The translations under genes and the position numbers were made by a program. 64,000 bases of DNA from Spirochaetaceae bacterium (GTDB lineage Bacteria > Spirochaetota > Spirochaetia > DSM-2461), in assembly GCA_051531975.1 (NCBI GenBank), contig JAOPTT010000009.1, positions 192,001 through 256,000 on the forward strand. Direction: 5' to 3'. This document shows positions 1 through 64,000 of this stretch, piece by piece (position 1 is the first letter of the stretch; each line of letters starts with the position of its first letter). Under the pieces are notes generated by a model. It was not told the DNA's origin. It worked only from the letters and a program-made list of their open reading frames with translations, and searched no databases.

Positions 1-1779
1 TGGTATGGATATTACTGATGTTCCAAGGGCAATCCAAAAAGCAAAAAGGAAAATCTGGGGTAAATTGTTGTAAATAGGGTTTAATAGATATTTTGTAAAT
101 CCACTTTCTCTTTTTATTGTAATCCCAGCAGATATAGCAAATCCAATAAGGGATATAACAGCTGTTATCACACTTGTAGCAAACCATGAAGACATAGCTA
201 ATAATGGGCTGAAAACTGTTATTAAACTCAATCCCATAGTAGTTAGAAGTCTTAAGGAGATGAAGGTTTTTTCTCTAGAGTTTAATAAGAATAGATCATT
301 TTTTATATTTTTTTTAGTTAATAAAAATACAAAGATGGATATTAACATTCCAGGTATAAGGAAGAGCCATCCATTCTCCAAACCCGGTTTAAAGATAGAC
401 TTACCTATTAATGGAAAGTCTTCTGATTCAGTTCTGGCTGATGACATTATTAATTTCATATCTTTAACAATTTCACTATTTTCATCTGCAACATTAATTT
501 TTTCACCAGGATCTGTTTTAAGGTTATATAGTTCTATTGGCCCATTTGGAAATAGACGGACAAATTTTCTAACAGCTTTCCAGTCATCTTTCCTAACAGC
601 CTGAAGCCCAACATTTTCATGGAATTCCCAATACAGGTAGTCATGTGTTTCCTGTTCATCTTTGTTACCAAGGAGGGTAGGCAGATATGAGATTCCGTCT
701 ATATTATCCGGTTTTTTTATTCCGTATATATCTGCCACAGTAGGCATAAAATCCCAGAATGCTGAAGGATGGTCACTAACCTGCCCAGGAGTTATTGTTC
801 CTGGCCATTTTGCAATTAGCGGTATTCTAATTCCACCTTCGTATAGATCTCTTTTAATACCTCTAAATGGACCAGAGCTGTTAAAAAACTCTGGATCTGC
901 ACCACCCTCTGCATGTGGCCCATTATCACTACTGAACATGATTAGAGTATTTTCATCAATTCCCAACTTTTCAAGTTTATCAATAATTTGACCTATATCG
1001 CTGTCCATTCTTGTCATCATTGCTGCAAACTTCTTCATGTTTTCAGGCCATGGTTGGTCTTTGTATGGTTCTATATCAGGAACCTGAAGCGCTGCATGGG
1101 GTATCGCGTATGCTAGATAGAGGAAAAAAGCATTGTTCCTGTTCTCTTCTATATATTCCAGTGTTTTATCTGTAAAAAGATCGTGAGTATAAGTTTCCCC
1201 ATCCAGTTCTAATATATTCTGATTTTCCCATATGTAGTCCGGGTAGTAGTTATGTGCCTGTCTTTGACAGTTATATCCGTAAAATTCATCAAATCCCTGT
1301 TTTTCAGGGGTTCCAGAACTTTCTGGGTATCCTAATCCCCACTTTCCAAATACTGCAGTCTCAATATCTTCATCCTGAAGCATTTGAGCAACTGTATATG
1401 TATTTTCAGTTAGAGGATGTTGACCTTCAGGCTGGACTTCCTTGTTTCCTCTAATATCAGTATGCCCTGTATGTTTACCGGTTAATAGACAACTTCTAGA
1501 TGGAGCACATACTGGAGCACCAGCATAGTGGTCTGTAAACATTATTCCATCATCGGCCATTTTATCAATATTGGGGGTTAATATCGTATCCTGTCCATAT
1601 TTACCAAAATCTCCATAACCCGCATCATCCGATAAGATAAATATGATATTAGGTCTTGTATCATTTACCTCTTTAGCCAATATAATTCTTGGTAATATAA
1701 GACCCATAATAATAAATAACACTATTTTTACCATGTTATTATTAATTGAATTGTCTAGTTTAATATAAAATTTTGCCAA
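1..1779 (-). CDS. Arylsulfatase (Cys-type formylglycine-dependent sulfatase) with a C-terminal multi-TM extension; 3' end runs off the window
   Basis: Not in the ORF track because it is open at the edge. Manual translation gives RPNIIFILSDDAGYGD, the CxPxR motif (VCAPSRSCLLTG), GKWGLG, SDNG and KRDLYEGGIRIP. Start is TTG 1779 after GAAGGTGG, or ATG 1734. Hydrophobic segments follow from ~370 to 1. Confidence 0.88.
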   Translation of the reverse strand, partial: MAKFYIKLDNSINNNMVKIVLFIIMGLILPRIILAKEVNDTRPNIIFILSDDAGYGDFGKYGQDTILTPNIDKMADDGIMFTDHYAGAPVCAPSRSCLLTGKHTGHTDIRGNKEVQPEGQHPLTENTYTVAQMLQDEDIETAVFGKWGLGYPESSGTPEKQGFDEFYGYNCQRQAHNYYPDYIWENQNILELDGETYTHDLFTDKTLEYIEENRNNAFFLYLAYAIPHAALQVPDIEPYKDQPWPENMKKFAAMMTRMDSDIGQIIDKLEKLGIDENTLIMFSSDNGPHAEGGADPEFFNSSGPFRGIKRDLYEGGIRIPLIAKWPGTITPGQVSDHPSAFWDFMPTVADIYGIKKPDNIDGISYLPTLLGNKDEQETHDYLYWEFHENVGLQAVRKDDWKAVRKFVRLFPNGPIELYNLKTDPGEKINVADENSEIVKDMKLIMSSARTESEDFPLIGKSIFKPGLENGWLFLIPGMLISIFVFLLTKKNIKNDLFLLNSREKTFISLRLLTTMGLSLITVFSPLLAMSSWFATSVITAVISLIGFAISAGITIKRESGFTKYLLNPIYNNLPQIFLFAFWIALGTSVISIP

Positions 1780-1893
1780 AAGACCCACCTTCAATTTTAC
1801 TTTAACATTGAATTTGTGTTTGTCAAGTAAAAAATGCCACACGTGTGCCATTGCTTGATAAATATGAAACTAATAAGTGCTCTAGAAAAATAA

Positions 1894-3810
1894 TTATTGA
1901 AGGTTTTCCTTTTTATATTCACCTGGTGTTTTACCAAAATACTTTTTAAAAAGAGTAAAAAAGTAATTACTATTTAAAAATCCAGATTCAAGCGCAACTT
2001 GAGCCATAGGTTTATCACTATTTATGATAATCTCAGTAGCCTTATTTAATCGGAATTGATTAATCTCTTTTTGAATGGAATGTGATGAAACACTTCTAAA
2101 GACCTTCATAAGATATCCTGTTGAAAATCCAAGCTGGTCTGCGATAAAGTCAGCTGACAAGTTTAAATTCATATACTCTTTTTGTATAATACTACGCACC
2201 TGATCAATAATACGTGATTGTGATCCTGAGCGTTGCTTATTTAATGATATGATAATTAATTGAAAAACCTCTTTAAATCTTGCTCCTATCTCTTCTGCTG
2301 TATCAAGACCTTCTAGTTCAAATATTAATGTTAATACATCCGTGTTATTTTCTTCACTTCTAAGATCAAACAAATCTTCTAATAAATTACTTAGAGTTAC
2401 AATTAACCTAAGGATAACTGCTTTGTAAACCCTATATCCATAGGGTATAACATCTTCCATAATTTCATTAAATAATAATTCCGCTTCATCCTGTTTACAA
2501 AGTTTTAGTTTTTCACATAATCTAGCTTCTTTATCTACTGGAAATATAAAAGCAACCTCAGGGACTTCTGGTAACTGCTCTAGCCATGTTATTCCAGGTT
2601 CCTTTAGTCTATAACGTTCTTCTAAAAGTTTGCGAATTAAAGAAAGGGCTGTATCAGGACTTTCCCCTGAGTATTCTGTGTTGGAGGCTGCTGCATAGAA
2701 CAGTAGATCTGTATTATTGTAAGCCTCTCTAATTACCTCTTCTGAGAATTCTATAAAGTTTGGACTTTTATTGGTTGATTGCAAAACAAACAGAATGTTC
2801 TGATCTACATTATATCCGGAAATAACCCAATCTTTTGACTTTCCCGATTTTTTAATTATAGTTTCTGCAGATAAAACCGCTTCATTAAATTTTAAACGCC
2901 CTAATGAACGCAGAGTTTCACTGTGTTTTGCTATTGTTAATGCTAAAAAGTAGAATTTTTTATTTGGATCAAATCCAAGATTGGTTAATAATTTTTTTTG
3001 TCTACCAGTGTCAGTTACACCTTTAATAAATAGCTCTCTAAATGTTGACCTTTCAGTAACTTCCTCTAACCTTTTTTTCTCCTGGGTGTACCTGACAATT
3101 TTTCTCTTCCAGGATAATCCAATAATTATAAATATAATGATTACTACCAGATCAACAATAAATACAAAATTAAACCGTCGTGTTTCAATTTCAATCATCT
3201 TTTTTAAATGTTGTATAAGTTCATTTAGAAAACTATCAAATGTCTCTCCAGCATCATCTAAAATCTTAATTGATGAGATTAGTTTTACTCCTAACTGAAG
3301 CTCCTCTGGTTTTATCCTTTTTAGTAGCCGTAATTTATAAAATTCCTCGATTAAACTTCCTCTAACCAGTTTTTCTGCGAAACCAATATCTATTATTTCT
3401 TTTAGGATAGAATCTATATCGGAAAATACATCATCGGTTAATGTCCATAAACTAATTGTTTTTTCAGTAATTATTGATATATCAGGGTTTAGTTCTAAAG
3501 TCCCTATCTGAATTGACAACTCATTTAACTGTTTATTCAGGGAAACTCGTTTTTCCTTCCAATCAAATACGAGTTTTTTAAATAGTTCAGTTCTGTCACC
3601 ATAAGGATTATTTTGATGTTTTAAAAGAAGGTCAATTGTTGCAACATCCATGGCATTCCATTCTGTTACAACTTCCTGACTTAATAGCAGTACATTTTTT
3701 AAACGTGAATTTCTAAATTCTGATAAAACTGTAAATGAGATTAGAATAAAAAATATAGACAATAACAGTGGTAAAAGGATGAAATTCCACCACTTCATTT
3801 TGTAAATCAT
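1894..3810 (-). CDS. Transmembrane AraC-family regulator (2 TM helices, extracytoplasmic domain, C-terminal AraC HTH)
   Basis: N-terminal and internal hydrophobic helices; C-terminal AraC signature VALESGFLNSNYFFTLFKKYFGKTPGEYK. Confidence 0.85.
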   Translation of the reverse strand: MIYKMKWWNFILLPLLLSIFFILISFTVLSEFRNSRLKNVLLLSQEVVTEWNAMDVATIDLLLKHQNNPYGDRTELFKKLVFDWKEKRVSLNKQLNELSIQIGTLELNPDISIITEKTISLWTLTDDVFSDIDSILKEIIDIGFAEKLVRGSLIEEFYKLRLLKRIKPEELQLGVKLISSIKILDDAGETFDSFLNELIQHLKKMIEIETRRFNFVFIVDLVVIIIFIIIGLSWKRKIVRYTQEKKRLEEVTERSTFRELFIKGVTDTGRQKKLLTNLGFDPNKKFYFLALTIAKHSETLRSLGRLKFNEAVLSAETIIKKSGKSKDWVISGYNVDQNILFVLQSTNKSPNFIEFSEEVIREAYNNTDLLFYAAASNTEYSGESPDTALSLIRKLLEERYRLKEPGITWLEQLPEVPEVAFIFPVDKEARLCEKLKLCKQDEAELLFNEIMEDVIPYGYRVYKAVILRLIVTLSNLLEDLFDLRSEENNTDVLTLIFELEGLDTAEEIGARFKEVFQLIIISLNKQRSGSQSRIIDQVRSIIQKEYMNLNLSADFIADQLGFSTGYLMKVFRSVSSHSIQKEINQFRLNKATEIIINSDKPMAQVALESGFLNSNYFFTLFKKYFGKTPGEYKKENLQ

Positions 3811-3936
3811 TGTAGAATAATAACATAATATACTTCTTTTTTAAACTATTATTGGATCTTAGAATTGAGCTGAAGAGATAAGAATAAGATTTGATTAGAA
3901 ACTATAAGTATATTAAAATTATTAATAGGGGATAAT

Positions 3937-5235
3937 ATGAAAAGACAGTATTGTTTAACCATAACTATTTTATTCATTACAATATTCCAACTATCATGTA
4001 GTGGAGAGAGTGAAGAAAAAACTAATAACCCTATAATTTTAACAGTATGGGATTATAAATATGGAGAAGTGAATGCAGCAGGTCCAGTTTTCAAAGAGAT
4101 GGATCGTCTATTCATGGAACAATATCCAGACATCATTATAAAACACATTGGTAAATCTAGCGACCGGTATTTTGAGTCTTTAAAAATTGCATTGGCTGGT
4201 GGAACATCTCCTGATATTGCAATGTTTTCAGCTTCTAGTATCAATATACACGGAAATAACCTTATTGATCTTGATGATTATATAAATCCTTGGAGAGACC
4301 AAATCTCCGAATCTATATGGAAAACCTGTACAGTTAACAGAATTATAGGTGATCCTGTAAAAGTCTCTCCAATTACAATACAGGGACGAGGGTTTTATTA
4401 TAACAAAAAACTGTTTATTAAGGCCGGTCTTAATCCTGAAAATCCTCCAGTTGAGTGGAGTGATTTTTTAGCAGCTTGTGAGAAGTTAAAAGATGCGGAT
4501 ATTATTCCAATTATTTGGGGTAATAATAATGCTGAAGATTCAGGATATTGGTTATTCAAAACATTCTTAGGAACTTTTTACAATGATGAAGACCATCGTG
4601 ATTTTATCAGTTCATGGGATTTTAATTCAAAAGAGGTTAAAACTGCTATAAGTATGGTAAAAGAGTTACAGGATAGTGAATATCTGGATCCTCTTGGAAA
4701 CCTAACACCGCTATGGATGGATGCAATAGAAAAATTTAAAGAGGGGCAGGGTGCTATTTTTCATGGCCTTCTCTCTGATATAGCCCATTGGAAGGATTTT
4801 AGTGATACTCTTGGTAAAGACAATATTGGTTATTTCCCTAATATCAATCATCCAAATGCTAAATATAGAGATGCACAAATATTTGCAGGCGCTGGTATTT
4901 CATTTGGAATATACGAAAGTTGTGAAAATAAAGATGCAGCAGCTCTCTATCTTAAACATTACTCAACTGGGGAAGCACTTCTTTTATATTTAAAAAAAGC
5001 CGGAGCACTTCTTCCATATAAAGATCTTGATTATAGTTATACGGGTTATCCCATTGTTTATGAAATTATGAATTCTATAAATAATTTCTCAGTTACAGGT
5101 GGATTTGGACCTAAACTAAATAAAAAATATAATAATGACATCATTTCTAATTTGGAGTTACTTTTGAATACAAAAGAGATAACGGTAGATGAGTTTTTGA
5201 CGGCAATGCAAAACTCTATCGAAGTCATAGAATAG
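3937..5235 (+). CDS. Carbohydrate ABC transporter solute-binding protein (family 1), lipoprotein-type copy
   Basis: Lipobox-like FQLSC; GTSPDI and FYYNKKLF..AGL motifs of CUT1 SBPs. Confidence 0.85.
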   Translation: MKRQYCLTITILFITIFQLSCSGESEEKTNNPIILTVWDYKYGEVNAAGPVFKEMDRLFMEQYPDIIIKHIGKSSDRYFESLKIALAGGTSPDIAMFSASSINIHGNNLIDLDDYINPWRDQISESIWKTCTVNRIIGDPVKVSPITIQGRGFYYNKKLFIKAGLNPENPPVEWSDFLAACEKLKDADIIPIIWGNNNAEDSGYWLFKTFLGTFYNDEDHRDFISSWDFNSKEVKTAISMVKELQDSEYLDPLGNLTPLWMDAIEKFKEGQGAIFHGLLSDIAHWKDFSDTLGKDNIGYFPNINHPNAKYRDAQIFAGAGISFGIYESCENKDAAALYLKHYSTGEALLLYLKKAGALLPYKDLDYSYTGYPIVYEIMNSINNFSVTGGFGPKLNKKYNNDIISNLELLLNTKEITVDEFLTAMQNSIEVIE

Positions 5236-5501
5236 ATTAAAATATTTAAATAATATAAAAACTCCTCCTCAAGAACTGTGTATAAAATTCCTTAAAATAG
5301 TCAAAGTGCTGATTTTTAAACTTTTGAACAGATTTCAAAGACCATAAAGAACCATTTTAAATAAAAGATCACTTTTCAAAGTATACGGATTTGGCATCTC
5401 AGCACAATAATTTAATTAAGCTTCAATACAGTCCGGACTCTGTTTAAAGTTTATTACACGCTTATTTAATACAGCATTTAGTTTAATCAAAGGAGATTTA
5501 A

Positions 5502-6800
5502 ATGAAAAAAAGATTTTTTATCGTAGCATGTGTTTTATTTTTTTTAACCCTTCCAGTATTTAGTAATGGGAATAAAGAAGCAAAAGAAGATGGACCAATT
5601 ACATTAACAGTTTGGGACTTTAAATATGGTGAGGCAGAAGCTGCTGGTCCTGTCTTTAGAGAGATGGATAGATTATTTATGGAAAAGAATCCTGGAATAA
5701 TTATTGAGCATATAGCACAGCCAAATGATCGATATTATGAAATATTAAGAGTTGCAATGGCAGGTGGAACTTCTCCAGATGTTGCAATGTTTGGAGCTTC
5801 TCTTATTAATGTAAATGGAGAAGGTTTAATTGATCTTGATAGCTCTATTGATCCATGGAGAAACCAGATTCCTGAAGCTATCTGGACATCTTGTACAACA
5901 AATAAAGTTGCTGGAGACCCTGTTAAAGTCTCTCCAATAACAATTCAAGGCCGGGGTTTTTATTATAACAAAAAGTTATTTAAAGAAGCCGGTCTAGATC
6001 CTGAAAAGGCACCTATTGAATGGGCTGATTTTTTAGCAACATGTGAGCAGTTAAAAGCAGCTGATATTATTCCTATAATTTGGGGAAATAACAATCCTGG
6101 TGATACTGGTCTATGGTTGTTAAGAACATTCCTTGGTAGTTTCTATAATAATGAAGATCATCAAGATTTTATTAGTGGATGGGATTTTACATCACCAGGT
6201 GTTAAAACTGCAGTAAGTATGATTAAAGAGCTTAAAGATAAAGAATATCTTGATCCTAAAGGTATCTATACTCCGTTATGGATGGATGCAATTGAGAAGT
6301 TTAAAGCCGGAGAGGGAGCTATATTCCATGGTCTTCTTTCAGATATCGCTCATTGGAAAGATTTTAGTGATGCACTAGGTGAAGAAAATGTAGGGTATTT
6401 TGCTAATGTAAATCATCCAGATGCTAAATATCGAGATGCTCAGGTTTTTGTTGGAGCAGGTATATCATACGGTATATATGAAAGCAGTAAATACAAAGAA
6501 GCTGCAGCTCTATATCTAAAACATTACTCAGTTGGTGATGCACCACTACTATATCTTGAAAAAACAGGTGCACTGCTTCCAAATGCAGATATTGATTATA
6601 GTAAAACAGGTTATCCAATAGTTAATGATATTATGGATGATGTTAAGAAGTTCTCTGTATATGGAGGATTTGGTCCTAAATTAAATCAACAGATATCTTC
6701 AGATCTTGTTCCTAACTTAGGTCTGTTATTAAATACAGATGAAATTACAGTTGATGATTTTCTGAAAGAGATGCAGAAAAGTCTTGAGAATTCACAATAA
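5502..6800 (+). CDS. Carbohydrate ABC transporter solute-binding protein (family 1), paralog of 3937..5235
   Basis: Same length (432 aa) with long identical blocks; signal ...LPVFSNGNKE; SD AAGGAG. Confidence 0.9.
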   Translation: MKKRFFIVACVLFFLTLPVFSNGNKEAKEDGPITLTVWDFKYGEAEAAGPVFREMDRLFMEKNPGIIIEHIAQPNDRYYEILRVAMAGGTSPDVAMFGASLINVNGEGLIDLDSSIDPWRNQIPEAIWTSCTTNKVAGDPVKVSPITIQGRGFYYNKKLFKEAGLDPEKAPIEWADFLATCEQLKAADIIPIIWGNNNPGDTGLWLLRTFLGSFYNNEDHQDFISGWDFTSPGVKTAVSMIKELKDKEYLDPKGIYTPLWMDAIEKFKAGEGAIFHGLLSDIAHWKDFSDALGEENVGYFANVNHPDAKYRDAQVFVGAGISYGIYESSKYKEAAALYLKHYSVGDAPLLYLEKTGALLPNADIDYSKTGYPIVNDIMDDVKKFSVYGGFGPKLNQQISSDLVPNLGLLLNTDEITVDDFLKEMQKSLENSQ

Positions 6801-6807
6801 GTGAATT

Positions 6808-6830
6808 AGGCCGGTATGGTATATCGGCCT
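6808..6830 (+). terminator. Intercistronic stem-loop after the SBP gene
   Basis: aggccggtat-ggt-atatcggcct followed by T; typical stabilising hairpin downstream of an SBP gene. Confidence 0.5.
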
Positions 6831-6841
6831 TTATTAAAAGG

Positions 6842-7732
6842 ATGTTCAAATTGAGAAAAAAAACAATCAAAATAAACGAAACGTGGGATGCATGGCGATT
6901 ATTAACCCCTTTGATGGTACTAATGGTAGTTTTTATTTTAATACCTGTATTATCTAATTTTTATACTAGTTTTACAAAATGGGATTTAATATCAGCACCA
7001 AAATGGGTTGGATTCAAGAATTTCATTACTACATTTAATGATAAAAGATTTTTAAAGTCATTAGAAAATTCATTTATCCTTATAACTTATATTCCTGTTG
7101 CAACTTTTTTGCCTGTTATTCTCGCAGCTTTTTTAAAAGAAGGTTTACCAGGGTGGGGTATATTTAGAACAATATTATATCTTCCTAACGTAATGGGTGG
7201 AGTTTTAGTTGCTATTTTATATAAAACTTTTTTAAGACCTGATGGACCTTTTAATACTATTTTACGATCAATAGGTCTAAGCATATTGGCAAGAGACTGG
7301 CTTGTAGATAGTTCCCAGTCAATTCATACTGTTGGATTATTAACTATACTGTCTGTATTAGGCTTTGGTTGCATCTTTTTCATAGCTGCTATGAGTAGCA
7401 TTGATAGCTCACTTTATGAAGCGGCTGTTCTTGATGGAGCTAATTGGTGGCAATCATTTATCCATATTACAATACCGTCTATACGGTTTTCAATTGAGTT
7501 TTTTCTAGTTCTTCAGTTTATAAATGTATTTGCCAGGATGTTTGGCTTAATTTATAACCTCACATTTGGGGGTCCAGGGTTTTCAACCTATACATTTGAA
7601 TTTGGTGTATATGTACAGGGATTCCAACAATATAGATATGGTCTTGCAAGTGCATGGTCAGTAATATTGTTTTTCTTCTGCTCAATAATTGCAATAGTCC
7701 AGATAAGACTAATGAAAAGGAATGAATCATGA
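6842..7732 (+). CDS. Carbohydrate ABC transporter permease (MalF-like)
   Basis: EAA motif LYEAAVLDGANWWQSF; WVGFKNF. Confidence 0.92.
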   Translation: MFKLRKKTIKINETWDAWRLLTPLMVLMVVFILIPVLSNFYTSFTKWDLISAPKWVGFKNFITTFNDKRFLKSLENSFILITYIPVATFLPVILAAFLKEGLPGWGIFRTILYLPNVMGGVLVAILYKTFLRPDGPFNTILRSIGLSILARDWLVDSSQSIHTVGLLTILSVLGFGCIFFIAAMSSIDSSLYEAAVLDGANWWQSFIHITIPSIRFSIEFFLVLQFINVFARMFGLIYNLTFGGPGFSTYTFEFGVYVQGFQQYRYGLASAWSVILFFFCSIIAIVQIRLMKRNES

Positions 7733-8568
7733 ATAATACAATTAAATATAATCCGACACTAAAAATTATAATATATCTAGTTCTAATAGTCTTTTCTACA
7801 CTTGCTATTGGTCCCATAATATTCAGCTTTTTTACAAGTTTCCGTACAAATCCAGATTTTGTAGCTAATACACTAGCACTTCCTAAATCTGCATATTTTG
7901 AAAACTATAAATTTATGATTTTTGATGCTAAAATTTATAGATATTTTGTAAACAATTTAATCATCGGAATAGGTGGTTTATCTATATATATATTTGTTTC
8001 TACCAGTGCCGCATTTGCATTTGGTATACTTAGATTTACAGCAAGAAGAGCTATCTTTTTATTGGTTCTTTTTTTAATGATTTTCCCGCAAATGGTAATA
8101 GCAATACCTCTTTTTAAGATTTGTCTTAAATTGGGTATTTACAATACTAGATTAGGATTAATACTAGCATGGGCTGCATATATTGCACCATTTGGGACAT
8201 ATATGTTAACAACCTATTTTTCAACAATTCCAAGGGCTATATATGAATCTGCTCAAATTGATGGTGCTAAGATATATACAGTATTGTTTAGAATCATGAT
8301 GCCAATTGCTAAACCGATGATAACTACTTTGGCTATTATGGGGTTTTTAGGACTCTGGAACGAGTTTACATTCGCTTTACTTCTGCTTCAAACACCTAAG
8401 CTTCGTACTGTTTCTCTTGGTATTGCAATGTTAGCTGGAGAATATGGATTATCTGTACCAAGACTGTCTGCTGGTATAATGATATCGTCTTTAGTTCCTT
8501 TAGGTGTTTTCCTGATATTCCAAAACCGTGTTGCATTTGGAGCATCGGCAGGATCGGTTAAAGGATAA
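7729..8568 (+). CDS. Carbohydrate ABC transporter permease (MalG-like)
   Basis: IYESAQIDGA; WNEF; ATGA overlap with the preceding gene. Confidence 0.92.
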   Translation: MNNTIKYNPTLKIIIYLVLIVFSTLAIGPIIFSFFTSFRTNPDFVANTLALPKSAYFENYKFMIFDAKIYRYFVNNLIIGIGGLSIYIFVSTSAAFAFGILRFTARRAIFLLVLFLMIFPQMVIAIPLFKICLKLGIYNTRLGLILAWAAYIAPFGTYMLTTYFSTIPRAIYESAQIDGAKIYTVLFRIMMPIAKPMITTLAIMGFLGLWNEFTFALLLLQTPKLRTVSLGIAMLAGEYGLSVPRLSAGIMISSLVPLGVFLIFQNRVAFGASAGSVKG

Positions 8569-8581
8569 TATTCATAAACTA

Positions 8582-8627
8582 TATCACCTGGAGTATAAAC
8601 AGTTATATTTTTATACTCTAGGTGATA
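8582..8627. terminator. Stem-loop between convergent genes
   Basis: tatcacctggagtataaa...tttatactctaggtgata inverted repeat. Confidence 0.6.
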
Positions 8628-8656
8628 CAAGGGTCGTTTGGTAGTTTGTCTAGTCT

Positions 8657-9481
8657 TTATTTAACAAACTGCATTTCAACTGTTAATCCGCCATTTTCAT
8701 TGATATAACAATTGATTTTTCCATTCATTTTATAAACCACAAGATTGTAAACTAATGTCATTCCAAGGCCTCTATATGTAGTTCCCATTTTTGTTGTAAA
8801 AAAGGGTTCAAATATTCTTTTGATAATAGTGTCTTCCATTCCGGTACCATTATCCCCAACTTTTAAAAAGAGCCTATTATTTTCAGAAAAGACATCTATG
8901 TTTATTACACCAGCGGTTACATCTTTTAATCCATGTACAAGGGAATTATTTATTAGATTTGCAACTATTTGTGAAAATGCGGAAGGATAACTATTAAAAA
9001 TCAGATTCTCTTGAATTTTTGTTTTTATTTGGTGACCACTAATTGTAAAACCGTCTGTTCTACCTAAATACTCTATTTCATTTTTTAAGTATTCCGATAA
9101 ATTAAATTGTTCTCTATGATCTTCAATTTTACACACAGCAGTCTCTTTTATTTCGTTAATTAGTGATACCGCACTATTTAAATTGGATTGAACCATATCA
9201 ACAGAGGTTGAAATCATATCTAATTTATCTCTGAGTAGACTTTTACAGCACGATTTAGATGACAAGATGTCCTGAACTTCTTTTAGTAGAAGCTCGATAT
9301 AGGAAGAAGCTGTTATTCCTACACCTAGTGGAGTATTCATTGTGTGGGATATTCCATTTACTAAAAAAATCATAGCCCTCATTTTTTCAGATTCAATAGA
9401 TTTGTCCTGATTCTCTACAAGCTTATTAAATCTGATATTGTGTTTATTTTCTATTGAATGAGTTGGGTATGAATCTAACAT
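8657..9481 (-). CDS. Sensor-less orphan histidine kinase (HisKA + HATPase_c), atypical
   Basis: GISHTMNTPLG H-box, NLINNSLVHG N-box, DNGTGM, IFEPFFTTK. Confidence 0.8.
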   Translation of the reverse strand: MLDSYPTHSIENKHNIRFNKLVENQDKSIESEKMRAMIFLVNGISHTMNTPLGVGITASSYIELLLKEVQDILSSKSCCKSLLRDKLDMISTSVDMVQSNLNSAVSLINEIKETAVCKIEDHREQFNLSEYLKNEIEYLGRTDGFTISGHQIKTKIQENLIFNSYPSAFSQIVANLINNSLVHGLKDVTAGVINIDVFSENNRLFLKVGDNGTGMEDTIIKRIFEPFFTTKMGTTYRGLGMTLVYNLVVYKMNGKINCYINENGGLTVEMQFVK

Positions 9482-9614
9482 AGGAATCTCCTTAAATATG
9501 CTCTAGTTTAATTATAAATCCATATGAATATTGGGGTAGTTTGATTTTTATGACTCTGTTTAATTAATAGGTTTTTGAATTTTAAATATTAACTTAATGT
9601 ATAAAAAAGCGTTC

Positions 9615-9651
9615 AGTAACATTGTGGACCCTGTGGATCCACAATGTTACT
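9615..9651 (-). terminator. Rho-independent terminator after the GH89 fusion
   Basis: 14-bp perfect stem agtaacattgtgga/tccacaatgttact, then a T-run a few nt downstream on the minus strand. Confidence 0.65.
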
Positions 9652-12600
9652 ATCTTTTCCGTAGTGTCTGTATTACTTCTTGTAACTGGTAATTATTATC
9701 TTCAAGTAGGAGTCTACTTTCATTTTTATCAATTGAAAAAAGTTCTTTTAAAATAGTCTGTGCTCGTTTTTGCAGTTTTTCATTTACACAGGCCACCTCT
9801 ATCATATAAGAACCTTCAACCTTCCCAAGCTGTATCATCACGCTGGATGATAATGTATTTAGAACCTTTTTAGTTGCTGTCCCGGCTTTCATTCTTGTTG
9901 AACCACATACAACTTCAGGACCGCTGTTTAGAGCTATGTGTTGATCAAAAAACTCTATTTCAGGGTATATATCACTTATTAGAATTGTTAGGCATCCAAG
10001 ATCTTTTCCTGCTGCTAAGGCTGAACGGACGTAGTAGGCTGTAGAACTTGCTGATATTCCAATAATAACATCCTCGGGTTTAGGTTTAATAAGTAATAAT
10101 TCTGGTATAGAACTTGCGTCTTCTTCATAGTTATATTCAATATCAAGGCAAGCATCTGCCAGCCCTCCGGATATTAAAGTAATTGAGTCCTCTTTTGGAA
10201 AACCATATGTACAATTAAGTTCCACTGCATCAAGGGCTGCGATTCGTCCACTTGAACCACAACCTACATAAATAAGGCGTCCTCCGTTACGTATGCGTTC
10301 AGTAATTAATACTGTACATAATGAAATTTCAGGGAGACTCTTTTTTATTGCCCTACTTGATTCCAGTTCCGCCTCTAAGAAGAGTGTTGATAACTCCAAA
10401 GGTGACATGTTTTGTAACTGTAGTGTAGGGTTATATACATCCTCAGTTCTTAGTTTAGAGTGATCCCCACCAAATCGAGACTTTTCTGAAACGGATTCTG
10501 AATGTGCAAGAGCTGCGGCACCGATCATCTGAAGTAAATTACCATCTTTTAATACCCGTAGTGTTGTTGTTGTTCCTTCTAACTGTTTCTGCAAATTAAA
10601 ACCAGCACGGTTACATGCTTCAACCAACCCTCCGGAAATAAGTACTTCATCTAGTTGATACATCAGCACTGCTATTTGAACTGCTTCACGTAGGACTTTT
10701 AAATATTTTTTCCTTTCGCTTTCGAAAGATGGAAGATTAAAAAATGCTACAAGATCACCCTCTGCCAGGTCGGAGAGGGCGCTTGCACTAATACGTTCAT
10801 CCATTGATTTCCCATCTAAATACAGAGATCCCAGTAGTGTATATTCCCCTCCAGGTCGCCAACGTCGTCCACTTTTTAATACAGAAAAACCTAAGCCGGT
10901 TCCTATTACCATAAGACCAGTATTACCTTTTGTTGATATTAGTGACTTTTCAGAAGCTCCAATAAGGGCTGCATCAGCATCATTAATCAGTGAAACAGGG
11001 CAGTTAAAAAAATGCTTTAACTTATCTATCCACCCGCTTTCGTTTAAAGGTCGTAGATGTGGTGAACATTTCTCAACGCATGTACCATGGTAGTTAACGA
11101 TACCCGCAGTTGATATGACTATTGCATCCACACGGTTACTTCCTAACATTTCTATTAGGCGTATAATCGTAAAAAATAAGTCATCGCTACTGGCTTTTTG
11201 TCCTAAAGGGCTTCTTACCTTCTTTGTCGGTGAAATCTTTTGTGGATGTACACCAACAGCAAGTGAGCCCTTAATCCAGCTACCACCAATATCGATTAAT
11301 ATATATTTCACTCTATTTTTTTTATATTTATTAGTCAGCTTTTTTACAATTTTATACTCATCTGTATATGCTTCTTCTGTGATTGAAGGATGTATAACCC
11401 AATCCCATTCAAGTATATTCATCTGTTTATTAAGTTTATCCTCATCTATCGGGTTACCTTCTCTTAAAGAACAACTACAAGCATCAAAAAATAGTTGCCA
11501 GCGTGGAAGGTGATATGTTAAATACATAGCGCTAAGATCTCTGTTTGCATAATCAACCAGTTCGTTGTTATCAAGGCTTCCCCATTTACTTATTATATTC
11601 CTTGCATCCTTCTCATAATATTCGATCTCATTTGTTGTTTCTCCTGTATTTCGCACTAAATTCAACCAGCTGTCTAATCTGAATTCTGAGCGGCTAGACA
11701 ATAGTGATGCAATATCCTTGATAAGGTCTTCAAACTCTATTCTATATTTATTAAAATCATTAATGTTTTTCTCTATATATGCTTTGTATATTTTTTTTCG
11801 TATTACACCTGAATGATTAACCAGAAATTCTCTTGTAAAATTCACCAGATCAAAACGGAATCTATCATTAGCTAAACAATTACTATAGGCAATACATAAT
11901 AGCTCGATTGCTTCTAGAAGAGTAGAATTATCATATCCTACAGTATCATCACCCCAAAGGCATGAACGGCCATCAAGTCCAGGGCGAGTCCTGATAAATC
12001 CTCCACAAAAAAGTTCAGGATTGGTATAATGGGAATAAATGGACTTATGTAGCAGGCTCCAAGCCTTTTTCACATTTTTGTCATCCTTTCCACACCGTCG
12101 TTCAGCATAAGATTGAATCCATTTTGAAGTGTCTATTGGTTCATCCTGCCATATCCTCTCTAATAAATAATCATAGACATGTGGATTATCATCTAAACCT
12201 TCTAAGGTTAAACCTATACCTGTCATAGTTTCTGTTCTACTATCAGTGAATGCTTTATTAAGTTTTTCCTCTATCAGATCTATTGGTCCAAGAAGTTTAG
12301 TTTGACCACCAAAATTTCCAAGATAACACCATAAGAAATTCTGAGAGTAGAAGCCATCAGTCTCTCTCCATAACTCTCTATTTTCACAATAATAATCCAA
12401 CATGATCAATTTATCTTTAGGTACTGCACTTAAATATGCCTTTACTCTTGGTGGTGTCCACTGCTCACTGTTATGGTAAAATAACCAACTCATCTGCAAC
12501 CAGACAGCATTGTTATTACTTTTTTTTAGAGAATTATAAATTGTCTCTGAGACTTCAGCTAGATAGTCAGGTTCCCAACTAGGAGGAATCAGTTCATTAA

Positions 12601-13480
12601 ATGGATCAGCTGCATAAACCTCACAATAGCCAAATTGTTTTTCCTGTTCTTTAAGAAATAGTTTCTGAATTTTATCAAAGTAGGGATCCTGTGGATCAAG
12701 AAACCATGTACTAAATTCCCTCTCAAAACCATTCCATGATTCCAATTGTTTGATACTTATTTCCGGAATGTATTTTGTAATCTCAAATGGGATATGCCCG
12801 CAGAATGCAGGTAGAACAGGGCGCATATTGAAACTCCTCTGTCGGGATAGAATCTTTTTCTGTAGTTTTTTTTGATTAATAATATAGCTCTCTGGAAGAG
12901 CGCCACCCCATTTATCTATAATTCCCATTCTTTGGAAGGGGAGATATGCTGGTCCAGTAAAAAAGTTAAGTATCTCTTTTTTACTTAAACCAAGTTGATT
13001 CCAGACTGTTTGCCAAATGGCTTCTTGTCCTGTTATTGCGAGTGGCATATTTATTCCATTAAGAGCCATCCAGTCTATAAGGCGTTCCCACTCATTCCAG
13101 CCCCAATATGGCATTGAATAGGAAAAAGTACAGTAATTCAAAAAAAATCTATCTTTTAATATTGATGATTTCCATACAGGTGTAGCTTGGGGTAGAACAT
13201 CTGGAACTTCTACAGGATTTTCTACTAACCAGCTTACCATGGTTTTACAGTCATATTTTAGATAGTGGTTTAATGCACAACATATCGATAGGTTATTATT
13301 ACCGGATAATACTATTTTACCGTTGTTATTACTAATCTCAAAATATTCATCATTATCATAGTTTTTTAATAGTTTTAATTCAAATCTTTCCTCATGCTGA
13401 GGTATCAGACGATGTATCATTTCACTTAAAGCCCGTTTGTCTTCATGCTCTGCTAAACTCTTATATATTTTAGTTTTCAT
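9650..13480 (-). CDS. Triple fusion: GH89 alpha-N-acetylglucosaminidase (aa ~1-720) + ROK sugar kinase (~724-995) + MurQ-like SIS etherase (~1008-1276)
   Basis: GH89: LNYCTFSYSMPYWGWNEWERLIDWMALNGINMPLA, DPFNE, GLTLEG. ROK: LIDIGGS, LINDADAALIG, IGTGLG. MurQ: GGRLIYVGCGSSGRIAALDAVE, GPEVVCGSTRMKAGTATKKVLNTLS. Confidence 0.88.
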   Translation of the reverse strand: MKTKIYKSLAEHEDKRALSEMIHRLIPQHEERFELKLLKNYDNDEYFEISNNNGKIVLSGNNNLSICCALNHYLKYDCKTMVSWLVENPVEVPDVLPQATPVWKSSILKDRFFLNYCTFSYSMPYWGWNEWERLIDWMALNGINMPLAITGQEAIWQTVWNQLGLSKKEILNFFTGPAYLPFQRMGIIDKWGGALPESYIINQKKLQKKILSRQRSFNMRPVLPAFCGHIPFEITKYIPEISIKQLESWNGFEREFSTWFLDPQDPYFDKIQKLFLKEQEKQFGYCEVYAADPFNELIPPSWEPDYLAEVSETIYNSLKKSNNNAVWLQMSWLFYHNSEQWTPPRVKAYLSAVPKDKLIMLDYYCENRELWRETDGFYSQNFLWCYLGNFGGQTKLLGPIDLIEEKLNKAFTDSRTETMTGIGLTLEGLDDNPHVYDYLLERIWQDEPIDTSKWIQSYAERRCGKDDKNVKKAWSLLHKSIYSHYTNPELFCGGFIRTRPGLDGRSCLWGDDTVGYDNSTLLEAIELLCIAYSNCLANDRFRFDLVNFTREFLVNHSGVIRKKIYKAYIEKNINDFNKYRIEFEDLIKDIASLLSSRSEFRLDSWLNLVRNTGETTNEIEYYEKDARNIISKWGSLDNNELVDYANRDLSAMYLTYHLPRWQLFFDACSCSLREGNPIDEDKLNKQMNILEWDWVIHPSITEEAYTDEYKIVKKLTNKYKKNRVKYILIDIGGSWIKGSLAVGVHPQKISPTKKVRSPLGQKASSDDLFFTIIRLIEMLGSNRVDAIVISTAGIVNYHGTCVEKCSPHLRPLNESGWIDKLKHFFNCPVSLINDADAALIGASEKSLISTKGNTGLMVIGTGLGFSVLKSGRRWRPGGEYTLLGSLYLDGKSMDERISASALSDLAEGDLVAFFNLPSFESERKKYLKVLREAVQIAVLMYQLDEVLISGGLVEACNRAGFNLQKQLEGTTTTLRVLKDGNLLQMIGAAALAHSESVSEKSRFGGDHSKLRTEDVYNPTLQLQNMSPLELSTLFLEAELESSRAIKKSLPEISLCTVLITERIRNGGRLIYVGCGSSGRIAALDAVELNCTYGFPKEDSITLISGGLADACLDIEYNYEEDASSIPELLLIKPKPEDVIIGISASSTAYYVRSALAAGKDLGCLTILISDIYPEIEFFDQHIALNSGPEVVCGSTRMKAGTATKKVLNTLSSSVMIQLGKVEGSYMIEVACVNEKLQKRAQTILKELFSIDKNESRLLLEDNNYQLQEVIQTLRKR

Positions 13481-13598
13481 ATGAACTCCTCTTATATATT
13501 CTTGTATTTTTATTGCTCTGGATTTAAAGTATAGATATCATTTTAGATCATATGGCTATATTGTATTTAGCAATTTCATTCACAATTGGGGGCAATTT

Positions 13599-14423
13599 AT
13601 GTCAATGTCAAAGTTAAAAGGAATCACTCCAACATATACAGCACCAAATGTTACTGTGCATCAAAACAGATGCCCTATAGAGAAATTTTCAGGGGCATGG
13701 TTTCTTAAAATACCTAAAGAGGTGACAACTGTAACTTTTACTCCTCCAGGGCATCTGCTTCATTATATTATTAAAGGTGAATATGTAGTTTTAATAGAAG
13801 GTAGGGAATATAAAGTTAAACAAGGCGATATTATTTATTATTATGGTGTGGAAGAAGTCGCAGCTATTAATAAGGCAGAGGCGGTAGAGTTTTATTCAAT
13901 ATCCTTTCATGCTCCTGATCTTAATTTTAATACTGGTGATAACAGGGTATTTCATGACCAGAAATTTATGAAGCCATTATTTGAAACTATTTATACTAAT
14001 AATAATATGCCGGGGTTACACTCTCTTATCACAATTTTTGATAACCTTTTTCAAATTATAGGCAACTTAATTATTAAAGAAACAATGTTAATTCAACAAC
14101 ATACGCACTCTGAGTTGTGGGATAGGGTTGAGCGTTATATAAAAGAGAATCGTATGTTTCGACTTTCGATTACAGAGCTATCTGAATGGGGTGGTGTAAG
14201 TGCATCATCCCTTCACCGTTCATGTATAAATCACTGTGGTGTGAGCCCTGGTAAAAGAATGAAAATGCTTCGTATGGCTGAAGCAAAAGGTTTAATACAA
14301 TTTACAGAACTTTCAATTTCTGAGATCTCTATAGAACTTGGGTATGAGAGACCACATGAGTTATCTAGGGAGGTGAAACACTTTTTTGGTGAATCTCCTA
14401 TGAGGTTAAGACAATCAATATAA
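13599..14423 (+). CDS. AraC-family transcriptional regulator
   Basis: Cupin-like N-terminus; C-terminal ISIELGYERPHELSREVKHFFGESP. Confidence 0.85.
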   Translation: MSMSKLKGITPTYTAPNVTVHQNRCPIEKFSGAWFLKIPKEVTTVTFTPPGHLLHYIIKGEYVVLIEGREYKVKQGDIIYYYGVEEVAAINKAEAVEFYSISFHAPDLNFNTGDNRVFHDQKFMKPLFETIYTNNNMPGLHSLITIFDNLFQIIGNLIIKETMLIQQHTHSELWDRVERYIKENRMFRLSITELSEWGGVSASSLHRSCINHCGVSPGKRMKMLRMAEAKGLIQFTELSISEISIELGYERPHELSREVKHFFGESPMRLRQSI

Positions 14424-14450
14424 AATAATACTGCAATACTTTCGAGGTTT

Positions 14451-15281
14451 TTATAGGGGAAGTGTTTTTCTATATTCCGATGGGGATATACTATTATGGC
14501 GTTTAAAAATACGCCAAAAATAATGAATAGAACTAAATCCACAATGTTCTGCTATCACCTCAATATTTAATGTACTGTTTAATAATAGTGCTTTGGCATG
14601 ACTTAGCCTTGTTATTAAAAGATCATTTAAAGGTGATACCAAAAAAAACTTTTTATATAGTACTGAGAAGCGACTGGAACTAAGAGGGACAAGAGTGGAC
14701 ATTTCATCTATTGTCCATTTTTTATCATATGATTGTTGTACTGTCATTCGAATATCCTGAAATACTGGTAGTAGTTCCTTCTGTCTTTCACTTAGGAAAT
14801 TATCAGATTTGTTATTAACTCCTCGGGCTATCTCAAGGAGAATTCCTCTAATCAGTAGATCAATCTTCTCTCTCCAGTAACTATCTTTAAGAATGCTCTC
14901 TTTTTGAAGTTCAAAAAATTGTGTTAATAATTTCACATCCTGAGTGAGTTTAATAGGTATATTTATTGGTATGTTTAACTCATTAATTAATCCCTCGATA
15001 CTTTCGTCATTAAATATAAACCAGTTGTTTTTAAAACATTTGTCTATTCCCTGATGCCATTGGGGGTAGTTTGGTGAATTAATTAGAATCTCTCCAGGTG
15101 TACCATCAATCACTCCTTTTGGGGTTTTTACTCTAAAGGCAGTTGTAAAGTGCATAAATACCCAATCCCCAAAACCATTTCTGTTTTTGTATGTATCATC
15201 AGCAGATCTATCTGGATAATTTAGAGATAAACCAATCATTTTTAAGTCAATCATAATTGTAATAATAAAAGGATAGTGCAA
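14451..15281 (-). CDS. AraC-family transcriptional regulator
   Basis: IAEHCGFSSIHYFWRIFKRHNSISPSEYR. Confidence 0.88.
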   Translation of the reverse strand: MHYPFIITIMIDLKMIGLSLNYPDRSADDTYKNRNGFGDWVFMHFTTAFRVKTPKGVIDGTPGEILINSPNYPQWHQGIDKCFKNNWFIFNDESIEGLINELNIPINIPIKLTQDVKLLTQFFELQKESILKDSYWREKIDLLIRGILLEIARGVNNKSDNFLSERQKELLPVFQDIRMTVQQSYDKKWTIDEMSTLVPLSSSRFSVLYKKFFLVSPLNDLLITRLSHAKALLLNSTLNIEVIAEHCGFSSIHYFWRIFKRHNSISPSEYRKTLPL

Positions 15282-15336
15282 ATTGTCAAGGGAATATGAT
15301 ATGTACTTATGCCTATGGTGGGACTATTGTTAGTAC

Positions 15337-17385
15337 ATGAAAAATAAAGAATTACGATTTAGACAGATACATCTGGATTTTCATACATCTCCAGTTATTG
15401 AAGGTATCGGAGAGCACTTCGATAAAACCAAGTTCCAGCAAGCTCTACTTGCAGGACATGTAGACTCTATTACCTGTTTTTCTTCATGTCACCACGGCCT
15501 AAGTTATCACCCTACTAAGGTTGGAACAGTACATCCTAATCTTAAAATAGACTTACTTAGAGCTCAACTAGATGCTTGTCACGAAATAGATGTAAAAGTT
15601 CCAGTATATCTAACTGCTGGAGTAGACAATCTTGCTGCAGAAGAACATCCTGAATGGAGGGAAATAGATAAAGATGGAAGTATTACCGGTTGGACATCAT
15701 CACCACTTGATCCCGGTTTTAAAACATTGTGTTTTAATTCTCCATATTTGGAATATTTATGCTCTAAAATAAATGAGGTTGTTACTTTATACCCTGAATC
15801 AGATGGAATCTTTTTAGATATTATATCGCAAAGTGAATGCTGCTGCCCGTATTGTATGGAGGTAATGAAAAAGAATGATCTTAATCCAACTATCAGGGTA
15901 GACCGACTAAAATGTTCAGAAATTGCATTGATCTCATATTATCAGAAAACAACTGAAGCTTGTAAAATAATTGATTCTAACATGCCTATTTTCCACAATA
16001 GTGGAAATATACCTGTAGGTAGAAGGGATATTTTTAAATATTTCAGCCATCATGAGTTGGAATCACTACCAACTGGAGGCTGGGGATATGATCATTTCCC
16101 ATTCACAGCAAAATATACAGCAGGACTGGAACAGGATTTTCTTGGTATGACAGGAAAATTTCATACTACATGGGGAGAGTTTGGAGGATTTAAACATCCT
16201 AATGCTTTAAGATATGAGTGTTCAGCTATGCTTGCTTATGGTGCAAAATGCAGTATTGGAGATCAGTTACACCCCTCTGGAATTATGGATGAAACTACAT
16301 ACCGTATAATTGGTGAAGCTTATAGTGAAGTGGAGAAGAAAGAGGACTGGTGTAATAACAGTAAAAATATTGCAGATATTGCTATACTGAATATCACTGG
16401 AAATCATGAACGACTGGATGGTTTATGGGATCCAAAAAGGGTGGAGCAGGCAGGGGACATTGGTGCCTCTAGAGTTCTTCTTGAGGGTCACTTTTTATTT
16501 GATGTAATAGATGATGAAATGGACTTTTCTAAATATAGAGTTATTATACTTCCTGATGATATTAAAACAGATCCATGGCTTAAAAATAAGCTTGATAAAT
16601 ATCTATCAAATGGTGGAAAATTGTTTATTACAGGTGAAAGTGGGGTTAATGAAAATGGAGAATCTCTGTTTGATATCGGTGGGAATATAGGTGCTATTAG
16701 CAAGTTCTCACCAGATTATATACAACCCCATAAGGATTTCTGTTCAAAGTTTTTATCCTCACCAATGGTTATGTATACTAAGGGTCGAAGGTTAAATGTT
16801 ACCCATGGGAAATCCCTTGGAAGAGTTTTTGATCCTTATTTTAATAGGGCATATAATCACTTTTGCAGTCATCAGCACACTCCCTTTTCTATGGAGCAGT
16901 CAAAATATGATTGTGGTGTATTAACAGATAATATTGTTTATATTCCACATAAAATATTTTCCCTATACCGTCTTTATGGTGCGGTAGTATATAAGGATTT
17001 TATTATAAAGACACTTAATGCCTTAATTAGAGAACAAAAAACTGTAACTGTTAACCTTCCATCTACTGCAAGACTTACAATTACAAGCCAGGATGCAAAA
17101 AGTAGAAAAATTATACATCTATTATATGGAAATACTGTTACTCGTGGTGGTGGTATGAATTTCATCGATGATACCGGTGAAAATGGCAAAGAGATCAAAT
17201 CTATAGAGGTTATAGAAGAACTTCTACCACTTTATGATATTGATATACAGATAAAAACCAATAAACCTAAGGCTGTATTGCTAGAACCTCAGCATAAAAT
17301 GATAGATTTTAAATGGAATGATAATCTACTTGATATTACTGTTGAAAAATTTACATGTCATCAGATGGTTGTTATACAGGAGTAA
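15337..17385 (+). CDS. Glycoside hydrolase, GH151-like (alpha-L-fucosidase-type, with GH42-like trimerisation domain)
   Basis: RFRQIHLDFHTS, CHHG, DGIFLDI, ELESLPTGGWGYDHFP, GMTGKFHTTWGEFGG. Confidence 0.75.
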   Translation: MKNKELRFRQIHLDFHTSPVIEGIGEHFDKTKFQQALLAGHVDSITCFSSCHHGLSYHPTKVGTVHPNLKIDLLRAQLDACHEIDVKVPVYLTAGVDNLAAEEHPEWREIDKDGSITGWTSSPLDPGFKTLCFNSPYLEYLCSKINEVVTLYPESDGIFLDIISQSECCCPYCMEVMKKNDLNPTIRVDRLKCSEIALISYYQKTTEACKIIDSNMPIFHNSGNIPVGRRDIFKYFSHHELESLPTGGWGYDHFPFTAKYTAGLEQDFLGMTGKFHTTWGEFGGFKHPNALRYECSAMLAYGAKCSIGDQLHPSGIMDETTYRIIGEAYSEVEKKEDWCNNSKNIADIAILNITGNHERLDGLWDPKRVEQAGDIGASRVLLEGHFLFDVIDDEMDFSKYRVIILPDDIKTDPWLKNKLDKYLSNGGKLFITGESGVNENGESLFDIGGNIGAISKFSPDYIQPHKDFCSKFLSSPMVMYTKGRRLNVTHGKSLGRVFDPYFNRAYNHFCSHQHTPFSMEQSKYDCGVLTDNIVYIPHKIFSLYRLYGAVVYKDFIIKTLNALIREQKTVTVNLPSTARLTITSQDAKSRKIIHLLYGNTVTRGGGMNFIDDTGENGKEIKSIEVIEELLPLYDIDIQIKTNKPKAVLLEPQHKMIDFKWNDNLLDITVEKFTCHQMVVIQE

Positions 17386-17402
17386 TATTTTTTCTTCTTA
17401 TT

Positions 17403-17446
17403 AAAGAGTCAATATATTCCGGAATACTGTTATATATTGACTCTTT
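17403..17446. terminator. Bidirectional terminator
   Basis: aaagagtcaatata...tatattgactcttt between convergent genes. Confidence 0.65.
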
Positions 17447-17460
17447 TTTATCAAATGAGG

Positions 17461-18513
17461 TTAGGAGTTCTTATTACCCCAGTCGTAAAAAGCTTGTAGT
17501 AGTGTAAAATATTTATCCATAGGCAGGTATTTAGGTACAGAGTTTCCAGTTCCTAAGGCATAGGATCCTTTAGCGGCTGTTCTTTCTAACATTTCATAAC
17601 ATCTATTATAAACTGCTTCTTTAGAGCTTCTAATAATGAAATCCACATCAATTCCACCCATTATTGATATTCTACCCTGGTATTTCTCCCAGGCATCCTC
17701 TACAGGCATTATTGCATCTTCATAGGAGTGTTTTCCTTCGTATTTTAAGTCATTAATAACCACATCCATTATAGGGTATATATTTCCACAGGAGTGAAGA
17801 ACTACAGGCCTGCCTGAATCATGTATAACATCAGTTATTTTCTGATGCCATGGGAAAAGCCAGTCTTCCATTTGTGATGGTGATAAAAATGTCTGGGTAT
17901 TAAAACCCCAGTCATCGTTGGATATACAGGCTCCTACAACTTCAAACTCACATATTTTTTTATAATATTCCACCAGACGAATTCCTACAGCATCAAATAG
18001 ATCTTTTACAAGCCCCGGTTCATCTATCATCATATAACTAAGATTTTCAAAACCTACAAGTGCAATTACATTTTCCTCAACTCCACCGGGACCACTGGCT
18101 ACAAGTTTCATACCATTAGGAATATAAGGCATTATATCTTCTATAAAAGACCAGTCTATATCTTTAACTTCCGGCCACTTGAAATTCTCAAACGATTCAC
18201 GGTCTACAATATCAGACCCGTCATTAAGGGAGTATGATTTTGATTCCTTCTGGTCGTGAACCACAAAAGTAAATTCTGCTGGAGACATTAATGTTGCATA
18301 ATCATATCCAGCATTATTAAATGCATTAATCATTTTAAACCGTCTCTGAAAATCTTCTGACCCTGGGGGGATTTCCATTCCCTCGGTTAACTTATCGTAG
18401 ACATCATCATTCATATAAAACTCAAATAGAACCGGTCTATCTGTTTTTTCCTGTTTTAAAACCTTAAGTAGATAGTTAAAGTCCGCTTTCCATTTTACTT
18501 TTCTTTTATTCAT
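17461..18513 (-). CDS. URO-D/MtaA-CmuA superfamily protein (not HemE)
   Basis: SNDDWGFNTQTFLSP, LHSCGNI, MGGIDVD, GTGNSVP. Confidence 0.8.
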   Translation of the reverse strand: MNKRKVKWKADFNYLLKVLKQEKTDRPVLFEFYMNDDVYDKLTEGMEIPPGSEDFQRRFKMINAFNNAGYDYATLMSPAEFTFVVHDQKESKSYSLNDGSDIVDRESFENFKWPEVKDIDWSFIEDIMPYIPNGMKLVASGPGGVEENVIALVGFENLSYMMIDEPGLVKDLFDAVGIRLVEYYKKICEFEVVGACISNDDWGFNTQTFLSPSQMEDWLFPWHQKITDVIHDSGRPVVLHSCGNIYPIMDVVINDLKYEGKHSYEDAIMPVEDAWEKYQGRISIMGGIDVDFIIRSSKEAVYNRCYEMLERTAAKGSYALGTGNSVPKYLPMDKYFTLLQAFYDWGNKNS

Positions 18514-18614
18514 ATAATGCTCCTCTAATTTTATATGTAATTATATTCCAGTAAGAATGTTGCTGTCTTTGTTTTTAATAAGTATAATTTGTTCTAACCG
18601 ATCTAATTTAGGAG

Positions 18615-19541
18615 ATGTTTATGCCTATTTATTACATGCAAAAAGAGAATTATAGTAGTCAGTTTAAAAATATTCATCCATTTGTTAGGCAGTGTGGTAA
18701 TAATAGAAGAGGCCGATGGAGTATTATGAATCGTAAACTCCTTGACTACCTATTGATATATGTTAAAGAGGGTGAGGGTATATTTTCATTAGATTCTAAA
18801 AGCTATAAGGTTAGATCTGGCGATCTATTTTGTATCCCTCCAGATGTTGTCTGTAGTCTACGAGGTGTTAGTGAGTCTATGGTTTGTCCCTTTGTTCATT
18901 TCGATCTTATTTATAGGGATCCAGAGAGTCACTGGGACTTTGTGATTCCAGAAAATACTACAAACCTTGAAAAATGGATTGAACATAAACATCCAATTCT
19001 TGAACCTGATTCCATTTTTCATAAATTAACTGGCCATCATCGGTTAGGCTCCTCTATTACAATTGGTAGTCTAATTGAGGATATATGTCATGATTCAGCA
19101 AAGATGTTACCATATTACCCCATTACACAGACGGGTCGTTTGTACCAGATTCTAGGGTTAATTTTAAAAGATAAAATGAATGAGGGAACTGATTTACAAT
19201 CTTTTGGAGACCGTTTTACCGGGCTTTCTCAATTTATTAGACTTAAGATACGTGAAAAAAAGTCCATGGATGATGTTGTTACAGTAAGTGATTGTGCTAA
19301 ATTTTGTAATCTCTCAGAAAGCTATCTAAGAAAAGTCTTTTCCAACTTTTATGGAATGTCTCCAAGAGATTACATTGTTAATATGCGTCTACAATATGCA
19401 AAGGAACTTTTACATTATCCAGAGTTCTCAATAACAGATGTGGCTTTAGCATGTGGGTATGAGTCCATTCATTCGTTCTCAAAAATTTTTAAAAAGATTA
19501 ATGGTTTAACACCAAGTTCTTATAGAATGGGGTTACTCTAA
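18615..19541 (+). CDS. AraC-family transcriptional regulator
   Basis: VALACGYESIHSFSKIFKKINGLTPSSYR. Confidence 0.88.
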   Translation: MFMPIYYMQKENYSSQFKNIHPFVRQCGNNRRGRWSIMNRKLLDYLLIYVKEGEGIFSLDSKSYKVRSGDLFCIPPDVVCSLRGVSESMVCPFVHFDLIYRDPESHWDFVIPENTTNLEKWIEHKHPILEPDSIFHKLTGHHRLGSSITIGSLIEDICHDSAKMLPYYPITQTGRLYQILGLILKDKMNEGTDLQSFGDRFTGLSQFIRLKIREKKSMDDVVTVSDCAKFCNLSESYLRKVFSNFYGMSPRDYIVNMRLQYAKELLHYPEFSITDVALACGYESIHSFSKIFKKINGLTPSSYRMGLL

Positions 19542-19546
19542 TTTAG

Positions 19547-20743
19547 TTAGCCCTTTATAAGCCGAATCATAGTTTTATAATTTGTCATAACCCTATCTGT
19601 TATCTCTCTACCGTATGGACTTGATGAAGGCATTAATACAAATCCTTTTGCTTTCATACCTGACTCAATAGATTTTGCAGTTTTAGCTTCAAATTCTTTA
19701 GGCTCCATATTTTCTATGTCTGCAATTTCCACATTACCAAAAAGTGCTATATCTTTTCCATAATGTTCTGCAACATAATCCAGTTCTACATCACCCTGGG
19801 GTGGTGGTTCTATTGGGTCAATTGCATCTACATTCATATCAGATATAGTCTCCAGGATATTTTTTAATTTACCATGGGAATGAAGACGGACAAAACCTCC
19901 GTTTTTTTGTATCTGTTTAACCATTGGACCGGTATATTTTTGAACATAATCTTTAAAAAGGTGGGGTGGTAGATAGGGTTCAGACGCGTATTCCGGACCG
20001 TATATTCTCCATAATCTACCAGGGAAATCTGCTGAAACCTGTTTAGTTTTGCTGTAAAACGATTTAGATAACTTCTCTAGTAACTGATGAAATAAACTCT
20101 GTTCAGTCATAGCTATCATAGTGTAATTTTCAAAGCTGAATAGCCCTGCAGCTTCAGCTAATGGATCTCCGGTATCAACCATAACAAGTCCTTTGTCTCC
20201 AATAATTTTCTCTTCATTAAATAGGTCTGAGACATCATATTTTGTCTCAAACAGTTCATCTGGAAGGCTAAGGAATAGTTTTAGATCTTCTTCGGTATCT
20301 AAAAGGTGTTTTAGTGTCCAGATTGTATCAAGATCTCTATCTCTTCTTGTAAGAGATGTAAGTTCTTTTTTCCCAATTGTTAAAGTGGTTTTTGTAAACA
20401 TACTTGAACCTTTTTCGTATGTTTCAGTTTTAAAAAATTGATTATATAGAGGATGTATGTTGGTTTTTTGTGGATATCCAAATCTGATTATATCAGTATG
20501 TGCATCGCTTATTTCAAGTAGTTCCTTCCAGGACTGTGAATTGTAGATATTGTATGGATCTTTATCGTTAGGATCGATTTTAAACCCACCTATTTCATAA
20601 AAATTTAACCCTGGTCTATCCACAGTTCTACCATTTAAAATTGCTGTTAATCTCTCTTTCCCTGTCATAAAACATACCTTCTTTATTATTAGTTTGTTCA
20701 TGTTATATGGGGCAATATCAAAGGTATTTAGCATATAGTACAA
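19547..20743 (-). CDS. URO-D/MtaA superfamily protein (likely start ATG 20668, MTGKERL)
   Basis: MTGKERL...DRP N-terminus; LHSHG, IDPIEPPPQGD, LFGNVE. Confidence 0.75.
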   Translation of the reverse strand: MYYMLNTFDIAPYNMNKLIIKKVCFMTGKERLTAILNGRTVDRPGLNFYEIGGFKIDPNDKDPYNIYNSQSWKELLEISDAHTDIIRFGYPQKTNIHPLYNQFFKTETYEKGSSMFTKTTLTIGKKELTSLTRRDRDLDTIWTLKHLLDTEEDLKLFLSLPDELFETKYDVSDLFNEEKIIGDKGLVMVDTGDPLAEAAGLFSFENYTMIAMTEQSLFHQLLEKLSKSFYSKTKQVSADFPGRLWRIYGPEYASEPYLPPHLFKDYVQKYTGPMVKQIQKNGGFVRLHSHGKLKNILETISDMNVDAIDPIEPPPQGDVELDYVAEHYGKDIALFGNVEIADIENMEPKEFEAKTAKSIESGMKAKGFVLMPSSSPYGREITDRVMTNYKTMIRLIKG

Positions 20744-20785
20744 TTATTTTAGCAGTTTAAAGATTACTTGATTTAAAGGGTCTAT

Positions 20786-21589
20786 ATGGTATCATTACTT
20801 ATGAATAACAGTCTTTTCCCTTGTGGAAGTTGTCCTATAGATAATATTACTGGTATATGGAAGTTAAAAATTCCTGCGTCAGAAAATGGAGCCACTTATT
20901 CTATCCCTGGTCATCTGCTTCACTACATTATCTCCGGTTCATATAAAGTTAAAATTGGGAAAAAAGAGTATTATCCCAAAGAAGGGGATATGCTCTATTA
21001 TTATGGGAGCGAAGAGGTTATATGGGAAAGTTTTGAGACTGATATCGATTTTTATTCAGTAGGTTTTACAGGATCATTCATACCTGTTCTCTCTCCTGAT
21101 GATAGAGTTATACAAGCAACTTCTGATATAAGGAATAAATGGGAGAAACTCTGGAAAACCTCTATTGAGTCCAACAAAAACAGTGCTTATGTCTTATCAT
21201 ACTCTATATTACTAGATCTTATTTCCTCGATATTCTGGAAACAAGATGGTAGCGCTATACTGCCTCTATCAAACAAGTGGTTAAAAATAGAAAATCATAT
21301 TCGCAGTGAAAAACTCTACCATATATCCCCTGACCAGCTGGCACAAAAAGCAGGACTAAGCAGATCATCTTTATATTCTTTATGCCGTAAGGAAACAGGT
21401 GCCACACCTCTTAAATTATTAAAAGATATTAGAACTGAAGAAGCAAAAGGTATTCTAAAGTATACTGAAATGAGAATAGGGGAAATTTCTGATTACCTTG
21501 GATTTAAAAGAATTCATGACTTTTCAAGGGAGTTTAAATTAATGACAGGAATTTCACCTAAAAAGTTTAGGGATGAATCCAATCTTTAA
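20786..21589 (+). CDS. AraC-family transcriptional regulator (paralog of 13599..14423)
   Basis: Shares PGHLLHYII and YYYG.EEV with the 13599 gene; AraC HTH. Confidence 0.87.
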   Translation: MVSLLMNNSLFPCGSCPIDNITGIWKLKIPASENGATYSIPGHLLHYIISGSYKVKIGKKEYYPKEGDMLYYYGSEEVIWESFETDIDFYSVGFTGSFIPVLSPDDRVIQATSDIRNKWEKLWKTSIESNKNSAYVLSYSILLDLISSIFWKQDGSAILPLSNKWLKIENHIRSEKLYHISPDQLAQKAGLSRSSLYSLCRKETGATPLKLLKDIRTEEAKGILKYTEMRIGEISDYLGFKRIHDFSREFKLMTGISPKKFRDESNL

Positions 21590-21681
21590 TCACTAAATTA
21601 TAACACTTTCGATTGGTGTATTTATTTTATAGGGAATTATGTCTTTCCCAGTCCAATAAATGAATACTGTGTCGACATAAT

Positions 21682-22614
21682 TTAGTCATGATATTGCCTT
21701 GACTTTCTAGGAGATAATCCTAATTGATAGTTCTTATAAATATTAACTGTCTGGAATTTATAACGATACTCCTTTGGTGCTAAACCTATAATCTGCTTAA
21801 ACGTACGGCTAAATGCATATTGAGAACTAAAGCCACACTGTTCACTAATCTCGCTTATTAATTTATCGGATGTAACAAGAAGATGGCTAGCTCGAAGAAT
21901 TCTTATTTTCCGTATATATGTAGCAATGGCTGATCCAAAGTATGTTTTAAAAAGATCTCGTAATACTGGTTCTGAACACCCTGCTATCTTTAATACATCA
22001 CTGACTTGAATTATAGAGTCCAGGTTTTGATGAATATAACGTAATACTTTTGGTAGGTTTATAAGTTGATTAGAGTTCTGTTCATGATTTTGCAAAACAG
22101 TATCTTTCCGTTTAATAGCATCAGAACTTAATAATTGTTCTAGTAATAAAACCAACTGAATTGGCAGTATTTGCTTACGGTTCGAATGGCTATAAATCGC
22201 CATTTTATTAAGCAGATCTACTTCTTCCTTTGTTATCGAAAAGACTGTATTCCTTAAAGTTTCAAGCCATTGGTATTTATTTAGTTCAAATGAAATAAAT
22301 AGCCATGCTACTTTTGTATCCTTGAAACCTGTAAAGTGATGTGGTTGAAATGGGAAAATCAGGCAACACTCCATTGGGTGAAGGTCAAATATTTCTGCGT
22401 CTATCTGTACACTTCCTGATATATCTAAGCAGATACATAAGACAATCCGATGGTGCTGGGCAATATCACCATATTTCATGATTTCTTTACTACTTCCCCG
22501 GAAAAATAAAAGTACTTCCTCGGGTAAACGATTAATAGGAAAATTATCTCCCTGAAAATAGTCCCTTGGATGTTCTAGTTCTTCATATAAACCGATCATT
22601 GGTTCTGTATTCAT
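21682..22614 (-). CDS. AraC-family transcriptional regulator
   Basis: ISEQCGFSSQYAFSRTFKQIIGLAPKEYR. Confidence 0.88.
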   Translation of the reverse strand: MNTEPMIGLYEELEHPRDYFQGDNFPINRLPEEVLLFFRGSSKEIMKYGDIAQHHRIVLCICLDISGSVQIDAEIFDLHPMECCLIFPFQPHHFTGFKDTKVAWLFISFELNKYQWLETLRNTVFSITKEEVDLLNKMAIYSHSNRKQILPIQLVLLLEQLLSSDAIKRKDTVLQNHEQNSNQLINLPKVLRYIHQNLDSIIQVSDVLKIAGCSEPVLRDLFKTYFGSAIATYIRKIRILRASHLLVTSDKLISEISEQCGFSSQYAFSRTFKQIIGLAPKEYRYKFQTVNIYKNYQLGLSPRKSRQYHD

Positions 22615-22774
22615 GTATACCTCTCTATAGTTTAATTTTTACTGAACTAAGCATTTAAATCGCAAAATGTTAAAAACTATATTTATATCGACATTTTATA
22701 TCATAATCCTCTGAGTTATTGTTAGTCAATCTTGAATATGATTTTGAGATAAGAAATTTGATAGGAGACATAAT

Positions 22775-23527
22775 ATGAAAAGAGACAAGCGGTTTTTAAA
22801 TAAATTCAACGAATTAGCTGAACAGTTTGATGTTGAAATGAATAAGCAGATGGATGCTGCAGTTAGTTTAATGGTTAAGGCAATCAAAGAAGATCGTCTT
22901 ATATATATTTTTGGTGGTGGTGGACACACTTGCTTGGTTATGCAGGAACTATTCTGGCGTGCAGGTGGGTTAGCAAATCTTTGCCCGATGATTGACTTTG
23001 CTATTCACCCTGTTACACCAGCATACATGTATCTCGCCCATGAGCGGATGCATGGAGTAGGAAATGCTCTGGTTGACTATTATGGTGTTGGTGAAGATGA
23101 CCTTGTTATTATATTTCATAGCTATGGTTTCAATGCACCAACTATTGACTGTGCTTTAAGAGCAAAAGAGGTTGGAGCCCAGGTTGTAGGTGTTTCTTCC
23201 AGTGAATGGCACAGAACCATTCCTGCAGATTTTCCTATCCGTCACGATAGTGGGAAAAATTTGTTTGATGTAGCCGATATCTGCCTTGATGATTTTGTAC
23301 CATTTGGGGATACAGTACTTACTACTGAAGGTTTTGATCTGCCATTTACTGGAATTTCGTCAATTATAGACTTTTATATAGCACATCGACTTGAATCGGA
23401 GTGTATTAAACAATGTGTTGTAGATGGAATTAAGCCTCCAGTTTGGTGTAGTGCAAATGTCCCAGGTGGAGATGAAAAGAATGCTGACCTACGTAAAAAA
23501 TATAATCCTCGGATTAAATTTTTATAA
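22775..23527 (+). CDS. SIS (sugar isomerase) domain protein, UPF0309-like
   Basis: IYIFGGGGH, ELFWRAGGL, PPVWCSANVPGGDEKN. Confidence 0.8.
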   Translation: MKRDKRFLNKFNELAEQFDVEMNKQMDAAVSLMVKAIKEDRLIYIFGGGGHTCLVMQELFWRAGGLANLCPMIDFAIHPVTPAYMYLAHERMHGVGNALVDYYGVGEDDLVIIFHSYGFNAPTIDCALRAKEVGAQVVGVSSSEWHRTIPADFPIRHDSGKNLFDVADICLDDFVPFGDTVLTTEGFDLPFTGISSIIDFYIAHRLESECIKQCVVDGIKPPVWCSANVPGGDEKNADLRKKYNPRIKFL

Positions 23528-23610
23528 GGTGAAACCAAAACTAAGTGGTATGTGTGTAAATACCACTTAGATAATCGATACAAATATAAAATATTGAAGA
23601 GGAATAGTTT

Positions 23611-24642
23611 ATGAGCGTAAAAGAAACTGGTGTAAGTTATTATGGGGTATCCTATGTGGAACATGCCCGAAAAGATTTCGAAGAGATGAAGGCTCACAAT
23701 GTAACTGCTGTATTATTATCTCTTAGTGAATTTGATATTTTCTTTTGGAAGCCAAATATACCAAAAATTGTTGATGCAGCTAAGAAATTAGGACTGAAAG
23801 TTTACTTAAATACCTGGGGGATCGGAAAGTTTTTTGGTGGAGAACCTCCGTCTGTTTTCCTACAGGAGTGTAGTATCTACGACCGTCAATGGACAGCAAT
23901 ATCAGGAGAACCTATTGCAGCTGCTTCTCCTAGTTCCCCGGCATTCCGTGATTACTTTTATGGGATTCTTGAAGAATTGGCTTCTACTTGTAATGCGGAT
24001 GGATTCTTTTGGGACGAACCACACTATGCTATGCCAGTAGCCCCCATCAGTTATCAATCAACTGCGGATTTTACCTGCCGTAGTCCAATTACTCAAAAGA
24101 TTTTTAAAGATAAATATGGTTATGAAATGCCTAAGTCATTAACTAAAACAGTGTTAAAATTTCGTTTTGATCAAGCCAATGAAATACTTTCAGAGGGTAG
24201 TCGAATTGTTAAATCAATTAATCCCAACCTAATTGTAACACAGTGTTCTCTACCTGCAGATAACCATTTTTATGCTACCCAAGCCCGGGGATTCGATAAT
24301 TGGGAGAAAATTGCATATAACAAAAACTATGATGTATTTTCTACATCTATTTTAGTTGATGGAAATGATCCTTTGGATGCACACCGTGATATGGCAAGAA
24401 AAACAGTAAAATTAGCTAAGGCAAACAACAAGCCTTCCCAACGTTGGATTCAGTCATTTTTTAGGTCACCACGGGATCTAGAAAACATTCGTAATGTTGT
24501 AAAAATTTATGCTGATGAAGGAGTCGATTCCATCTTTTCCTGGACATATAGAGCAGGGAAGGGAACTTGTCTGTCCGCTCCAGAGCCTGATAAAGTATGG
24601 GATATTTTAGGAGAGGCCTATGGAGAAGTACTTAAGAAGTGA
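23611..24642 (+). CDS. Uncharacterised TIM-barrel glycoside-hydrolase-like protein
   Basis: GVSYYG..., DAAKKLGLKVY and DGFFWDEPH pattern; sugar-operon context. Confidence 0.55.
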   Translation: MSVKETGVSYYGVSYVEHARKDFEEMKAHNVTAVLLSLSEFDIFFWKPNIPKIVDAAKKLGLKVYLNTWGIGKFFGGEPPSVFLQECSIYDRQWTAISGEPIAAASPSSPAFRDYFYGILEELASTCNADGFFWDEPHYAMPVAPISYQSTADFTCRSPITQKIFKDKYGYEMPKSLTKTVLKFRFDQANEILSEGSRIVKSINPNLIVTQCSLPADNHFYATQARGFDNWEKIAYNKNYDVFSTSILVDGNDPLDAHRDMARKTVKLAKANNKPSQRWIQSFFRSPRDLENIRNVVKIYADEGVDSIFSWTYRAGKGTCLSAPEPDKVWDILGEAYGEVLKK

Positions 24643-24696
24643 TAATTACAGTCATGTATTAAGTAAATATTAACAATTATGTAGGAGATTAAACCG

Positions 24697-25956
24697 ATGA
24701 AGAATACAAAAATAAAGGCAGTTATTATTGGTGCAGGGAGTAGGGGAGTAGATGCATATTCTACATATGCAGAGAGGTATCCAAATGAGCTGGATATTAT
24801 AGCAGTAGCAGAACCCCGGGAGGATAGACGGTCTGAGTTCTGTAAGCGCTTTAACATAGAAGAGTCTAATAGCTATCCAGGCTGGATCGAACTACTATCA
24901 AAAGACCGAATGGCCGATGTTGCTTTTATCTGTACCCCAGATAGGTTACATGTTGAACCGGCAATAGAAGCCATGAAAAAAGGGTATCATTTACTGCTTG
25001 AAAAACCTGTTGCAATCGATGTTAAAGGTTGTATGGATCTTTTATCAAATGCAAAAAAATACAATGTATCAGTTATTGTGGCTCATGTACTGCGTTATAC
25101 TCCATTTTTCTCAACAATAAAAAAAATATTGGACAATGGTACCATCGGTAATCTTAAGGGTATTCAACATAATGAAAATATAGGTTACATTCACTATTCC
25201 CATAGTTATGTAAGGGGTAATTGGAGTAAGGAGAATGAGTCTTCCCCAGTTATTCTCTCAAAAAGTTCACATGATATGGACATACTGCTATACCTTGCTG
25301 GAGATGATTGTTCCAGACTTTCATCCTTTGGTAGCCGTGGGGTTTTTCAGTCAAAAAACAGACCAGAGGGTGCTCCTTCAAGATGTCTCTCTGGTTGTAA
25401 ACACCGAACAACTTGTTCCTACTACGCTCCAAAGATATATCTGGAAGAACTAAATACTTGGCCAGCTAATATCCTAACTGTAGATCAGACTTTTAATGGA
25501 ATTATAACAGCTCTAAAGGAAGGCCCATACGGTCGTTGTGTCTATGATTGTGATAATGACGTTATGGAGCATCAAACAATGAATATTGAGTTTAAAAATG
25601 GTGTACAGGCAGTTTTCACTCTATCAGCATTTACCAACGAGACTTCAAGGACAATCAAACTGGTTGGAGAGAAGGGAGAAATCAGAGGTGCAATGGAAAA
25701 AAACACTATTGAAATTCATAATTTTGAGACAAAACAGGTAACAACAATAAAAACAGAAAACCCTACAACAGGACACAGTGGTGGAGACGAAGGTATTGTT
25801 AAGGATCTAATCATGCATCTGGAAAACAAGGAACATAAGCTTCCTAGTCCATTAGAACTTTCAATACAAAGTCACCTAATGGCTTTAGCAGCAGAAGAAT
25901 CTAGACTAAATGGCGTGCTTATTAATATGGATGACTTCACCTCTTTGAATAAATAA
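24697..25956 (+). CDS. Gfo/Idh/MocA-family oxidoreductase
   Basis: IIGAGSRG, LLEKP, HSYVRGNW, HSGGD. Confidence 0.9.
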   Translation: MKNTKIKAVIIGAGSRGVDAYSTYAERYPNELDIIAVAEPREDRRSEFCKRFNIEESNSYPGWIELLSKDRMADVAFICTPDRLHVEPAIEAMKKGYHLLLEKPVAIDVKGCMDLLSNAKKYNVSVIVAHVLRYTPFFSTIKKILDNGTIGNLKGIQHNENIGYIHYSHSYVRGNWSKENESSPVILSKSSHDMDILLYLAGDDCSRLSSFGSRGVFQSKNRPEGAPSRCLSGCKHRTTCSYYAPKIYLEELNTWPANILTVDQTFNGIITALKEGPYGRCVYDCDNDVMEHQTMNIEFKNGVQAVFTLSAFTNETSRTIKLVGEKGEIRGAMEKNTIEIHNFETKQVTTIKTENPTTGHSGGDEGIVKDLIMHLENKEHKLPSPLELSIQSHLMALAAEESRLNGVLINMDDFTSLNK

Positions 25957-26057
25957 TATCAGAGGTACTAGCATCTAATAATACATAGGGGAGTTACAGT
26001 CGGTGTAGATCCTGTAACTGTCTATCTCTTTAATCATAATATCTTTACTAAAATTTA

Positions 26058-26206
26058 ATTTTATTTAAAGATTTTGTAACTTTTTGAAAGTTGAGTTGTT
26101 TTATTAGTTATACAACGTAATAATTTTCGTTTAAATATACTCCTTTTTTTGGATCCTGCTACTAGCAGGGTCTTTTTTTATATAAGATATAAATTGAATA
26201 ATTAGC
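26058..26206 (+). repeat. Left copy of a ~150-bp imperfect inverted repeat flanking hipBA
   Basis: Aligns by eye with the reverse complement of 28367..28521 (ttatttaaa..tttgtaactttttg.aagtt.agttgt.tta...taataatttt...ctccttttttt.ggatcctgctactag.agggtcttttttt). Confidence 0.9.
26109..26179 (+). ncRNA. Putative ~70-nt small RNA, copy 1 (anti-SD seed + terminator)
   Basis: Upstream TGTAAC-N17-GTTTTA; CTCCTTTTTTT; hairpin ggatcctgct-act-agcagggtct + T-run; ends approximate. Confidence 0.5.
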
Positions 26207-26316
26207 TTATCTTTTATTATTATTAAGGAATATATTTTTTGTTATGAATAATACAATAATAAAAATTACTTAAGTAACTAAGACTATTTAGTCTTTAATT
26301 ATTGATTTTAACAAAA

Positions 26317-27591
26317 CTACTCTTTTGTGATTCTTTTACTAAACGATTTTATTCTTTTGTTTATTTCTGCTTTAATTCTTCCAGCAGCTTTTATATCTGG
26401 AAATCTAGATTTAAAATTAATTACTTCATCATCTAAAACTTCTTCCAATTTGGAAGACATTTTAATAAATGACTCTATTAAAATATCTGAATTTTTATCA
26501 AGCCCCCAACCACATAGTTCGGCCTTAAAATGATCGTTATTCCATTCGAACCAATGATTATTTTTATTCATTTCATAAGCGAAATTAGAAATATATTCTT
26601 TATAAATACTTGTGCATAAAATATCATAAAATGGAGATAATATCATTTTACCGTTTACATAAAGAAAAGAAATATTTTTAGAATGAGAATCATTATTTCC
26701 AATTAATAAATTAAAACATATCCAGTTCATATATTCTTTAACATCCTCGATAACATTTGAACTATATGTCTGAATAGCATTATAGTTATCTTTAAGATTC
26801 GGACCACTGTTACTTTCATACTTCTCTGATACTAAGCAGTTTTGAACCTGACAAAAGTCGACTTGATGTAGACGTGCAACTTCATCCTCAGATATTATTT
26901 CTCTGTCATACCTTTCTATTAAATAGAAAGGTATTTCTCCGCTTATGATATCAACCTCAGAAACATTCAATCCACATGATTGTGCTAATTTCATACAAAA
27001 GTATTCGTTATATACGCTGTCTTTTACTGTTTTATTCATATGTGGAGGTTTTAATATATGCGTAGTTGGAGCTCCATTTATTGGAATATAAATGGAGCCT
27101 TCATTATATACTACTGGTATTTTGTCCTGTGCACCTGCCAAAGAAAACCTACCATTGTGATATTTTATTACATGAGCCATTAAGTTTTCATTATTTTTAT
27201 ATGCTTTTGAAAGTTCCTTAAGATCTAACTGTTTATAATTATCTTTTTCAACCTTAATAGAGAGGGTCTTATTAGGAGAAATAATAAATGCTCCTGCACA
27301 GTCTACTCCATATTCTTCTAAAAATTTATATCCAGTTTCAACACTTTTTCCTAATAATTTTTCTAAACGTTCTTTAACTAAACCTTCGGGAATTAAATTT
27401 TCAAAATAAGATAAACACTCTTTATTATTAAATGGTTCAGTTCTTTTTAAATCTAATACAGGTGATAATGAAAAAGATTCATTAGATAAAATCCAATTAG
27501 AATCATATACAAATGAAAGTGTGGCATCATCATTATTTGTAAGTATTCCAACAATACTATTCTTGTAAAAAACATATAAAATACTCATCAT
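26317..27591 (-). CDS. hipA: HipA-family Ser/Thr kinase toxin with N-terminal coupling domain
   Basis: FENLIPEG, FSLAGAQDK, HILKP, NEYFCM, GNNDSHSKN, SPFYD; ATG 27591 overlaps the hipB stop (ATGA). Confidence 0.92.
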   Translation of the reverse strand: MMSILYVFYKNSIVGILTNNDDATLSFVYDSNWILSNESFSLSPVLDLKRTEPFNNKECLSYFENLIPEGLVKERLEKLLGKSVETGYKFLEEYGVDCAGAFIISPNKTLSIKVEKDNYKQLDLKELSKAYKNNENLMAHVIKYHNGRFSLAGAQDKIPVVYNEGSIYIPINGAPTTHILKPPHMNKTVKDSVYNEYFCMKLAQSCGLNVSEVDIISGEIPFYLIERYDREIISEDEVARLHQVDFCQVQNCLVSEKYESNSGPNLKDNYNAIQTYSSNVIEDVKEYMNWICFNLLIGNNDSHSKNISFLYVNGKMILSPFYDILCTSIYKEYISNFAYEMNKNNHWFEWNNDHFKAELCGWGLDKNSDILIESFIKMSSKLEEVLDDEVINFKSRFPDIKAAGRIKAEINKRIKSFSKRITKE

Positions 27592-27857
27592 CTTTCCTTT
27601 ATTTCTAGTGATAAACTGCATACTTTTAATATTTTTAATAGAGTTGAAATTCTTATATCTGTCTTACCATTTTCAAATTCACTTATAGCTATACGTGATA
27701 CATTAGAATATTTTGCAAGGTCTTGTTGTGATAATTTATTAGTTGCTCTGTAGTTTTTAATGACATTTGAAATATCATTACCACTAATGACGCTAATAGA
27801 TTTAATTTTAGTTTTAGCTTCAATATTTATATTAGGAGATTTCATTTTAAATTTCAT
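27588..27857 (-). CDS. hipB: HipB-like XRE/HTH antitoxin
   Basis: LSQQDLAKYSNVSRIAISEFENGK HTH directly upstream of hipA. Confidence 0.88.
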   Translation of the reverse strand: MKFKMKSPNINIEAKTKIKSISVISGNDISNVIKNYRATNKLSQQDLAKYSNVSRIAISEFENGKTDIRISTLLKILKVCSLSLEIKER

Positions 27858-27895
27858 ATGTTTTCCTCATTTATCACATTATAATCAATAAAATA

Positions 27896-28050
27896 TACAG
27901 CTTGTAAACTATAGCTTGCAAAACTAAATCAATTAACAATTTGTAAACTATAATATACAAAACTATATAAAACTACAATTTGTAAACTATAGCATACAAA
28001 ACTGTATAAATCTACGATTTGTAAACTAAAGCATACAATATTATATTAAT
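27896..28050. promoter_or_regulatory. Four 39-bp-periodic palindromic operators (TTGTA-N10-TACAA), likely HipB sites
   Basis: ttgtaaacta-containing units start at 27902, 27941, 27980 and 28019, upstream of hipB. Confidence 0.75.
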
Positions 28051-28366
28051 CTAAAATATATTTGTATATGAGGTTACCCATATAGAGTAATTCATCATAC
28101 ATAAAAACTATGGGAATATAGATCGTATAACAAAGAGTTGGTAATAAAAATTATTTTGTCATAGCCTATATAGTAGTTTTAAATCCCTATGTGCTGAAAA
28201 GCACTAACCTATACACTTTTCTTTAAAATTATATATGTTAATGTTTTTCTCTTAATATAGAGTAAACCGTAATTGTATTTGGAGGTCCTAGAATAATAAT
28301 GATTTGGTATAAACTAATTTTATATAATAGTTAGAGAAACAACTTTTCAATCATGTGAGTAAGCCT

Positions 28367-28521
28367 GCTAACTATTTTCAATCGATTTTATTTCATATAA
28401 AAAAAAAGACCCTACTAGTAGCAGGATCCGAAAAAAAGGAGAATTTTCAAAAAAAATTATTATGTTATATATAGTAAGACAACTTAACTTCCAAAAAGTT
28501 ACAAATTATTTAAATAAAATA
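28367..28521 (-). repeat. Right copy of the ~150-bp imperfect inverted repeat
   Basis: Reverse complement matches 26058..26206. Confidence 0.9.
28399..28468 (-). ncRNA. Putative ~70-nt small RNA, copy 2
   Basis: On minus: TGTAAC-N17-GTCTTA promoter-like motif, TCTCCTTTTTTT, ggatcctgctactagtagggtc + T-run; ends approximate. Confidence 0.5.
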
Positions 28522-28660
28522 AAAAAAGTTCAAAATATAAAAATAGATTTTTTCATGTTTTCAGCATTAACACACTAAATTTAAATTGATAGATATAATT
28601 CAATTTCCAAATATGTCATATTCTAATGATATGAACATCCATAACTTCCTTAAATAAGTA

Positions 28661-29440
28661 TTAAATCGTGATGTTCTTTATTTGCTGCATAAAACAATTG
28701 ATATCAAGAGTTCTTTTATAATCAGAAATATGTTTATAGATAACATCTGAAGTATAAATCCTTTCTGTACCATTATATTTAAATGTATATTCGACTGTAT
28801 GTTCAGTACGATAATGACTTCTATGACTAAATGTTCTTGTAAGATATGTATTGATACTCCATGTAATATCATTTTTATTCTCTAGAGTTAAGGTCCCATT
28901 AAACCAATTTTCTGCAAAACTTATTAGCCTAAGGTTTCCATCCTCCCTACGACTGACTTCTTTATTCAATATGTCGGTTAGATCAAAATTAACTTCTAAA
29001 TTCCCATGGGTGTCAAAACTATCTGATATTGTTTTAAAAAGTGGTATTAGAGTAAAACCTACGTCATAGGGGAAATGTATTAGTTTAAATCGTAATAATT
29101 GTATTAAATAATAAAAACTTGTTAAAAACATAACTACTGAAATATTTCTGATAAATAGTGAAAAATCATAGGCTTTTGCAATATGTGCATATCCTAAACT
29201 ATTTAATAAAAGTCTTATTATAGTAGTTCCTGTAATTAATATTATAATACTCGCAATTAACAAACGAATTAGCTTCTTTTTAATTTTTTTTCTCTTTTTC
29301 TCAAAACCTTCGATAATTATTAAAGAACTAAGAAATCCTTTAATTGTAGTTTTAATATTTAGCTTCGATGTTGATGCAAATTCTATATATTTAGTATCTA
29401 ATTTTTTTACTGACTTAACCTCATTATTAAATATACTCAT
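28661..29440 (-). CDS. Hypothetical membrane protein (2 TM)
   Basis: 259-aa ORF with two hydrophobic segments; no recognised motif. Confidence 0.6.
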   Translation of the reverse strand: MSIFNNEVKSVKKLDTKYIEFASTSKLNIKTTIKGFLSSLIIIEGFEKKRKKIKKKLIRLLIASIIILITGTTIIRLLLNSLGYAHIAKAYDFSLFIRNISVVMFLTSFYYLIQLLRFKLIHFPYDVGFTLIPLFKTISDSFDTHGNLEVNFDLTDILNKEVSRREDGNLRLISFAENWFNGTLTLENKNDITWSINTYLTRTFSHRSHYRTEHTVEYTFKYNGTERIYTSDVIYKHISDYKRTLDINCFMQQIKNITI

Positions 29441-29476
29441 ATTTAAATAATATTATACGAAATACTAAATTACAAA

Positions 29477-30727
29477 TTAAGTTTTATCAGCATCGTCTTT
29501 TTCTTTTTTTATACCAATAAGAAATGGGACAGTAGAAAAAAGTGCGATACTACCTACAATATACCCTAAACTTATCGAAAAGAGTTTTGATATTAGTCCT
29601 AAACCTGGTTGTCCAATCATACCTCCAGTATTTCCAATTAAAGAATCAAATGATAACACTGTGGCTCTTTTCTCTTTAGGAATTAACTGATGTATATATC
29701 CTTGTTTTATTGGAGCGAATATTCCCCAGAAAAACATTAAAAGAAAAAATGAAATAAGAGCCATCATAAAACTTTTTGATAAACCGATCGAGATAGAAAA
29801 AAGACCTAATAATGCTCCGGAAGTAATTAAAATAGTTGTTCTATATTTAACTTTTGTTATTAAATTTCCAACAAGAGAATTCCCTGATATCTGGGCTAAT
29901 GCAATACCTGCAGCAATAAAACCAGATACCCATACAGCATCTCTACTTCCTAATAGATCTAGAAAATATGGTTGTGATGCATAAAATCCCCACATCATAA
30001 ATATTGAGTGGAAAAAAGAGACTATAATTAATAACCTGACAGATTTTCTTTTCCATCCAAATTTAATTGAATCTTTTGTTAATCTTTTAAGATGTATGAA
30101 ATAACTCTCTTTGTTACCCAGTGGGGTAAATCCTATTTCCTTCATATTAAAAACTGCAAATATAAAAAGCAAAATTAAAGCTATAGCACGGGCAATATAA
30201 GGTATACTCAGATTGATATAACCCATTAAACCACCACTTATGGTTCCTAAGATCATAGCAACACCCGAAATAGATGCTCCTTTAGAAAAAACTGTATCAA
30301 GTTTTCCTTTGTACCCTCTAAAATCAAGTTCATCAACTATCCACGCTTCAACTGCACCTGAGTAAAATGTAAAACCAAGACCCATAACTATTGAAAAGAT
30401 ACTAAAAAACAGGATTCCTCCATTTAATACCGAGGAAAAATAATAACCAGCAGTTCCAATAAAAAGTACTATCGTTGAAACAAGAAAAGAGTACCGTCTA
30501 CCTTTTGTATCTGCAAATACTCCTGTTGGTATTTCGAACAAAGACATTCCTGCTGCAAATATGGCATTAACTATAAATACACCTAATATATCCAGACCTG
30601 AGTCCAGTAGAAAAAGTGTATTTATTCCCCAAATAAATGATGCAGAAAAAGTATAAAGGCTACTTATTATATAATAGCTAACAGTAATGTTTTTGATTTT
30701 ATTATCGTTTTCTAAAATGTTTGACAT
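29477..30727 (-). CDS. MFS transporter
   Basis: FEIPTGVFADTKGRR motif A; ~12 TM. Confidence 0.9.
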   Translation of the reverse strand: MSNILENDNKIKNITVSYYIISSLYTFSASFIWGINTLFLLDSGLDILGVFIVNAIFAAGMSLFEIPTGVFADTKGRRYSFLVSTIVLFIGTAGYYFSSVLNGGILFFSIFSIVMGLGFTFYSGAVEAWIVDELDFRGYKGKLDTVFSKGASISGVAMILGTISGGLMGYINLSIPYIARAIALILLFIFAVFNMKEIGFTPLGNKESYFIHLKRLTKDSIKFGWKRKSVRLLIIVSFFHSIFMMWGFYASQPYFLDLLGSRDAVWVSGFIAAGIALAQISGNSLVGNLITKVKYRTTILITSGALLGLFSISIGLSKSFMMALISFFLLMFFWGIFAPIKQGYIHQLIPKEKRATVLSFDSLIGNTGGMIGQPGLGLISKLFSISLGYIVGSIALFSTVPFLIGIKKEKDDADKT

Positions 30728-30778
30728 CTCATCCTACTTTTATTATAAGTATTTATCTCATAAAGATCATGAAGATAA

Positions 30779-31366
30779 TTATTTTAGTTTTACAGCCGTA
30801 CCATAAGCAAGTAATTCTGCTGCACTACCAATTACACTGGTTGTCATAAAACGGACATTGATAATTGCATCTGCTCCAAGTTCTTCTGCTTCGTCAATCA
30901 TTCTTTTAGTAGCGAGTTTTCTGGCTTTACCCATCATATCTGTATATTCAAGCAGTTCCCCTCCTAAGATCAAACGAATCATGGAAGAGAGATCCTTTCC
31001 AATCCAAATGGCATAGATGGTATGCCCTTTAACAAGTCCCAGATTCTTTTCTATCTCTTTCCCTGGAATTTCACTAGAGTTCTGAATACTGACTTTTCTT
31101 TCTGTTTCATCAAAGGTTAAAACTTCCGCTTCACTTTTTTTTCCTCCCTGTTCAGCAGCCACTGTAATAAGAACAAGAAACAGACCACCCAGAAAGCAAT
31201 AAATAGCTACTTTCAGCCAAGGGGGAAGTGTTTCATCCTGGTAGATATACCAGGGCATGCCAACAAAAAACAGAACAAAAATCCCTCCAATAAAACCAAG
31301 GGAACCTAATAATCTAAAAAATTTAATAAGAGTCAATCCAACTTTATTCATTTTAATACCCTCCAC
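30779..31366 (-). CDS. YbjQ/UPF0145-family protein with N-terminal TM hairpin
   Basis: GGEL.EYT, LGADAIINVRF, ELLAYGTAVK. Confidence 0.85.
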   Translation of the reverse strand: MEGIKMNKVGLTLIKFFRLLGSLGFIGGIFVLFFVGMPWYIYQDETLPPWLKVAIYCFLGGLFLVLITVAAEQGGKKSEAEVLTFDETERKVSIQNSSEIPGKEIEKNLGLVKGHTIYAIWIGKDLSSMIRLILGGELLEYTDMMGKARKLATKRMIDEAEELGADAIINVRFMTTSVIGSAAELLAYGTAVKLK

Positions 31367-31525
31367 CTAAATTATAGTTTAAGCTGATATAAAAAGGGGT
31401 GAATTATTATGGGCTAAATCAGTATCTAATTATTTCTTAACTCATTATTGGTAGCATCATTAACTTTTTTATATATATGAACTTCTTGGTTCATTATAAA
31501 CTATAATAAAAATAGAAGGTACAAT

Positions 31526-32443
31526 ATGAAATCTATAACTATGATTTGTTTCTTTATAATAATGACATTATCTTTCTCTCTTATGGCTCAGTCATATCAG
31601 GGAGGAGGAAGAAATTCCGGTAGATCAGGAGGGTTGTTTTCTGTTGCCAATCCAGCAAAAGCCGGAAGAGTTGTTACAATCGGAGGACGTCTTTCACCTG
31701 CTTTAAAAATAAGTCATACAGTGTCTGTTTCTGGTTATATAGAAACCATACTTGTAAAAGTAGGAGATAGGGTTTATGTCGGACAGCCACTAATAAGGAT
31801 AACAAGAAATGTTGCGGGAGAAACATTTCTTCCTGTAATAATTGAATCCCGTATAAAAGGTGTTGTATCTGAAGTTAATGTTTTTGAAAAACAAGAAGTC
31901 AACACAGGAACTCCTGCTGTAACAATACTTGATAATTCAAGCTTTCTATTAATAACAAGCCTAAGCGACCGGGATACCCAGGCTATAAGAAATCTCGGGG
32001 AGATATCAGTTTCTGGAATTACTACCGAAGGAGAATCATATAATGGAAGGATTTTGTATATATCCCAAGAACCGGATTATAATACAGGGCTATTTACTCT
32101 AAATATTCGATTTCCCAATAGTCAGGGTCTTTTTCTAGGAATGGTACTATTTGTAGATATAGAAGCCCAGAAAGGTGAAGGTATTACTGTAGAGAGTAAC
32201 GGGCTAGTAAGAGATGAAGATAAAACCTTTTTATGGAAAATTAATAAAGATAACAAGTTAACTCTAGGTGAGATAGAAGTTGAAAAGGAAAGTGAATCAA
32301 AGATAACTGTAAGCTCAGGAATATTAGCAGGAGAACGTTATATAAATAAAATAAGTGGAAATGAGAAAGAAGGAATGGAGTTAAAGGATCTTATAAAAGC
32401 AAATCTAAACGATAATGCGACCAAGGGAAAAAATGATGCTTGA
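31526..32443 (+). CDS. RND efflux periplasmic adaptor (MFP)
   Basis: Lipoyl-like VSGYIETILVKVGDRVYVGQPL; upstream of the RND gene. Confidence 0.8.
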   Translation: MKSITMICFFIIMTLSFSLMAQSYQGGGRNSGRSGGLFSVANPAKAGRVVTIGGRLSPALKISHTVSVSGYIETILVKVGDRVYVGQPLIRITRNVAGETFLPVIIESRIKGVVSEVNVFEKQEVNTGTPAVTILDNSSFLLITSLSDRDTQAIRNLGEISVSGITTEGESYNGRILYISQEPDYNTGLFTLNIRFPNSQGLFLGMVLFVDIEAQKGEGITVESNGLVRDEDKTFLWKINKDNKLTLGEIEVEKESESKITVSSGILAGERYINKISGNEKEGMELKDLIKANLNDNATKGKNDA

Positions 32444-35400
32444 TTACATATTTAAAAAATCCACAGGTATTTTTCTGTTTACCCTAGTACTTATTCTATT
32501 TGGGATTTATATAGTTCTTAAACTTCCGGTTATGATGTATCCCCAAACACGAAGACCACAGGTTCAGATAGATCTTAGACATTCAGGAATATCAGCTGTT
32601 GATTTTCAGGAACAATATGCAGGACCAATTGAGTCTAGACTTCTCTCTTTAAAAAATATTGATCTGATAGAAACAACATATTCTACTGATTCCAGCAGGT
32701 TTAACCTTACATTTGATTGGAACGTGATTAGTGACGATGCTAGAACCGCAGTTGAGAACATTATGGTCTCCATCGATTCAACACTACCAAATGAAATAAG
32801 GGATTCCTATAATGTTAGATATAGAGATGGTGAAAATGCAGGATATCTTGTTATGGGTATCACTTCCGGGAGTTTACCTTCAGAAGCTTTATACCAGATA
32901 TTAAAAAACAACCTTGAAACTAAATTAAATCAGTTACAGGATCTAGATGAAATTGGATTTTATAATACACAGAGATTAATAGTTGATGTAACTCTGGATC
33001 AAAAAAAAATGTTGGCATACGGTATTACAATTCTTGATGTTAATAGCGCTCTTCAGTCCGGATTTTTACCCCAACCCCTTGGTTCCATTAGAACTTCGAC
33101 CGGGCGTTTAAGTCTTCGTTTAGAAAAGAGTGGGAAAAGCCTAAAGGATCTTCCAAGAATCGAAGTTAAGAAAGTAGGGGATTCAAGTATTACTCTTGAT
33201 GATATTGCAACTCTTAATATTCAATATACCCTGCCGTCCCGTGTATTTCTTGTGGATGAAATTCCAGCAGTTCAACTAACTGCAACCCCTGTTGAAGGTG
33301 GAAATATAAATTATATGACTAGTGAAATTCAGAGGATAATGGAGGATGCTAGGGTAACAGGTGTTATACCTGAAGATTCTAAGTTTTCTCTTTATCTCGA
33401 TCCAGCTAAATATATAAAAAAATCTATAGAAAACGTTATTCAAGCAGCTATGATAGGTGGTTTTCTGGCAATTATTATTGTTTTTCTCATATTAGGAGAG
33501 TGGAAAAACACATTAATTATTGCAGCATCCCTACCTGTAACAATCATTCTGAATTTCCTTCTTATGGGAATTTTTAAAGTATCTATAAACCTTATATCCC
33601 TAGGAGGTTTAGCCCTAGCGGTTGGAATGATTGTCGATTCCACTATTGTTGTTATGGAGAATATACACAGGCACCGTAAAGAACCGGAAAATCTAAATAC
33701 TCCCTTAAAACAAGTTATATTAGAATCGGTAGCCCAGGTAAGATCTCCAGTTATCGCTTCCACATTAACATCTGTACTTGTTTTTTTACCAATTTCATTT
33801 ACGGCTCCTTTAACAAATGCAATACTTGGGGATCAGGCAAGAACCGTAGTATTTTGTCTTCTAGTATCCCTAATTGTCTCATTGACCATAGTGCCGTTAA
33901 CATCCTACCAACTCTTCCGTTTCAGTAAAAATAGAACAAAGAGAAAAAAGAGAAAACATCTGGTACAAAATCATATTGAGAGTGTGATAAAAAAAATTAT
34001 CTCTATCTATCATAAAAGTTTGGAAATGTTACTGCACAAAAAAAGACGAGCGTTTATATTTCTTTTTCTAGCCTTTAGCGCTCTAGCAGTTTCAGTTCTA
34101 GTCGTATTACCAGAAATCCCAAGGGAAATTATATCTACTCCAACATCTGATAGGATTGTACTCTTTTTTCGTAATTCCAATATCAGTGATCCTGAAGAAC
34201 TAATGAAGGAGATATTGCCTGATATGAATTTAACTATAGAGAATATTCTCGGAGATCGACTTGTTAATAAATATACAAATCTTTCAGGACGGTTTAATCA
34301 GACTTTTCTTGATTTAAGAAGCTCTGAGGATACAGAAGAAGCAATAACACTGCTACAAAAGGAATTTGTATCAAAAGGGGACTGGTATTATAGCATCCTC
34401 CCGTGGGATCCAGCTGCACTTCCTCTTCCTAGGAGTTTTGATTTTCAAATGAGTATATATGGTCCCGATCCGGGAATAAAAGTGGATCTTCTTATTGCAA
34501 TACAAGGGCTACTGAATCAGGAAGAACTATATAGAAGAATTTTCACACGGCCTTCTTCATCAATAATTGAGCAGTTAAATATGAAACCCAGAGAGGAAAC
34601 TATTAATAAATTACCCCCTTGGTCTGAATCAAGTCTTGTTTCTTTAATACGTAGAGTTTTAACAGGAACTTCATCTATTACATTAAATGATGGTTCTAAC
34701 GATGTAAATGTATCCGCAGATTATCCCTCGGAAAATCTAGATACAAGAGAGGAAATTGAAGACTTTTTAATTCCCTGGAAACAGAGTTTTGTTCCTCTAA
34801 AACATTTTTTTGATTTTAGTACTAGTAAGGGCGTTTCACAGATTTATAGTCAAAATGGGGAACCAGCATTCCAGATCTATGGATCAGCTGGTTTCAGGAT
34901 TAGTGATGCCAAGAGACTTGAGATTCAGAAAGAAACTCAAGCTTATCTGAAAGAAGTTCTGGTTTTACCAGAAGGTTACAGCTACAGCTTTGATAACCCG
35001 AGGGTTGAAATGGATAAATCTATAGATTCTCTATTTTTTGCTCTGATAATCTCTATCGTCCTCATCTACATATTACTTGCATTTCAATTTAATTCTCTAT
35101 GGATACCGATTATTATTCTTGTAACTATTCCTCTTGGTTTTATTGGAGTTATTCTCTCTTTAAGAATATTTAATTCAACTCTTAACCTAAATTCACTTCT
35201 TGGTACGATCCTATTAGGAGGTATTGTTGTAAATAATGCTATCATTATGATCGATTTCTATCAAAAAAATAGAAAGAACTATCCTGATTACAAATCTGCG
35301 CTTATTTCAACTGCAACAATACGTTTTAAACCAATACTAATTACAACATTAACAACTATCTTTGGAATGCTTCCACTTGCAATAGGTCTTGGAGAGGGTT

Positions 35401-35549
35401 CCAATATTCTACAGCCACTGGGAATTGCCGTTTCAGGTGGTCTAATTGTATCAACTTTATTTACAATTTATGCAGTTCCGTCCATTATTTTTTTAACACA
35501 CAGCAGTAAAAATATTCCAGATAACAGGGCAAAAGGAGTCAACTTTTGA
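32415..35549 (+). CDS. RND efflux permease (AcrB/AcrD/AcrF family); likely start 32433/32436
   Basis: NLISLGGLALAVGMIVDSTIVVMENI, GIVVNNAI, RFKPILITTLTT. Confidence 0.93.
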   Translation: MRPREKMMLDYIFKKSTGIFLFTLVLILFGIYIVLKLPVMMYPQTRRPQVQIDLRHSGISAVDFQEQYAGPIESRLLSLKNIDLIETTYSTDSSRFNLTFDWNVISDDARTAVENIMVSIDSTLPNEIRDSYNVRYRDGENAGYLVMGITSGSLPSEALYQILKNNLETKLNQLQDLDEIGFYNTQRLIVDVTLDQKKMLAYGITILDVNSALQSGFLPQPLGSIRTSTGRLSLRLEKSGKSLKDLPRIEVKKVGDSSITLDDIATLNIQYTLPSRVFLVDEIPAVQLTATPVEGGNINYMTSEIQRIMEDARVTGVIPEDSKFSLYLDPAKYIKKSIENVIQAAMIGGFLAIIIVFLILGEWKNTLIIAASLPVTIILNFLLMGIFKVSINLISLGGLALAVGMIVDSTIVVMENIHRHRKEPENLNTPLKQVILESVAQVRSPVIASTLTSVLVFLPISFTAPLTNAILGDQARTVVFCLLVSLIVSLTIVPLTSYQLFRFSKNRTKRKKRKHLVQNHIESVIKKIISIYHKSLEMLLHKKRRAFIFLFLAFSALAVSVLVVLPEIPREIISTPTSDRIVLFFRNSNISDPEELMKEILPDMNLTIENILGDRLVNKYTNLSGRFNQTFLDLRSSEDTEEAITLLQKEFVSKGDWYYSILPWDPAALPLPRSFDFQMSIYGPDPGIKVDLLIAIQGLLNQEELYRRIFTRPSSSIIEQLNMKPREETINKLPPWSESSLVSLIRRVLTGTSSITLNDGSNDVNVSADYPSENLDTREEIEDFLIPWKQSFVPLKHFFDFSTSKGVSQIYSQNGEPAFQIYGSAGFRISDAKRLEIQKETQAYLKEVLVLPEGYSYSFDNPRVEMDKSIDSLFFALIISIVLIYILLAFQFNSLWIPIIILVTIPLGFIGVILSLRIFNSTLNLNSLLGTILLGGIVVNNAIIMIDFYQKNRKNYPDYKSALISTATIRFKPILITTLTTIFGMLPLAIGLGEGSNILQPLGIAVSGGLIVSTLFTIYAVPSIIFLTHSSKNIPDNRAKGVNF

Positions 35550-36886
35550 ATAAAATGTTTTTAGTTCTATCTATGTTTTTAACCATGTTAAATGGTTTCT
35601 TTTTAATGGCCCAGGAAGTAGAACAATCCAGCATTTCCTTTGAACTTAAAGACGCTTGGTTAAAAATGGAAGAGTATGATCCTGACCTACGTAAATTATT
35701 GATTGACCAGGCTGCAGCTTATCGTGATATGAATAGTAAAGGATATCTTATTCCTAGTATCAGTTTAACAAGTAACCTATCACGATCTTCACCTCTAATA
35801 AGTAGCCTTACTAATTCTGAGGATCAAGATCTTTCTGAGGAAGATAACTGGTCATTACGTGCTGGGGTGGATTTACGTTTAAACCTAAAAACAAACATGA
35901 AAACCGAGGATAAGGTTAATGCGTTACAATATAATCTACTTATACTTAGGCAGGAAATTATCATAAGAGATCTCCGGGCAGGGCTTGAAAAACTATATTA
36001 TCAGATCTCTGCTGGAGAGAAAAAAATAGAGCTTCAGGAGAGGATTTCAGGATTAATTCAAAGCCGTTTTGAACAGATAGAAATCCTTTACAATAAAGGT
36101 CTACGATCAGAATCAGATCTTTTAACCTCCCAGATTTCTGTAGCCCGTGATTTGCCTTTATTACAGAAAGCCCGTGTAGAACAGGAAAAGAGACTAATTC
36201 AATTTCGGGAACTACTGGGACTAGAGCCTCATATGTCAGTTTCTTTGGTTTATTTACCTGATAGAACTACTGATACAGATCTGGAAACCAAAGAACTAAA
36301 ATTAAGACTGGTCAAAAATGAAGAGTACAGAATGGCACTTCTACAGTTAGAACTTGCCAAGAAAAATAGGGAATTATTGAAAAAGAATCAAAAATCGCCT
36401 TCGTTGGGTCTATCTTTAGGTTGGTCAACAAGTATGAATCCTCTTTTTAATTCAGATTCCTGGACTAGTGAAGATTGGAGCGACAGTATGACCTTATCCT
36501 TCTCTTTTTCACTACCTTTAGATTCAGGAATTAAGGGTTCAGAAGATCAAAACAATCTGTTAAAACTAGACGAAATTATTCAAAAAATGGAAATTACACT
36601 GGAGTATTCTGAACAAACAATGGTAGACAACATTCAGTCCCTTCTTTTGGATCTGGATTTAAGTAGATCTAATGTCGAAGTTAATGAACTTAACATAAAA
36701 CTTCAGGAAATTAATTTTAAAAAAGTTCAGGGTAATTATGAAAATGGAAGAACCTCCCTTCTTGACCTGGATAATAGCCGGCAGGAACTACAAAAAGCTC
36801 TAGTTGCTCTAGAAAATGAGAAATTAAATAAAAACCTTATATTAATTGAGCTTGAAAAAATTATTGGATTATCTTTGCAGTTTTAA
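35546..36886 (+). CDS. TolC-family outer membrane efflux protein
   Basis: Signal peptide; YNKGLRSESDLL / YENGRTSLLDL repeats; follows the RND gene. Confidence 0.8.
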   Translation: MNKMFLVLSMFLTMLNGFFLMAQEVEQSSISFELKDAWLKMEEYDPDLRKLLIDQAAAYRDMNSKGYLIPSISLTSNLSRSSPLISSLTNSEDQDLSEEDNWSLRAGVDLRLNLKTNMKTEDKVNALQYNLLILRQEIIIRDLRAGLEKLYYQISAGEKKIELQERISGLIQSRFEQIEILYNKGLRSESDLLTSQISVARDLPLLQKARVEQEKRLIQFRELLGLEPHMSVSLVYLPDRTTDTDLETKELKLRLVKNEEYRMALLQLELAKKNRELLKKNQKSPSLGLSLGWSTSMNPLFNSDSWTSEDWSDSMTLSFSFSLPLDSGIKGSEDQNNLLKLDEIIQKMEITLEYSEQTMVDNIQSLLLDLDLSRSNVEVNELNIKLQEINFKKVQGNYENGRTSLLDLDNSRQELQKALVALENEKLNKNLILIELEKIIGLSLQF

Positions 36887-37188
36887 TCATATAAGTAGGT
36901 ACTAAATATATACATATGATCCAGAGATGCGAATAACAATATTAGTATTGAACATAAATAAAAGACTCCACGATTATTAGTAGATGATAGTTTTACTATT
37001 TAAGTTCACTGGAATTGATAGCAAGAAGAAGTTAATAAAATTCTTCATGTCTTTGATTCTGTCGGATGCTTTTTATTGAGTTAAACGGTTCAGTTTATGA
37101 ACTTTTGTGTGCTTTACTATTTGAATACGGCTTACAATATTTGATATTATAATATATAATATAATTAAAATTCCACTAAAGGATCCAT

Positions 37189-37968
37189 ATGTCAATAAAT
37201 AAAAGCGACAAACTAAATAAGAGTTCAACTGTGGCTAAAGCATTTCTTCTATTAGAACATATTTCTCAAAACAGCAATCCCGTATCACTAAATCAGTTAA
37301 CAGAATTAACGGGATTTGATAAAACAACAACATACCGCTTTTTAATGACTTTGGTAGAACTTGGATATGTATGTCGTGAGGAATCATCAAAAAACTTTAA
37401 GTTGAGTTATAAAGTATTATCTCTTGGAAAAAATTTATTAAGAGATAATGAAGTGACAGAATATATTAAACACGCACTAGAACAGCTTTGTGAAATTACT
37501 GGTGAAACTATTCATTATGCTGTATTAGATGGCAAATATACAGTTGTAACTCAAAAAGTAAAAGGATCCCAGCTTGTTGCAGTTGATTTCCAAATAGGTG
37601 ATAGATCTCCTATAAGCTATACATCCATTGGAAAAGCAATCTCTACTTATCAAAGTAATGAATTTATCGATAGTATAATTGCCCAAGGGATACCCCAAAT
37701 AACAGAATATACAATAGTTAAACCGGAACAATTCAGAGAAGAACTTAATAAAATTCGAATTCAGGGATATGCCATTGATGATCATGAATGTTCCAATGAA
37801 ATGCGCTGTATAGCTGTTCCTATTTTTGAAAAGGGTGGGGTTGTAAGAAGTGGAATTAGTATTTCTGGTCCTGATTCAAGATTTACAATTAAAAAATTAA
37901 AATCAATGAGTATTCCAATGAAAAAAATAGCAAATGAACTATCTCAAAAGCTTGGCGGTATGCCTTGA
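37189..37968 (+). CDS. IclR-family transcriptional regulator
   Basis: DKTTTYRFLMTLVELGYV HTH; TSIGKA; GYAIDDHE...RCIAVPI. Confidence 0.92.
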   Translation: MSINKSDKLNKSSTVAKAFLLLEHISQNSNPVSLNQLTELTGFDKTTTYRFLMTLVELGYVCREESSKNFKLSYKVLSLGKNLLRDNEVTEYIKHALEQLCEITGETIHYAVLDGKYTVVTQKVKGSQLVAVDFQIGDRSPISYTSIGKAISTYQSNEFIDSIIAQGIPQITEYTIVKPEQFREELNKIRIQGYAIDDHECSNEMRCIAVPIFEKGGVVRSGISISGPDSRFTIKKLKSMSIPMKKIANELSQKLGGMP

Positions 37969-38010
37969 TAATAACACTGGAGAGATATACTTTCCCCCCA
38001 GTGTTATTAT
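37968..38010. terminator. Bidirectional terminator hairpin
   Basis: ataataacactgg...ccagtgttattat between convergent genes. Confidence 0.6.
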
Positions 38011-38021
38011 ACTAAACATAT

Positions 38022-38978
38022 TTAGAAAATAGATTCAGCATTATAATATTCCTCTGCATTTTCAGAGGTAATTAATGGTGAATTGAATACTGTTTCATAT
38101 TGAGGTTCATCACCTGCTAATATAGACATCAGTCTTTTATATCCAGCACGACCTATGGCATCAGCATCATTTAGACCTGTTGTTGCATAGTTTGACCCAT
38201 CTTTCATAATCGCAGATAATGCAGCTTTTTCACCATCTACACCAGAAATCATGATTTCAGAACTTCTGTCAGAATCTTGAATTGCTTGTTGTGCACCAAG
38301 TGCCATAGAGTCATTCTCACAAAAAACCCAATCAATTGAATCATATTTAGCTAAAAGATCCTGCATTTGTGATTGTCCACCAGCAGCTCCCCATCCTGCG
38401 TATTCTGGAGCTTCAATTATTTCAATATCTGTTTTACTTACAATATCTTTAACACCATTTGAACGATTATATCCAATTGAGTTATCAGCAGGTCCACCCT
38501 TTATAATAATAATTCGGCCTTTCCCATTAAGTTTCTCAACAATATATTTTCCAGTCTGCTGTCCAATAGAATAGTTATCAGGACCAATCCAGCTTGTAAA
38601 GTTATCACTTGCATATCGTCTATCTACTAAAACAACTGGAACACCTGCTTCTTCTATCATGTCCAATGCAGCTGGTGCATCTTCAAACCAACCACCACTT
38701 ATAATGATACCGTCTACATTCTTTGCTAAAATATCTTCTACATCAGAAGTTAACTTAGCTTGATCGCCATTTGCATCAGTAACATAAACTGTTACATTTG
38801 GATTAGATTTAGCTTCATCTTCTATAGCTTTTGACATAGCGATGAAATAGGGAGGTCCCTGTGATAGGTTGACTATTCCTATCTTAATTTGACCATCTTT
38901 TGATTCTTCATTTTGACCAGTGGCAAAAACCATGAAACTTAACATTAAGAACACAGAACACATTAAAAACTTTTTCAT
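38022..38978 (-). CDS. Ribose-type (CUT2) sugar ABC solute-binding protein
   Basis: VPVVLVDR, DNYSIG, ENDSMALGA, SGVDG. Confidence 0.9.
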   Translation of the reverse strand: MKKFLMCSVFLMLSFMVFATGQNEESKDGQIKIGIVNLSQGPPYFIAMSKAIEDEAKSNPNVTVYVTDANGDQAKLTSDVEDILAKNVDGIIISGGWFEDAPAALDMIEEAGVPVVLVDRRYASDNFTSWIGPDNYSIGQQTGKYIVEKLNGKGRIIIIKGGPADNSIGYNRSNGVKDIVSKTDIEIIEAPEYAGWGAAGGQSQMQDLLAKYDSIDWVFCENDSMALGAQQAIQDSDRSSEIMISGVDGEKAALSAIMKDGSNYATTGLNDADAIGRAGYKRLMSILAGDEPQYETVFNSPLITSENAEEYYNAESIF

Positions 38979-39032
38979 TATAATCTCCTTTTTTTATATA
39001 TTTAACATCTCAATTCTCATAAGACACTAAAA

Positions 39033-40022
39033 CTAAAGTTGTTTTTCTTTATTTCGAACTAATACTGCGGTTAGAATTATTCCTCCCTTAATGATTTGCT
39101 GATAATAAGACTGCACATTAAAAAGATTTAGTAGATTATTTATTAATCCGAGGGCGAATACTCCACCAAAAGTACCAAGAACGCTTCCTCCTCCACCTCC
39201 AAGCATTCCACCACCTATAACTACAGCGGCAATTGCATCAAGTTCATAACCGACACCTACATTTGGTTGTGCTATACCGAGTCTAGATGCTAAAACTACT
39301 CCTGCTGCGGCTGCAAAAAATCCGGAAATCATATAAGCTATCATTTTATTTTTTTTCACATTAAGTCCAGCCAGCCAAACTGCCTCTTCATTACCACCTA
39401 TGGCAATAATTGCTCGTCCAGTTGTTGTCTTATTCAAAAAGAACCAGAGTATTGGAAAGAATGCAAACATGATAATTGCAGGTGTAGGAATACCAGCAAG
39501 CTTACCTCCACCTATAAGTGCCCTAAAGGCAGGATAAATTGGTTGTACAGGGCTTTCTGAGTAGATGTATACTACCCCTCGAATTGCCCCCATTGTTGCT
39601 AATGTAACAATAAAAGGTTGTAACTTAAACTTCGATATGAAGAATCCATTAACGCAACCACATAAAACTCCAACAAGAAGTGCCAATATAATTGCTATAG
39701 ACCAATGCATACTCGTTTGAGCCTTAACAGCGACCATACCAGCTAAAGCAACTACAGGACCAACAGATAAATCAATTCCTCCATTTAGAATAACTACTAA
39801 CATTCCTAAACTAATCAAACCGTTTGTTACAACCTGACGTAGTAGGTTAATTATATTCCTTTGAGTAAAGAAGTATTCTGTAGACAAAGCTGCAAGAACA
39901 ATTAATAATACAAATATTATTACTATAATATAATTAATCATTTTTGATTTTGACCTATTTGAATTGAGCATTTCACTTATTTTATTTTTAGTATTTGTAA
40001 TAGGTTTGTCCATATCAGCCAT
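39033..40022 (-). CDS. CUT2 sugar ABC permease (RbsC-like)
   Basis: GGIDLSVG, PFIVTLAT, GYELDAIAAVVIGG. Confidence 0.92.
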   Translation of the reverse strand: MADMDKPITNTKNKISEMLNSNRSKSKMINYIIVIIFVLLIVLAALSTEYFFTQRNIINLLRQVVTNGLISLGMLVVILNGGIDLSVGPVVALAGMVAVKAQTSMHWSIAIILALLVGVLCGCVNGFFISKFKLQPFIVTLATMGAIRGVVYIYSESPVQPIYPAFRALIGGGKLAGIPTPAIIMFAFFPILWFFLNKTTTGRAIIAIGGNEEAVWLAGLNVKKNKMIAYMISGFFAAAAGVVLASRLGIAQPNVGVGYELDAIAAVVIGGGMLGGGGGSVLGTFGGVFALGLINNLLNLFNVQSYYQQIIKGGIILTAVLVRNKEKQL

Positions 40023-41535
40023 TTTTATCTCCTATGTTTTTGTTTATTAATATTCCAGATGCACAACCTAAAAGTGAGACTTCTGTCATTTGTTCTTTAG
40101 CAAATTCACCAACAATTCCACCATGTCTAAAGACAAGAGCTCTATTGCTTAACCCGATAATTTCTGGAAGCTCCGATGAAATCATTATGATAGCGAGTCC
40201 ATCTTGTGCAAGTTTACCAATGAGTTTATAAATCTCTGCTTTAGTTTTTACATCAACACCTCTAGTTGGTTCATTAAGAATCAATACTTTTGAATTAGTT
40301 AATAACCATCTAGAAAGTAGTACTTTTTGTTGGTTTCCCCCACTTTGAGTACTCACAAGTTGATTGTAATCTTTTGGTTTGACCTCCATGCTATCCATCA
40401 TAGAAGAGGCTTTTTCTGCTTCCAAAAATTTATTTAGGAAAATACCCTTACTTATCTTATTTAAAATTGAAAAAGTCATATTTTCTTTAATTGAGTTACA
40501 AAGAACCAAACCATCAATTTTCCGGTCTTTTGTTAGGTATGCTAATCCATGTCCTATCGCTTCCCCTGGTGATTGTGGAGTGATTTTTTTTCCTTTTAAA
40601 ATGATATTCCCAGAATCAATCTTAGATGCTCCAAACAAAGAACGACTCAAGGCGGTTCTACCACTTCCTACTAATCCAAAAAGTCCTAGAATTTCACCTT
40701 GTTTTAATTCAAATGAAATATTATTAAATTCCTTTTCTTTAGATAAATTTTCAACCTTAAGTATAGGAACTCCCGTATTTAGTTTACGAACAGGAAACAG
40801 ATCACCAATAGATCGTCCTACCATTAGATGAATGAGACCCTGTTCATCAATTTCTGAAGTAGGAAGTGTTTTAACCTTCTCGCCATCTTTTAAAATAGTA
40901 ATTTTATCGGCTATTTTAAATACTTCATCAAACCGGTGTGAAATATATATGATAAGAGTCCCTTTTTTCTTTAGTTTCTCTATCAGAGTAAATAGTTGTT
41001 CTAGTTCAGGTGCAGCAAGAACTGCTGATGGCTCATCAAGTATCAGTATTTCAGGATCTTCAGTAATCGCTTTAGCAATTTCAACAACTTGCATTTGTGA
41101 GACATCTAAATTACTAATTTTATCTTTTACATTTATTCCTGGAAATCCTAGGCTATTAAGTATTTCCTGGGACTGTAAATATGCACTTTTCCAGTCGACT
41201 AGGAATTTTGTTTTAAAGTAAGGCATTTTACCAATCAATATATTTTCAGCTACTGAAAGATTAGGTATTTGGCTGAATTCCTGATATACAGTACGTATAC
41301 CATGTTCAAATGCTTTATGAGGTGTAAAAATATCAATTTTTTTACCCTTTATATAAAGCTCTCCTGAATCTGGGGTTGTAGCACCAGATAAAACCCGCAT
41401 CAATGTAGATTTTCCGGCGCCATTTTCCCCAACAATTGCATGAACTTCTCCGGCACTTGCTGAGATATGTATATTATTAAGAGCCAGTGTGGCCTCATAT
41501 CGTTTACTTATTCCTCGTATTTCTAGCATCTGCAT
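40015..41535 (-). CDS. CUT2 sugar ABC ATP-binding protein (RbsA-like)
   Basis: GENGAGKST, ILDEP, SGGNQQKV. Confidence 0.93.
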   Translation of the reverse strand: MQMLEIRGISKRYEATLALNNIHISASAGEVHAIVGENGAGKSTLMRVLSGATTPDSGELYIKGKKIDIFTPHKAFEHGIRTVYQEFSQIPNLSVAENILIGKMPYFKTKFLVDWKSAYLQSQEILNSLGFPGINVKDKISNLDVSQMQVVEIAKAITEDPEILILDEPSAVLAAPELEQLFTLIEKLKKKGTLIIYISHRFDEVFKIADKITILKDGEKVKTLPTSEIDEQGLIHLMVGRSIGDLFPVRKLNTGVPILKVENLSKEKEFNNISFELKQGEILGLFGLVGSGRTALSRSLFGASKIDSGNIILKGKKITPQSPGEAIGHGLAYLTKDRKIDGLVLCNSIKENMTFSILNKISKGIFLNKFLEAEKASSMMDSMEVKPKDYNQLVSTQSGGNQQKVLLSRWLLTNSKVLILNEPTRGVDVKTKAEIYKLIGKLAQDGLAIIMISSELPEIIGLSNRALVFRHGGIVGEFAKEQMTEVSLLGCASGILINKNIGDKNG

Positions 41536-41556
41536 AAGTTTGATTTGAACTCCTTT

Positions 41557-43002
41557 TTACGAATACATCTTAAGCGCATCTTTAATGATTATTGTTTTTT
41601 GTTCAGTCATTTCTAGAATGGTATCCCTGATGCTTTCTCTTCCAACACCACTTAATTTTGTACCACCAAAAGGAAGATTCTCTGCTCGTACTGCAGATCC
41701 CCAGTTTATTACTACTCCACCAACATCTAGTTTATAAGAAATATCCATGGCTGTATTTATATCTTTTGTAAAAACTGCTGCTTGTAATCCATATGGACTA
41801 TTGTTGGCAATCTTAACTGCTTCTTCAATTGTTGAAAAAGGTACTATTGGGAGTACTGGACCAAATGTTTCTTCTGCAAATATTTCAGTTTCCGGGTCAA
41901 TATCAGTAATTATTGTAGGTTCGATAAAAGAACCCTTCCGATTACCACCAAGACGAATGGTACATCCTTTACTTTTTGCATCTTCTATTAGTCGTTCTAC
42001 ATTTTTTGCGGCATTTTCAGAAATTAACGGCCCAACATCTGTATTCTCTCCTAGTGGATTTCCCATGATTAATTTATTAGCTTTTTCTGTTAATAGATTG
42101 GTAAATTTTTCAAATATCTCACTGGCAACAATTACTCGCTTTACAGCACAACAAATTTGTCCATTCCCTCGAGCAAGACGGCCCATAATAATCCCTTCAG
42201 AAGCAAGCTCTAGGTCAGCATCGGCACAAACGATTGTCGCATCATTTCCTCCTAGCTCTAAGAGAACTTTTTTCATATTACTAGTTGCAAGTTTTGCAAC
42301 CTGTTGTCCTACTCTAGTGCTTCCTGTTAAAGTTATAAGCTGAATATTAATATCTTTAGCCAAATGGTTACCTATTTTGGCACCATCACCGGTAATTACC
42401 TGTTGTGCAAATTTAGGCAATCCTGCTTCTTCTAAGTATTTACTTAATCTGAGAATCGTTAAAGGACATGTAGTTGGTGGTTGAATAATAACGGCATTAC
42501 CTGCAGCAATTGCAGCTGGAGCTTTATGGGCAAATAACTCAGCAGGATAATTGAAAGGTATAACTGCAGCCACGATTCCAACAGGCTGACGAATTGTCAT
42601 TGCCACACTATTTTCCATAGAAGGTACAGAATCCATAGGAACAGTTTGTCCCGTCAACCTTTTTGCTTCTTCAGAAAATCCTTTAAAAAGACGAATAGTA
42701 GCTGATATTTCTTCTCTTGTCTGAATAATGGGTTTCCCATTTTCCCTTGTTAAAAGTTGGCTTAATTCCTCATGGTCTTTTTCGATAAGTTCTGCTGCTG
42801 TTAATAATATTTTTGAACGGACATGTGCTGGAGTCTTTTGCATGTTTATACGTCCCTGTTTAGCTGACTCAATTGCTTTTACTATGTCATCTGTAGTCGC
42901 AGATGGAACAGTATCGATTATTTCTCCATTTGCAGTATCTACTATTTTTGTTTCTGAAAGATCAGATGCATCTGTCCATTCTCCAGCAATAAACATTTTC
43001 AT
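41557..43002 (-). CDS. NAD(P)-dependent aldehyde dehydrogenase (lactaldehyde dehydrogenase-like)
   Basis: PFNYP, LELGGND, GQICC, EETFGP, PFGGTKLSGVGRE. Confidence 0.92.
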   Translation of the reverse strand: MKMFIAGEWTDASDLSETKIVDTANGEIIDTVPSATTDDIVKAIESAKQGRINMQKTPAHVRSKILLTAAELIEKDHEELSQLLTRENGKPIIQTREEISATIRLFKGFSEEAKRLTGQTVPMDSVPSMENSVAMTIRQPVGIVAAVIPFNYPAELFAHKAPAAIAAGNAVIIQPPTTCPLTILRLSKYLEEAGLPKFAQQVITGDGAKIGNHLAKDINIQLITLTGSTRVGQQVAKLATSNMKKVLLELGGNDATIVCADADLELASEGIIMGRLARGNGQICCAVKRVIVASEIFEKFTNLLTEKANKLIMGNPLGENTDVGPLISENAAKNVERLIEDAKSKGCTIRLGGNRKGSFIEPTIITDIDPETEIFAEETFGPVLPIVPFSTIEEAVKIANNSPYGLQAAVFTKDINTAMDISYKLDVGGVVINWGSAVRAENLPFGGTKLSGVGRESIRDTILEMTEQKTIIIKDALKMYS

Positions 43003-43226
43003 ATTTATATCCCCTTTTTTTGATAATACCTAATAGTACATCACTATTTGATATCTGTATACTATATTTGAATATAATTCATTTATTGAATAAATAGTTT
43101 AATAATTGAAGTTTGAAATACTAGTATGACTCTTATAAATAATAGTACATAATTCATCTATATCTTGGTTGAGTAAAACCAGAATAGTTTGAATATAAAA
43201 GAGTTTATTTCAATAAAGGAGAAAAT

Positions 43227-43313
43227 ATGTTTGTTTATAATAAAGAAAGGCAATTAGAAGATTTAGGAGGAGGTATTAAAAGAAAAGTTTTAGCATATTA
43301 CTTTCTATATTAA
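43227..43313 (+). pseudogene. kdgF: 5' fragment of a KdgF-like cupin
   Basis: SD AAGGAG, then MFVYNKERQLEDLGGGIKRKVLAY, resembling the KdgF N-terminus; stops after 28 codons. Confidence 0.65.
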
Positions 43314-43795
43314 AGAGTTTTTAACCACTCAAAGTAACTTTTTAGAGTAGTTTTACCACGTTTAGGACCTACGCCATCTATTTCTCCAGCAGTCACAATA
43401 AAGTCTGCTAGGTCGCCAAACTGTTTTGAAAGTAGTCTAATAGCTTTTACTAAGAAACGGGCTAACCACATAGGGATTACTGATATTTTTATTGGTTTAT
43501 CTAATACTTTAAAGGCTAGTTCTGCAGCTACACGTTGTGTCAAGATGTCTGGTCCACCAGCTTCAACTTCTAATTCTTCACCCTCTGCTGTCTCTACACA
43601 GACCTGGGCTAGATCGGCACCATGAATAGGATTCATTTTATTGGTTCCTTTTCCTACTAGGTAAGAACGTCCTTTTTTAGCCATGTCTGAGAAATAACCA
43701 CAAGGTCTAACTATCCTATAATCTAGTTTTGAATCTATTAACTCTTTAACAACTTTCTCGTAGGCTATCGTAATTTCTAAATGTTTAATATCTGA
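43310..43795 (-). pseudogene. 5'-truncated atypical SDR / NAD(P)H-binding oxidoreductase
   Basis: Frame continues upstream of the ORF-track start as HLEITIAYEKVVKELIDSKLDYRIVRPCGYFSDM, then NPIHGADLA and GGPDILT; Rossmann N-terminus missing. Confidence 0.7.
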
Positions 43796-43836
43796 ATTTA
43801 ATGAAAGGTCTATTAGGTTTTTGTTACACTGGTAGT

Positions 43837-45051
43837 CTACCTGTTCAAAGGTAAGTCCATCTCTCTGTCTTGATATTTTTTAATGATACACTCTAGTTCT
43901 TTTTGTGTAACTTCAATATGACCACCATGACTAATACGACTTTGGTAGTCTAATTTTTTGATTGGAAGCTGCTTGTTAATACCGTGATGTTTCCACTCTG
44001 TATCTAAACTGTCTGAAGATGAATATTTATAGGTGTGTGTGTGTTGGAAATCATCGTAATATAGATACCACTTTCCATCTTTTAGTGATTTAAATGCAAA
44101 AGGACCTTCTACAAAATCATTAGGATCAGTTACGCAAATATTTTCAAGTTTGAATGAGCCTGGTGTTAAGGTTTGTGACTTTGCCATAATTATATTCTTC
44201 TTACCGGATCTCTCATCTTTACAAAAAAGGTAATAATACCCTTTGTCTTTTGATATGGAAGCATCGATTAATGGAAACTCTGTTTCAAAAAAGCTTAAAG
44301 GCCCGGAAATTGAGATAAAATCCTCTGTTATTGTACAGTAGATAGGCCTTGAGGTTTTATCATCTGTACGAGATTTCCATGGGTGTGATGGATCGGACCA
44401 TAATATTATATATCTGTCTTTTTCAATATCATAATAGGCTTTAGGAGCCCAGACTCGCTTACCTGTTAACTTATGATGAGGGTTATTATCAACAGCCCCT
44501 TTTCTACTAATTCTAATAATCTTTTCATTAAACGTTATCATATCATGGCTATGAAAGTAGAAAATGTATGGTGTATCCCATCCCTGAGTTGCCACAATTC
44601 CAAAAGAACCGTCCCTCATACGGAAGGTGTTAGGATCTCTTAGCCAATTTGTTTTTCCTAGTGTAGCATTAACAACACTTTTACCATTGTTTAGAGGTTC
44701 CCAGTCCAAACCATCATAACTATAAGCTAGACGTAGTCCTGCATCAGGATTCCTTCCACTCTTTTTACCTTCATCATGGTTAAAATATGTCATTAAGTGT
44801 GCAACATACTCATCTTTTAATATAATATCTCTGAAAAAGAACTCCTGGTCACTTATAGTAGCTTTTAATGTAATAACTTCATTCTCTTTAGCACTCTCTA
44901 ACTTTAATATCTTATCTCCCTGGATTTGGGCACTGCCTGAGACAACCAGCCATTTAATAACGTCCCCTTTATCTGTTTCTAAAGGTAGAATTGTCTGTTT
45001 GTCATTTACAATATAACCAATATAATTTGTAAGATATTTACTGATGTCCAT
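43837..45051 (-). CDS. GH43-like five-bladed beta-propeller glycoside hydrolase with N-terminal accessory domain
   Basis: LRDP, WAP, IDAS and EGP catalytic-type motifs. Confidence 0.8.
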   Translation of the reverse strand: MDISKYLTNYIGYIVNDKQTILPLETDKGDVIKWLVVSGSAQIQGDKILKLESAKENEVITLKATISDQEFFFRDIILKDEYVAHLMTYFNHDEGKKSGRNPDAGLRLAYSYDGLDWEPLNNGKSVVNATLGKTNWLRDPNTFRMRDGSFGIVATQGWDTPYIFYFHSHDMITFNEKIIRISRKGAVDNNPHHKLTGKRVWAPKAYYDIEKDRYIILWSDPSHPWKSRTDDKTSRPIYCTITEDFISISGPLSFFETEFPLIDASISKDKGYYYLFCKDERSGKKNIIMAKSQTLTPGSFKLENICVTDPNDFVEGPFAFKSLKDGKWYLYYDDFQHTHTYKYSSSDSLDTEWKHHGINKQLPIKKLDYQSRISHGGHIEVTQKELECIIKKYQDREMDLPLNR

Positions 45052-45265
45052 ATGAAACCTCCGTTACTAAAATGACCTGATACTTATAAAGCCTATATAA
45101 TATATAACACAATATCGATAATTATCTATCAAAAAAGTATAAGTAGATTTATATAACGGGTATAACTTTTTATATAAGGATTAAGGCTTCATTAAGGAAA
45201 ATATGTTCGTAAAATTCATATGTATGGTTTATTATAATAAGAGTAACACTTCATAAAGGATCATT

Positions 45266-48200
45266 ATGAAAACAAAGATAATATTAGTATTAGAATTGCT
45301 TCTTTTTATTACTTTATCTACATATTCTCAAAACTTCACAGATGAAGAGAAGTTATGGATACAAAATAGTCCAGTTCTTAGAGTTAGTAATATTAAAAAC
45401 TGGGTTCCTTTTAACTTTAATCGAGATGATACTCCGCTAGGATATTCCATTGATTATATGAATAAAATATCTAAGATCTCAGGATTAAAAATAGAATATA
45501 TTACCGGTCCTACTAGAGATGACTTTTTTGAAATGATTACAACTGACGGTCTTGATATTTTACTTAATGTTGTGCCTACAGAAGCAAGGGAAAAGGTTTT
45601 GAATTTCACTGATCCCTATCTTATTGTTGCTCCGTCTATTTTTGTAAAGAACTCTGATGATATAATTAATACTGTTGAAGATATATTTGGAAAGACCTTT
45701 GCTATCCCTTCAGGATATTATTATGAAGGGATAATAAAAGAATATCCTGAGATAAATGTCTTAACAGTTAAAGATACAGAAGAAGCTATAATCGCTGTAT
45801 CAAGTGGTAAAGCTGATGTTTTATTTGATTTATCCCCTGTTGTTAACTATCTCATGGATAACCTTTTAGTCTCTAACTTAAAACCTGGTGGAACATTAGA
45901 CTTTGGTGTAGGTAATCTTGTCCCTATATCAATAGGTGTCAGAAAAGATTTACCAATATTAAGATCTATTCTTCAAAAGAGTAGTGATGTTATACCAGTA
46001 GGTTATATAAAAGAGATAAGAAGTCATTGGCTTGGATACTCTAGCGAAGAGAATGACCTAGACCTTACTGTAAAAGAGTTAAGTTTTTTAGATTCTCATC
46101 CTATAATTCGTGTGCATAATGAACTGAATTGGCCACCATTTAATTATAATGTTAATGGGGTTCCATTAGGTTTATCAGTAGAATATATGGATCTGTTGGC
46201 AGAGAAGATCGGTATCGATATTGAGTATGTTTCAGGCCCTACATGGAATGAGTTTCTAGATATGATTAAGCAAAAAGATATTGATCTGATGCTGAATATT
46301 GTAAATACACCTGACAGACAAAATTATATGCTTTTTACAGAAAGTTACATGAATAACCCAAATGTAATTGTCTCCCACATTAGTAATAAGTTTAATAATT
46401 TAGAATCCTTAGGTGGGAAACGAGTTGGTATTGTAAAAGGTTTCTTTTACGAAGAGATTATATCTAAAGATTTTCCTAATATTAAAATAATACCTTTTAA
46501 AGATGTTGAAACAGGCTTAAAAGCTCTAAACTTTAACCAGATAGATTCAATGTTAAGCGAAGAGGCAGTAGTTAATTATCTTATAACAGATAACTATCTA
46601 TCAGAAATCGAGATAACTGGAGAGATAGAGTTAGGATCAAAAAATTATCAAAAATTAAATATTTCTGTTCGAGATGATTGGCCAGAAATGCAATCTATTT
46701 TAATAAAAGCAATGGCAAGTATTACTAGTGCAGAGATGCTTGAACTAAAAACTAAATGGAACAGTAATTTATCAAATAGTTTAGCTGAAGTTAATGATGA
46801 ATCAGCCATTAATAAAATATTCTTCATTTTTATTATTATGGTGGTTCTATTAAGTATTATATTTTTTGGCCAGAAGTTTATTAAAATTAAAAAGATAAAT
46901 TATGGTACATTTAATATTAGAAAAATGAGGGTTTTTAGTCTTACTATATTAGCTATTAGTATGACCGTAATGTTGATTATTTCAATTATGGGTACTCAAA
47001 ATATAAGACAAAGAGCAATTAAAAAAACTGAATCAGAACTGTATACTATTGTCACTACGACCCAAGAATCTTTAGAAGTGTGGACTGATCGTAACTTAAA
47101 ACAGATAAAACTAGAATCTACAAGTCCTGCATTGTTGGCAATTATAGAGGACTTATTAGAACTTCCAACAGATAAAGAGACATTAATTAACAGTAAATCT
47201 CAGCATGATATTCGATACTACTTTAATAAGCTAAATCCTTATCGATTCTCTGATGGTTTTTTTATAATTTCTCCAGAAGGTGTAAATATAGGTTCAAACC
47301 GAAATATTAACCTAGGTGAAAAAAATATTGTTTATCAATATAGACCCGAGTTACTAGATAACACATTTTTAGGTAATGAGACTTTTATACCCCCAGTATA
47401 TAGTGACGTCTTTAATCGAGGTGATAATCCCACTGGTAATACTAGTCTATTTTATGCGGTACCAATAAAGGATGATACCGGTAAAATAATCGCAGTTATG
47501 ACTCAACGTGAAGATCCAAAAATAGAGTTTGAAAGGATTTCACAAATAGGAACTATTGGTAACACTGGGGAGACATATACATTTGATAGAAATGGATACA
47601 TGCTTAGCCCAAGTAGGTTTAATAAAAACCTTGAGGAAATTGGTATTATAAAGCAGGGCGAGTCACCAATTCTTAATCTGATGATTAAAGACCCTCTAAT
47701 AGACCTAACAAAGAACTCATCTGAATCCATCGGTTTTGATAAGTTAGAATATACTTTTATGGTTAAGGATGCACTGGAAAATGGTTCTGGTATAAATACC
47801 CAAGGTTACAGAGATTACCGAGGTGTTGAGGTTTATGGTGCCTGGATATGGAATGAGTATCTAAACTATGGTATTGCAACTGAAATTGATAAAGATGATG
47901 CGTTATCTTCATATTATGTTACCAGAAATATCTTTATAGTTTTAATTATTATAGTATTTTTATTGTCGACAGGTGCTACCCTGTTTAGTATATCAACAAG
48001 TGAGGCTGCAAATAAATATCTCCAGGATTCAAACGAGAAACTTGAAGATCGAGTTGAAAAAAGAACTAAAGAATTAAATGTTTCAAAAAGAAATTTAGAG
48101 AATACTATCGAGGCATTAACCCACCCATTTTATGTTATCGATGCCAATACTTACGAGGTCATATTGGCAAACTCTGCAGCTAAAAAATCAGCTGATGGTA

Positions 48201-51097
48201 AAGATCTTACAACATGTTATAAGTTGACCCACAGGGTTGATACTCCCTGTGATAGTAAAGAACATCCATGCCCACTTAAAGTTATTAAAGAGACCAAACA
48301 ACCATACGAAGTAGAGCATATTCACTATGATAAAAATGACAACCCGATCTTTGTTGAAGTTCATGGTTATCCAATATTTGATGAAGATGGAACATTAACT
48401 CAGATGATAGAGTACTCTCTTGATATTACAGAGAGAAAGATGGCAGAAGAAGCATTAAAAAAGGCCCAAATAAATAGTGATTTTGCATCAGACATTGCCA
48501 AATTAGCCTATTGGGAACAAGATTTTAAAAGCAATACATACACTGTGAATGATAACTTTTATAAAATAGTTAATACCACAGCTAAAGCTGAGGGTGGATA
48601 TGTATTAAAATTTAAAGAATATCTAAATAGATTTGTACACCCCGAAGATCATAGTTTAATAAGAGATAAGTTAATGTATCATTTTAACTCTCCTGAAGTT
48701 GTTACAGGTCAGTTTGAATACAGAGTTCTACCAAGAGGTGGTGGGCTGCAACATGTATTTATTAAATATCATATAACCTATGATTCTAATGGACAGGCTA
48801 TAAGTGCCAATGGAATACATCTGGATATAACAGAAAGAAAGAAATCAGAGAATGCTCTAGAATTAGCAAAAAATATGGCTGAAGAAGCTACAAAAGCTAA
48901 ATCTGATTTCCTTGCAAATATGAGTCATGAAATAAGGACTCCCATGAATGCTATAATTGGACTTTCTCATCTGATACAGAAAACGAATTTAGATGTAAAA
49001 CAAACCGATTACATACATAAAATATATGGCTCTGCACATAATCTATTAGGTATTATTAACGATATTTTAGATTTCTCTAAAATTGAAGCCGGAAAAATGA
49101 CTATGGAGTTAATTAACTTTGACCTTCATGAAGTATTTGATAATTTAGGTGGGATGATTAGTCAAAAAGCTTTAGATAGTGGACTAGAACTTATCTTCCA
49201 TATATCTACAGATGTTCCATGTCAACTTGTAGGAGACCCTTTAAGGTTAGGGCAAGTTCTTCTAAATCTGGTCAATAATGCTATTAAGTTTACTGATTCA
49301 GGGGAGATTGTTGTTATTGCAGAACTTATAGATGCCACTGAAGAAAACGCGGAAATTAAGTTCATGGTTAAGGATACTGGTATTGGTCTTACAGAGGATC
49401 AACAAGGTAAGTTATTTAGATCTTTTAGCCAAGCAGATACCTCTACAACAAGAAAATATGGTGGTACAGGTTTAGGTCTATCTATAAGTAAAAAACTTGC
49501 GGAACTTATGGGTGGAAGCATTGGAGTTGAAAGTGTTTATACAAAGGGGTCAACTTTTTACTTTTCAGGTCTGTTTGAGCGCCGTGATGAAGTAAAAAAA
49601 GATATTATACCAATTGAGTTTGCTAATATTAACGTTTTAATTGTAGATGATAACTTAACAAGCCGTGAAGTTCTAACTGAATACGTTAAGGGTTTTTCAC
49701 TGAATTCAGTGGCTGTAGATAATGGGAATGAAGCTATACAGATTATCCAGAAAAAATATGAAGCAAAAGAAAAAGGTTTTCAGTTAGTTCTAATGGACTA
49801 TAGTATGCCCGGCCTAAATGGTTTCCAGACTGCTGAAAAAATAAATGAGATATTAAGTCCCCAGGAAAGACCTAAATATATTCTTGTAACAGGTTATGGT
49901 AGAGATGAAATTCTAAATGGTGTAGAAAATAATAATTTTGTAGGTTTTGTTTTAAAGCCTGTGAATCAATCTCTACTTTTTGATACAATTATGCAGGCAT
50001 TTGGTCAAGAAACAAACGCTGTAAAAAAACAGTCTAAGGATGAGTACCCAGTTGGTTTTGATAAAATAAGAGGGGCACATATATTGCTGGCAGAGGATAA
50101 CCTAATTAATCAGCAGGTTGCTACAGAATTATTAGAAAGTGAGGGCTTTTATGTGGAAATTGCTAATAATGGGGAAGAAGCTGTCTCTTTAGCCTTAAAA
50201 AATAGCTACGATATCGTTTTAATGGATCTACAGATGCCTATAATGGACGGATATGACGCTACTAAAGTAATAAGAGAGACAATAGATATCGATACTCTTC
50301 CTATTGTAGCTATGACAGCAGATGCAATGTCAGGAGTTAGGGATTCAGTTATAAATATCGGTATGAATGATTATGTTACAAAACCGATTGAGACAGATTC
50401 TTTATGGAAATCCTTGAATAAGTGGATAAAATCTGGAGAGCGGAACTTACCAGAAAACTTTACTAATAATGACAACTTAAATGATAAAACAGGTATTCCT
50501 AAAATTGATGGAATAGACACTGTCACTGGTCTAAAAAGAGTTGGAAATAATATAGAACTATATACTAAATTGTTAAGTAGATTCTTAGATGATCAAAAGG
50601 ATTTTACTGGTAAAATTAGGAAACTATTAAAAGATGAAAACAATGAGGAAGCAAAAAGAGAAGTCCATACTGCCAAAGGTGTTTCATCAAATTTAGGAAT
50701 TAATAATTATTGGGAAGAGATGAAATTGATGGAGATCTTAATTGAAGATGATAAGGAGCTAGAAGACTTCTTTAATAAGGTCGATGAAGATTATAACAAT
50801 GTTTTAATAGCTGTTCATAGTTCTGGGATATTAGATAATAAAGATGAGCAAAGTGAAGATAAAAAAGAAGTTGATATTCCATTTTTACTAAATGAGTTAG
50901 AAGCAGTTAAATTGACTCTAATAAAGAGAAAACCTAAACCAACATTGGAATTGCTTTCAACATTAAGCAGTTATAATATAACAGATGAAATCAAATCAAT
51001 TGTTAATGAAATAAAAACTTCATTAGAAAAATACAAAATGAAAGAAGCTATTGTATCTATCGATAAATTAATAAAGTTACTAGAATCTAATAAGTAA
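45266..51097 (+). CDS. Hybrid sensor histidine kinase (2x PBPb, Cache-like, 2x PAS, HisKA/HATPase, 2x REC, Hpt)
   Basis: WVPFNF / WPPFNY PBPb repeats; [23 protein letters not shown]; two receiver domains; [12 protein letters not shown]pt. Confidence 0.92.
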
Positions 51098-51227
51098 TAT
51101 TGTTAATTATATCCATAAAAACTTCTAATGTTTCAAAAAGTGGTTATTAGAAATATGTCCTTTTTGTTTACAACTTAATTCATCCATATTTAGATCATAA
51201 TCTCATGTAATTTTTTTATTAATTTAT

Positions 51228-51296
51228 TTGACAATATAGAATCCAAGGTGTAGTCTGAGTTAATGCTATCTTAAGAAATCTTAAGATAGCATTAAC
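51228..51296 (+). promoter_or_regulatory. sigma70-type promoter (TTGACA-N17-TAGTCT) followed by a perfect 18-bp inverted repeat operator
   Basis: gttaatgctatcttaaga-aa-tcttaagatagcattaac at 51259..51296. Confidence 0.7.
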
Positions 51297-51320
51297 GTAA
51301 TAATAAGAAAAGGAGCAAAA

Positions 51321-52484
51321 ATGATTATTTTTTTAAAAAAAGAAGTATCTATTCTGATGGTATTACTATCAGCTCTTCTACTTTTTAGTGGTTGTACAGC
51401 ATCTACTAAAAAGAGTAAAAGTGTCGCTAAAGATGAAGTTGTGGTAGTTGAAAAAGAGATGACCCACGATGAACTTGTAGCTGCTGCCCAGGCAGAAGGA
51501 AAGGTCGTAGTATACTCTGTTTCAAGTCGTATATCTAAGGCTGCAGTAACTTTTGAAGCTAAATATGGAATAAAAGTAGAAGCGACAAATCTAAAAGACT
51601 TCGAACTTATTGAAAAAGTTTCAAAAGAGGGAAGTACTGGAGTTAAAGGTGCTGACTTTGTTCTTGCCCAGGATGGTGGAAGAGTTATGGGTGAACTTAT
51701 AAACCTTGATTATCTCTACAACTATGTCCCACCAACAATGAAAGATATTATTCCAGCAAAATATCAGGAACCTCTTGTTTTTTCTATTATTAACAAAGTT
51801 TTTATATACAATAATGAAAAAACTAACGAATATCCTTTAACAAATATTTGGGAATTGACGGAGCCTAAGTGGAAAGGTCAATTTCAATTTAAGAATCCCT
51901 TCCAAGAGGGTGTTAATGCCAATTTTATGACTATGGTGACTTCTGATAAAGTTGCTAAAAAAATTGCCGATGCCTATAAGTCCTTATATGGGAAAGATAT
52001 TGTTTTAACCACCAAAAATGCAGGTTATGAATGGATTAAGTCTGTTTTTGACAATGGACTAGTTTTAACAAGTTCTGATACAACTACTGCAGAAAATATT
52101 GGGATCCGGGGACAGGCAAAGCAACATGTTGGACTCTTTGTATACTCCAAATTTCGATATGCTAAAACAAAAAACCTGGCACTAGCTCCAATTATGGAAA
52201 TGGAACCATTTTCCGGTTTCTACTATCCAATCTATGCTCTAATGAGTAGGGGTGCAGAAAATGAGTATGCTGCAAAGCTCTTTATAGAACACCTTTTAAC
52301 TGAGGAAGGATTTAAACCTTGGAGTGTGAATATTGGTACTTATTCGTCTAATCCTACTATAGGAATACAGGAAGGAGACCACCCTGTTTCTGTATGGGAT
52401 AAAATCCTTGTTGAGGAAGATCCTGAGTACTGTTTTGAGAACCGTGCTGAAGTAGAAGCATTTCTTAACAATTATATTTACTAA
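51321..52484 (+). CDS. FbpA/AfuA-class ABC solute-binding lipoprotein
   Basis: Lipobox LFSGC; AAQAEGKVVVYS; WELTEPKWKG. Confidence 0.85.
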   Translation: MIIFLKKEVSILMVLLSALLLFSGCTASTKKSKSVAKDEVVVVEKEMTHDELVAAAQAEGKVVVYSVSSRISKAAVTFEAKYGIKVEATNLKDFELIEKVSKEGSTGVKGADFVLAQDGGRVMGELINLDYLYNYVPPTMKDIIPAKYQEPLVFSIINKVFIYNNEKTNEYPLTNIWELTEPKWKGQFQFKNPFQEGVNANFMTMVTSDKVAKKIADAYKSLYGKDIVLTTKNAGYEWIKSVFDNGLVLTSSDTTTAENIGIRGQAKQHVGLFVYSKFRYAKTKNLALAPIMEMEPFSGFYYPIYALMSRGAENEYAAKLFIEHLLTEEGFKPWSVNIGTYSSNPTIGIQEGDHPVSVWDKILVEEDPEYCFENRAEVEAFLNNYIY

Positions 52485-52500
52485 TAAAGCAAATCATAAA

Positions 52501-52534
52501 AAGATAGGACACTAAATCCATAGTGTCCTATCTT
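52501..52534 (+). terminator. Intercistronic stem-loop after the SBP gene
   Basis: aagataggacacta-aatcca-tagtgtcctatctt. Confidence 0.6.
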
Positions 52535-52563
52535 ATATTAAAATAAATTAAGTAGAGGGTAAT

Positions 52564-54357
52564 ATGAATTCAGCTAATAGGTTTAAATCCTTTATAAAAA
52601 AACCTCACAATATAATTTTGGTAACGTTGGTTGTAGTTTTGACTTACCTGACGGTTGTCCCATTGTTTACAATATTAATGGACACATTTAAAGTTCATTC
52701 ATCTGAACTTATGCAGATTAAAGGTTCACGTCTAGGAGATCTGACACTTTTTCACTGGAAGCAGGTTTTTTTTAATCCAGAAAATAGTGCTAAAATTTTC
52801 TATATTCCATTTTTAAATACACTGGGAGTGGCCCTTGGTACATGTTTTATTTCCCTTACTTTAGGGGGGATGTTTGCATGGCTTATTACCAGAACCAATC
52901 TTAGATATAAAAATTTGATGTCCACCCTTTTTATATTTCCATATATTATGCCTTCGTGGACTCTAGCTATGGCATGGTTGAATTTCTTTAAAAATGATCT
53001 AGTAGGGGGAGTTCCAGGATTCTTCACATCAATAACTGGTCTTATGACACCAAACTGGTTTGCATATGGTGCATTTCCTATTGTTATGGTTCTTGGACTT
53101 CACTATGCACCTTTTGCTTATATACTTATTGGTGGAATCCTCCGAAATATGGATGCTAATCTTGAAGAAGCAGCCTTGATCCTAAAAGCAAGCCGTGCAA
53201 AAATTATGTGGAGGGTAACTATACCTATTGTCCTACCAGCAGTGTTGTCCACTTTTCTTCTAGTTTTTTCTAGTTCTATGAGTGCCTTTGCAGTTCCAGC
53301 TTTTCTTGGAACGCCAGTTAGATTCCAAGTTTTAACAACCCAGATGTTTAGGACTTTAAACGGTCTGAATCCGGGATACGGCTATCTAATGGCTCTGGTT
53401 ATGATTCTAATAGGTGTGTTTATACTTTCAGTTAATCAGAAAATTATTGGGAAAAGACGTTCCTATACAACTATTACCGGTAAGAGTTCTAATATAGCGC
53501 TTATTAAATTAAGGAAAATAAGAACACCTCTATCTATTCTATTAATGGCTATGATTCTTATGGTATGTATAATGCCTTTAATTTCTTTTGCTGTTGAGTC
53601 ATTTATTATGGAACCGGGAAATTACTCCCTAAGTAATCTAACGACTCAGTTCTGGGTAGGAGAAGGTAGCCTTGAGATTGCTAATGGAGAACCTGGTGTC
53701 TTACGTAATCCATCAATTTTTACAGGATTGATGAATAGTATAAAGTTATCAGTTATAATCTCCTTTATTGCAGGTACCGTAGGGATTTTGGCTGGATATG
53801 CAATAGTGAAAAGAAAAAATTCAAAGCTATCCCTTGCAGTCAACAATCTAGCTTTTTTCCCTTATCTAATGCCTAGTATGGCTTTTGGAGCAATATACCT
53901 CTCCATGTTTGCTATACGTCGTGGATTTATTCCATCTCTTTACGGTTCCTTCGCTCTACTTGTTCTTATCGGTGCGGTTAAATATCTACCCTTCGCTTCC
54001 AGGGCAGGCGTTAGTGCTATGCATCAGCTTAGTAATGAAATAGAAGAAGCCGCAACTATTATCGGTATTTCATGGTTTAAGCGAATGACACAAATTATTA
54101 TACCCATTCAAAAGACGAGTTTTTTATCGGGATATTTATTACCTTTTATATCGTGTATGAGAGAATTATCGCTTTTTATACTTCTTGTTACACCTTCATC
54201 AAAAATTCTTACAACCATGCTCTTTCAATATAATGAGAAAGGTTGGAATCAGTATGCCAATGCCATAAATCTGATGATTGTAAGCATAGTCGTTATTAGT
54301 AATGTTTTAATAAACAAATTTACAGGAGCTTCTGTAGATAAAGGAATAGGGGGCTAA
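52564..54357 (+). CDS. FbpB/AfuB-class fused ABC permease
   Basis: Two EAA motifs (LEEAALIL, IEEAATII). Confidence 0.9.
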   Translation: MNSANRFKSFIKKPHNIILVTLVVVLTYLTVVPLFTILMDTFKVHSSELMQIKGSRLGDLTLFHWKQVFFNPENSAKIFYIPFLNTLGVALGTCFISLTLGGMFAWLITRTNLRYKNLMSTLFIFPYIMPSWTLAMAWLNFFKNDLVGGVPGFFTSITGLMTPNWFAYGAFPIVMVLGLHYAPFAYILIGGILRNMDANLEEAALILKASRAKIMWRVTIPIVLPAVLSTFLLVFSSSMSAFAVPAFLGTPVRFQVLTTQMFRTLNGLNPGYGYLMALVMILIGVFILSVNQKIIGKRRSYTTITGKSSNIALIKLRKIRTPLSILLMAMILMVCIMPLISFAVESFIMEPGNYSLSNLTTQFWVGEGSLEIANGEPGVLRNPSIFTGLMNSIKLSVIISFIAGTVGILAGYAIVKRKNSKLSLAVNNLAFFPYLMPSMAFGAIYLSMFAIRRGFIPSLYGSFALLVLIGAVKYLPFASRAGVSAMHQLSNEIEEAATIIGISWFKRMTQIIIPIQKTSFLSGYLLPFISCMRELSLFILLVTPSSKILTTMLFQYNEKGWNQYANAINLMIVSIVVISNVLINKFTGASVDKGIGG

Positions 54358-54361
54358 TCCA

Positions 54362-55480
54362 ATGCCAGAAATTATACTTAAAAACTTAACAAAAAAATTC
54401 GGAAAATTTGTAGCAGTTGAAAATCTTAACATGACAATAAACGACAGGGATTTTGTGAGTCTTCTTGGTCCATCGGGCTGTGGGAAGACTACAACACTCA
54501 GAATGATTGCCGGATTGGAATCGCCAACAGAAGGAGAGATCTGGATTGATAACAAACTTGTATTTTCTTCGGAAACAGGAGTTGATATCTCCCCTGATAA
54601 AAGGAATGTTGGTTTTCTTTTTCAGAATTATGCTTTATGGCCCCATATGACAGTTCATAAAAATATAGCTTTTGGGCTAGAAAATATGAAGTGGGAAAAA
54701 GAGGATATTAACAACAGGGTAAATGAATTATTAACGATGCTTAAGATCGAAGAGTTCGCTGGGCGTTATCCCTCAGAATTATCTGGTGGACAGCAGCAAC
54801 GGGTAGCAATAGCCCGTACCCTTGCAACCGGTCCTAAGGTTCTGTTTATGGATGAACCTCTTTCCAATCTGGATGCCAAGCTTAGAATGGAAATGAGAAC
54901 AGAACTTAAAAGACTGCATATAGAGACAGATTGCACCTTTGTATATGTAACCCATGACCAGTTAGAAGCTATGACACTTTCAACCAAAATATGTATGTTG
55001 AAAGATGGATTCCTTCAGCAGTATGATCCTCCACTAGAGGTTTATCATAATCCTGGGAATTCATTTGTTGCAGATTTTGTTGGTAGTCCAAATATGAATA
55101 TATTAGAAACAACTGGTAACAATACAAATCTGGATGAGATACTTCTTAAATCTGAAAATATCGAACTTATGTATACACCTGTTTCATCAAGTATTACAGT
55201 ACAGAAAGATCAGAAACTTCTACTTGGTATACGACCCGAGGATATTATTATCGAGGAGAATGGTAAACTTAAGGGAGTCGTTTATTCGACACTTCCATCA
55301 GGGATGGAGACAATTGTAAAAATCGATATTAATGGAACTATACTTACAAGTGTTGTATTCAGGGGGTCTGATTTTCAGGTAGGAAAAGAGATCGCTATCA
55401 GTTTCAAAGAAGATAGGTATATCCTTTTTGATGCGGAAAACGGAAAAAACCTGACACAAGGAAAACTTAGTACTTTATAG
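54362..55480 (+). CDS. ABC transporter ATP-binding protein (FbpC/MalK-like)
   Basis: GPSGCGKTT, LSGGQQQR, DEPLSNLD, VTHDQ. Confidence 0.93.
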   Translation: MPEIILKNLTKKFGKFVAVENLNMTINDRDFVSLLGPSGCGKTTTLRMIAGLESPTEGEIWIDNKLVFSSETGVDISPDKRNVGFLFQNYALWPHMTVHKNIAFGLENMKWEKEDINNRVNELLTMLKIEEFAGRYPSELSGGQQQRVAIARTLATGPKVLFMDEPLSNLDAKLRMEMRTELKRLHIETDCTFVYVTHDQLEAMTLSTKICMLKDGFLQQYDPPLEVYHNPGNSFVADFVGSPNMNILETTGNNTNLDEILLKSENIELMYTPVSSSITVQKDQKLLLGIRPEDIIIEENGKLKGVVYSTLPSGMETIVKIDINGTILTSVVFRGSDFQVGKEIAISFKEDRYILFDAENGKNLTQGKLSTL

Positions 55481-55554
55481 TACTCATAAACTTAGGGATG
55501 TGGGATTAAGCTTTACTTTTAGAGATTCATTGGGGATAATCTTAAGGACAAGGT

Positions 55555-56259
55555 TTGTACGGGAGGTTTGTTATTAATAGGAAAATACTTATTATTGATG
55601 ATGAAATACATATCATCGAATTAATTTCTATGAACTTAAAGAATCAGGGATACAGAACTGTTCATGCACTTTCGGGAGAAGAAGGGCTAAAAATTGCCGC
55701 CCAGGAGCTGCCAGATCTAATTTTACTTGATCTTATGATGGAAGGTATTGACGGAATAGAAACATGCAGACGTTTCAAAACAGATCCAGTACTTGAGAAT
55801 ATTCCTGTTATTATGGTTACTGCTAAAAGTGAAGAAACTGACAAAGTAATAGGCCTTGGAATAGGCGCTGATGATTATTTAACTAAACCGTTTAGCCTCA
55901 GAGAGCTTTTTGCCAGAATATCCGCCGTTTTAAGAAGAGTGGGTAAATACAGTAGTGGTAATATTTTAAGAATTAACGATCTTATTATTGACTCCCTTCA
56001 GTATAAAGTAACTAAAGGTAGCGAAACTATAAACCTTACCCTTACTGAATTTAGAATTCTTCATCTGTTGGTTTTAAACAAAGGAAATGCAATCAGCCGA
56101 GGGAGAATTCTTTCTGACATACTAGGTAAAGATGCTTCCCAGGATGATCGGATTCTAGATGTCCATATTAGGAACCTTAGAATGAAACTTACTATAGATT
56201 CTATACAGGCTGTAACTATAGAGACAGTACGTGGAGTCGGTTATCAGATACTTAGGTAA
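55555..56259 (+). CDS. OmpR/PhoB-family response regulator
   Basis: KILIIDDE, LLDLMM, GADDYLTKPFS, IETVRGVGY. Confidence 0.92.
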   Translation: MYGRFVINRKILIIDDEIHIIELISMNLKNQGYRTVHALSGEEGLKIAAQELPDLILLDLMMEGIDGIETCRRFKTDPVLENIPVIMVTAKSEETDKVIGLGIGADDYLTKPFSLRELFARISAVLRRVGKYSSGNILRINDLIIDSLQYKVTKGSETINLTLTEFRILHLLVLNKGNAISRGRILSDILGKDASQDDRILDVHIRNLRMKLTIDSIQAVTIETVRGVGYQILR

Positions 56260-56262
56260 TTT

Positions 56263-58026
56263 ATGAATAATAGGCGTATTTACGGTATTTTTACATTGTT
56301 ATCTGTCCTGTTTATTGTTGTTGTTTTATCTTTCTATTTAAGAACAGTCAGTATGTATGTCTATCAAGCCAGAAATAATGGATTAATTTTGATAGATTTG
56401 GTCGCTGGTGATCTTTTGGTAGAAAATGATAATGGAAAACCTGATTTTCAGTCTACTGCTATAAAATTTGCCAAAATAACAGGAGCCAGACTGATTATCA
56501 TAAATAAAGATTCCAAATTACTTGCCGATTCGTGGAAAGAGTATATTTCGGGCATCTACTATGATTCTGTTTTATCAGAAGCAAAAAAGGGTGAAACATC
56601 ATATAAGGTCTACAGGAGTCCTCTCGATGATACACTTGTAATGAGTATCGCCCGGCCTCCAGTTTTGATTGGTGATCAGAATATCCTGATAGAAGTGGTT
56701 AATGAAATTCCCGGGGTATTAGGAATTAATAGAATTCTTTTTCAGACATTATGTTGTATGTTTTTTATTCTGTTAATTGGGATAATTATTTTAATAGATA
56801 TTTTTAATAAACGGGTGAAAACCCAGATGAAAACACTATTAGAATCAACAGAAAGAGCAATGCAGAGTGGACTTAACAATATAACTGTTCAGTCGTCGAG
56901 CGAGGAAGTTGGAAAGCTAGTTGAGCATTTTAATACTATTGTTAATCGTTATAACAATCTTGTAGTTGCGGACAACAAAAAGTATAGCCGTATTAATACT
57001 GTATTCTCTAGTATAGGTAGTGGTATTATTGCTTTGGATTCTAATAATAAAATCAGTATGGTAAACTCTCAGGCTGAAAGTTTGTTAAATATCGATAAAG
57101 CAGATCTTTTCAGTTCCCGGATAGACAGAAAAGTCCTGAATCCGGTTCTTGTCACGATTCTGGAACATACTGAAAGTGTTAATAAGACCCGAATAGATCA
57201 AAATTTTTCTATTCAGGATGATAATAATAATATCCTTGATGTTACAGTCACGGTTATAAACAATAAGTATATTCCATACGATCATTTTGGAGTATTAGCA
57301 GTAATAGTTGATGTAACGGAAATGCGAAGGTTGGAAAACTTGAGGAGTGAGTTTATTTCCAATGTCTCTCATGAGTTAAGAACCCCGCTGACTCTTATAG
57401 GTGGATTTGTTGAAACTCTAAAAAATTGGAATGTATTAACTGAGCAGGATCGAAATAGATCTCTGGATATTATAGAGATTGAAACCGACAGGCTTAAACG
57501 ACTTATTTCGGAGTTGTTACTGCTTTCTAAAATAGAAAGTAAAATTGTAAGGAAGCATGAAACATTTATACAAGCTGACTCTCTGGTTTTGGAAGTTATT
57601 AGGTCTCTTATGCCTCTGGCTGAAAAAAAAGGGATAGAGTTTGTTAATCAGATAGACAAAAATATCCCTCATCTAAAGGGTGTAGATAGCTGGTTTAGAC
57701 AGATAATTGTGAACCTTTGTGAAAATGCAATAAAATATACCCCTGAAGGTGGACGGATTTCTGTAGAAGTTGGTAGAGAAGATCAATCACTTCTGATAAA
57801 GGTGAAAGATAATGGGATCGGAATACCACTAAAAGATCAGGAGAAGATCTTCGAACGCTTTTACCGAGTGGATAAGTCCAGGAACAGCCGAATTGGTGGT
57901 AGTGGACTAGGGTTGGCAATTGCACGTCATATAGCCAATGAATTTGGTGGAGACATTCTCCTGGAAAGCAAAGAGGGGGAAGGAAGTGATTTTACAGTAT
58001 CTCTTCCTTTTCGAGAAGAAAATTGA
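56263..58026 (+). CDS. PhoR-like sensor histidine kinase
   Basis: 2 TM, PAS-like region, EFISNVSHELRTPLT, IFERFYRVDKSR, GGSGLGL. Confidence 0.92.
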   Translation: MNNRRIYGIFTLLSVLFIVVVLSFYLRTVSMYVYQARNNGLILIDLVAGDLLVENDNGKPDFQSTAIKFAKITGARLIIINKDSKLLADSWKEYISGIYYDSVLSEAKKGETSYKVYRSPLDDTLVMSIARPPVLIGDQNILIEVVNEIPGVLGINRILFQTLCCMFFILLIGIIILIDIFNKRVKTQMKTLLESTERAMQSGLNNITVQSSSEEVGKLVEHFNTIVNRYNNLVVADNKKYSRINTVFSSIGSGIIALDSNNKISMVNSQAESLLNIDKADLFSSRIDRKVLNPVLVTILEHTESVNKTRIDQNFSIQDDNNNILDVTVTVINNKYIPYDHFGVLAVIVDVTEMRRLENLRSEFISNVSHELRTPLTLIGGFVETLKNWNVLTEQDRNRSLDIIEIETDRLKRLISELLLLSKIESKIVRKHETFIQADSLVLEVIRSLMPLAEKKGIEFVNQIDKNIPHLKGVDSWFRQIIVNLCENAIKYTPEGGRISVEVGREDQSLLIKVKDNGIGIPLKDQEKIFERFYRVDKSRNSRIGGSGLGLAIARHIANEFGGDILLESKEGEGSDFTVSLPFREEN

Positions 58027-58047
58027 AATAAATCAGGAGTTCAAAAT

Positions 58048-58917
58048 ATGAATTTTATAATAGTAACCGGTATGTCCGGTGCAGGAAAGTCAACAGTGCT
58101 CAATACTCTAGAAGATATCGGGTATTACTGTAGTGATAACATTCCTCCACAGTTAATTATGCATTATGCTGAGATCCTTCATGACGAAAAAAAGGATATC
58201 CATAAGATAGCTTTAGTTGTTGATTCCAAAGGTATGGAAATATTTGAGAGTTTTCAACAAAGTTTGGATGATTTATCAGCGGAAAATTATGTCTATAAAC
58301 TTCTATTTTTAGATGCTGACAATAAAGTTCTACTTAATCGATATAAGGAAGGAAGACGGAGGCATCCTCTAGCTAAAAATGATGCTTATTCGTTAGAAGG
58401 TTCCATTAACAATGAACGGGATCTATTGAATTCTGTAAGGGATGAAGCAGATTTTATAATAGATACTTCTCTAATTTCTCCATCTCAGCTTAAAACAAGA
58501 ATTGTCGATTTGTTCCTTGAGGATGAGAGAAAAGGATTAACTATTATTTGTATGTCGTTTGGGTTCAAGAATGGATTACCTCCAGAGGTGGATTTAGTTT
58601 TTGATCTCCGATGCCTTCGAAATCCATTTTATGTCCCCGAGCTAAAAGAGAGAACTGGGCTTGAATCTGCAGTTAGTGATTATGTTATGGACCATCAGGA
58701 AAGTCTGGATTTCTATGGTAAAATTTATGATCTAGTAGAATTTTCATTACCATTATATATCAGAGAAGGAAAGAGTTGCTTGGTAATTGGTATGGGTTGT
58801 ACAGGAGGAAAGCACCGTTCCGTTACCTTTGCAGAGCGACTTGCTAAGCAATTAATCGATTCTGATTACAAGGTTAATATTGTACACCGTGACGTTAATA
58901 AAATAAATCAATATTAG
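58048..58917 (+). CDS. rapZ: RNase adapter protein RapZ (YhbJ/YvcJ family)
   Basis: VTGMSGAGKS, DNIPP, RRRHPL, SFGFKNG, NPFYVPEL, GCTGGKHRSV. Confidence 0.93.
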   Translation: MNFIIVTGMSGAGKSTVLNTLEDIGYYCSDNIPPQLIMHYAEILHDEKKDIHKIALVVDSKGMEIFESFQQSLDDLSAENYVYKLLFLDADNKVLLNRYKEGRRRHPLAKNDAYSLEGSINNERDLLNSVRDEADFIIDTSLISPSQLKTRIVDLFLEDERKGLTIICMSFGFKNGLPPEVDLVFDLRCLRNPFYVPELKERTGLESAVSDYVMDHQESLDFYGKIYDLVEFSLPLYIREGKSCLVIGMGCTGGKHRSVTFAERLAKQLIDSDYKVNIVHRDVNKINQY

Positions 58918-58987
58918 TTTATATTAAAATTCTAGCAATATTAGTAAGGAGATCAAATAAAAATGGTTATGAAGTGTAAGAATATAA

Positions 58988-60463
58988 ATGCTGAATGAAT
59001 ATAAATGTTCTGTACGTAAACATAGTAAAAAGCAGTTGGAAATTAAAGTTGAATATCCACTTATAGAAGATGAGAAAATCAGTAACTTCTCACTGGAACT
59101 CTATTATTTTTTCCCATCTCAGCTACATGTTAATGAAAAAAGAATTGGCCTAAAAAACTTTCTAAACAGTATGTTAATAAATACACGGTTCTCTTCCCCA
59201 CTTATTCGTCTAGAAAATGTTCTGGATCTAGATTACGACCTAAGCCCATTAATCAGAATTGAGAAATTATTAAACGATCACGACCTAGGTAATTCAAAAA
59301 TTCATAATAAACTTTTATACGAATTACAAACTCTGTGTAACTTATATCGGACAGAAATTACAAACTTGGTTAAGCTTATAAAAAGAGAAATAAAGAAAGG
59401 ACAACGAGAGGATATATATCTGGAAAGAATAGTTTTAATGATAAAAACTGTTAAAATATTTCTAGTGCGTTTTAGAAACTTACATATGTTGTTTCTAAAT
59501 CATCATATCCACGAAGATCTTAGAACAGCACTACTCTGGGCTGACGAATCCATAAGTATTATTACAGGCCGGTGTTTTATAAACCTTTTTGATAGTTGTG
59601 AAAGTCATTTAGACGAGTATAAATTTAGAGATAAAATAAAGAACGTAATCGAAAAAGAGGTCACTTATAGAAAATCTATGAACTTTAGGTATCAGTACGA
59701 TAAAAACAATCCATTATGTGGAGAGACAATGGCGTACAGAGATAGTGTATTAAAAAAATGGTACCAGAGTTCCATGTATATGAACAATGAAAATAGTAAT
59801 ACACCTAAAAGAATAGGGCACATTATGGCTGGGATTGCGGCTGGTGTTGCTATGGCTTTAACTGTATTTATAGTAATGTTTGCAGAGAGTTATTTCCCTA
59901 AAAATAGCAGTCTGTTAATTATGGCTATAGTTCTGTCTTATATATTAAAAGATAGAATAAAAGAGATTTTACGTACAGCTTTTGGTAATATGCTTCCAAG
60001 ACTAACAACAGACCAGCAGTCTAATCTATTTGATCCAGCATTAAAAAGCAAAGTTGGTAGATCATCTGGAGCAGTTAGTTTTGTGTCTTCTGCTACCATA
60101 CCAGAAGTTGTTAATAAAATAAGATATAAACAACCTAATCCCTTTAGGAAAATTTTACCTGAAAATGATATTTTTCATTATAAAAGAAGAATAAAAATAA
60201 AGTCCGGGATATTAAAAAAGAACCACTCTAGGCTGGAATCTATAACCGAGATTATACGTTTTCAAATAGACGACTGGTTAAAGGATATGGATGATAGCAA
60301 GGCTGATCTATGGTATCTAGAAGATGATAAAAGAATTAAAATAAACGGCGGACGTGTCTATAGAGTACACCTTATAGTCGCTCTTAATACAGACAAGTTC
60401 TACCACTATAAATTAATTATTAACAGATCTGGAATACTTAGAATTTTAAAAGAGGATGTTTAA
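58988..60463 (+). CDS. Hypothetical protein with two C-proximal TM helices
   Basis: 491-aa ORF; GIAAGVAM and SYILKDRIKE hydrophobic hairpin. Confidence 0.7.
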   Translation: MLNEYKCSVRKHSKKQLEIKVEYPLIEDEKISNFSLELYYFFPSQLHVNEKRIGLKNFLNSMLINTRFSSPLIRLENVLDLDYDLSPLIRIEKLLNDHDLGNSKIHNKLLYELQTLCNLYRTEITNLVKLIKREIKKGQREDIYLERIVLMIKTVKIFLVRFRNLHMLFLNHHIHEDLRTALLWADESISIITGRCFINLFDSCESHLDEYKFRDKIKNVIEKEVTYRKSMNFRYQYDKNNPLCGETMAYRDSVLKKWYQSSMYMNNENSNTPKRIGHIMAGIAAGVAMALTVFIVMFAESYFPKNSSLLIMAIVLSYILKDRIKEILRTAFGNMLPRLTTDQQSNLFDPALKSKVGRSSGAVSFVSSATIPEVVNKIRYKQPNPFRKILPENDIFHYKRRIKIKSGILKKNHSRLESITEIIRFQIDDWLKDMDDSKADLWYLEDDKRIKINGGRVYRVHLIVALNTDKFYHYKLIINRSGILRILKEDV

Positions 60464-60532
60464 AATCCAGACCAGAAAGTGAATCTAAGTGGTACGAATA
60501 AATATTGGTATAATTATTACTGATGAAAAGTG

Positions 60533-61723
60533 TTAATAAGTAATACTATTAATTATATCCATATCAACTTCTAAAGCTTTAAACAGTGGATATTCCACAT
60601 CGACCATAGCTTTCATTGTTGTAAAAGTTGTATCGTATGTCCCATCATATGAGTAATCAAAATATACACCATTCGGTTCTGTCTCTAACAATACATAGTT
60701 TACATCCTGTGTAATAGCTGTTCCACCATTTTGCTCATCGTATTGCCAACCAGTTATGTTTGTATATTGTTCAGTAGTTGTAGTAAGAGTTAGAATTAAA
60801 GAGTTACCACTGTCGTAGACATAATAGACCCCAGAAATAAGTTGTAGAGTATGTGAATTTAATAATGGAAGAGCTTTTTTTAGAGAGTAAAAATTATCAG
60901 TTGTAGCATTATATTCATAACCTAGTAATTTTGGATTTGATCCTGTTATTTGTTCTGTATATGTTCTTGTTTCTACTATTGAGTCATCAACTACTAATAT
61001 ACCTTCTAAAGTATTGCTACCACCGTCTGAAAATAGATTAAATCCCAAACCTGTATTATCATTACTAGAATAAACAAATGTATCAATAACCCCTAAAATC
61101 TCTGCTTCTCTAAAATAATTTAATGTACCGTTTTCATTAAAAATTCTAGTAATATAATTATAATCAACACCAAGTAAATTACGATTTATATAAGAATCAA
61201 TATATTTGTTCGCAGTATTATACATTATGTATCTTTTTATAATGGAACCATTATTATTTAGATATATTGTTGATTCTATATCAAGTTCTCCACTTGAATC
61301 CTCTAATATTTTAATAGTTAAATTCGTTAAACTATCACTGAAATTTATGACTATAGAGTTATCATCTGCCAATGTAAAACTAATTCCATCTAATCCAAGA
61401 AGATCAATATCATCATCTTCTGTAATCGTACTACTTTGGGAATAATCGATAATGGCGTTATAGATATTTATTTCCATTAAGTCTACAGATTCATAGATAA
61501 ACTCTAACTCATTAATATTTGCATTATCTAGGTTAGTTTCAGTTAATATTACTCTACTTATACTTCTAGACATAGAAGTAGGAAGATCTATGTTAATTTT
61601 TGAAAAGGCCGAGATCTGATCAGTTAGATCTGCTCCAGAGGGACTATCTTCAATTGGATCGCAACTAAAAAATAGGAAGACCAAAAGAAAACTTATTATT
61701 ACTTTCTTCATAAACATCACCAC
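60533..61723 (-). CDS. Hypothetical lipoprotein
   Basis: MKKVIISFLLVFLFFSC lipobox; acidic, Thr/Asn-rich. Confidence 0.7.
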   Translation of the reverse strand: MVMFMKKVIISFLLVFLFFSCDPIEDSPSGADLTDQISAFSKINIDLPTSMSRSISRVILTETNLDNANINELEFIYESVDLMEINIYNAIIDYSQSSTITEDDDIDLLGLDGISFTLADDNSIVINFSDSLTNLTIKILEDSSGELDIESTIYLNNNGSIIKRYIMYNTANKYIDSYINRNLLGVDYNYITRIFNENGTLNYFREAEILGVIDTFVYSSNDNTGLGFNLFSDGGSNTLEGILVVDDSIVETRTYTEQITGSNPKLLGYEYNATTDNFYSLKKALPLLNSHTLQLISGVYYVYDSGNSLILTLTTTTEQYTNITGWQYDEQNGGTAITQDVNYVLLETEPNGVYFDYSYDGTYDTTFTTMKAMVDVEYPLFKALEVDMDIINSITY

Positions 61724-62053
61724 ATTTTAAAATTTTTAATACCTATAAGTATTATAAGCCCAAAAGAATTAGAAGTAAATTAACTATACATGAATAAGGT
61801 AAGGTTAATAGGAATATTAATTTAACCTTAAGTTATTACTGTTTTTGTAATTAAAGGCCTAATTTTACAACTTATATTCAAACAATACATTCTGTAGTGA
61901 TTCGCAACTTAAAAATAATATAGTTTTACATAACCTCTTATACCAAAAGACTTTATAGTCAATTCTGTGTATTTTATCTATTCGATTAAGAGCTTAATAG
62001 GTTTCTTTTTTTTTACTTTAGTAGACTAAATATAATTAATATCAATTTATAAG

Positions 62054-62146
62054 TTGACAGAATTTGAGTAGAGGATGTAGGATACTGTAAACGTTTACAG
62101 TATAATTCTTAAAACGTTTACAGTGATTCACTTAAAACGTTTACGA
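62054..62146 (+). promoter_or_regulatory. melA promoter with three LacI/GalR-type operators
   Basis: TTGACA at 62054; perfect palindrome atactgtaaacgtttacagtat (62082..62103) plus two aaaacgtttac copies at 23-bp period. Confidence 0.75.
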
Positions 62147-62171
62147 TATATCTATTTTTAAGGTTAGGGTA

Positions 62172-63497
62172 ATGAAATCCAAGATTAAAATAACATTTGT
62201 AGGTGCAGGAAGCACAATATTTTTAAAGAACTTATTAGGTGATTCATTTTTATATGAGAGTCTAAAAGATTCAGAAATTGCACTTTACGATATTGATAAT
62301 GAGAGACTTGAAGAGTCCCGATTAGTTCTAGAATCTATGAACAACACTATTAACGACGGTAGAGCGACAGTTTTTACATATTTAGGTGTAAAACAGCGTA
62401 AAGATGCGCTAAAAGATGCAAACTTTGTATTTAATGCAATACAGGTTGGAGGTTATGAGCCAGCAACAATAGTAGATTTTGATATTCCTAAAAAATATGG
62501 ATTAAGACAAACAATAGGGGACACAGTAGGTATTGGTGGAATATTTAGGGGTTTAAGAACAATCCCTGTTGTTATCGATATTGTAAAAGATATGGAAGTT
62601 GTTTGCCCAGATGCACTGTTTTTAAATTATACAAATCCTATGGCTATGGTAACAGGTGCAATTCAGAGGGTTTCAAATATTAAATCAGTTGGACTTTGTC
62701 ACTCAGTTCAAGTTTGCGCTCCAGATTTATTAAAATCTTTAGATATGGAAGTTAAAGATCTTAGATGGCATGTTGCAGGTATTAACCATATGGCATGGTT
62801 ATTAGAAGTACGAGACGGGGATGAAGATCTCTACCCTGAAATTAAGAAAAGAGCAGCAGCTAAAAATAGTTCTGGTAAACACGATGACATGATTCGGTTT
62901 CAGATGATGAAATATTTTGGTTATTACATTGCTGAGTCCTCGGAGCATTTCTCTGAATATACTCCATATTGGATTAGACGAGACTCTCCAGAATTAATAG
63001 AGAACTTCAATATTCCATTGGATGAATACCCAAGACGATGTATTGAACAGATCGATGACTGGAACAGACGTAAAGATGACATTATTAGTGGAAAAGGTTT
63101 AGTCCACGAAAAAACAAAAGAGTACGGTGCAGATATTATGAATGCAGTAGTTACTGATATACCAATATGTATTCATGGAAATATGATAAATAGAGCAGGT
63201 TATATTTCAAATCTAATAACTGATGCCATTGTTGAAATCCCATGTATGATCGATGGAAATGGTGTTAATGGTGTTTTTGTAGGAGCCCTTCCTACCCAGT
63301 GTGCTGCCTTAAACTCAACAAATATAAGCGTACAGTTAATGACTATAGAGGCAGCTTTAACCCAGAGTAAAGATGCTGTTTATAGAGCGGCAATGTTAGA
63401 TCCCCATACATCTCAGGATCTACCAATAGAAAAAATAACCCAGATGTGCGACGAACTTTTGGAAGCCCATAAACAGTGGTTACCAGAGTATAAATAA
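62172..63497 (+). CDS. melA: GH4 NAD+-dependent alpha-galactosidase
   Basis: KITFVGAGSTIF, QTIGDT.GIGG, NYTNPM, GLCHSVQ, GINHMAW, ESSEH. Confidence 0.9.
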   Translation: MKSKIKITFVGAGSTIFLKNLLGDSFLYESLKDSEIALYDIDNERLEESRLVLESMNNTINDGRATVFTYLGVKQRKDALKDANFVFNAIQVGGYEPATIVDFDIPKKYGLRQTIGDTVGIGGIFRGLRTIPVVIDIVKDMEVVCPDALFLNYTNPMAMVTGAIQRVSNIKSVGLCHSVQVCAPDLLKSLDMEVKDLRWHVAGINHMAWLLEVRDGDEDLYPEIKKRAAAKNSSGKHDDMIRFQMMKYFGYYIAESSEHFSEYTPYWIRRDSPELIENFNIPLDEYPRRCIEQIDDWNRRKDDIISGKGLVHEKTKEYGADIMNAVVTDIPICIHGNMINRAGYISNLITDAIVEIPCMIDGNGVNGVFVGALPTQCAALNSTNISVQLMTIEAALTQSKDAVYRAAMLDPHTSQDLPIEKITQMCDELLEAHKQWLPEYK

Positions 63498-63550
63498 GTA
63501 ATCTACTTTGTGGTATCAAGCTACAAAGAGGTAAATAAGAGGAGATTTTT

Positions 63551-64000
63551 ATGAAGTCAATTTTAAAAGCACTTACAGTGTGCGCTCTATTAATTGCATC
63601 GGCATCAATATTTGCAGGTGGAAATAAAGAGGAAGCAGCTCAACAACCAACTACTCCAGAAAAAGTAGTTTTAACTTGGTGGACATGGTCACTACCTACT
63701 GTTGAGGATTTTGTCGTTATTAAAGCGGGATTTGAAGCTAAATACCCAAATATCGAACTACAATCTAGTGTAAACCAGATGGATGATTACAAAACTAAAT
63801 TACAGGCAGAGTTCTCTTCCGGTGCTGGACCAGATATTTTATGTGTTCAACCAGGTTCTTTGTTAAATAAATATAAGCCATTCCTATTAGACTTAACTGG
63901 ACCAGCTGCATCTACTTTAGATCAGTTAGTACCTGCAGTTGTTGCAGATGCTAAGTTCAGATCAGGTGGTGATAAAACTTTGATGGCACCACTAGGTTCT
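63551..64000 (+). CDS. Carbohydrate ABC solute-binding protein (partial, runs off the window)
   Basis: SD GAGGAG; MKSILK...IFAGGNKE; FEAKYPNI; GAGPDI. Confidence 0.85.
   Translation, partial: MKSILKALTVCALLIASASIFAGGNKEEAAQQPTTPEKVVLTWWTWSLPTVEDFVVIKAGFEAKYPNIELQSSVNQMDDYKTKLQAEFSSGAGPDILCVQPGSLLNKYKPFLLDLTGPAASTLDQLVPAVVADAKFRSGGDKTLMAPLGS

Follow-up and report, generated by a model that had tools for sequence, protein, structure and literature searches.

Several described systems couple a sugar kinase to an enzyme of the MurQ type, such that the two catalyse consecutive steps. In the murTKQ operon of Tannerella forsythia, a transporter and a sugar kinase accompany a MurQ-type enzyme (PMC10465942), and the same logic of kinase plus SIS is found in AnmK-MurQ and BadF-type kinase-MurQ fusions, with GH3-MurQ as a further fusion of consecutive steps. 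Other SIS proteins are related to MurQ: NagS (SCO4393), a GlcNAc-6-P dehydratase, is a MurQ-related SIS enzyme acting at C2/C3 of GlcNAc-6-P (PMC12680351), and GKRP is a MurQ-derived, phosphosugar-binding SIS protein functionally tied to a sugar kinase (10.64898/2026.05.08.723886). On the glycosidase side, human NAGLU is one of the GH89 alpha-N-acetylglucosaminidases acting on heparan sulfate / heparosan. Another is Bt3590 of Bacteroides thetaiotaomicron (PMC8225759).

The proteins described here, which we refer to as ROK-SIS, differ from murTKQ and from the AnmK- and BadF-type fusions in having a NagP-like transporter, a different SIS clade and, in the present gene, a glycosidase as third domain; their kinase is also ROK-type, whereas MurK is not ROK by sequence (PMC10465942). 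The gene and its surroundings, within the window (the whole 64,000-nucleotide stretch analysed), comprise:

9650..13480, reverse strand: whole open reading frame (P0001), 1276 amino acids plus stop; GH89, ROK-like kinase and MurQ-like SIS
13190..13432, reverse strand: NAGLU_N, residues 17-97 (Pfam PF12971, 78 bits)
12146..13150, reverse strand: NAGLU TIM barrel, catalytic, residues 111-445 (Pfam PF05089, 446 bits)
codon 12593-12595, reverse strand: E296 in DPFNE, putative acid/base, aligned with FNE of human NAGLU 4xwh
codon 12200-12202, reverse strand: E427 in GLTLEG, putative nucleophile, aligned with PEG of human NAGLU 4xwh
11327..12121, reverse strand: NAGLU_C helical domain, residues 454-718 (Pfam PF12972, 213 bits)
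10466..11308, reverse strand: zinc-less ROK-type kinase domain, residues 725-1005 (Pfam ROK, profile, AF2)
9653..10465, reverse strand: MurQ-fold SIS domain, residues 1006-1276 (NF003915, PDB MurQ, Foldseek)
13486..13493, reverse strand: Shine-Dalgarno-like AAGAGGAG, ATG 5 nt downstream (read from sequence)
9614..9652, reverse strand: terminator-like hairpin, 18-pair stem with 7 G-C, then a T-run (consensus scan)
13599..14423, forward strand: divergent AraC-family gene (Pfam HTH_18, AraC_binding), candidate local regulator by position only
3937..8568, forward strand: CUT1-type ABC importer, candidate oligosaccharide importer (Pfam; weak NgcE-like matches)
3937-5235 and 5502-6800, forward strand: ABC solute-binding proteins (Pfam; lipoprotein-like N-termini)
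6842-7732 and 7729-8568, forward strand: ABC permeases (Pfam)
1..1851, reverse strand: sulfatase with SGSH_C domain and CAPSR formylglycine motif (Pfam, sequence), extending beyond the window; its signal-peptide-like start is internal

The initial annotation had described a single 1276-residue frame encoding GH89, ROK and MurQ-like SIS domains, and this is upheld by Pfam, NCBIfam and the intact ORF, which on translation has an ATG start and no internal stops. The motifs that it listed (DPFNE and GLTLEG in GH89; GRLIYVGCGSSGR, LDAVE and GSTRMKAGTA in the SIS domain) are all present, and the N-terminus, MKTKIYKSLAEHEDKRALSEM, read by eye, contains no hydrophobic stretch, in agreement with the claimed lack of a signal peptide; a cytoplasmic protein would be consistent with this, and with the adjoining ABC importer. 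The hairpin overlaps the stop codon, so that the gene appears to be monocistronic, with the proviso that a consensus scan does not prove function. A NagS homologue is also found in the window, as a separate gene at 22775-23527, 9 kb from P0001. Elsewhere in the genome are nagA and a nagB-like gene; AnmK and other MurQ homologues were sought there and neither was found.

As the source genome is metagenome-assembled, and the stretch is present in only one DNA run (probably its source), P0001 might be an assembly chimera or a decaying pseudo-fusion without function. We consider the chance of this negligible, and the idea already largely refuted: a second assembly (Logan contig, run X1) matches positions 9500-13600 letter for letter (0 differences, 0 gaps) and has an even depth of ~44 throughout the same 4.1-kb stretch, albeit that run X1 is probably the same sample and its reads are therefore not independent. 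Furthermore, two more full-length fusions exist (P0170, 1278 amino acids, 56% identity; P0003, 1267 amino acids, 36%) with an equally short domain junction, the catalytic motifs of P0001 are all intact, and the gene has its own Shine-Dalgarno site and terminator.

The GH89 part shares with human NAGLU all three domains and both glutamates (4xwh; E 3e-137, both matched), E296 and E427 being, we assume, the catalytic residues equivalent to NAGLU E316 and E446. It is nearer to the human enzyme than to the mucin-specific GH89 of C. perfringens (462 vs 304 bits), has just 42-46% identity to the nearest standalone GH89s, and differs from human NAGLU and Bt3590 in its lack of a signal peptide and in the two further enzymes attached. 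To our knowledge, characterised GH89 enzymes take only unsubstituted terminal alpha-GlcNAc, such that, for a domain so very like NAGLU, there is no evident need for a step at C3.

The kinase domain is recognised by Pfam ROK (residues 727-875, 28.5 bits vs a cut-off of 22.9) over profile positions 2-146 of 294 only, and carries the motifs DIGGSWIKG (D730), NDADAA (N833, D834), IGTGLGF (860-866) and ISGGL (949-953). The cysteine zinc motif, sought in this domain and in the ROK-SIS family, is absent; the earlier description of a ROK kinase needs correcting in that this is a non-canonical ROK. By both profile and fold, the best matches are N-acetylmannosamine kinases (F. nucleatum 5nck, S. aureus 6q26/6q27), with the ROK-SIS kinase profile matching 5nck over its full length (E 6e-24) and the AF2 model giving a TMt of 0.68. 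These kinases have the same ATP and catalytic-Asp motifs and likewise no cysteine zinc motif (5nck and 6q26 are presumably without zinc), but identity is ~20% and, for sugar binding, P0001 has LLGS at the place of the E-x-G-H motif.

The SIS domain matches Pfam GKRP_SIS_N (residues 1056-1156, 36 bits) and the MurQ subfamily model NF003915 (224 bits vs a cut-off of 168; residues 1008-1272), and falls below cut-off on the MurQ equivalog TIGR00274 (181 vs 302 bits) and on NF009222 (188 vs 255). PDB MurQ entries (4s12/4lzj/1nri) match at E about 1e-37, with 34-37% identity and the same fold (TMt 0.85-0.91; Foldseek with the AF2 model); the entire ROK-SIS half is modelled by AF2 as a confident single unit (pLDDT 92.1, pTM 0.91) resembling MurQ and ROK kinases. 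Its motifs are GCGSSGR (1073-1079), LDAVE (E1087), IEYNYEED (E1115, Y1118, E1119, E1120, D1121) and GSTRMKAGTATKK (1193-1205), and the phosphate-binding motifs, first catalytic Glu (DAxE) and GSTRMKAGTA of MurQ are kept. However, profile alignment shows that the canonical E-G-A-E114-D115 becomes E-x-x-[F/Y]-E-E-D, with the column of the second catalytic Glu (Glu114) occupied by F/Y in the ROK-SIS family, such that catalysis of the MurQ type is not guaranteed; in P0001 a canonical Pro and Ala are also replaced, by C1090 and D1109 respectively.

The ROK+SIS half recurs as a separate two-domain protein of about 520-630 amino acids. When species-representative genomes were scanned for a family-specific motif, 48 of the 50 loci detected had the full gene, in Bacteroidota, Verrucomicrobiota and Lentisphaerota, whilst in a search of 1.84 billion proteins both domains were aligned in 26 of the best 150 representatives; one Atlas cluster has 193 members. 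In trees these SIS domains group together, in a clade separate from that of housekeeping MurQ (SH-aLRT 100); they are kinase-fused in every case, score 226-264 bits on NF003915 vs 304-399 for canonical MurQ from the same genomes, and sit in glycan-utilisation loci rather than beside AnmK. The three GH89-fused proteins occupy two positions in the SIS tree, and their joint grouping is rejected (AU p = 0.0056, the test having been run after the FastTree result was already seen), so the GH89 fusion arose twice. As to whether such an architecture is already common and characterised, as the initial annotation allowed, two-domain ROK+MurQ proteins are indeed recurrent, yet we found no characterisation of them in the literature searched, and the GH89 + ROK + SIS fusion is a rare form among kinase-etherase fusions.

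Across 58 sequences, kinase residues D6, G8, N109, D110, G136, T137 and G140, and SIS residues E363, E391, E395, E396 and D397, are invariant. This invariance of acidic residues and phosphate-binding motifs over three phyla speaks against the SIS domain being a non-catalytic phosphosugar sensor, as is mammalian GKRP, tuning the kinase (previously offered as an alternative) or the glycosidase in cis. In 3 of 23 members (P0027, P0032, P0039), moreover, the kinase motifs have decayed with those of the SIS domain intact, the opposite of what a mere kinase regulator predicts, which disfavours a purely regulatory role. The GKRP_SIS_N match, the aromatic Glu114 column and a pTM suggestive of a fixed kinase-SIS interface do fit a sensor, as does the account of GKRP as a MurQ descendant with phosphosugars bound at its former active site (10.64898/2026.05.08.723886). 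The same preprint places the origin of the GKRP-glucokinase interaction only in jawed vertebrates; moreover GKRP, confined to vertebrates, is a duplicated MurQ whose target, a hexokinase-family enzyme, is acted on in trans, whereas P0001 has a single SIS unit, fused in cis, with its acidic residues conserved. We give a GKRP-like role a slim chance.

Gene neighbourhoods link the family to glycosidases. At 11 of 48 ROK-SIS loci there is a GH89 gene no more than 10 kb away, vs 0 of 194 loci of other MurQ homologues, a contrast that overstates significance, the control loci being of other taxonomy and related genomes non-independent; at six loci or more the GH89 gene is immediately upstream on the same strand. 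These standalone GH89s have signal, lipoprotein or TAT N-termini (secreted), and sugar transporters usually adjoin ROK-SIS (NagP-like MFS at 11 loci, SSF at 6, sugar porter at 4), such that a freed monosaccharide would link secreted GH89 to cytoplasmic ROK-SIS. Further neighbours at some loci are GH20, GH109, GlcNAc 2-epimerase, GFO-type oxidoreductases and URO-D-like genes, with sulfatases near 8 of 48. Since GH89 is found at only 11 of 48 loci, with other glycosidases elsewhere, ROK-SIS is not bound to alpha-GlcNAc alone.

A cell-wall salvage module, analogous to murTKQ with kinase and etherase fused, would have the SIS domain as a true MurNAc-6-P etherase and ROK as a MurNAc/GlcNAc kinase, with GH89 taking alpha-GlcNAc decorations off wall polymers (teichoic acids, linkage units) of the same necromass, and with GlcNAc and MurNAc both ending as GlcNAc-6-P. 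The transporter-kinase-etherase logic is that of murTKQ (PMC10465942); the NF003915 score and MurQ fold fit, AnmK- and BadF-kinase-MurQ fusions are common, ROK-SIS is the sole MurQ homologue in 3 of 22 AnmK-bearing carriers (G448, G462, G480), and P0201, in which GH89 is joined to a glycerophosphodiesterase domain, gives a hint of polymers resembling teichoic acids as substrates of some GH89s. We nevertheless think salvage unlikely: canonical MurQ is kept in 28 of 47 carrier genomes and in 4 genomes is no more than 15 kb from AnmK, as against 0 of 22 for ROK-SIS; the SIS clade is separate, with its second catalytic motif shifted, and the MurQ equivalog models fall below cut-off; the neighbours are SusC/D, sulfatases, GH20 and GH109, with no peptidoglycan-recycling family among 31 annotated neighbour clusters; and P0001's own genome is without AnmK and other MurQ.

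Alternatively, the substrate might be plain GlcNAc or ManNAc, with the SIS domain acting on an unsubstituted 6-phosphate that has no leaving group, either as a C2 (or C3) epimerase via an enolate/enal, making the module an analogue of NanK+NanE, or as a GlcNAc-6-P dehydratase like NagS. The kinase's resemblance to N-acetylmannosamine kinases points this way, as do the adjoining glycosidases, which liberate ordinary HexNAc, and, at 5 of 48 loci, an adjoining gene for a genuine N-acylglucosamine 2-epimerase (660 bits vs a cut-off of 600); NagS, which reportedly can dehydrate both GlcNAc-6-P and ManNAc-6-P (PMC12680351), has its homologue in the same window. That homologue is a different gene, however, and the SIS domain of P0001 groups with MurQ-type sequences, with no match to NagS structures at E <= 0.001; sialic-acid genes are absent among the 31 annotated neighbour clusters, the benefit is not evident where GlcNAc-6-P is already served by the standard NagA/NagB route, and the kinase match may stem from shared zinc-motif loss rather than shared substrate. 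As a general account, we regard it as distinctly improbable.

Synthesising these observations, we favour, at about an even chance, a real, monocistronic, cytoplasmic three-enzyme fusion that catabolises glycans capped with alpha-linked N-acetylglucosamine; we infer its enzymatic activities and their order, and most of all what is acted on at C3. A periplasmic sulfatase would trim oligosaccharides that are probably sulfated and of glycosaminoglycan, mucin or microbial type, for import by the neighbouring ABC system, both being candidates tied to P0001 by proximity only. The NAGLU-like GH89 domain would then hydrolyse the terminal alpha-GlcNAc-type residue, and the zinc-less, NanK-like ROK domain would phosphorylate the freed N-acetylhexosamine at O6. 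The SIS domain, as a catalytically competent MurQ paralogue, may convert this 6-phosphate by MurQ-type chemistry, deprotonating the open-chain sugar at C2 with elimination and re-addition at C3, to yield GlcNAc-6-P for NagA/NagB, encoded elsewhere in the genome. Within this fusion pathway, the C3 group may well be a lactyl or another carboxyalkyl ether, if at somewhat under an even chance; another 3-O leaving group (e.g. sulfate, methyl, glycosyl) is a credible second candidate, and the lack of any leaving group, as in the epimerase/dehydratase scheme, a lesser one.

The coupling of release, phosphorylation and SIS chemistry, as first proposed for this gene, is supported at the level of predicted function by the ROK+SIS family, the GH89 adjacency, the two fusions and the other kinase-MurQ fusions; ROK-SIS is not specific to GH89, however: GH20, GH109 and GlcNAc 2-epimerase adjoin too. 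The lactyl-ether cleavage first suggested as third step is hypothetical, in a SIS clade separate from canonical MurQ and with F/Y at the Glu114 column, and so is the suggested alpha-linked lactyl amino sugar. What is new is comparative: ROK+SIS proteins are a recurrent family, with adjoining GH89 genes, in glycan-degrading bacteria.

In a single uninterrupted reading frame on the minus strand (9650..13480; 1276 codons, ATG start, zero internal stops), the fused gene encodes a protein, P0001, whose Pfam and NCBIfam matches to GH89, ROK and MurQ-like SIS families bear out the tri-domain reading of the initial annotation. A Shine-Dalgarno sequence (AAGAGGAG) stands 5 nt 5' of the ATG on the minus strand, and an 18-pair terminator-like hairpin begins at the stop codon, so that the gene looks monocistronic. 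That this tri-domain gene is an artefact strikes us as scarcely credible: a Logan contig, from the only DNA run listed as containing the stretch (labelled a marine metagenome), matches window 9500-13600 with 0 differences, that run probably being the source sample, so that what it adds is a second assembler and no further data. Among metatranscriptome contigs from that sample none lay on the fused gene, and no RNA run is listed as containing it, which has no bearing on its expression. Its surroundings in the window are as follows.

Selected genes of the window
1-1851: sulfatase with SGSH_C domain, signal peptide and CAPSR motif
3937-8568: CUT1 ABC importer with two lipoprotein-like binding proteins
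8657-9481, minus strand: histidine-kinase-like soluble protein, 274 aa, HATPase_c only, best NCBIfam match LIC_12097 family; just downstream of the fused gene, with a terminator-like hairpin between them
Divergent from the fused gene: AraC-type regulator (Pfam)
17461-18513 and 19547-20743, minus strand: two URO-D / MtaA-CmuA-like genes, each beside an AraC regulator
22775-23527, plus strand: NagS/SCO4393 homologue, SIS_2, 250 aa (PDB 9eol, E 1.2e-26)
23611-24642 and 24697-25956, after the NagS homologue: 343-aa protein without a family, then GFO/IDH/MocA oxidoreductase
45266-51097, plus strand: hybrid sensor kinase, 1943 aa, with two SBP_bac_3, PAS, HisKA/HATPase and two receiver domains

Further genes encode a membrane AraC-type regulator and a cytoplasmic GHL6 protein, and the presence of AcrB, HlyD and OEP genes indicates a diderm cell. 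The genome as a whole carries nagA and nagB-like genes and has no AnmK, no second MurQ and no second GH89. Separately, at 0.26 the G+C content of the stretch 26001-30000 falls below that of its surroundings (about 0.33-0.35), and this DNA may be foreign; it includes a 259-aa ORF that belongs to no family and the gene of a HipA-family kinase (26317-27621).

The GH89 domain is complete, with NAGLU_N (78 bits), TIM-barrel (446) and NAGLU_C (213) matches all above their Pfam cut-offs, and human lysosomal NAGLU (4xwh, E 3e-137, 462 bits) is a closer match to it than the mucin-specific enzyme of C. perfringens (304 bits). Residues E296 (DPFNE) and E427 (GLTLEG) align with the FNE and PEG motifs of 4xwh, where E316 and E446 are, as we take it, the catalytic pair, and both are invariant across all three proteins that fuse GH89, ROK and SIS; we propose, on this sequence evidence, that the domain is a hydrolase of terminal alpha-GlcNAc. 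Inspection of the sequence revealed no hydrophobic segment at the N-terminus. A separate combination, in the 987-aa protein P0201, joins GH89 to a glycerophosphodiester phosphodiesterase domain (PF03009), an architecture which hints that some GH89 enzymes may act on alpha-GlcNAc-decorated teichoic-acid-like polymers.

The kinase domain is an atypical ROK. Its Pfam match, 28.5 bits where the cut-off is 22.9, is weak and confined to the profile's N-terminal half, and of what we take to be the canonical ROK motifs, namely the cysteine-rich zinc motif and the E-x-G-H sugar motif, the former is absent from both P0001 and the family alignment and the latter is not kept, LLGSLYLDG replacing the LGHLEIDG of PPGMK. 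The ATP motifs and catalytic Asp are nevertheless retained (DIGGSW, NDADAA, GTGLGF, ISGGL), with D730, N833-D834, G860-G864 and G950-G951 all present and invariant in the family. By profile match the domain resembles the zinc-less, NanK-type ROKs: with the family profile, the N-acetylmannosamine kinase 5nck ranks first among solved structures (E 6e-24, full length), and 6q26/6q27 come next. From 58 family sequences an AlphaFold2 model of residues 725-1276 was built; it is confident as one body (pLDDT 92.1, pTM 0.91), and its kinase part has a ROK fold that superposes on ROK kinases (5nck, TMt 0.68).

In the same model the SIS domain overlays MurQ structures at TMt 0.85-0.91 and an rmsd of about 2 Å, and solved MurQ structures match its sequence at E about 1e-37. 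Residues 1008-1272 score 224 bits against the NCBIfam MurQ subfamily NF003915 (cut-off 168) and fall below the cut-offs of the MurQ equivalogs TIGR00274 (181 vs 302) and NF009222 (188 vs 255). There is also a Pfam GKRP_SIS_N match, which might suggest a sensor of the GKRP kind; GKRP, however, has a duplicated SIS with a lid and binds and inhibits a glucokinase in trans, whereas P0001 has a single MurQ-like unit, and the match to GKRP chains extends over no more than 47-60 residues, so that we rejected a GKRP-type architecture. A GKRP-like sensor we consider very unlikely. Sequence similarity to NagS (SCO4393), a GlcNAc-6-P dehydratase according to PMC12680351, was likewise rejected, 9eol not being among the PDB matches to the domain at E <= 0.001. 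A related proposal, that the SIS domain is an epimerase or dehydratase acting on unsubstituted HexNAc-6-P, we judge quite unlikely; genes for an N-acylglucosamine 2-epimerase do occur near its relatives (see the list of neighbours below), and the domain itself clusters with MurQ-type sequences. Further background came from PMC10465942 (MurK), PMC8225759 (Bt3590), PMC13750104 and the preprint 10.64898/2026.05.08.723886 (GKRP).

The kinase and SIS domains together recur as a two-domain family, here ROK-SIS. Of the best 150 HMMER matches in 1.84 billion representatives, 26 (about 520-600 aa, 36-50% identity) extend across both domains. When species-representative genomes (one per species) were scanned in DNA for the motif DAVE.xCT[FY]G of the family, 50 loci emerged; a full ROK-SIS gene (520-630 aa) is present in 48, a lower bound since only exact-motif members are found. 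These 48, none of them fused to GH89, come from Bacteroidota, Verrucomicrobiota and Lentisphaerota, with single records titled Thermodesulfobacteriota and Hyphomicrobiales. An ESM Atlas cluster of 193 members with this architecture is named only 'MurNAc-6-P etherase family protein'. Kinase catalytic residues and SIS acidic residues are invariant in 58 family sequences; in three of 23 members (P0027, P0032, P0039) the kinase motifs have decayed and the SIS motifs are intact. The family is sparse: no further member appeared at E <= 1e-90 in 400 sampled genomes of the phylum of one locus, L011 (titled Draconibacterium), nor any fused gene or GH89 match in 40 relatives of the window's genome.

Three other searches proved uninformative or non-specific. 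A locus search with the whole of P0001 returned only 2 GH89 genes, unrelated; one from an alignment (A1) whose motifs are shared with canonical MurQ gave ordinary MurQ at 79 of 80 loci, L011 being the only family member; and a first DNA pattern, GSTRMKAGTATK, was rejected as not specific to the family. A full-text literature search found no description of the GH89+ROK+SIS architecture and no pairing of MurQ with GH89, and matches for etherase with alpha-N-acetylglucosaminidase were irrelevant, as judged by titles and abstract openings.

How, then, does the family relate to housekeeping MurQ? Both share E1087 (LDAVE), GSSGR and SAS, yet near the active site ROK-SIS consistently has DAVE[I/L]PCT in place of DA[S/A]ECPPT and AGGxADA in place of AGGxxAL. 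In E. coli MurQ we take the first catalytic residue to be Glu83 and the second to be Glu114, within EGAED; here E111-G-A-E114-D115 becomes E-x-x-[F/Y]-E-E-D, as MAFFT and hhalign agree, such that the aligned Glu114 column holds F/Y in all ROK-SIS and an invariant Glu (E1119), which might take over from Glu114 in space, sits one position on, in the Asp115 column. A tree of 124 SIS domains splits all 62 ROK-SIS, plus one fragment, from 61 other MurQ homologues (SH-aLRT 100), and NF003915 scores are bimodal across 47 carrier genomes (canonical MurQ 304-399 bits, ROK-SIS 226-264), 28 of which have both proteins. By sequence, the SIS domain of the family is a MurQ paralogue, separate from the housekeeping enzyme.

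This bears on whether ROK-SIS is true MurNAc salvage wired into glycan loci. AnmK is found in 22 of the 47 carriers, and in four canonical MurQ lies within 15 kb of it, while in none of the 22 does ROK-SIS; three AnmK genomes have only ROK-SIS, which leaves room for an etherase role. We regard the salvage reading as unlikely.

The connection with GH89 is carried by neighbourhood and by fusion. A GH89 gene lies in the flanks of 11 of the 48 loci, in 10 of them within 7 kb, always on the same strand (10/10) and directly upstream in at least six, against 0 of 194 control loci around other MurQ homologues, a comparison that is indicative and not a clean statistic, as the controls differ in taxonomy and some are shorter. 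These standalone GH89 neighbours have signal, lipoprotein or TAT N-termini, and ROK-SIS is flanked by an NagP-like MFS transporter in 11 loci, an SSF symporter in six and a sugar porter in four; with GH89 secreted, ROK-SIS cytoplasmic and transporters alongside, the connecting metabolite must be an imported monosaccharide. The full fusion forms only three 90%-identity clusters among 5.8 billion (P0001; P0002/P0170, the latter of 1278 aa; and P0003, 1267 aa). In the SIS tree P0001 and P0170 stand near Akkermansiaceae-type sequences and P0003 near Chthoniobacter-type ones, and an AU test, run with the FastTree result already seen, rejected forcing the three together (p = 0.0056). The fusion with GH89 thus arose twice independently, a strong sign that the domains function consecutively; the existence of AnmK-MurQ, BadF-kinase-MurQ and GH3-MurQ fusions points in the same direction. 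As a separate observation, kinase-MurQ fusions also exist in fungi: in the 162 proteins of one ESM Atlas cluster, mostly from ascomycetes and about 674 aa long, a BadF-type GlcNAc kinase is combined with a GKRP_SIS_N/MurQ-like domain.

The remaining neighbours are varied, from which we conclude that the ROK-SIS module serves N-acetylhexosamine-releasing systems in general.

Genes within 7 kb of ROK-SIS, by number of the 48 loci
SusD: 10
SusC: 9
Sulfatase: 8
GFO/IDH/MocA oxidoreductase: 7
N-acylglucosamine 2-epimerase: 5
URO-D/MtaA-like: 5
GH20: 4
GH109: 3

In four loci the URO-D-like gene is directly beside ROK-SIS, an NagP-like MFS gene then following in two (L213, L250); no corrinoid partner was seen. 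Homologues, found by phmmer, of the window's 343-aa and SIS_2 proteins adjoin the ROK-SIS gene of a Chthoniobacter MAG (L223). A protein of about 865-866 aa (L011, 5355-7955, plus strand), which has no Pfam, NCBIfam or PDB sequence match, has homologues that immediately precede ROK-SIS in L230 and L244, and in L221 one GH89 gene sits between such a homologue and ROK-SIS; an Atlas features search leads to (alpha/alpha)6 glycosidase-like clusters (rhamnosidase / cellobiose-phosphorylase-like), and the protein may be a glycoside hydrolase of this pathway that has yet to be described.

Drawing this together, we see in P0001 a rare protein of three domains, based on a ROK-MurQ-paralogue family that is still uncharacterised; it adds a new variant to the kinase-etherase fusions already known. 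Our preferred reading, held at even odds, is a three-step catabolic fusion. An alpha-GlcNAc-capped, probably sulfated oligosaccharide would be imported and hydrolysed by the GH89 domain, the NanK-like ROK domain would phosphorylate the freed sugar at position 6, and the SIS domain would carry out a MurQ-type reaction at C2/C3 to yield GlcNAc-6-P. The initial annotation had envisaged a cytoplasmic 'assembly line' of release, phosphorylation and de-etherification; the three domains stand, and the coupling of steps gains from the neighbourhoods and the two fusions. The idea is partly supported, a lactyl ether being one candidate for the group handled at C3.

We also speculate, as an unlikely but more far-reaching alternative, that ROK-SIS is a new activity, a kinase-coupled HexNAc-6-phosphate 3-O-lyase that removes a substituent other than D-lactate from glycan-released amino sugars. 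These would derive from sulfated marine or host glycans, with 3-O-sulfate, 3-O-methyl, carboxyalkyl or 3-O-glycosyl as possible leaving groups, and the reaction would be a MurQ-type beta-elimination and rehydration, for which the shifted motif E-x-x-[F/Y]-E-E-D would be an adaptation to the new leaving group; if true, blocked GlcNAc could be cleared independently of a sulfatase or glycosidase.

To our knowledge, peptidoglycan recycling is almost the only setting in which MurQ-type enzymes have been met, apart from their place in the ancestry of GKRP. What emerges here is a distinct MurQ paralogue that invariably comes fused to a ROK kinase. It is encoded in polysaccharide-utilisation loci of glycan degraders from marine, soil and gut habitats, and is tied to GH89 by neighbourhood and two independent gene fusions. 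For tracing the step that it catalyses, the tri-domain protein is a handy single polypeptide; the substrate of its GH89 domain should yield that of the other two. Should ROK-SIS be an ordinary etherase, annotation still gains, with MurNAc salvage wired into glycan PULs; should its substrate not be MurNAc-6-P, it would mark a step in the catabolism of amino sugars or of glycosaminoglycans/mucin that has so far gone unrecognised.
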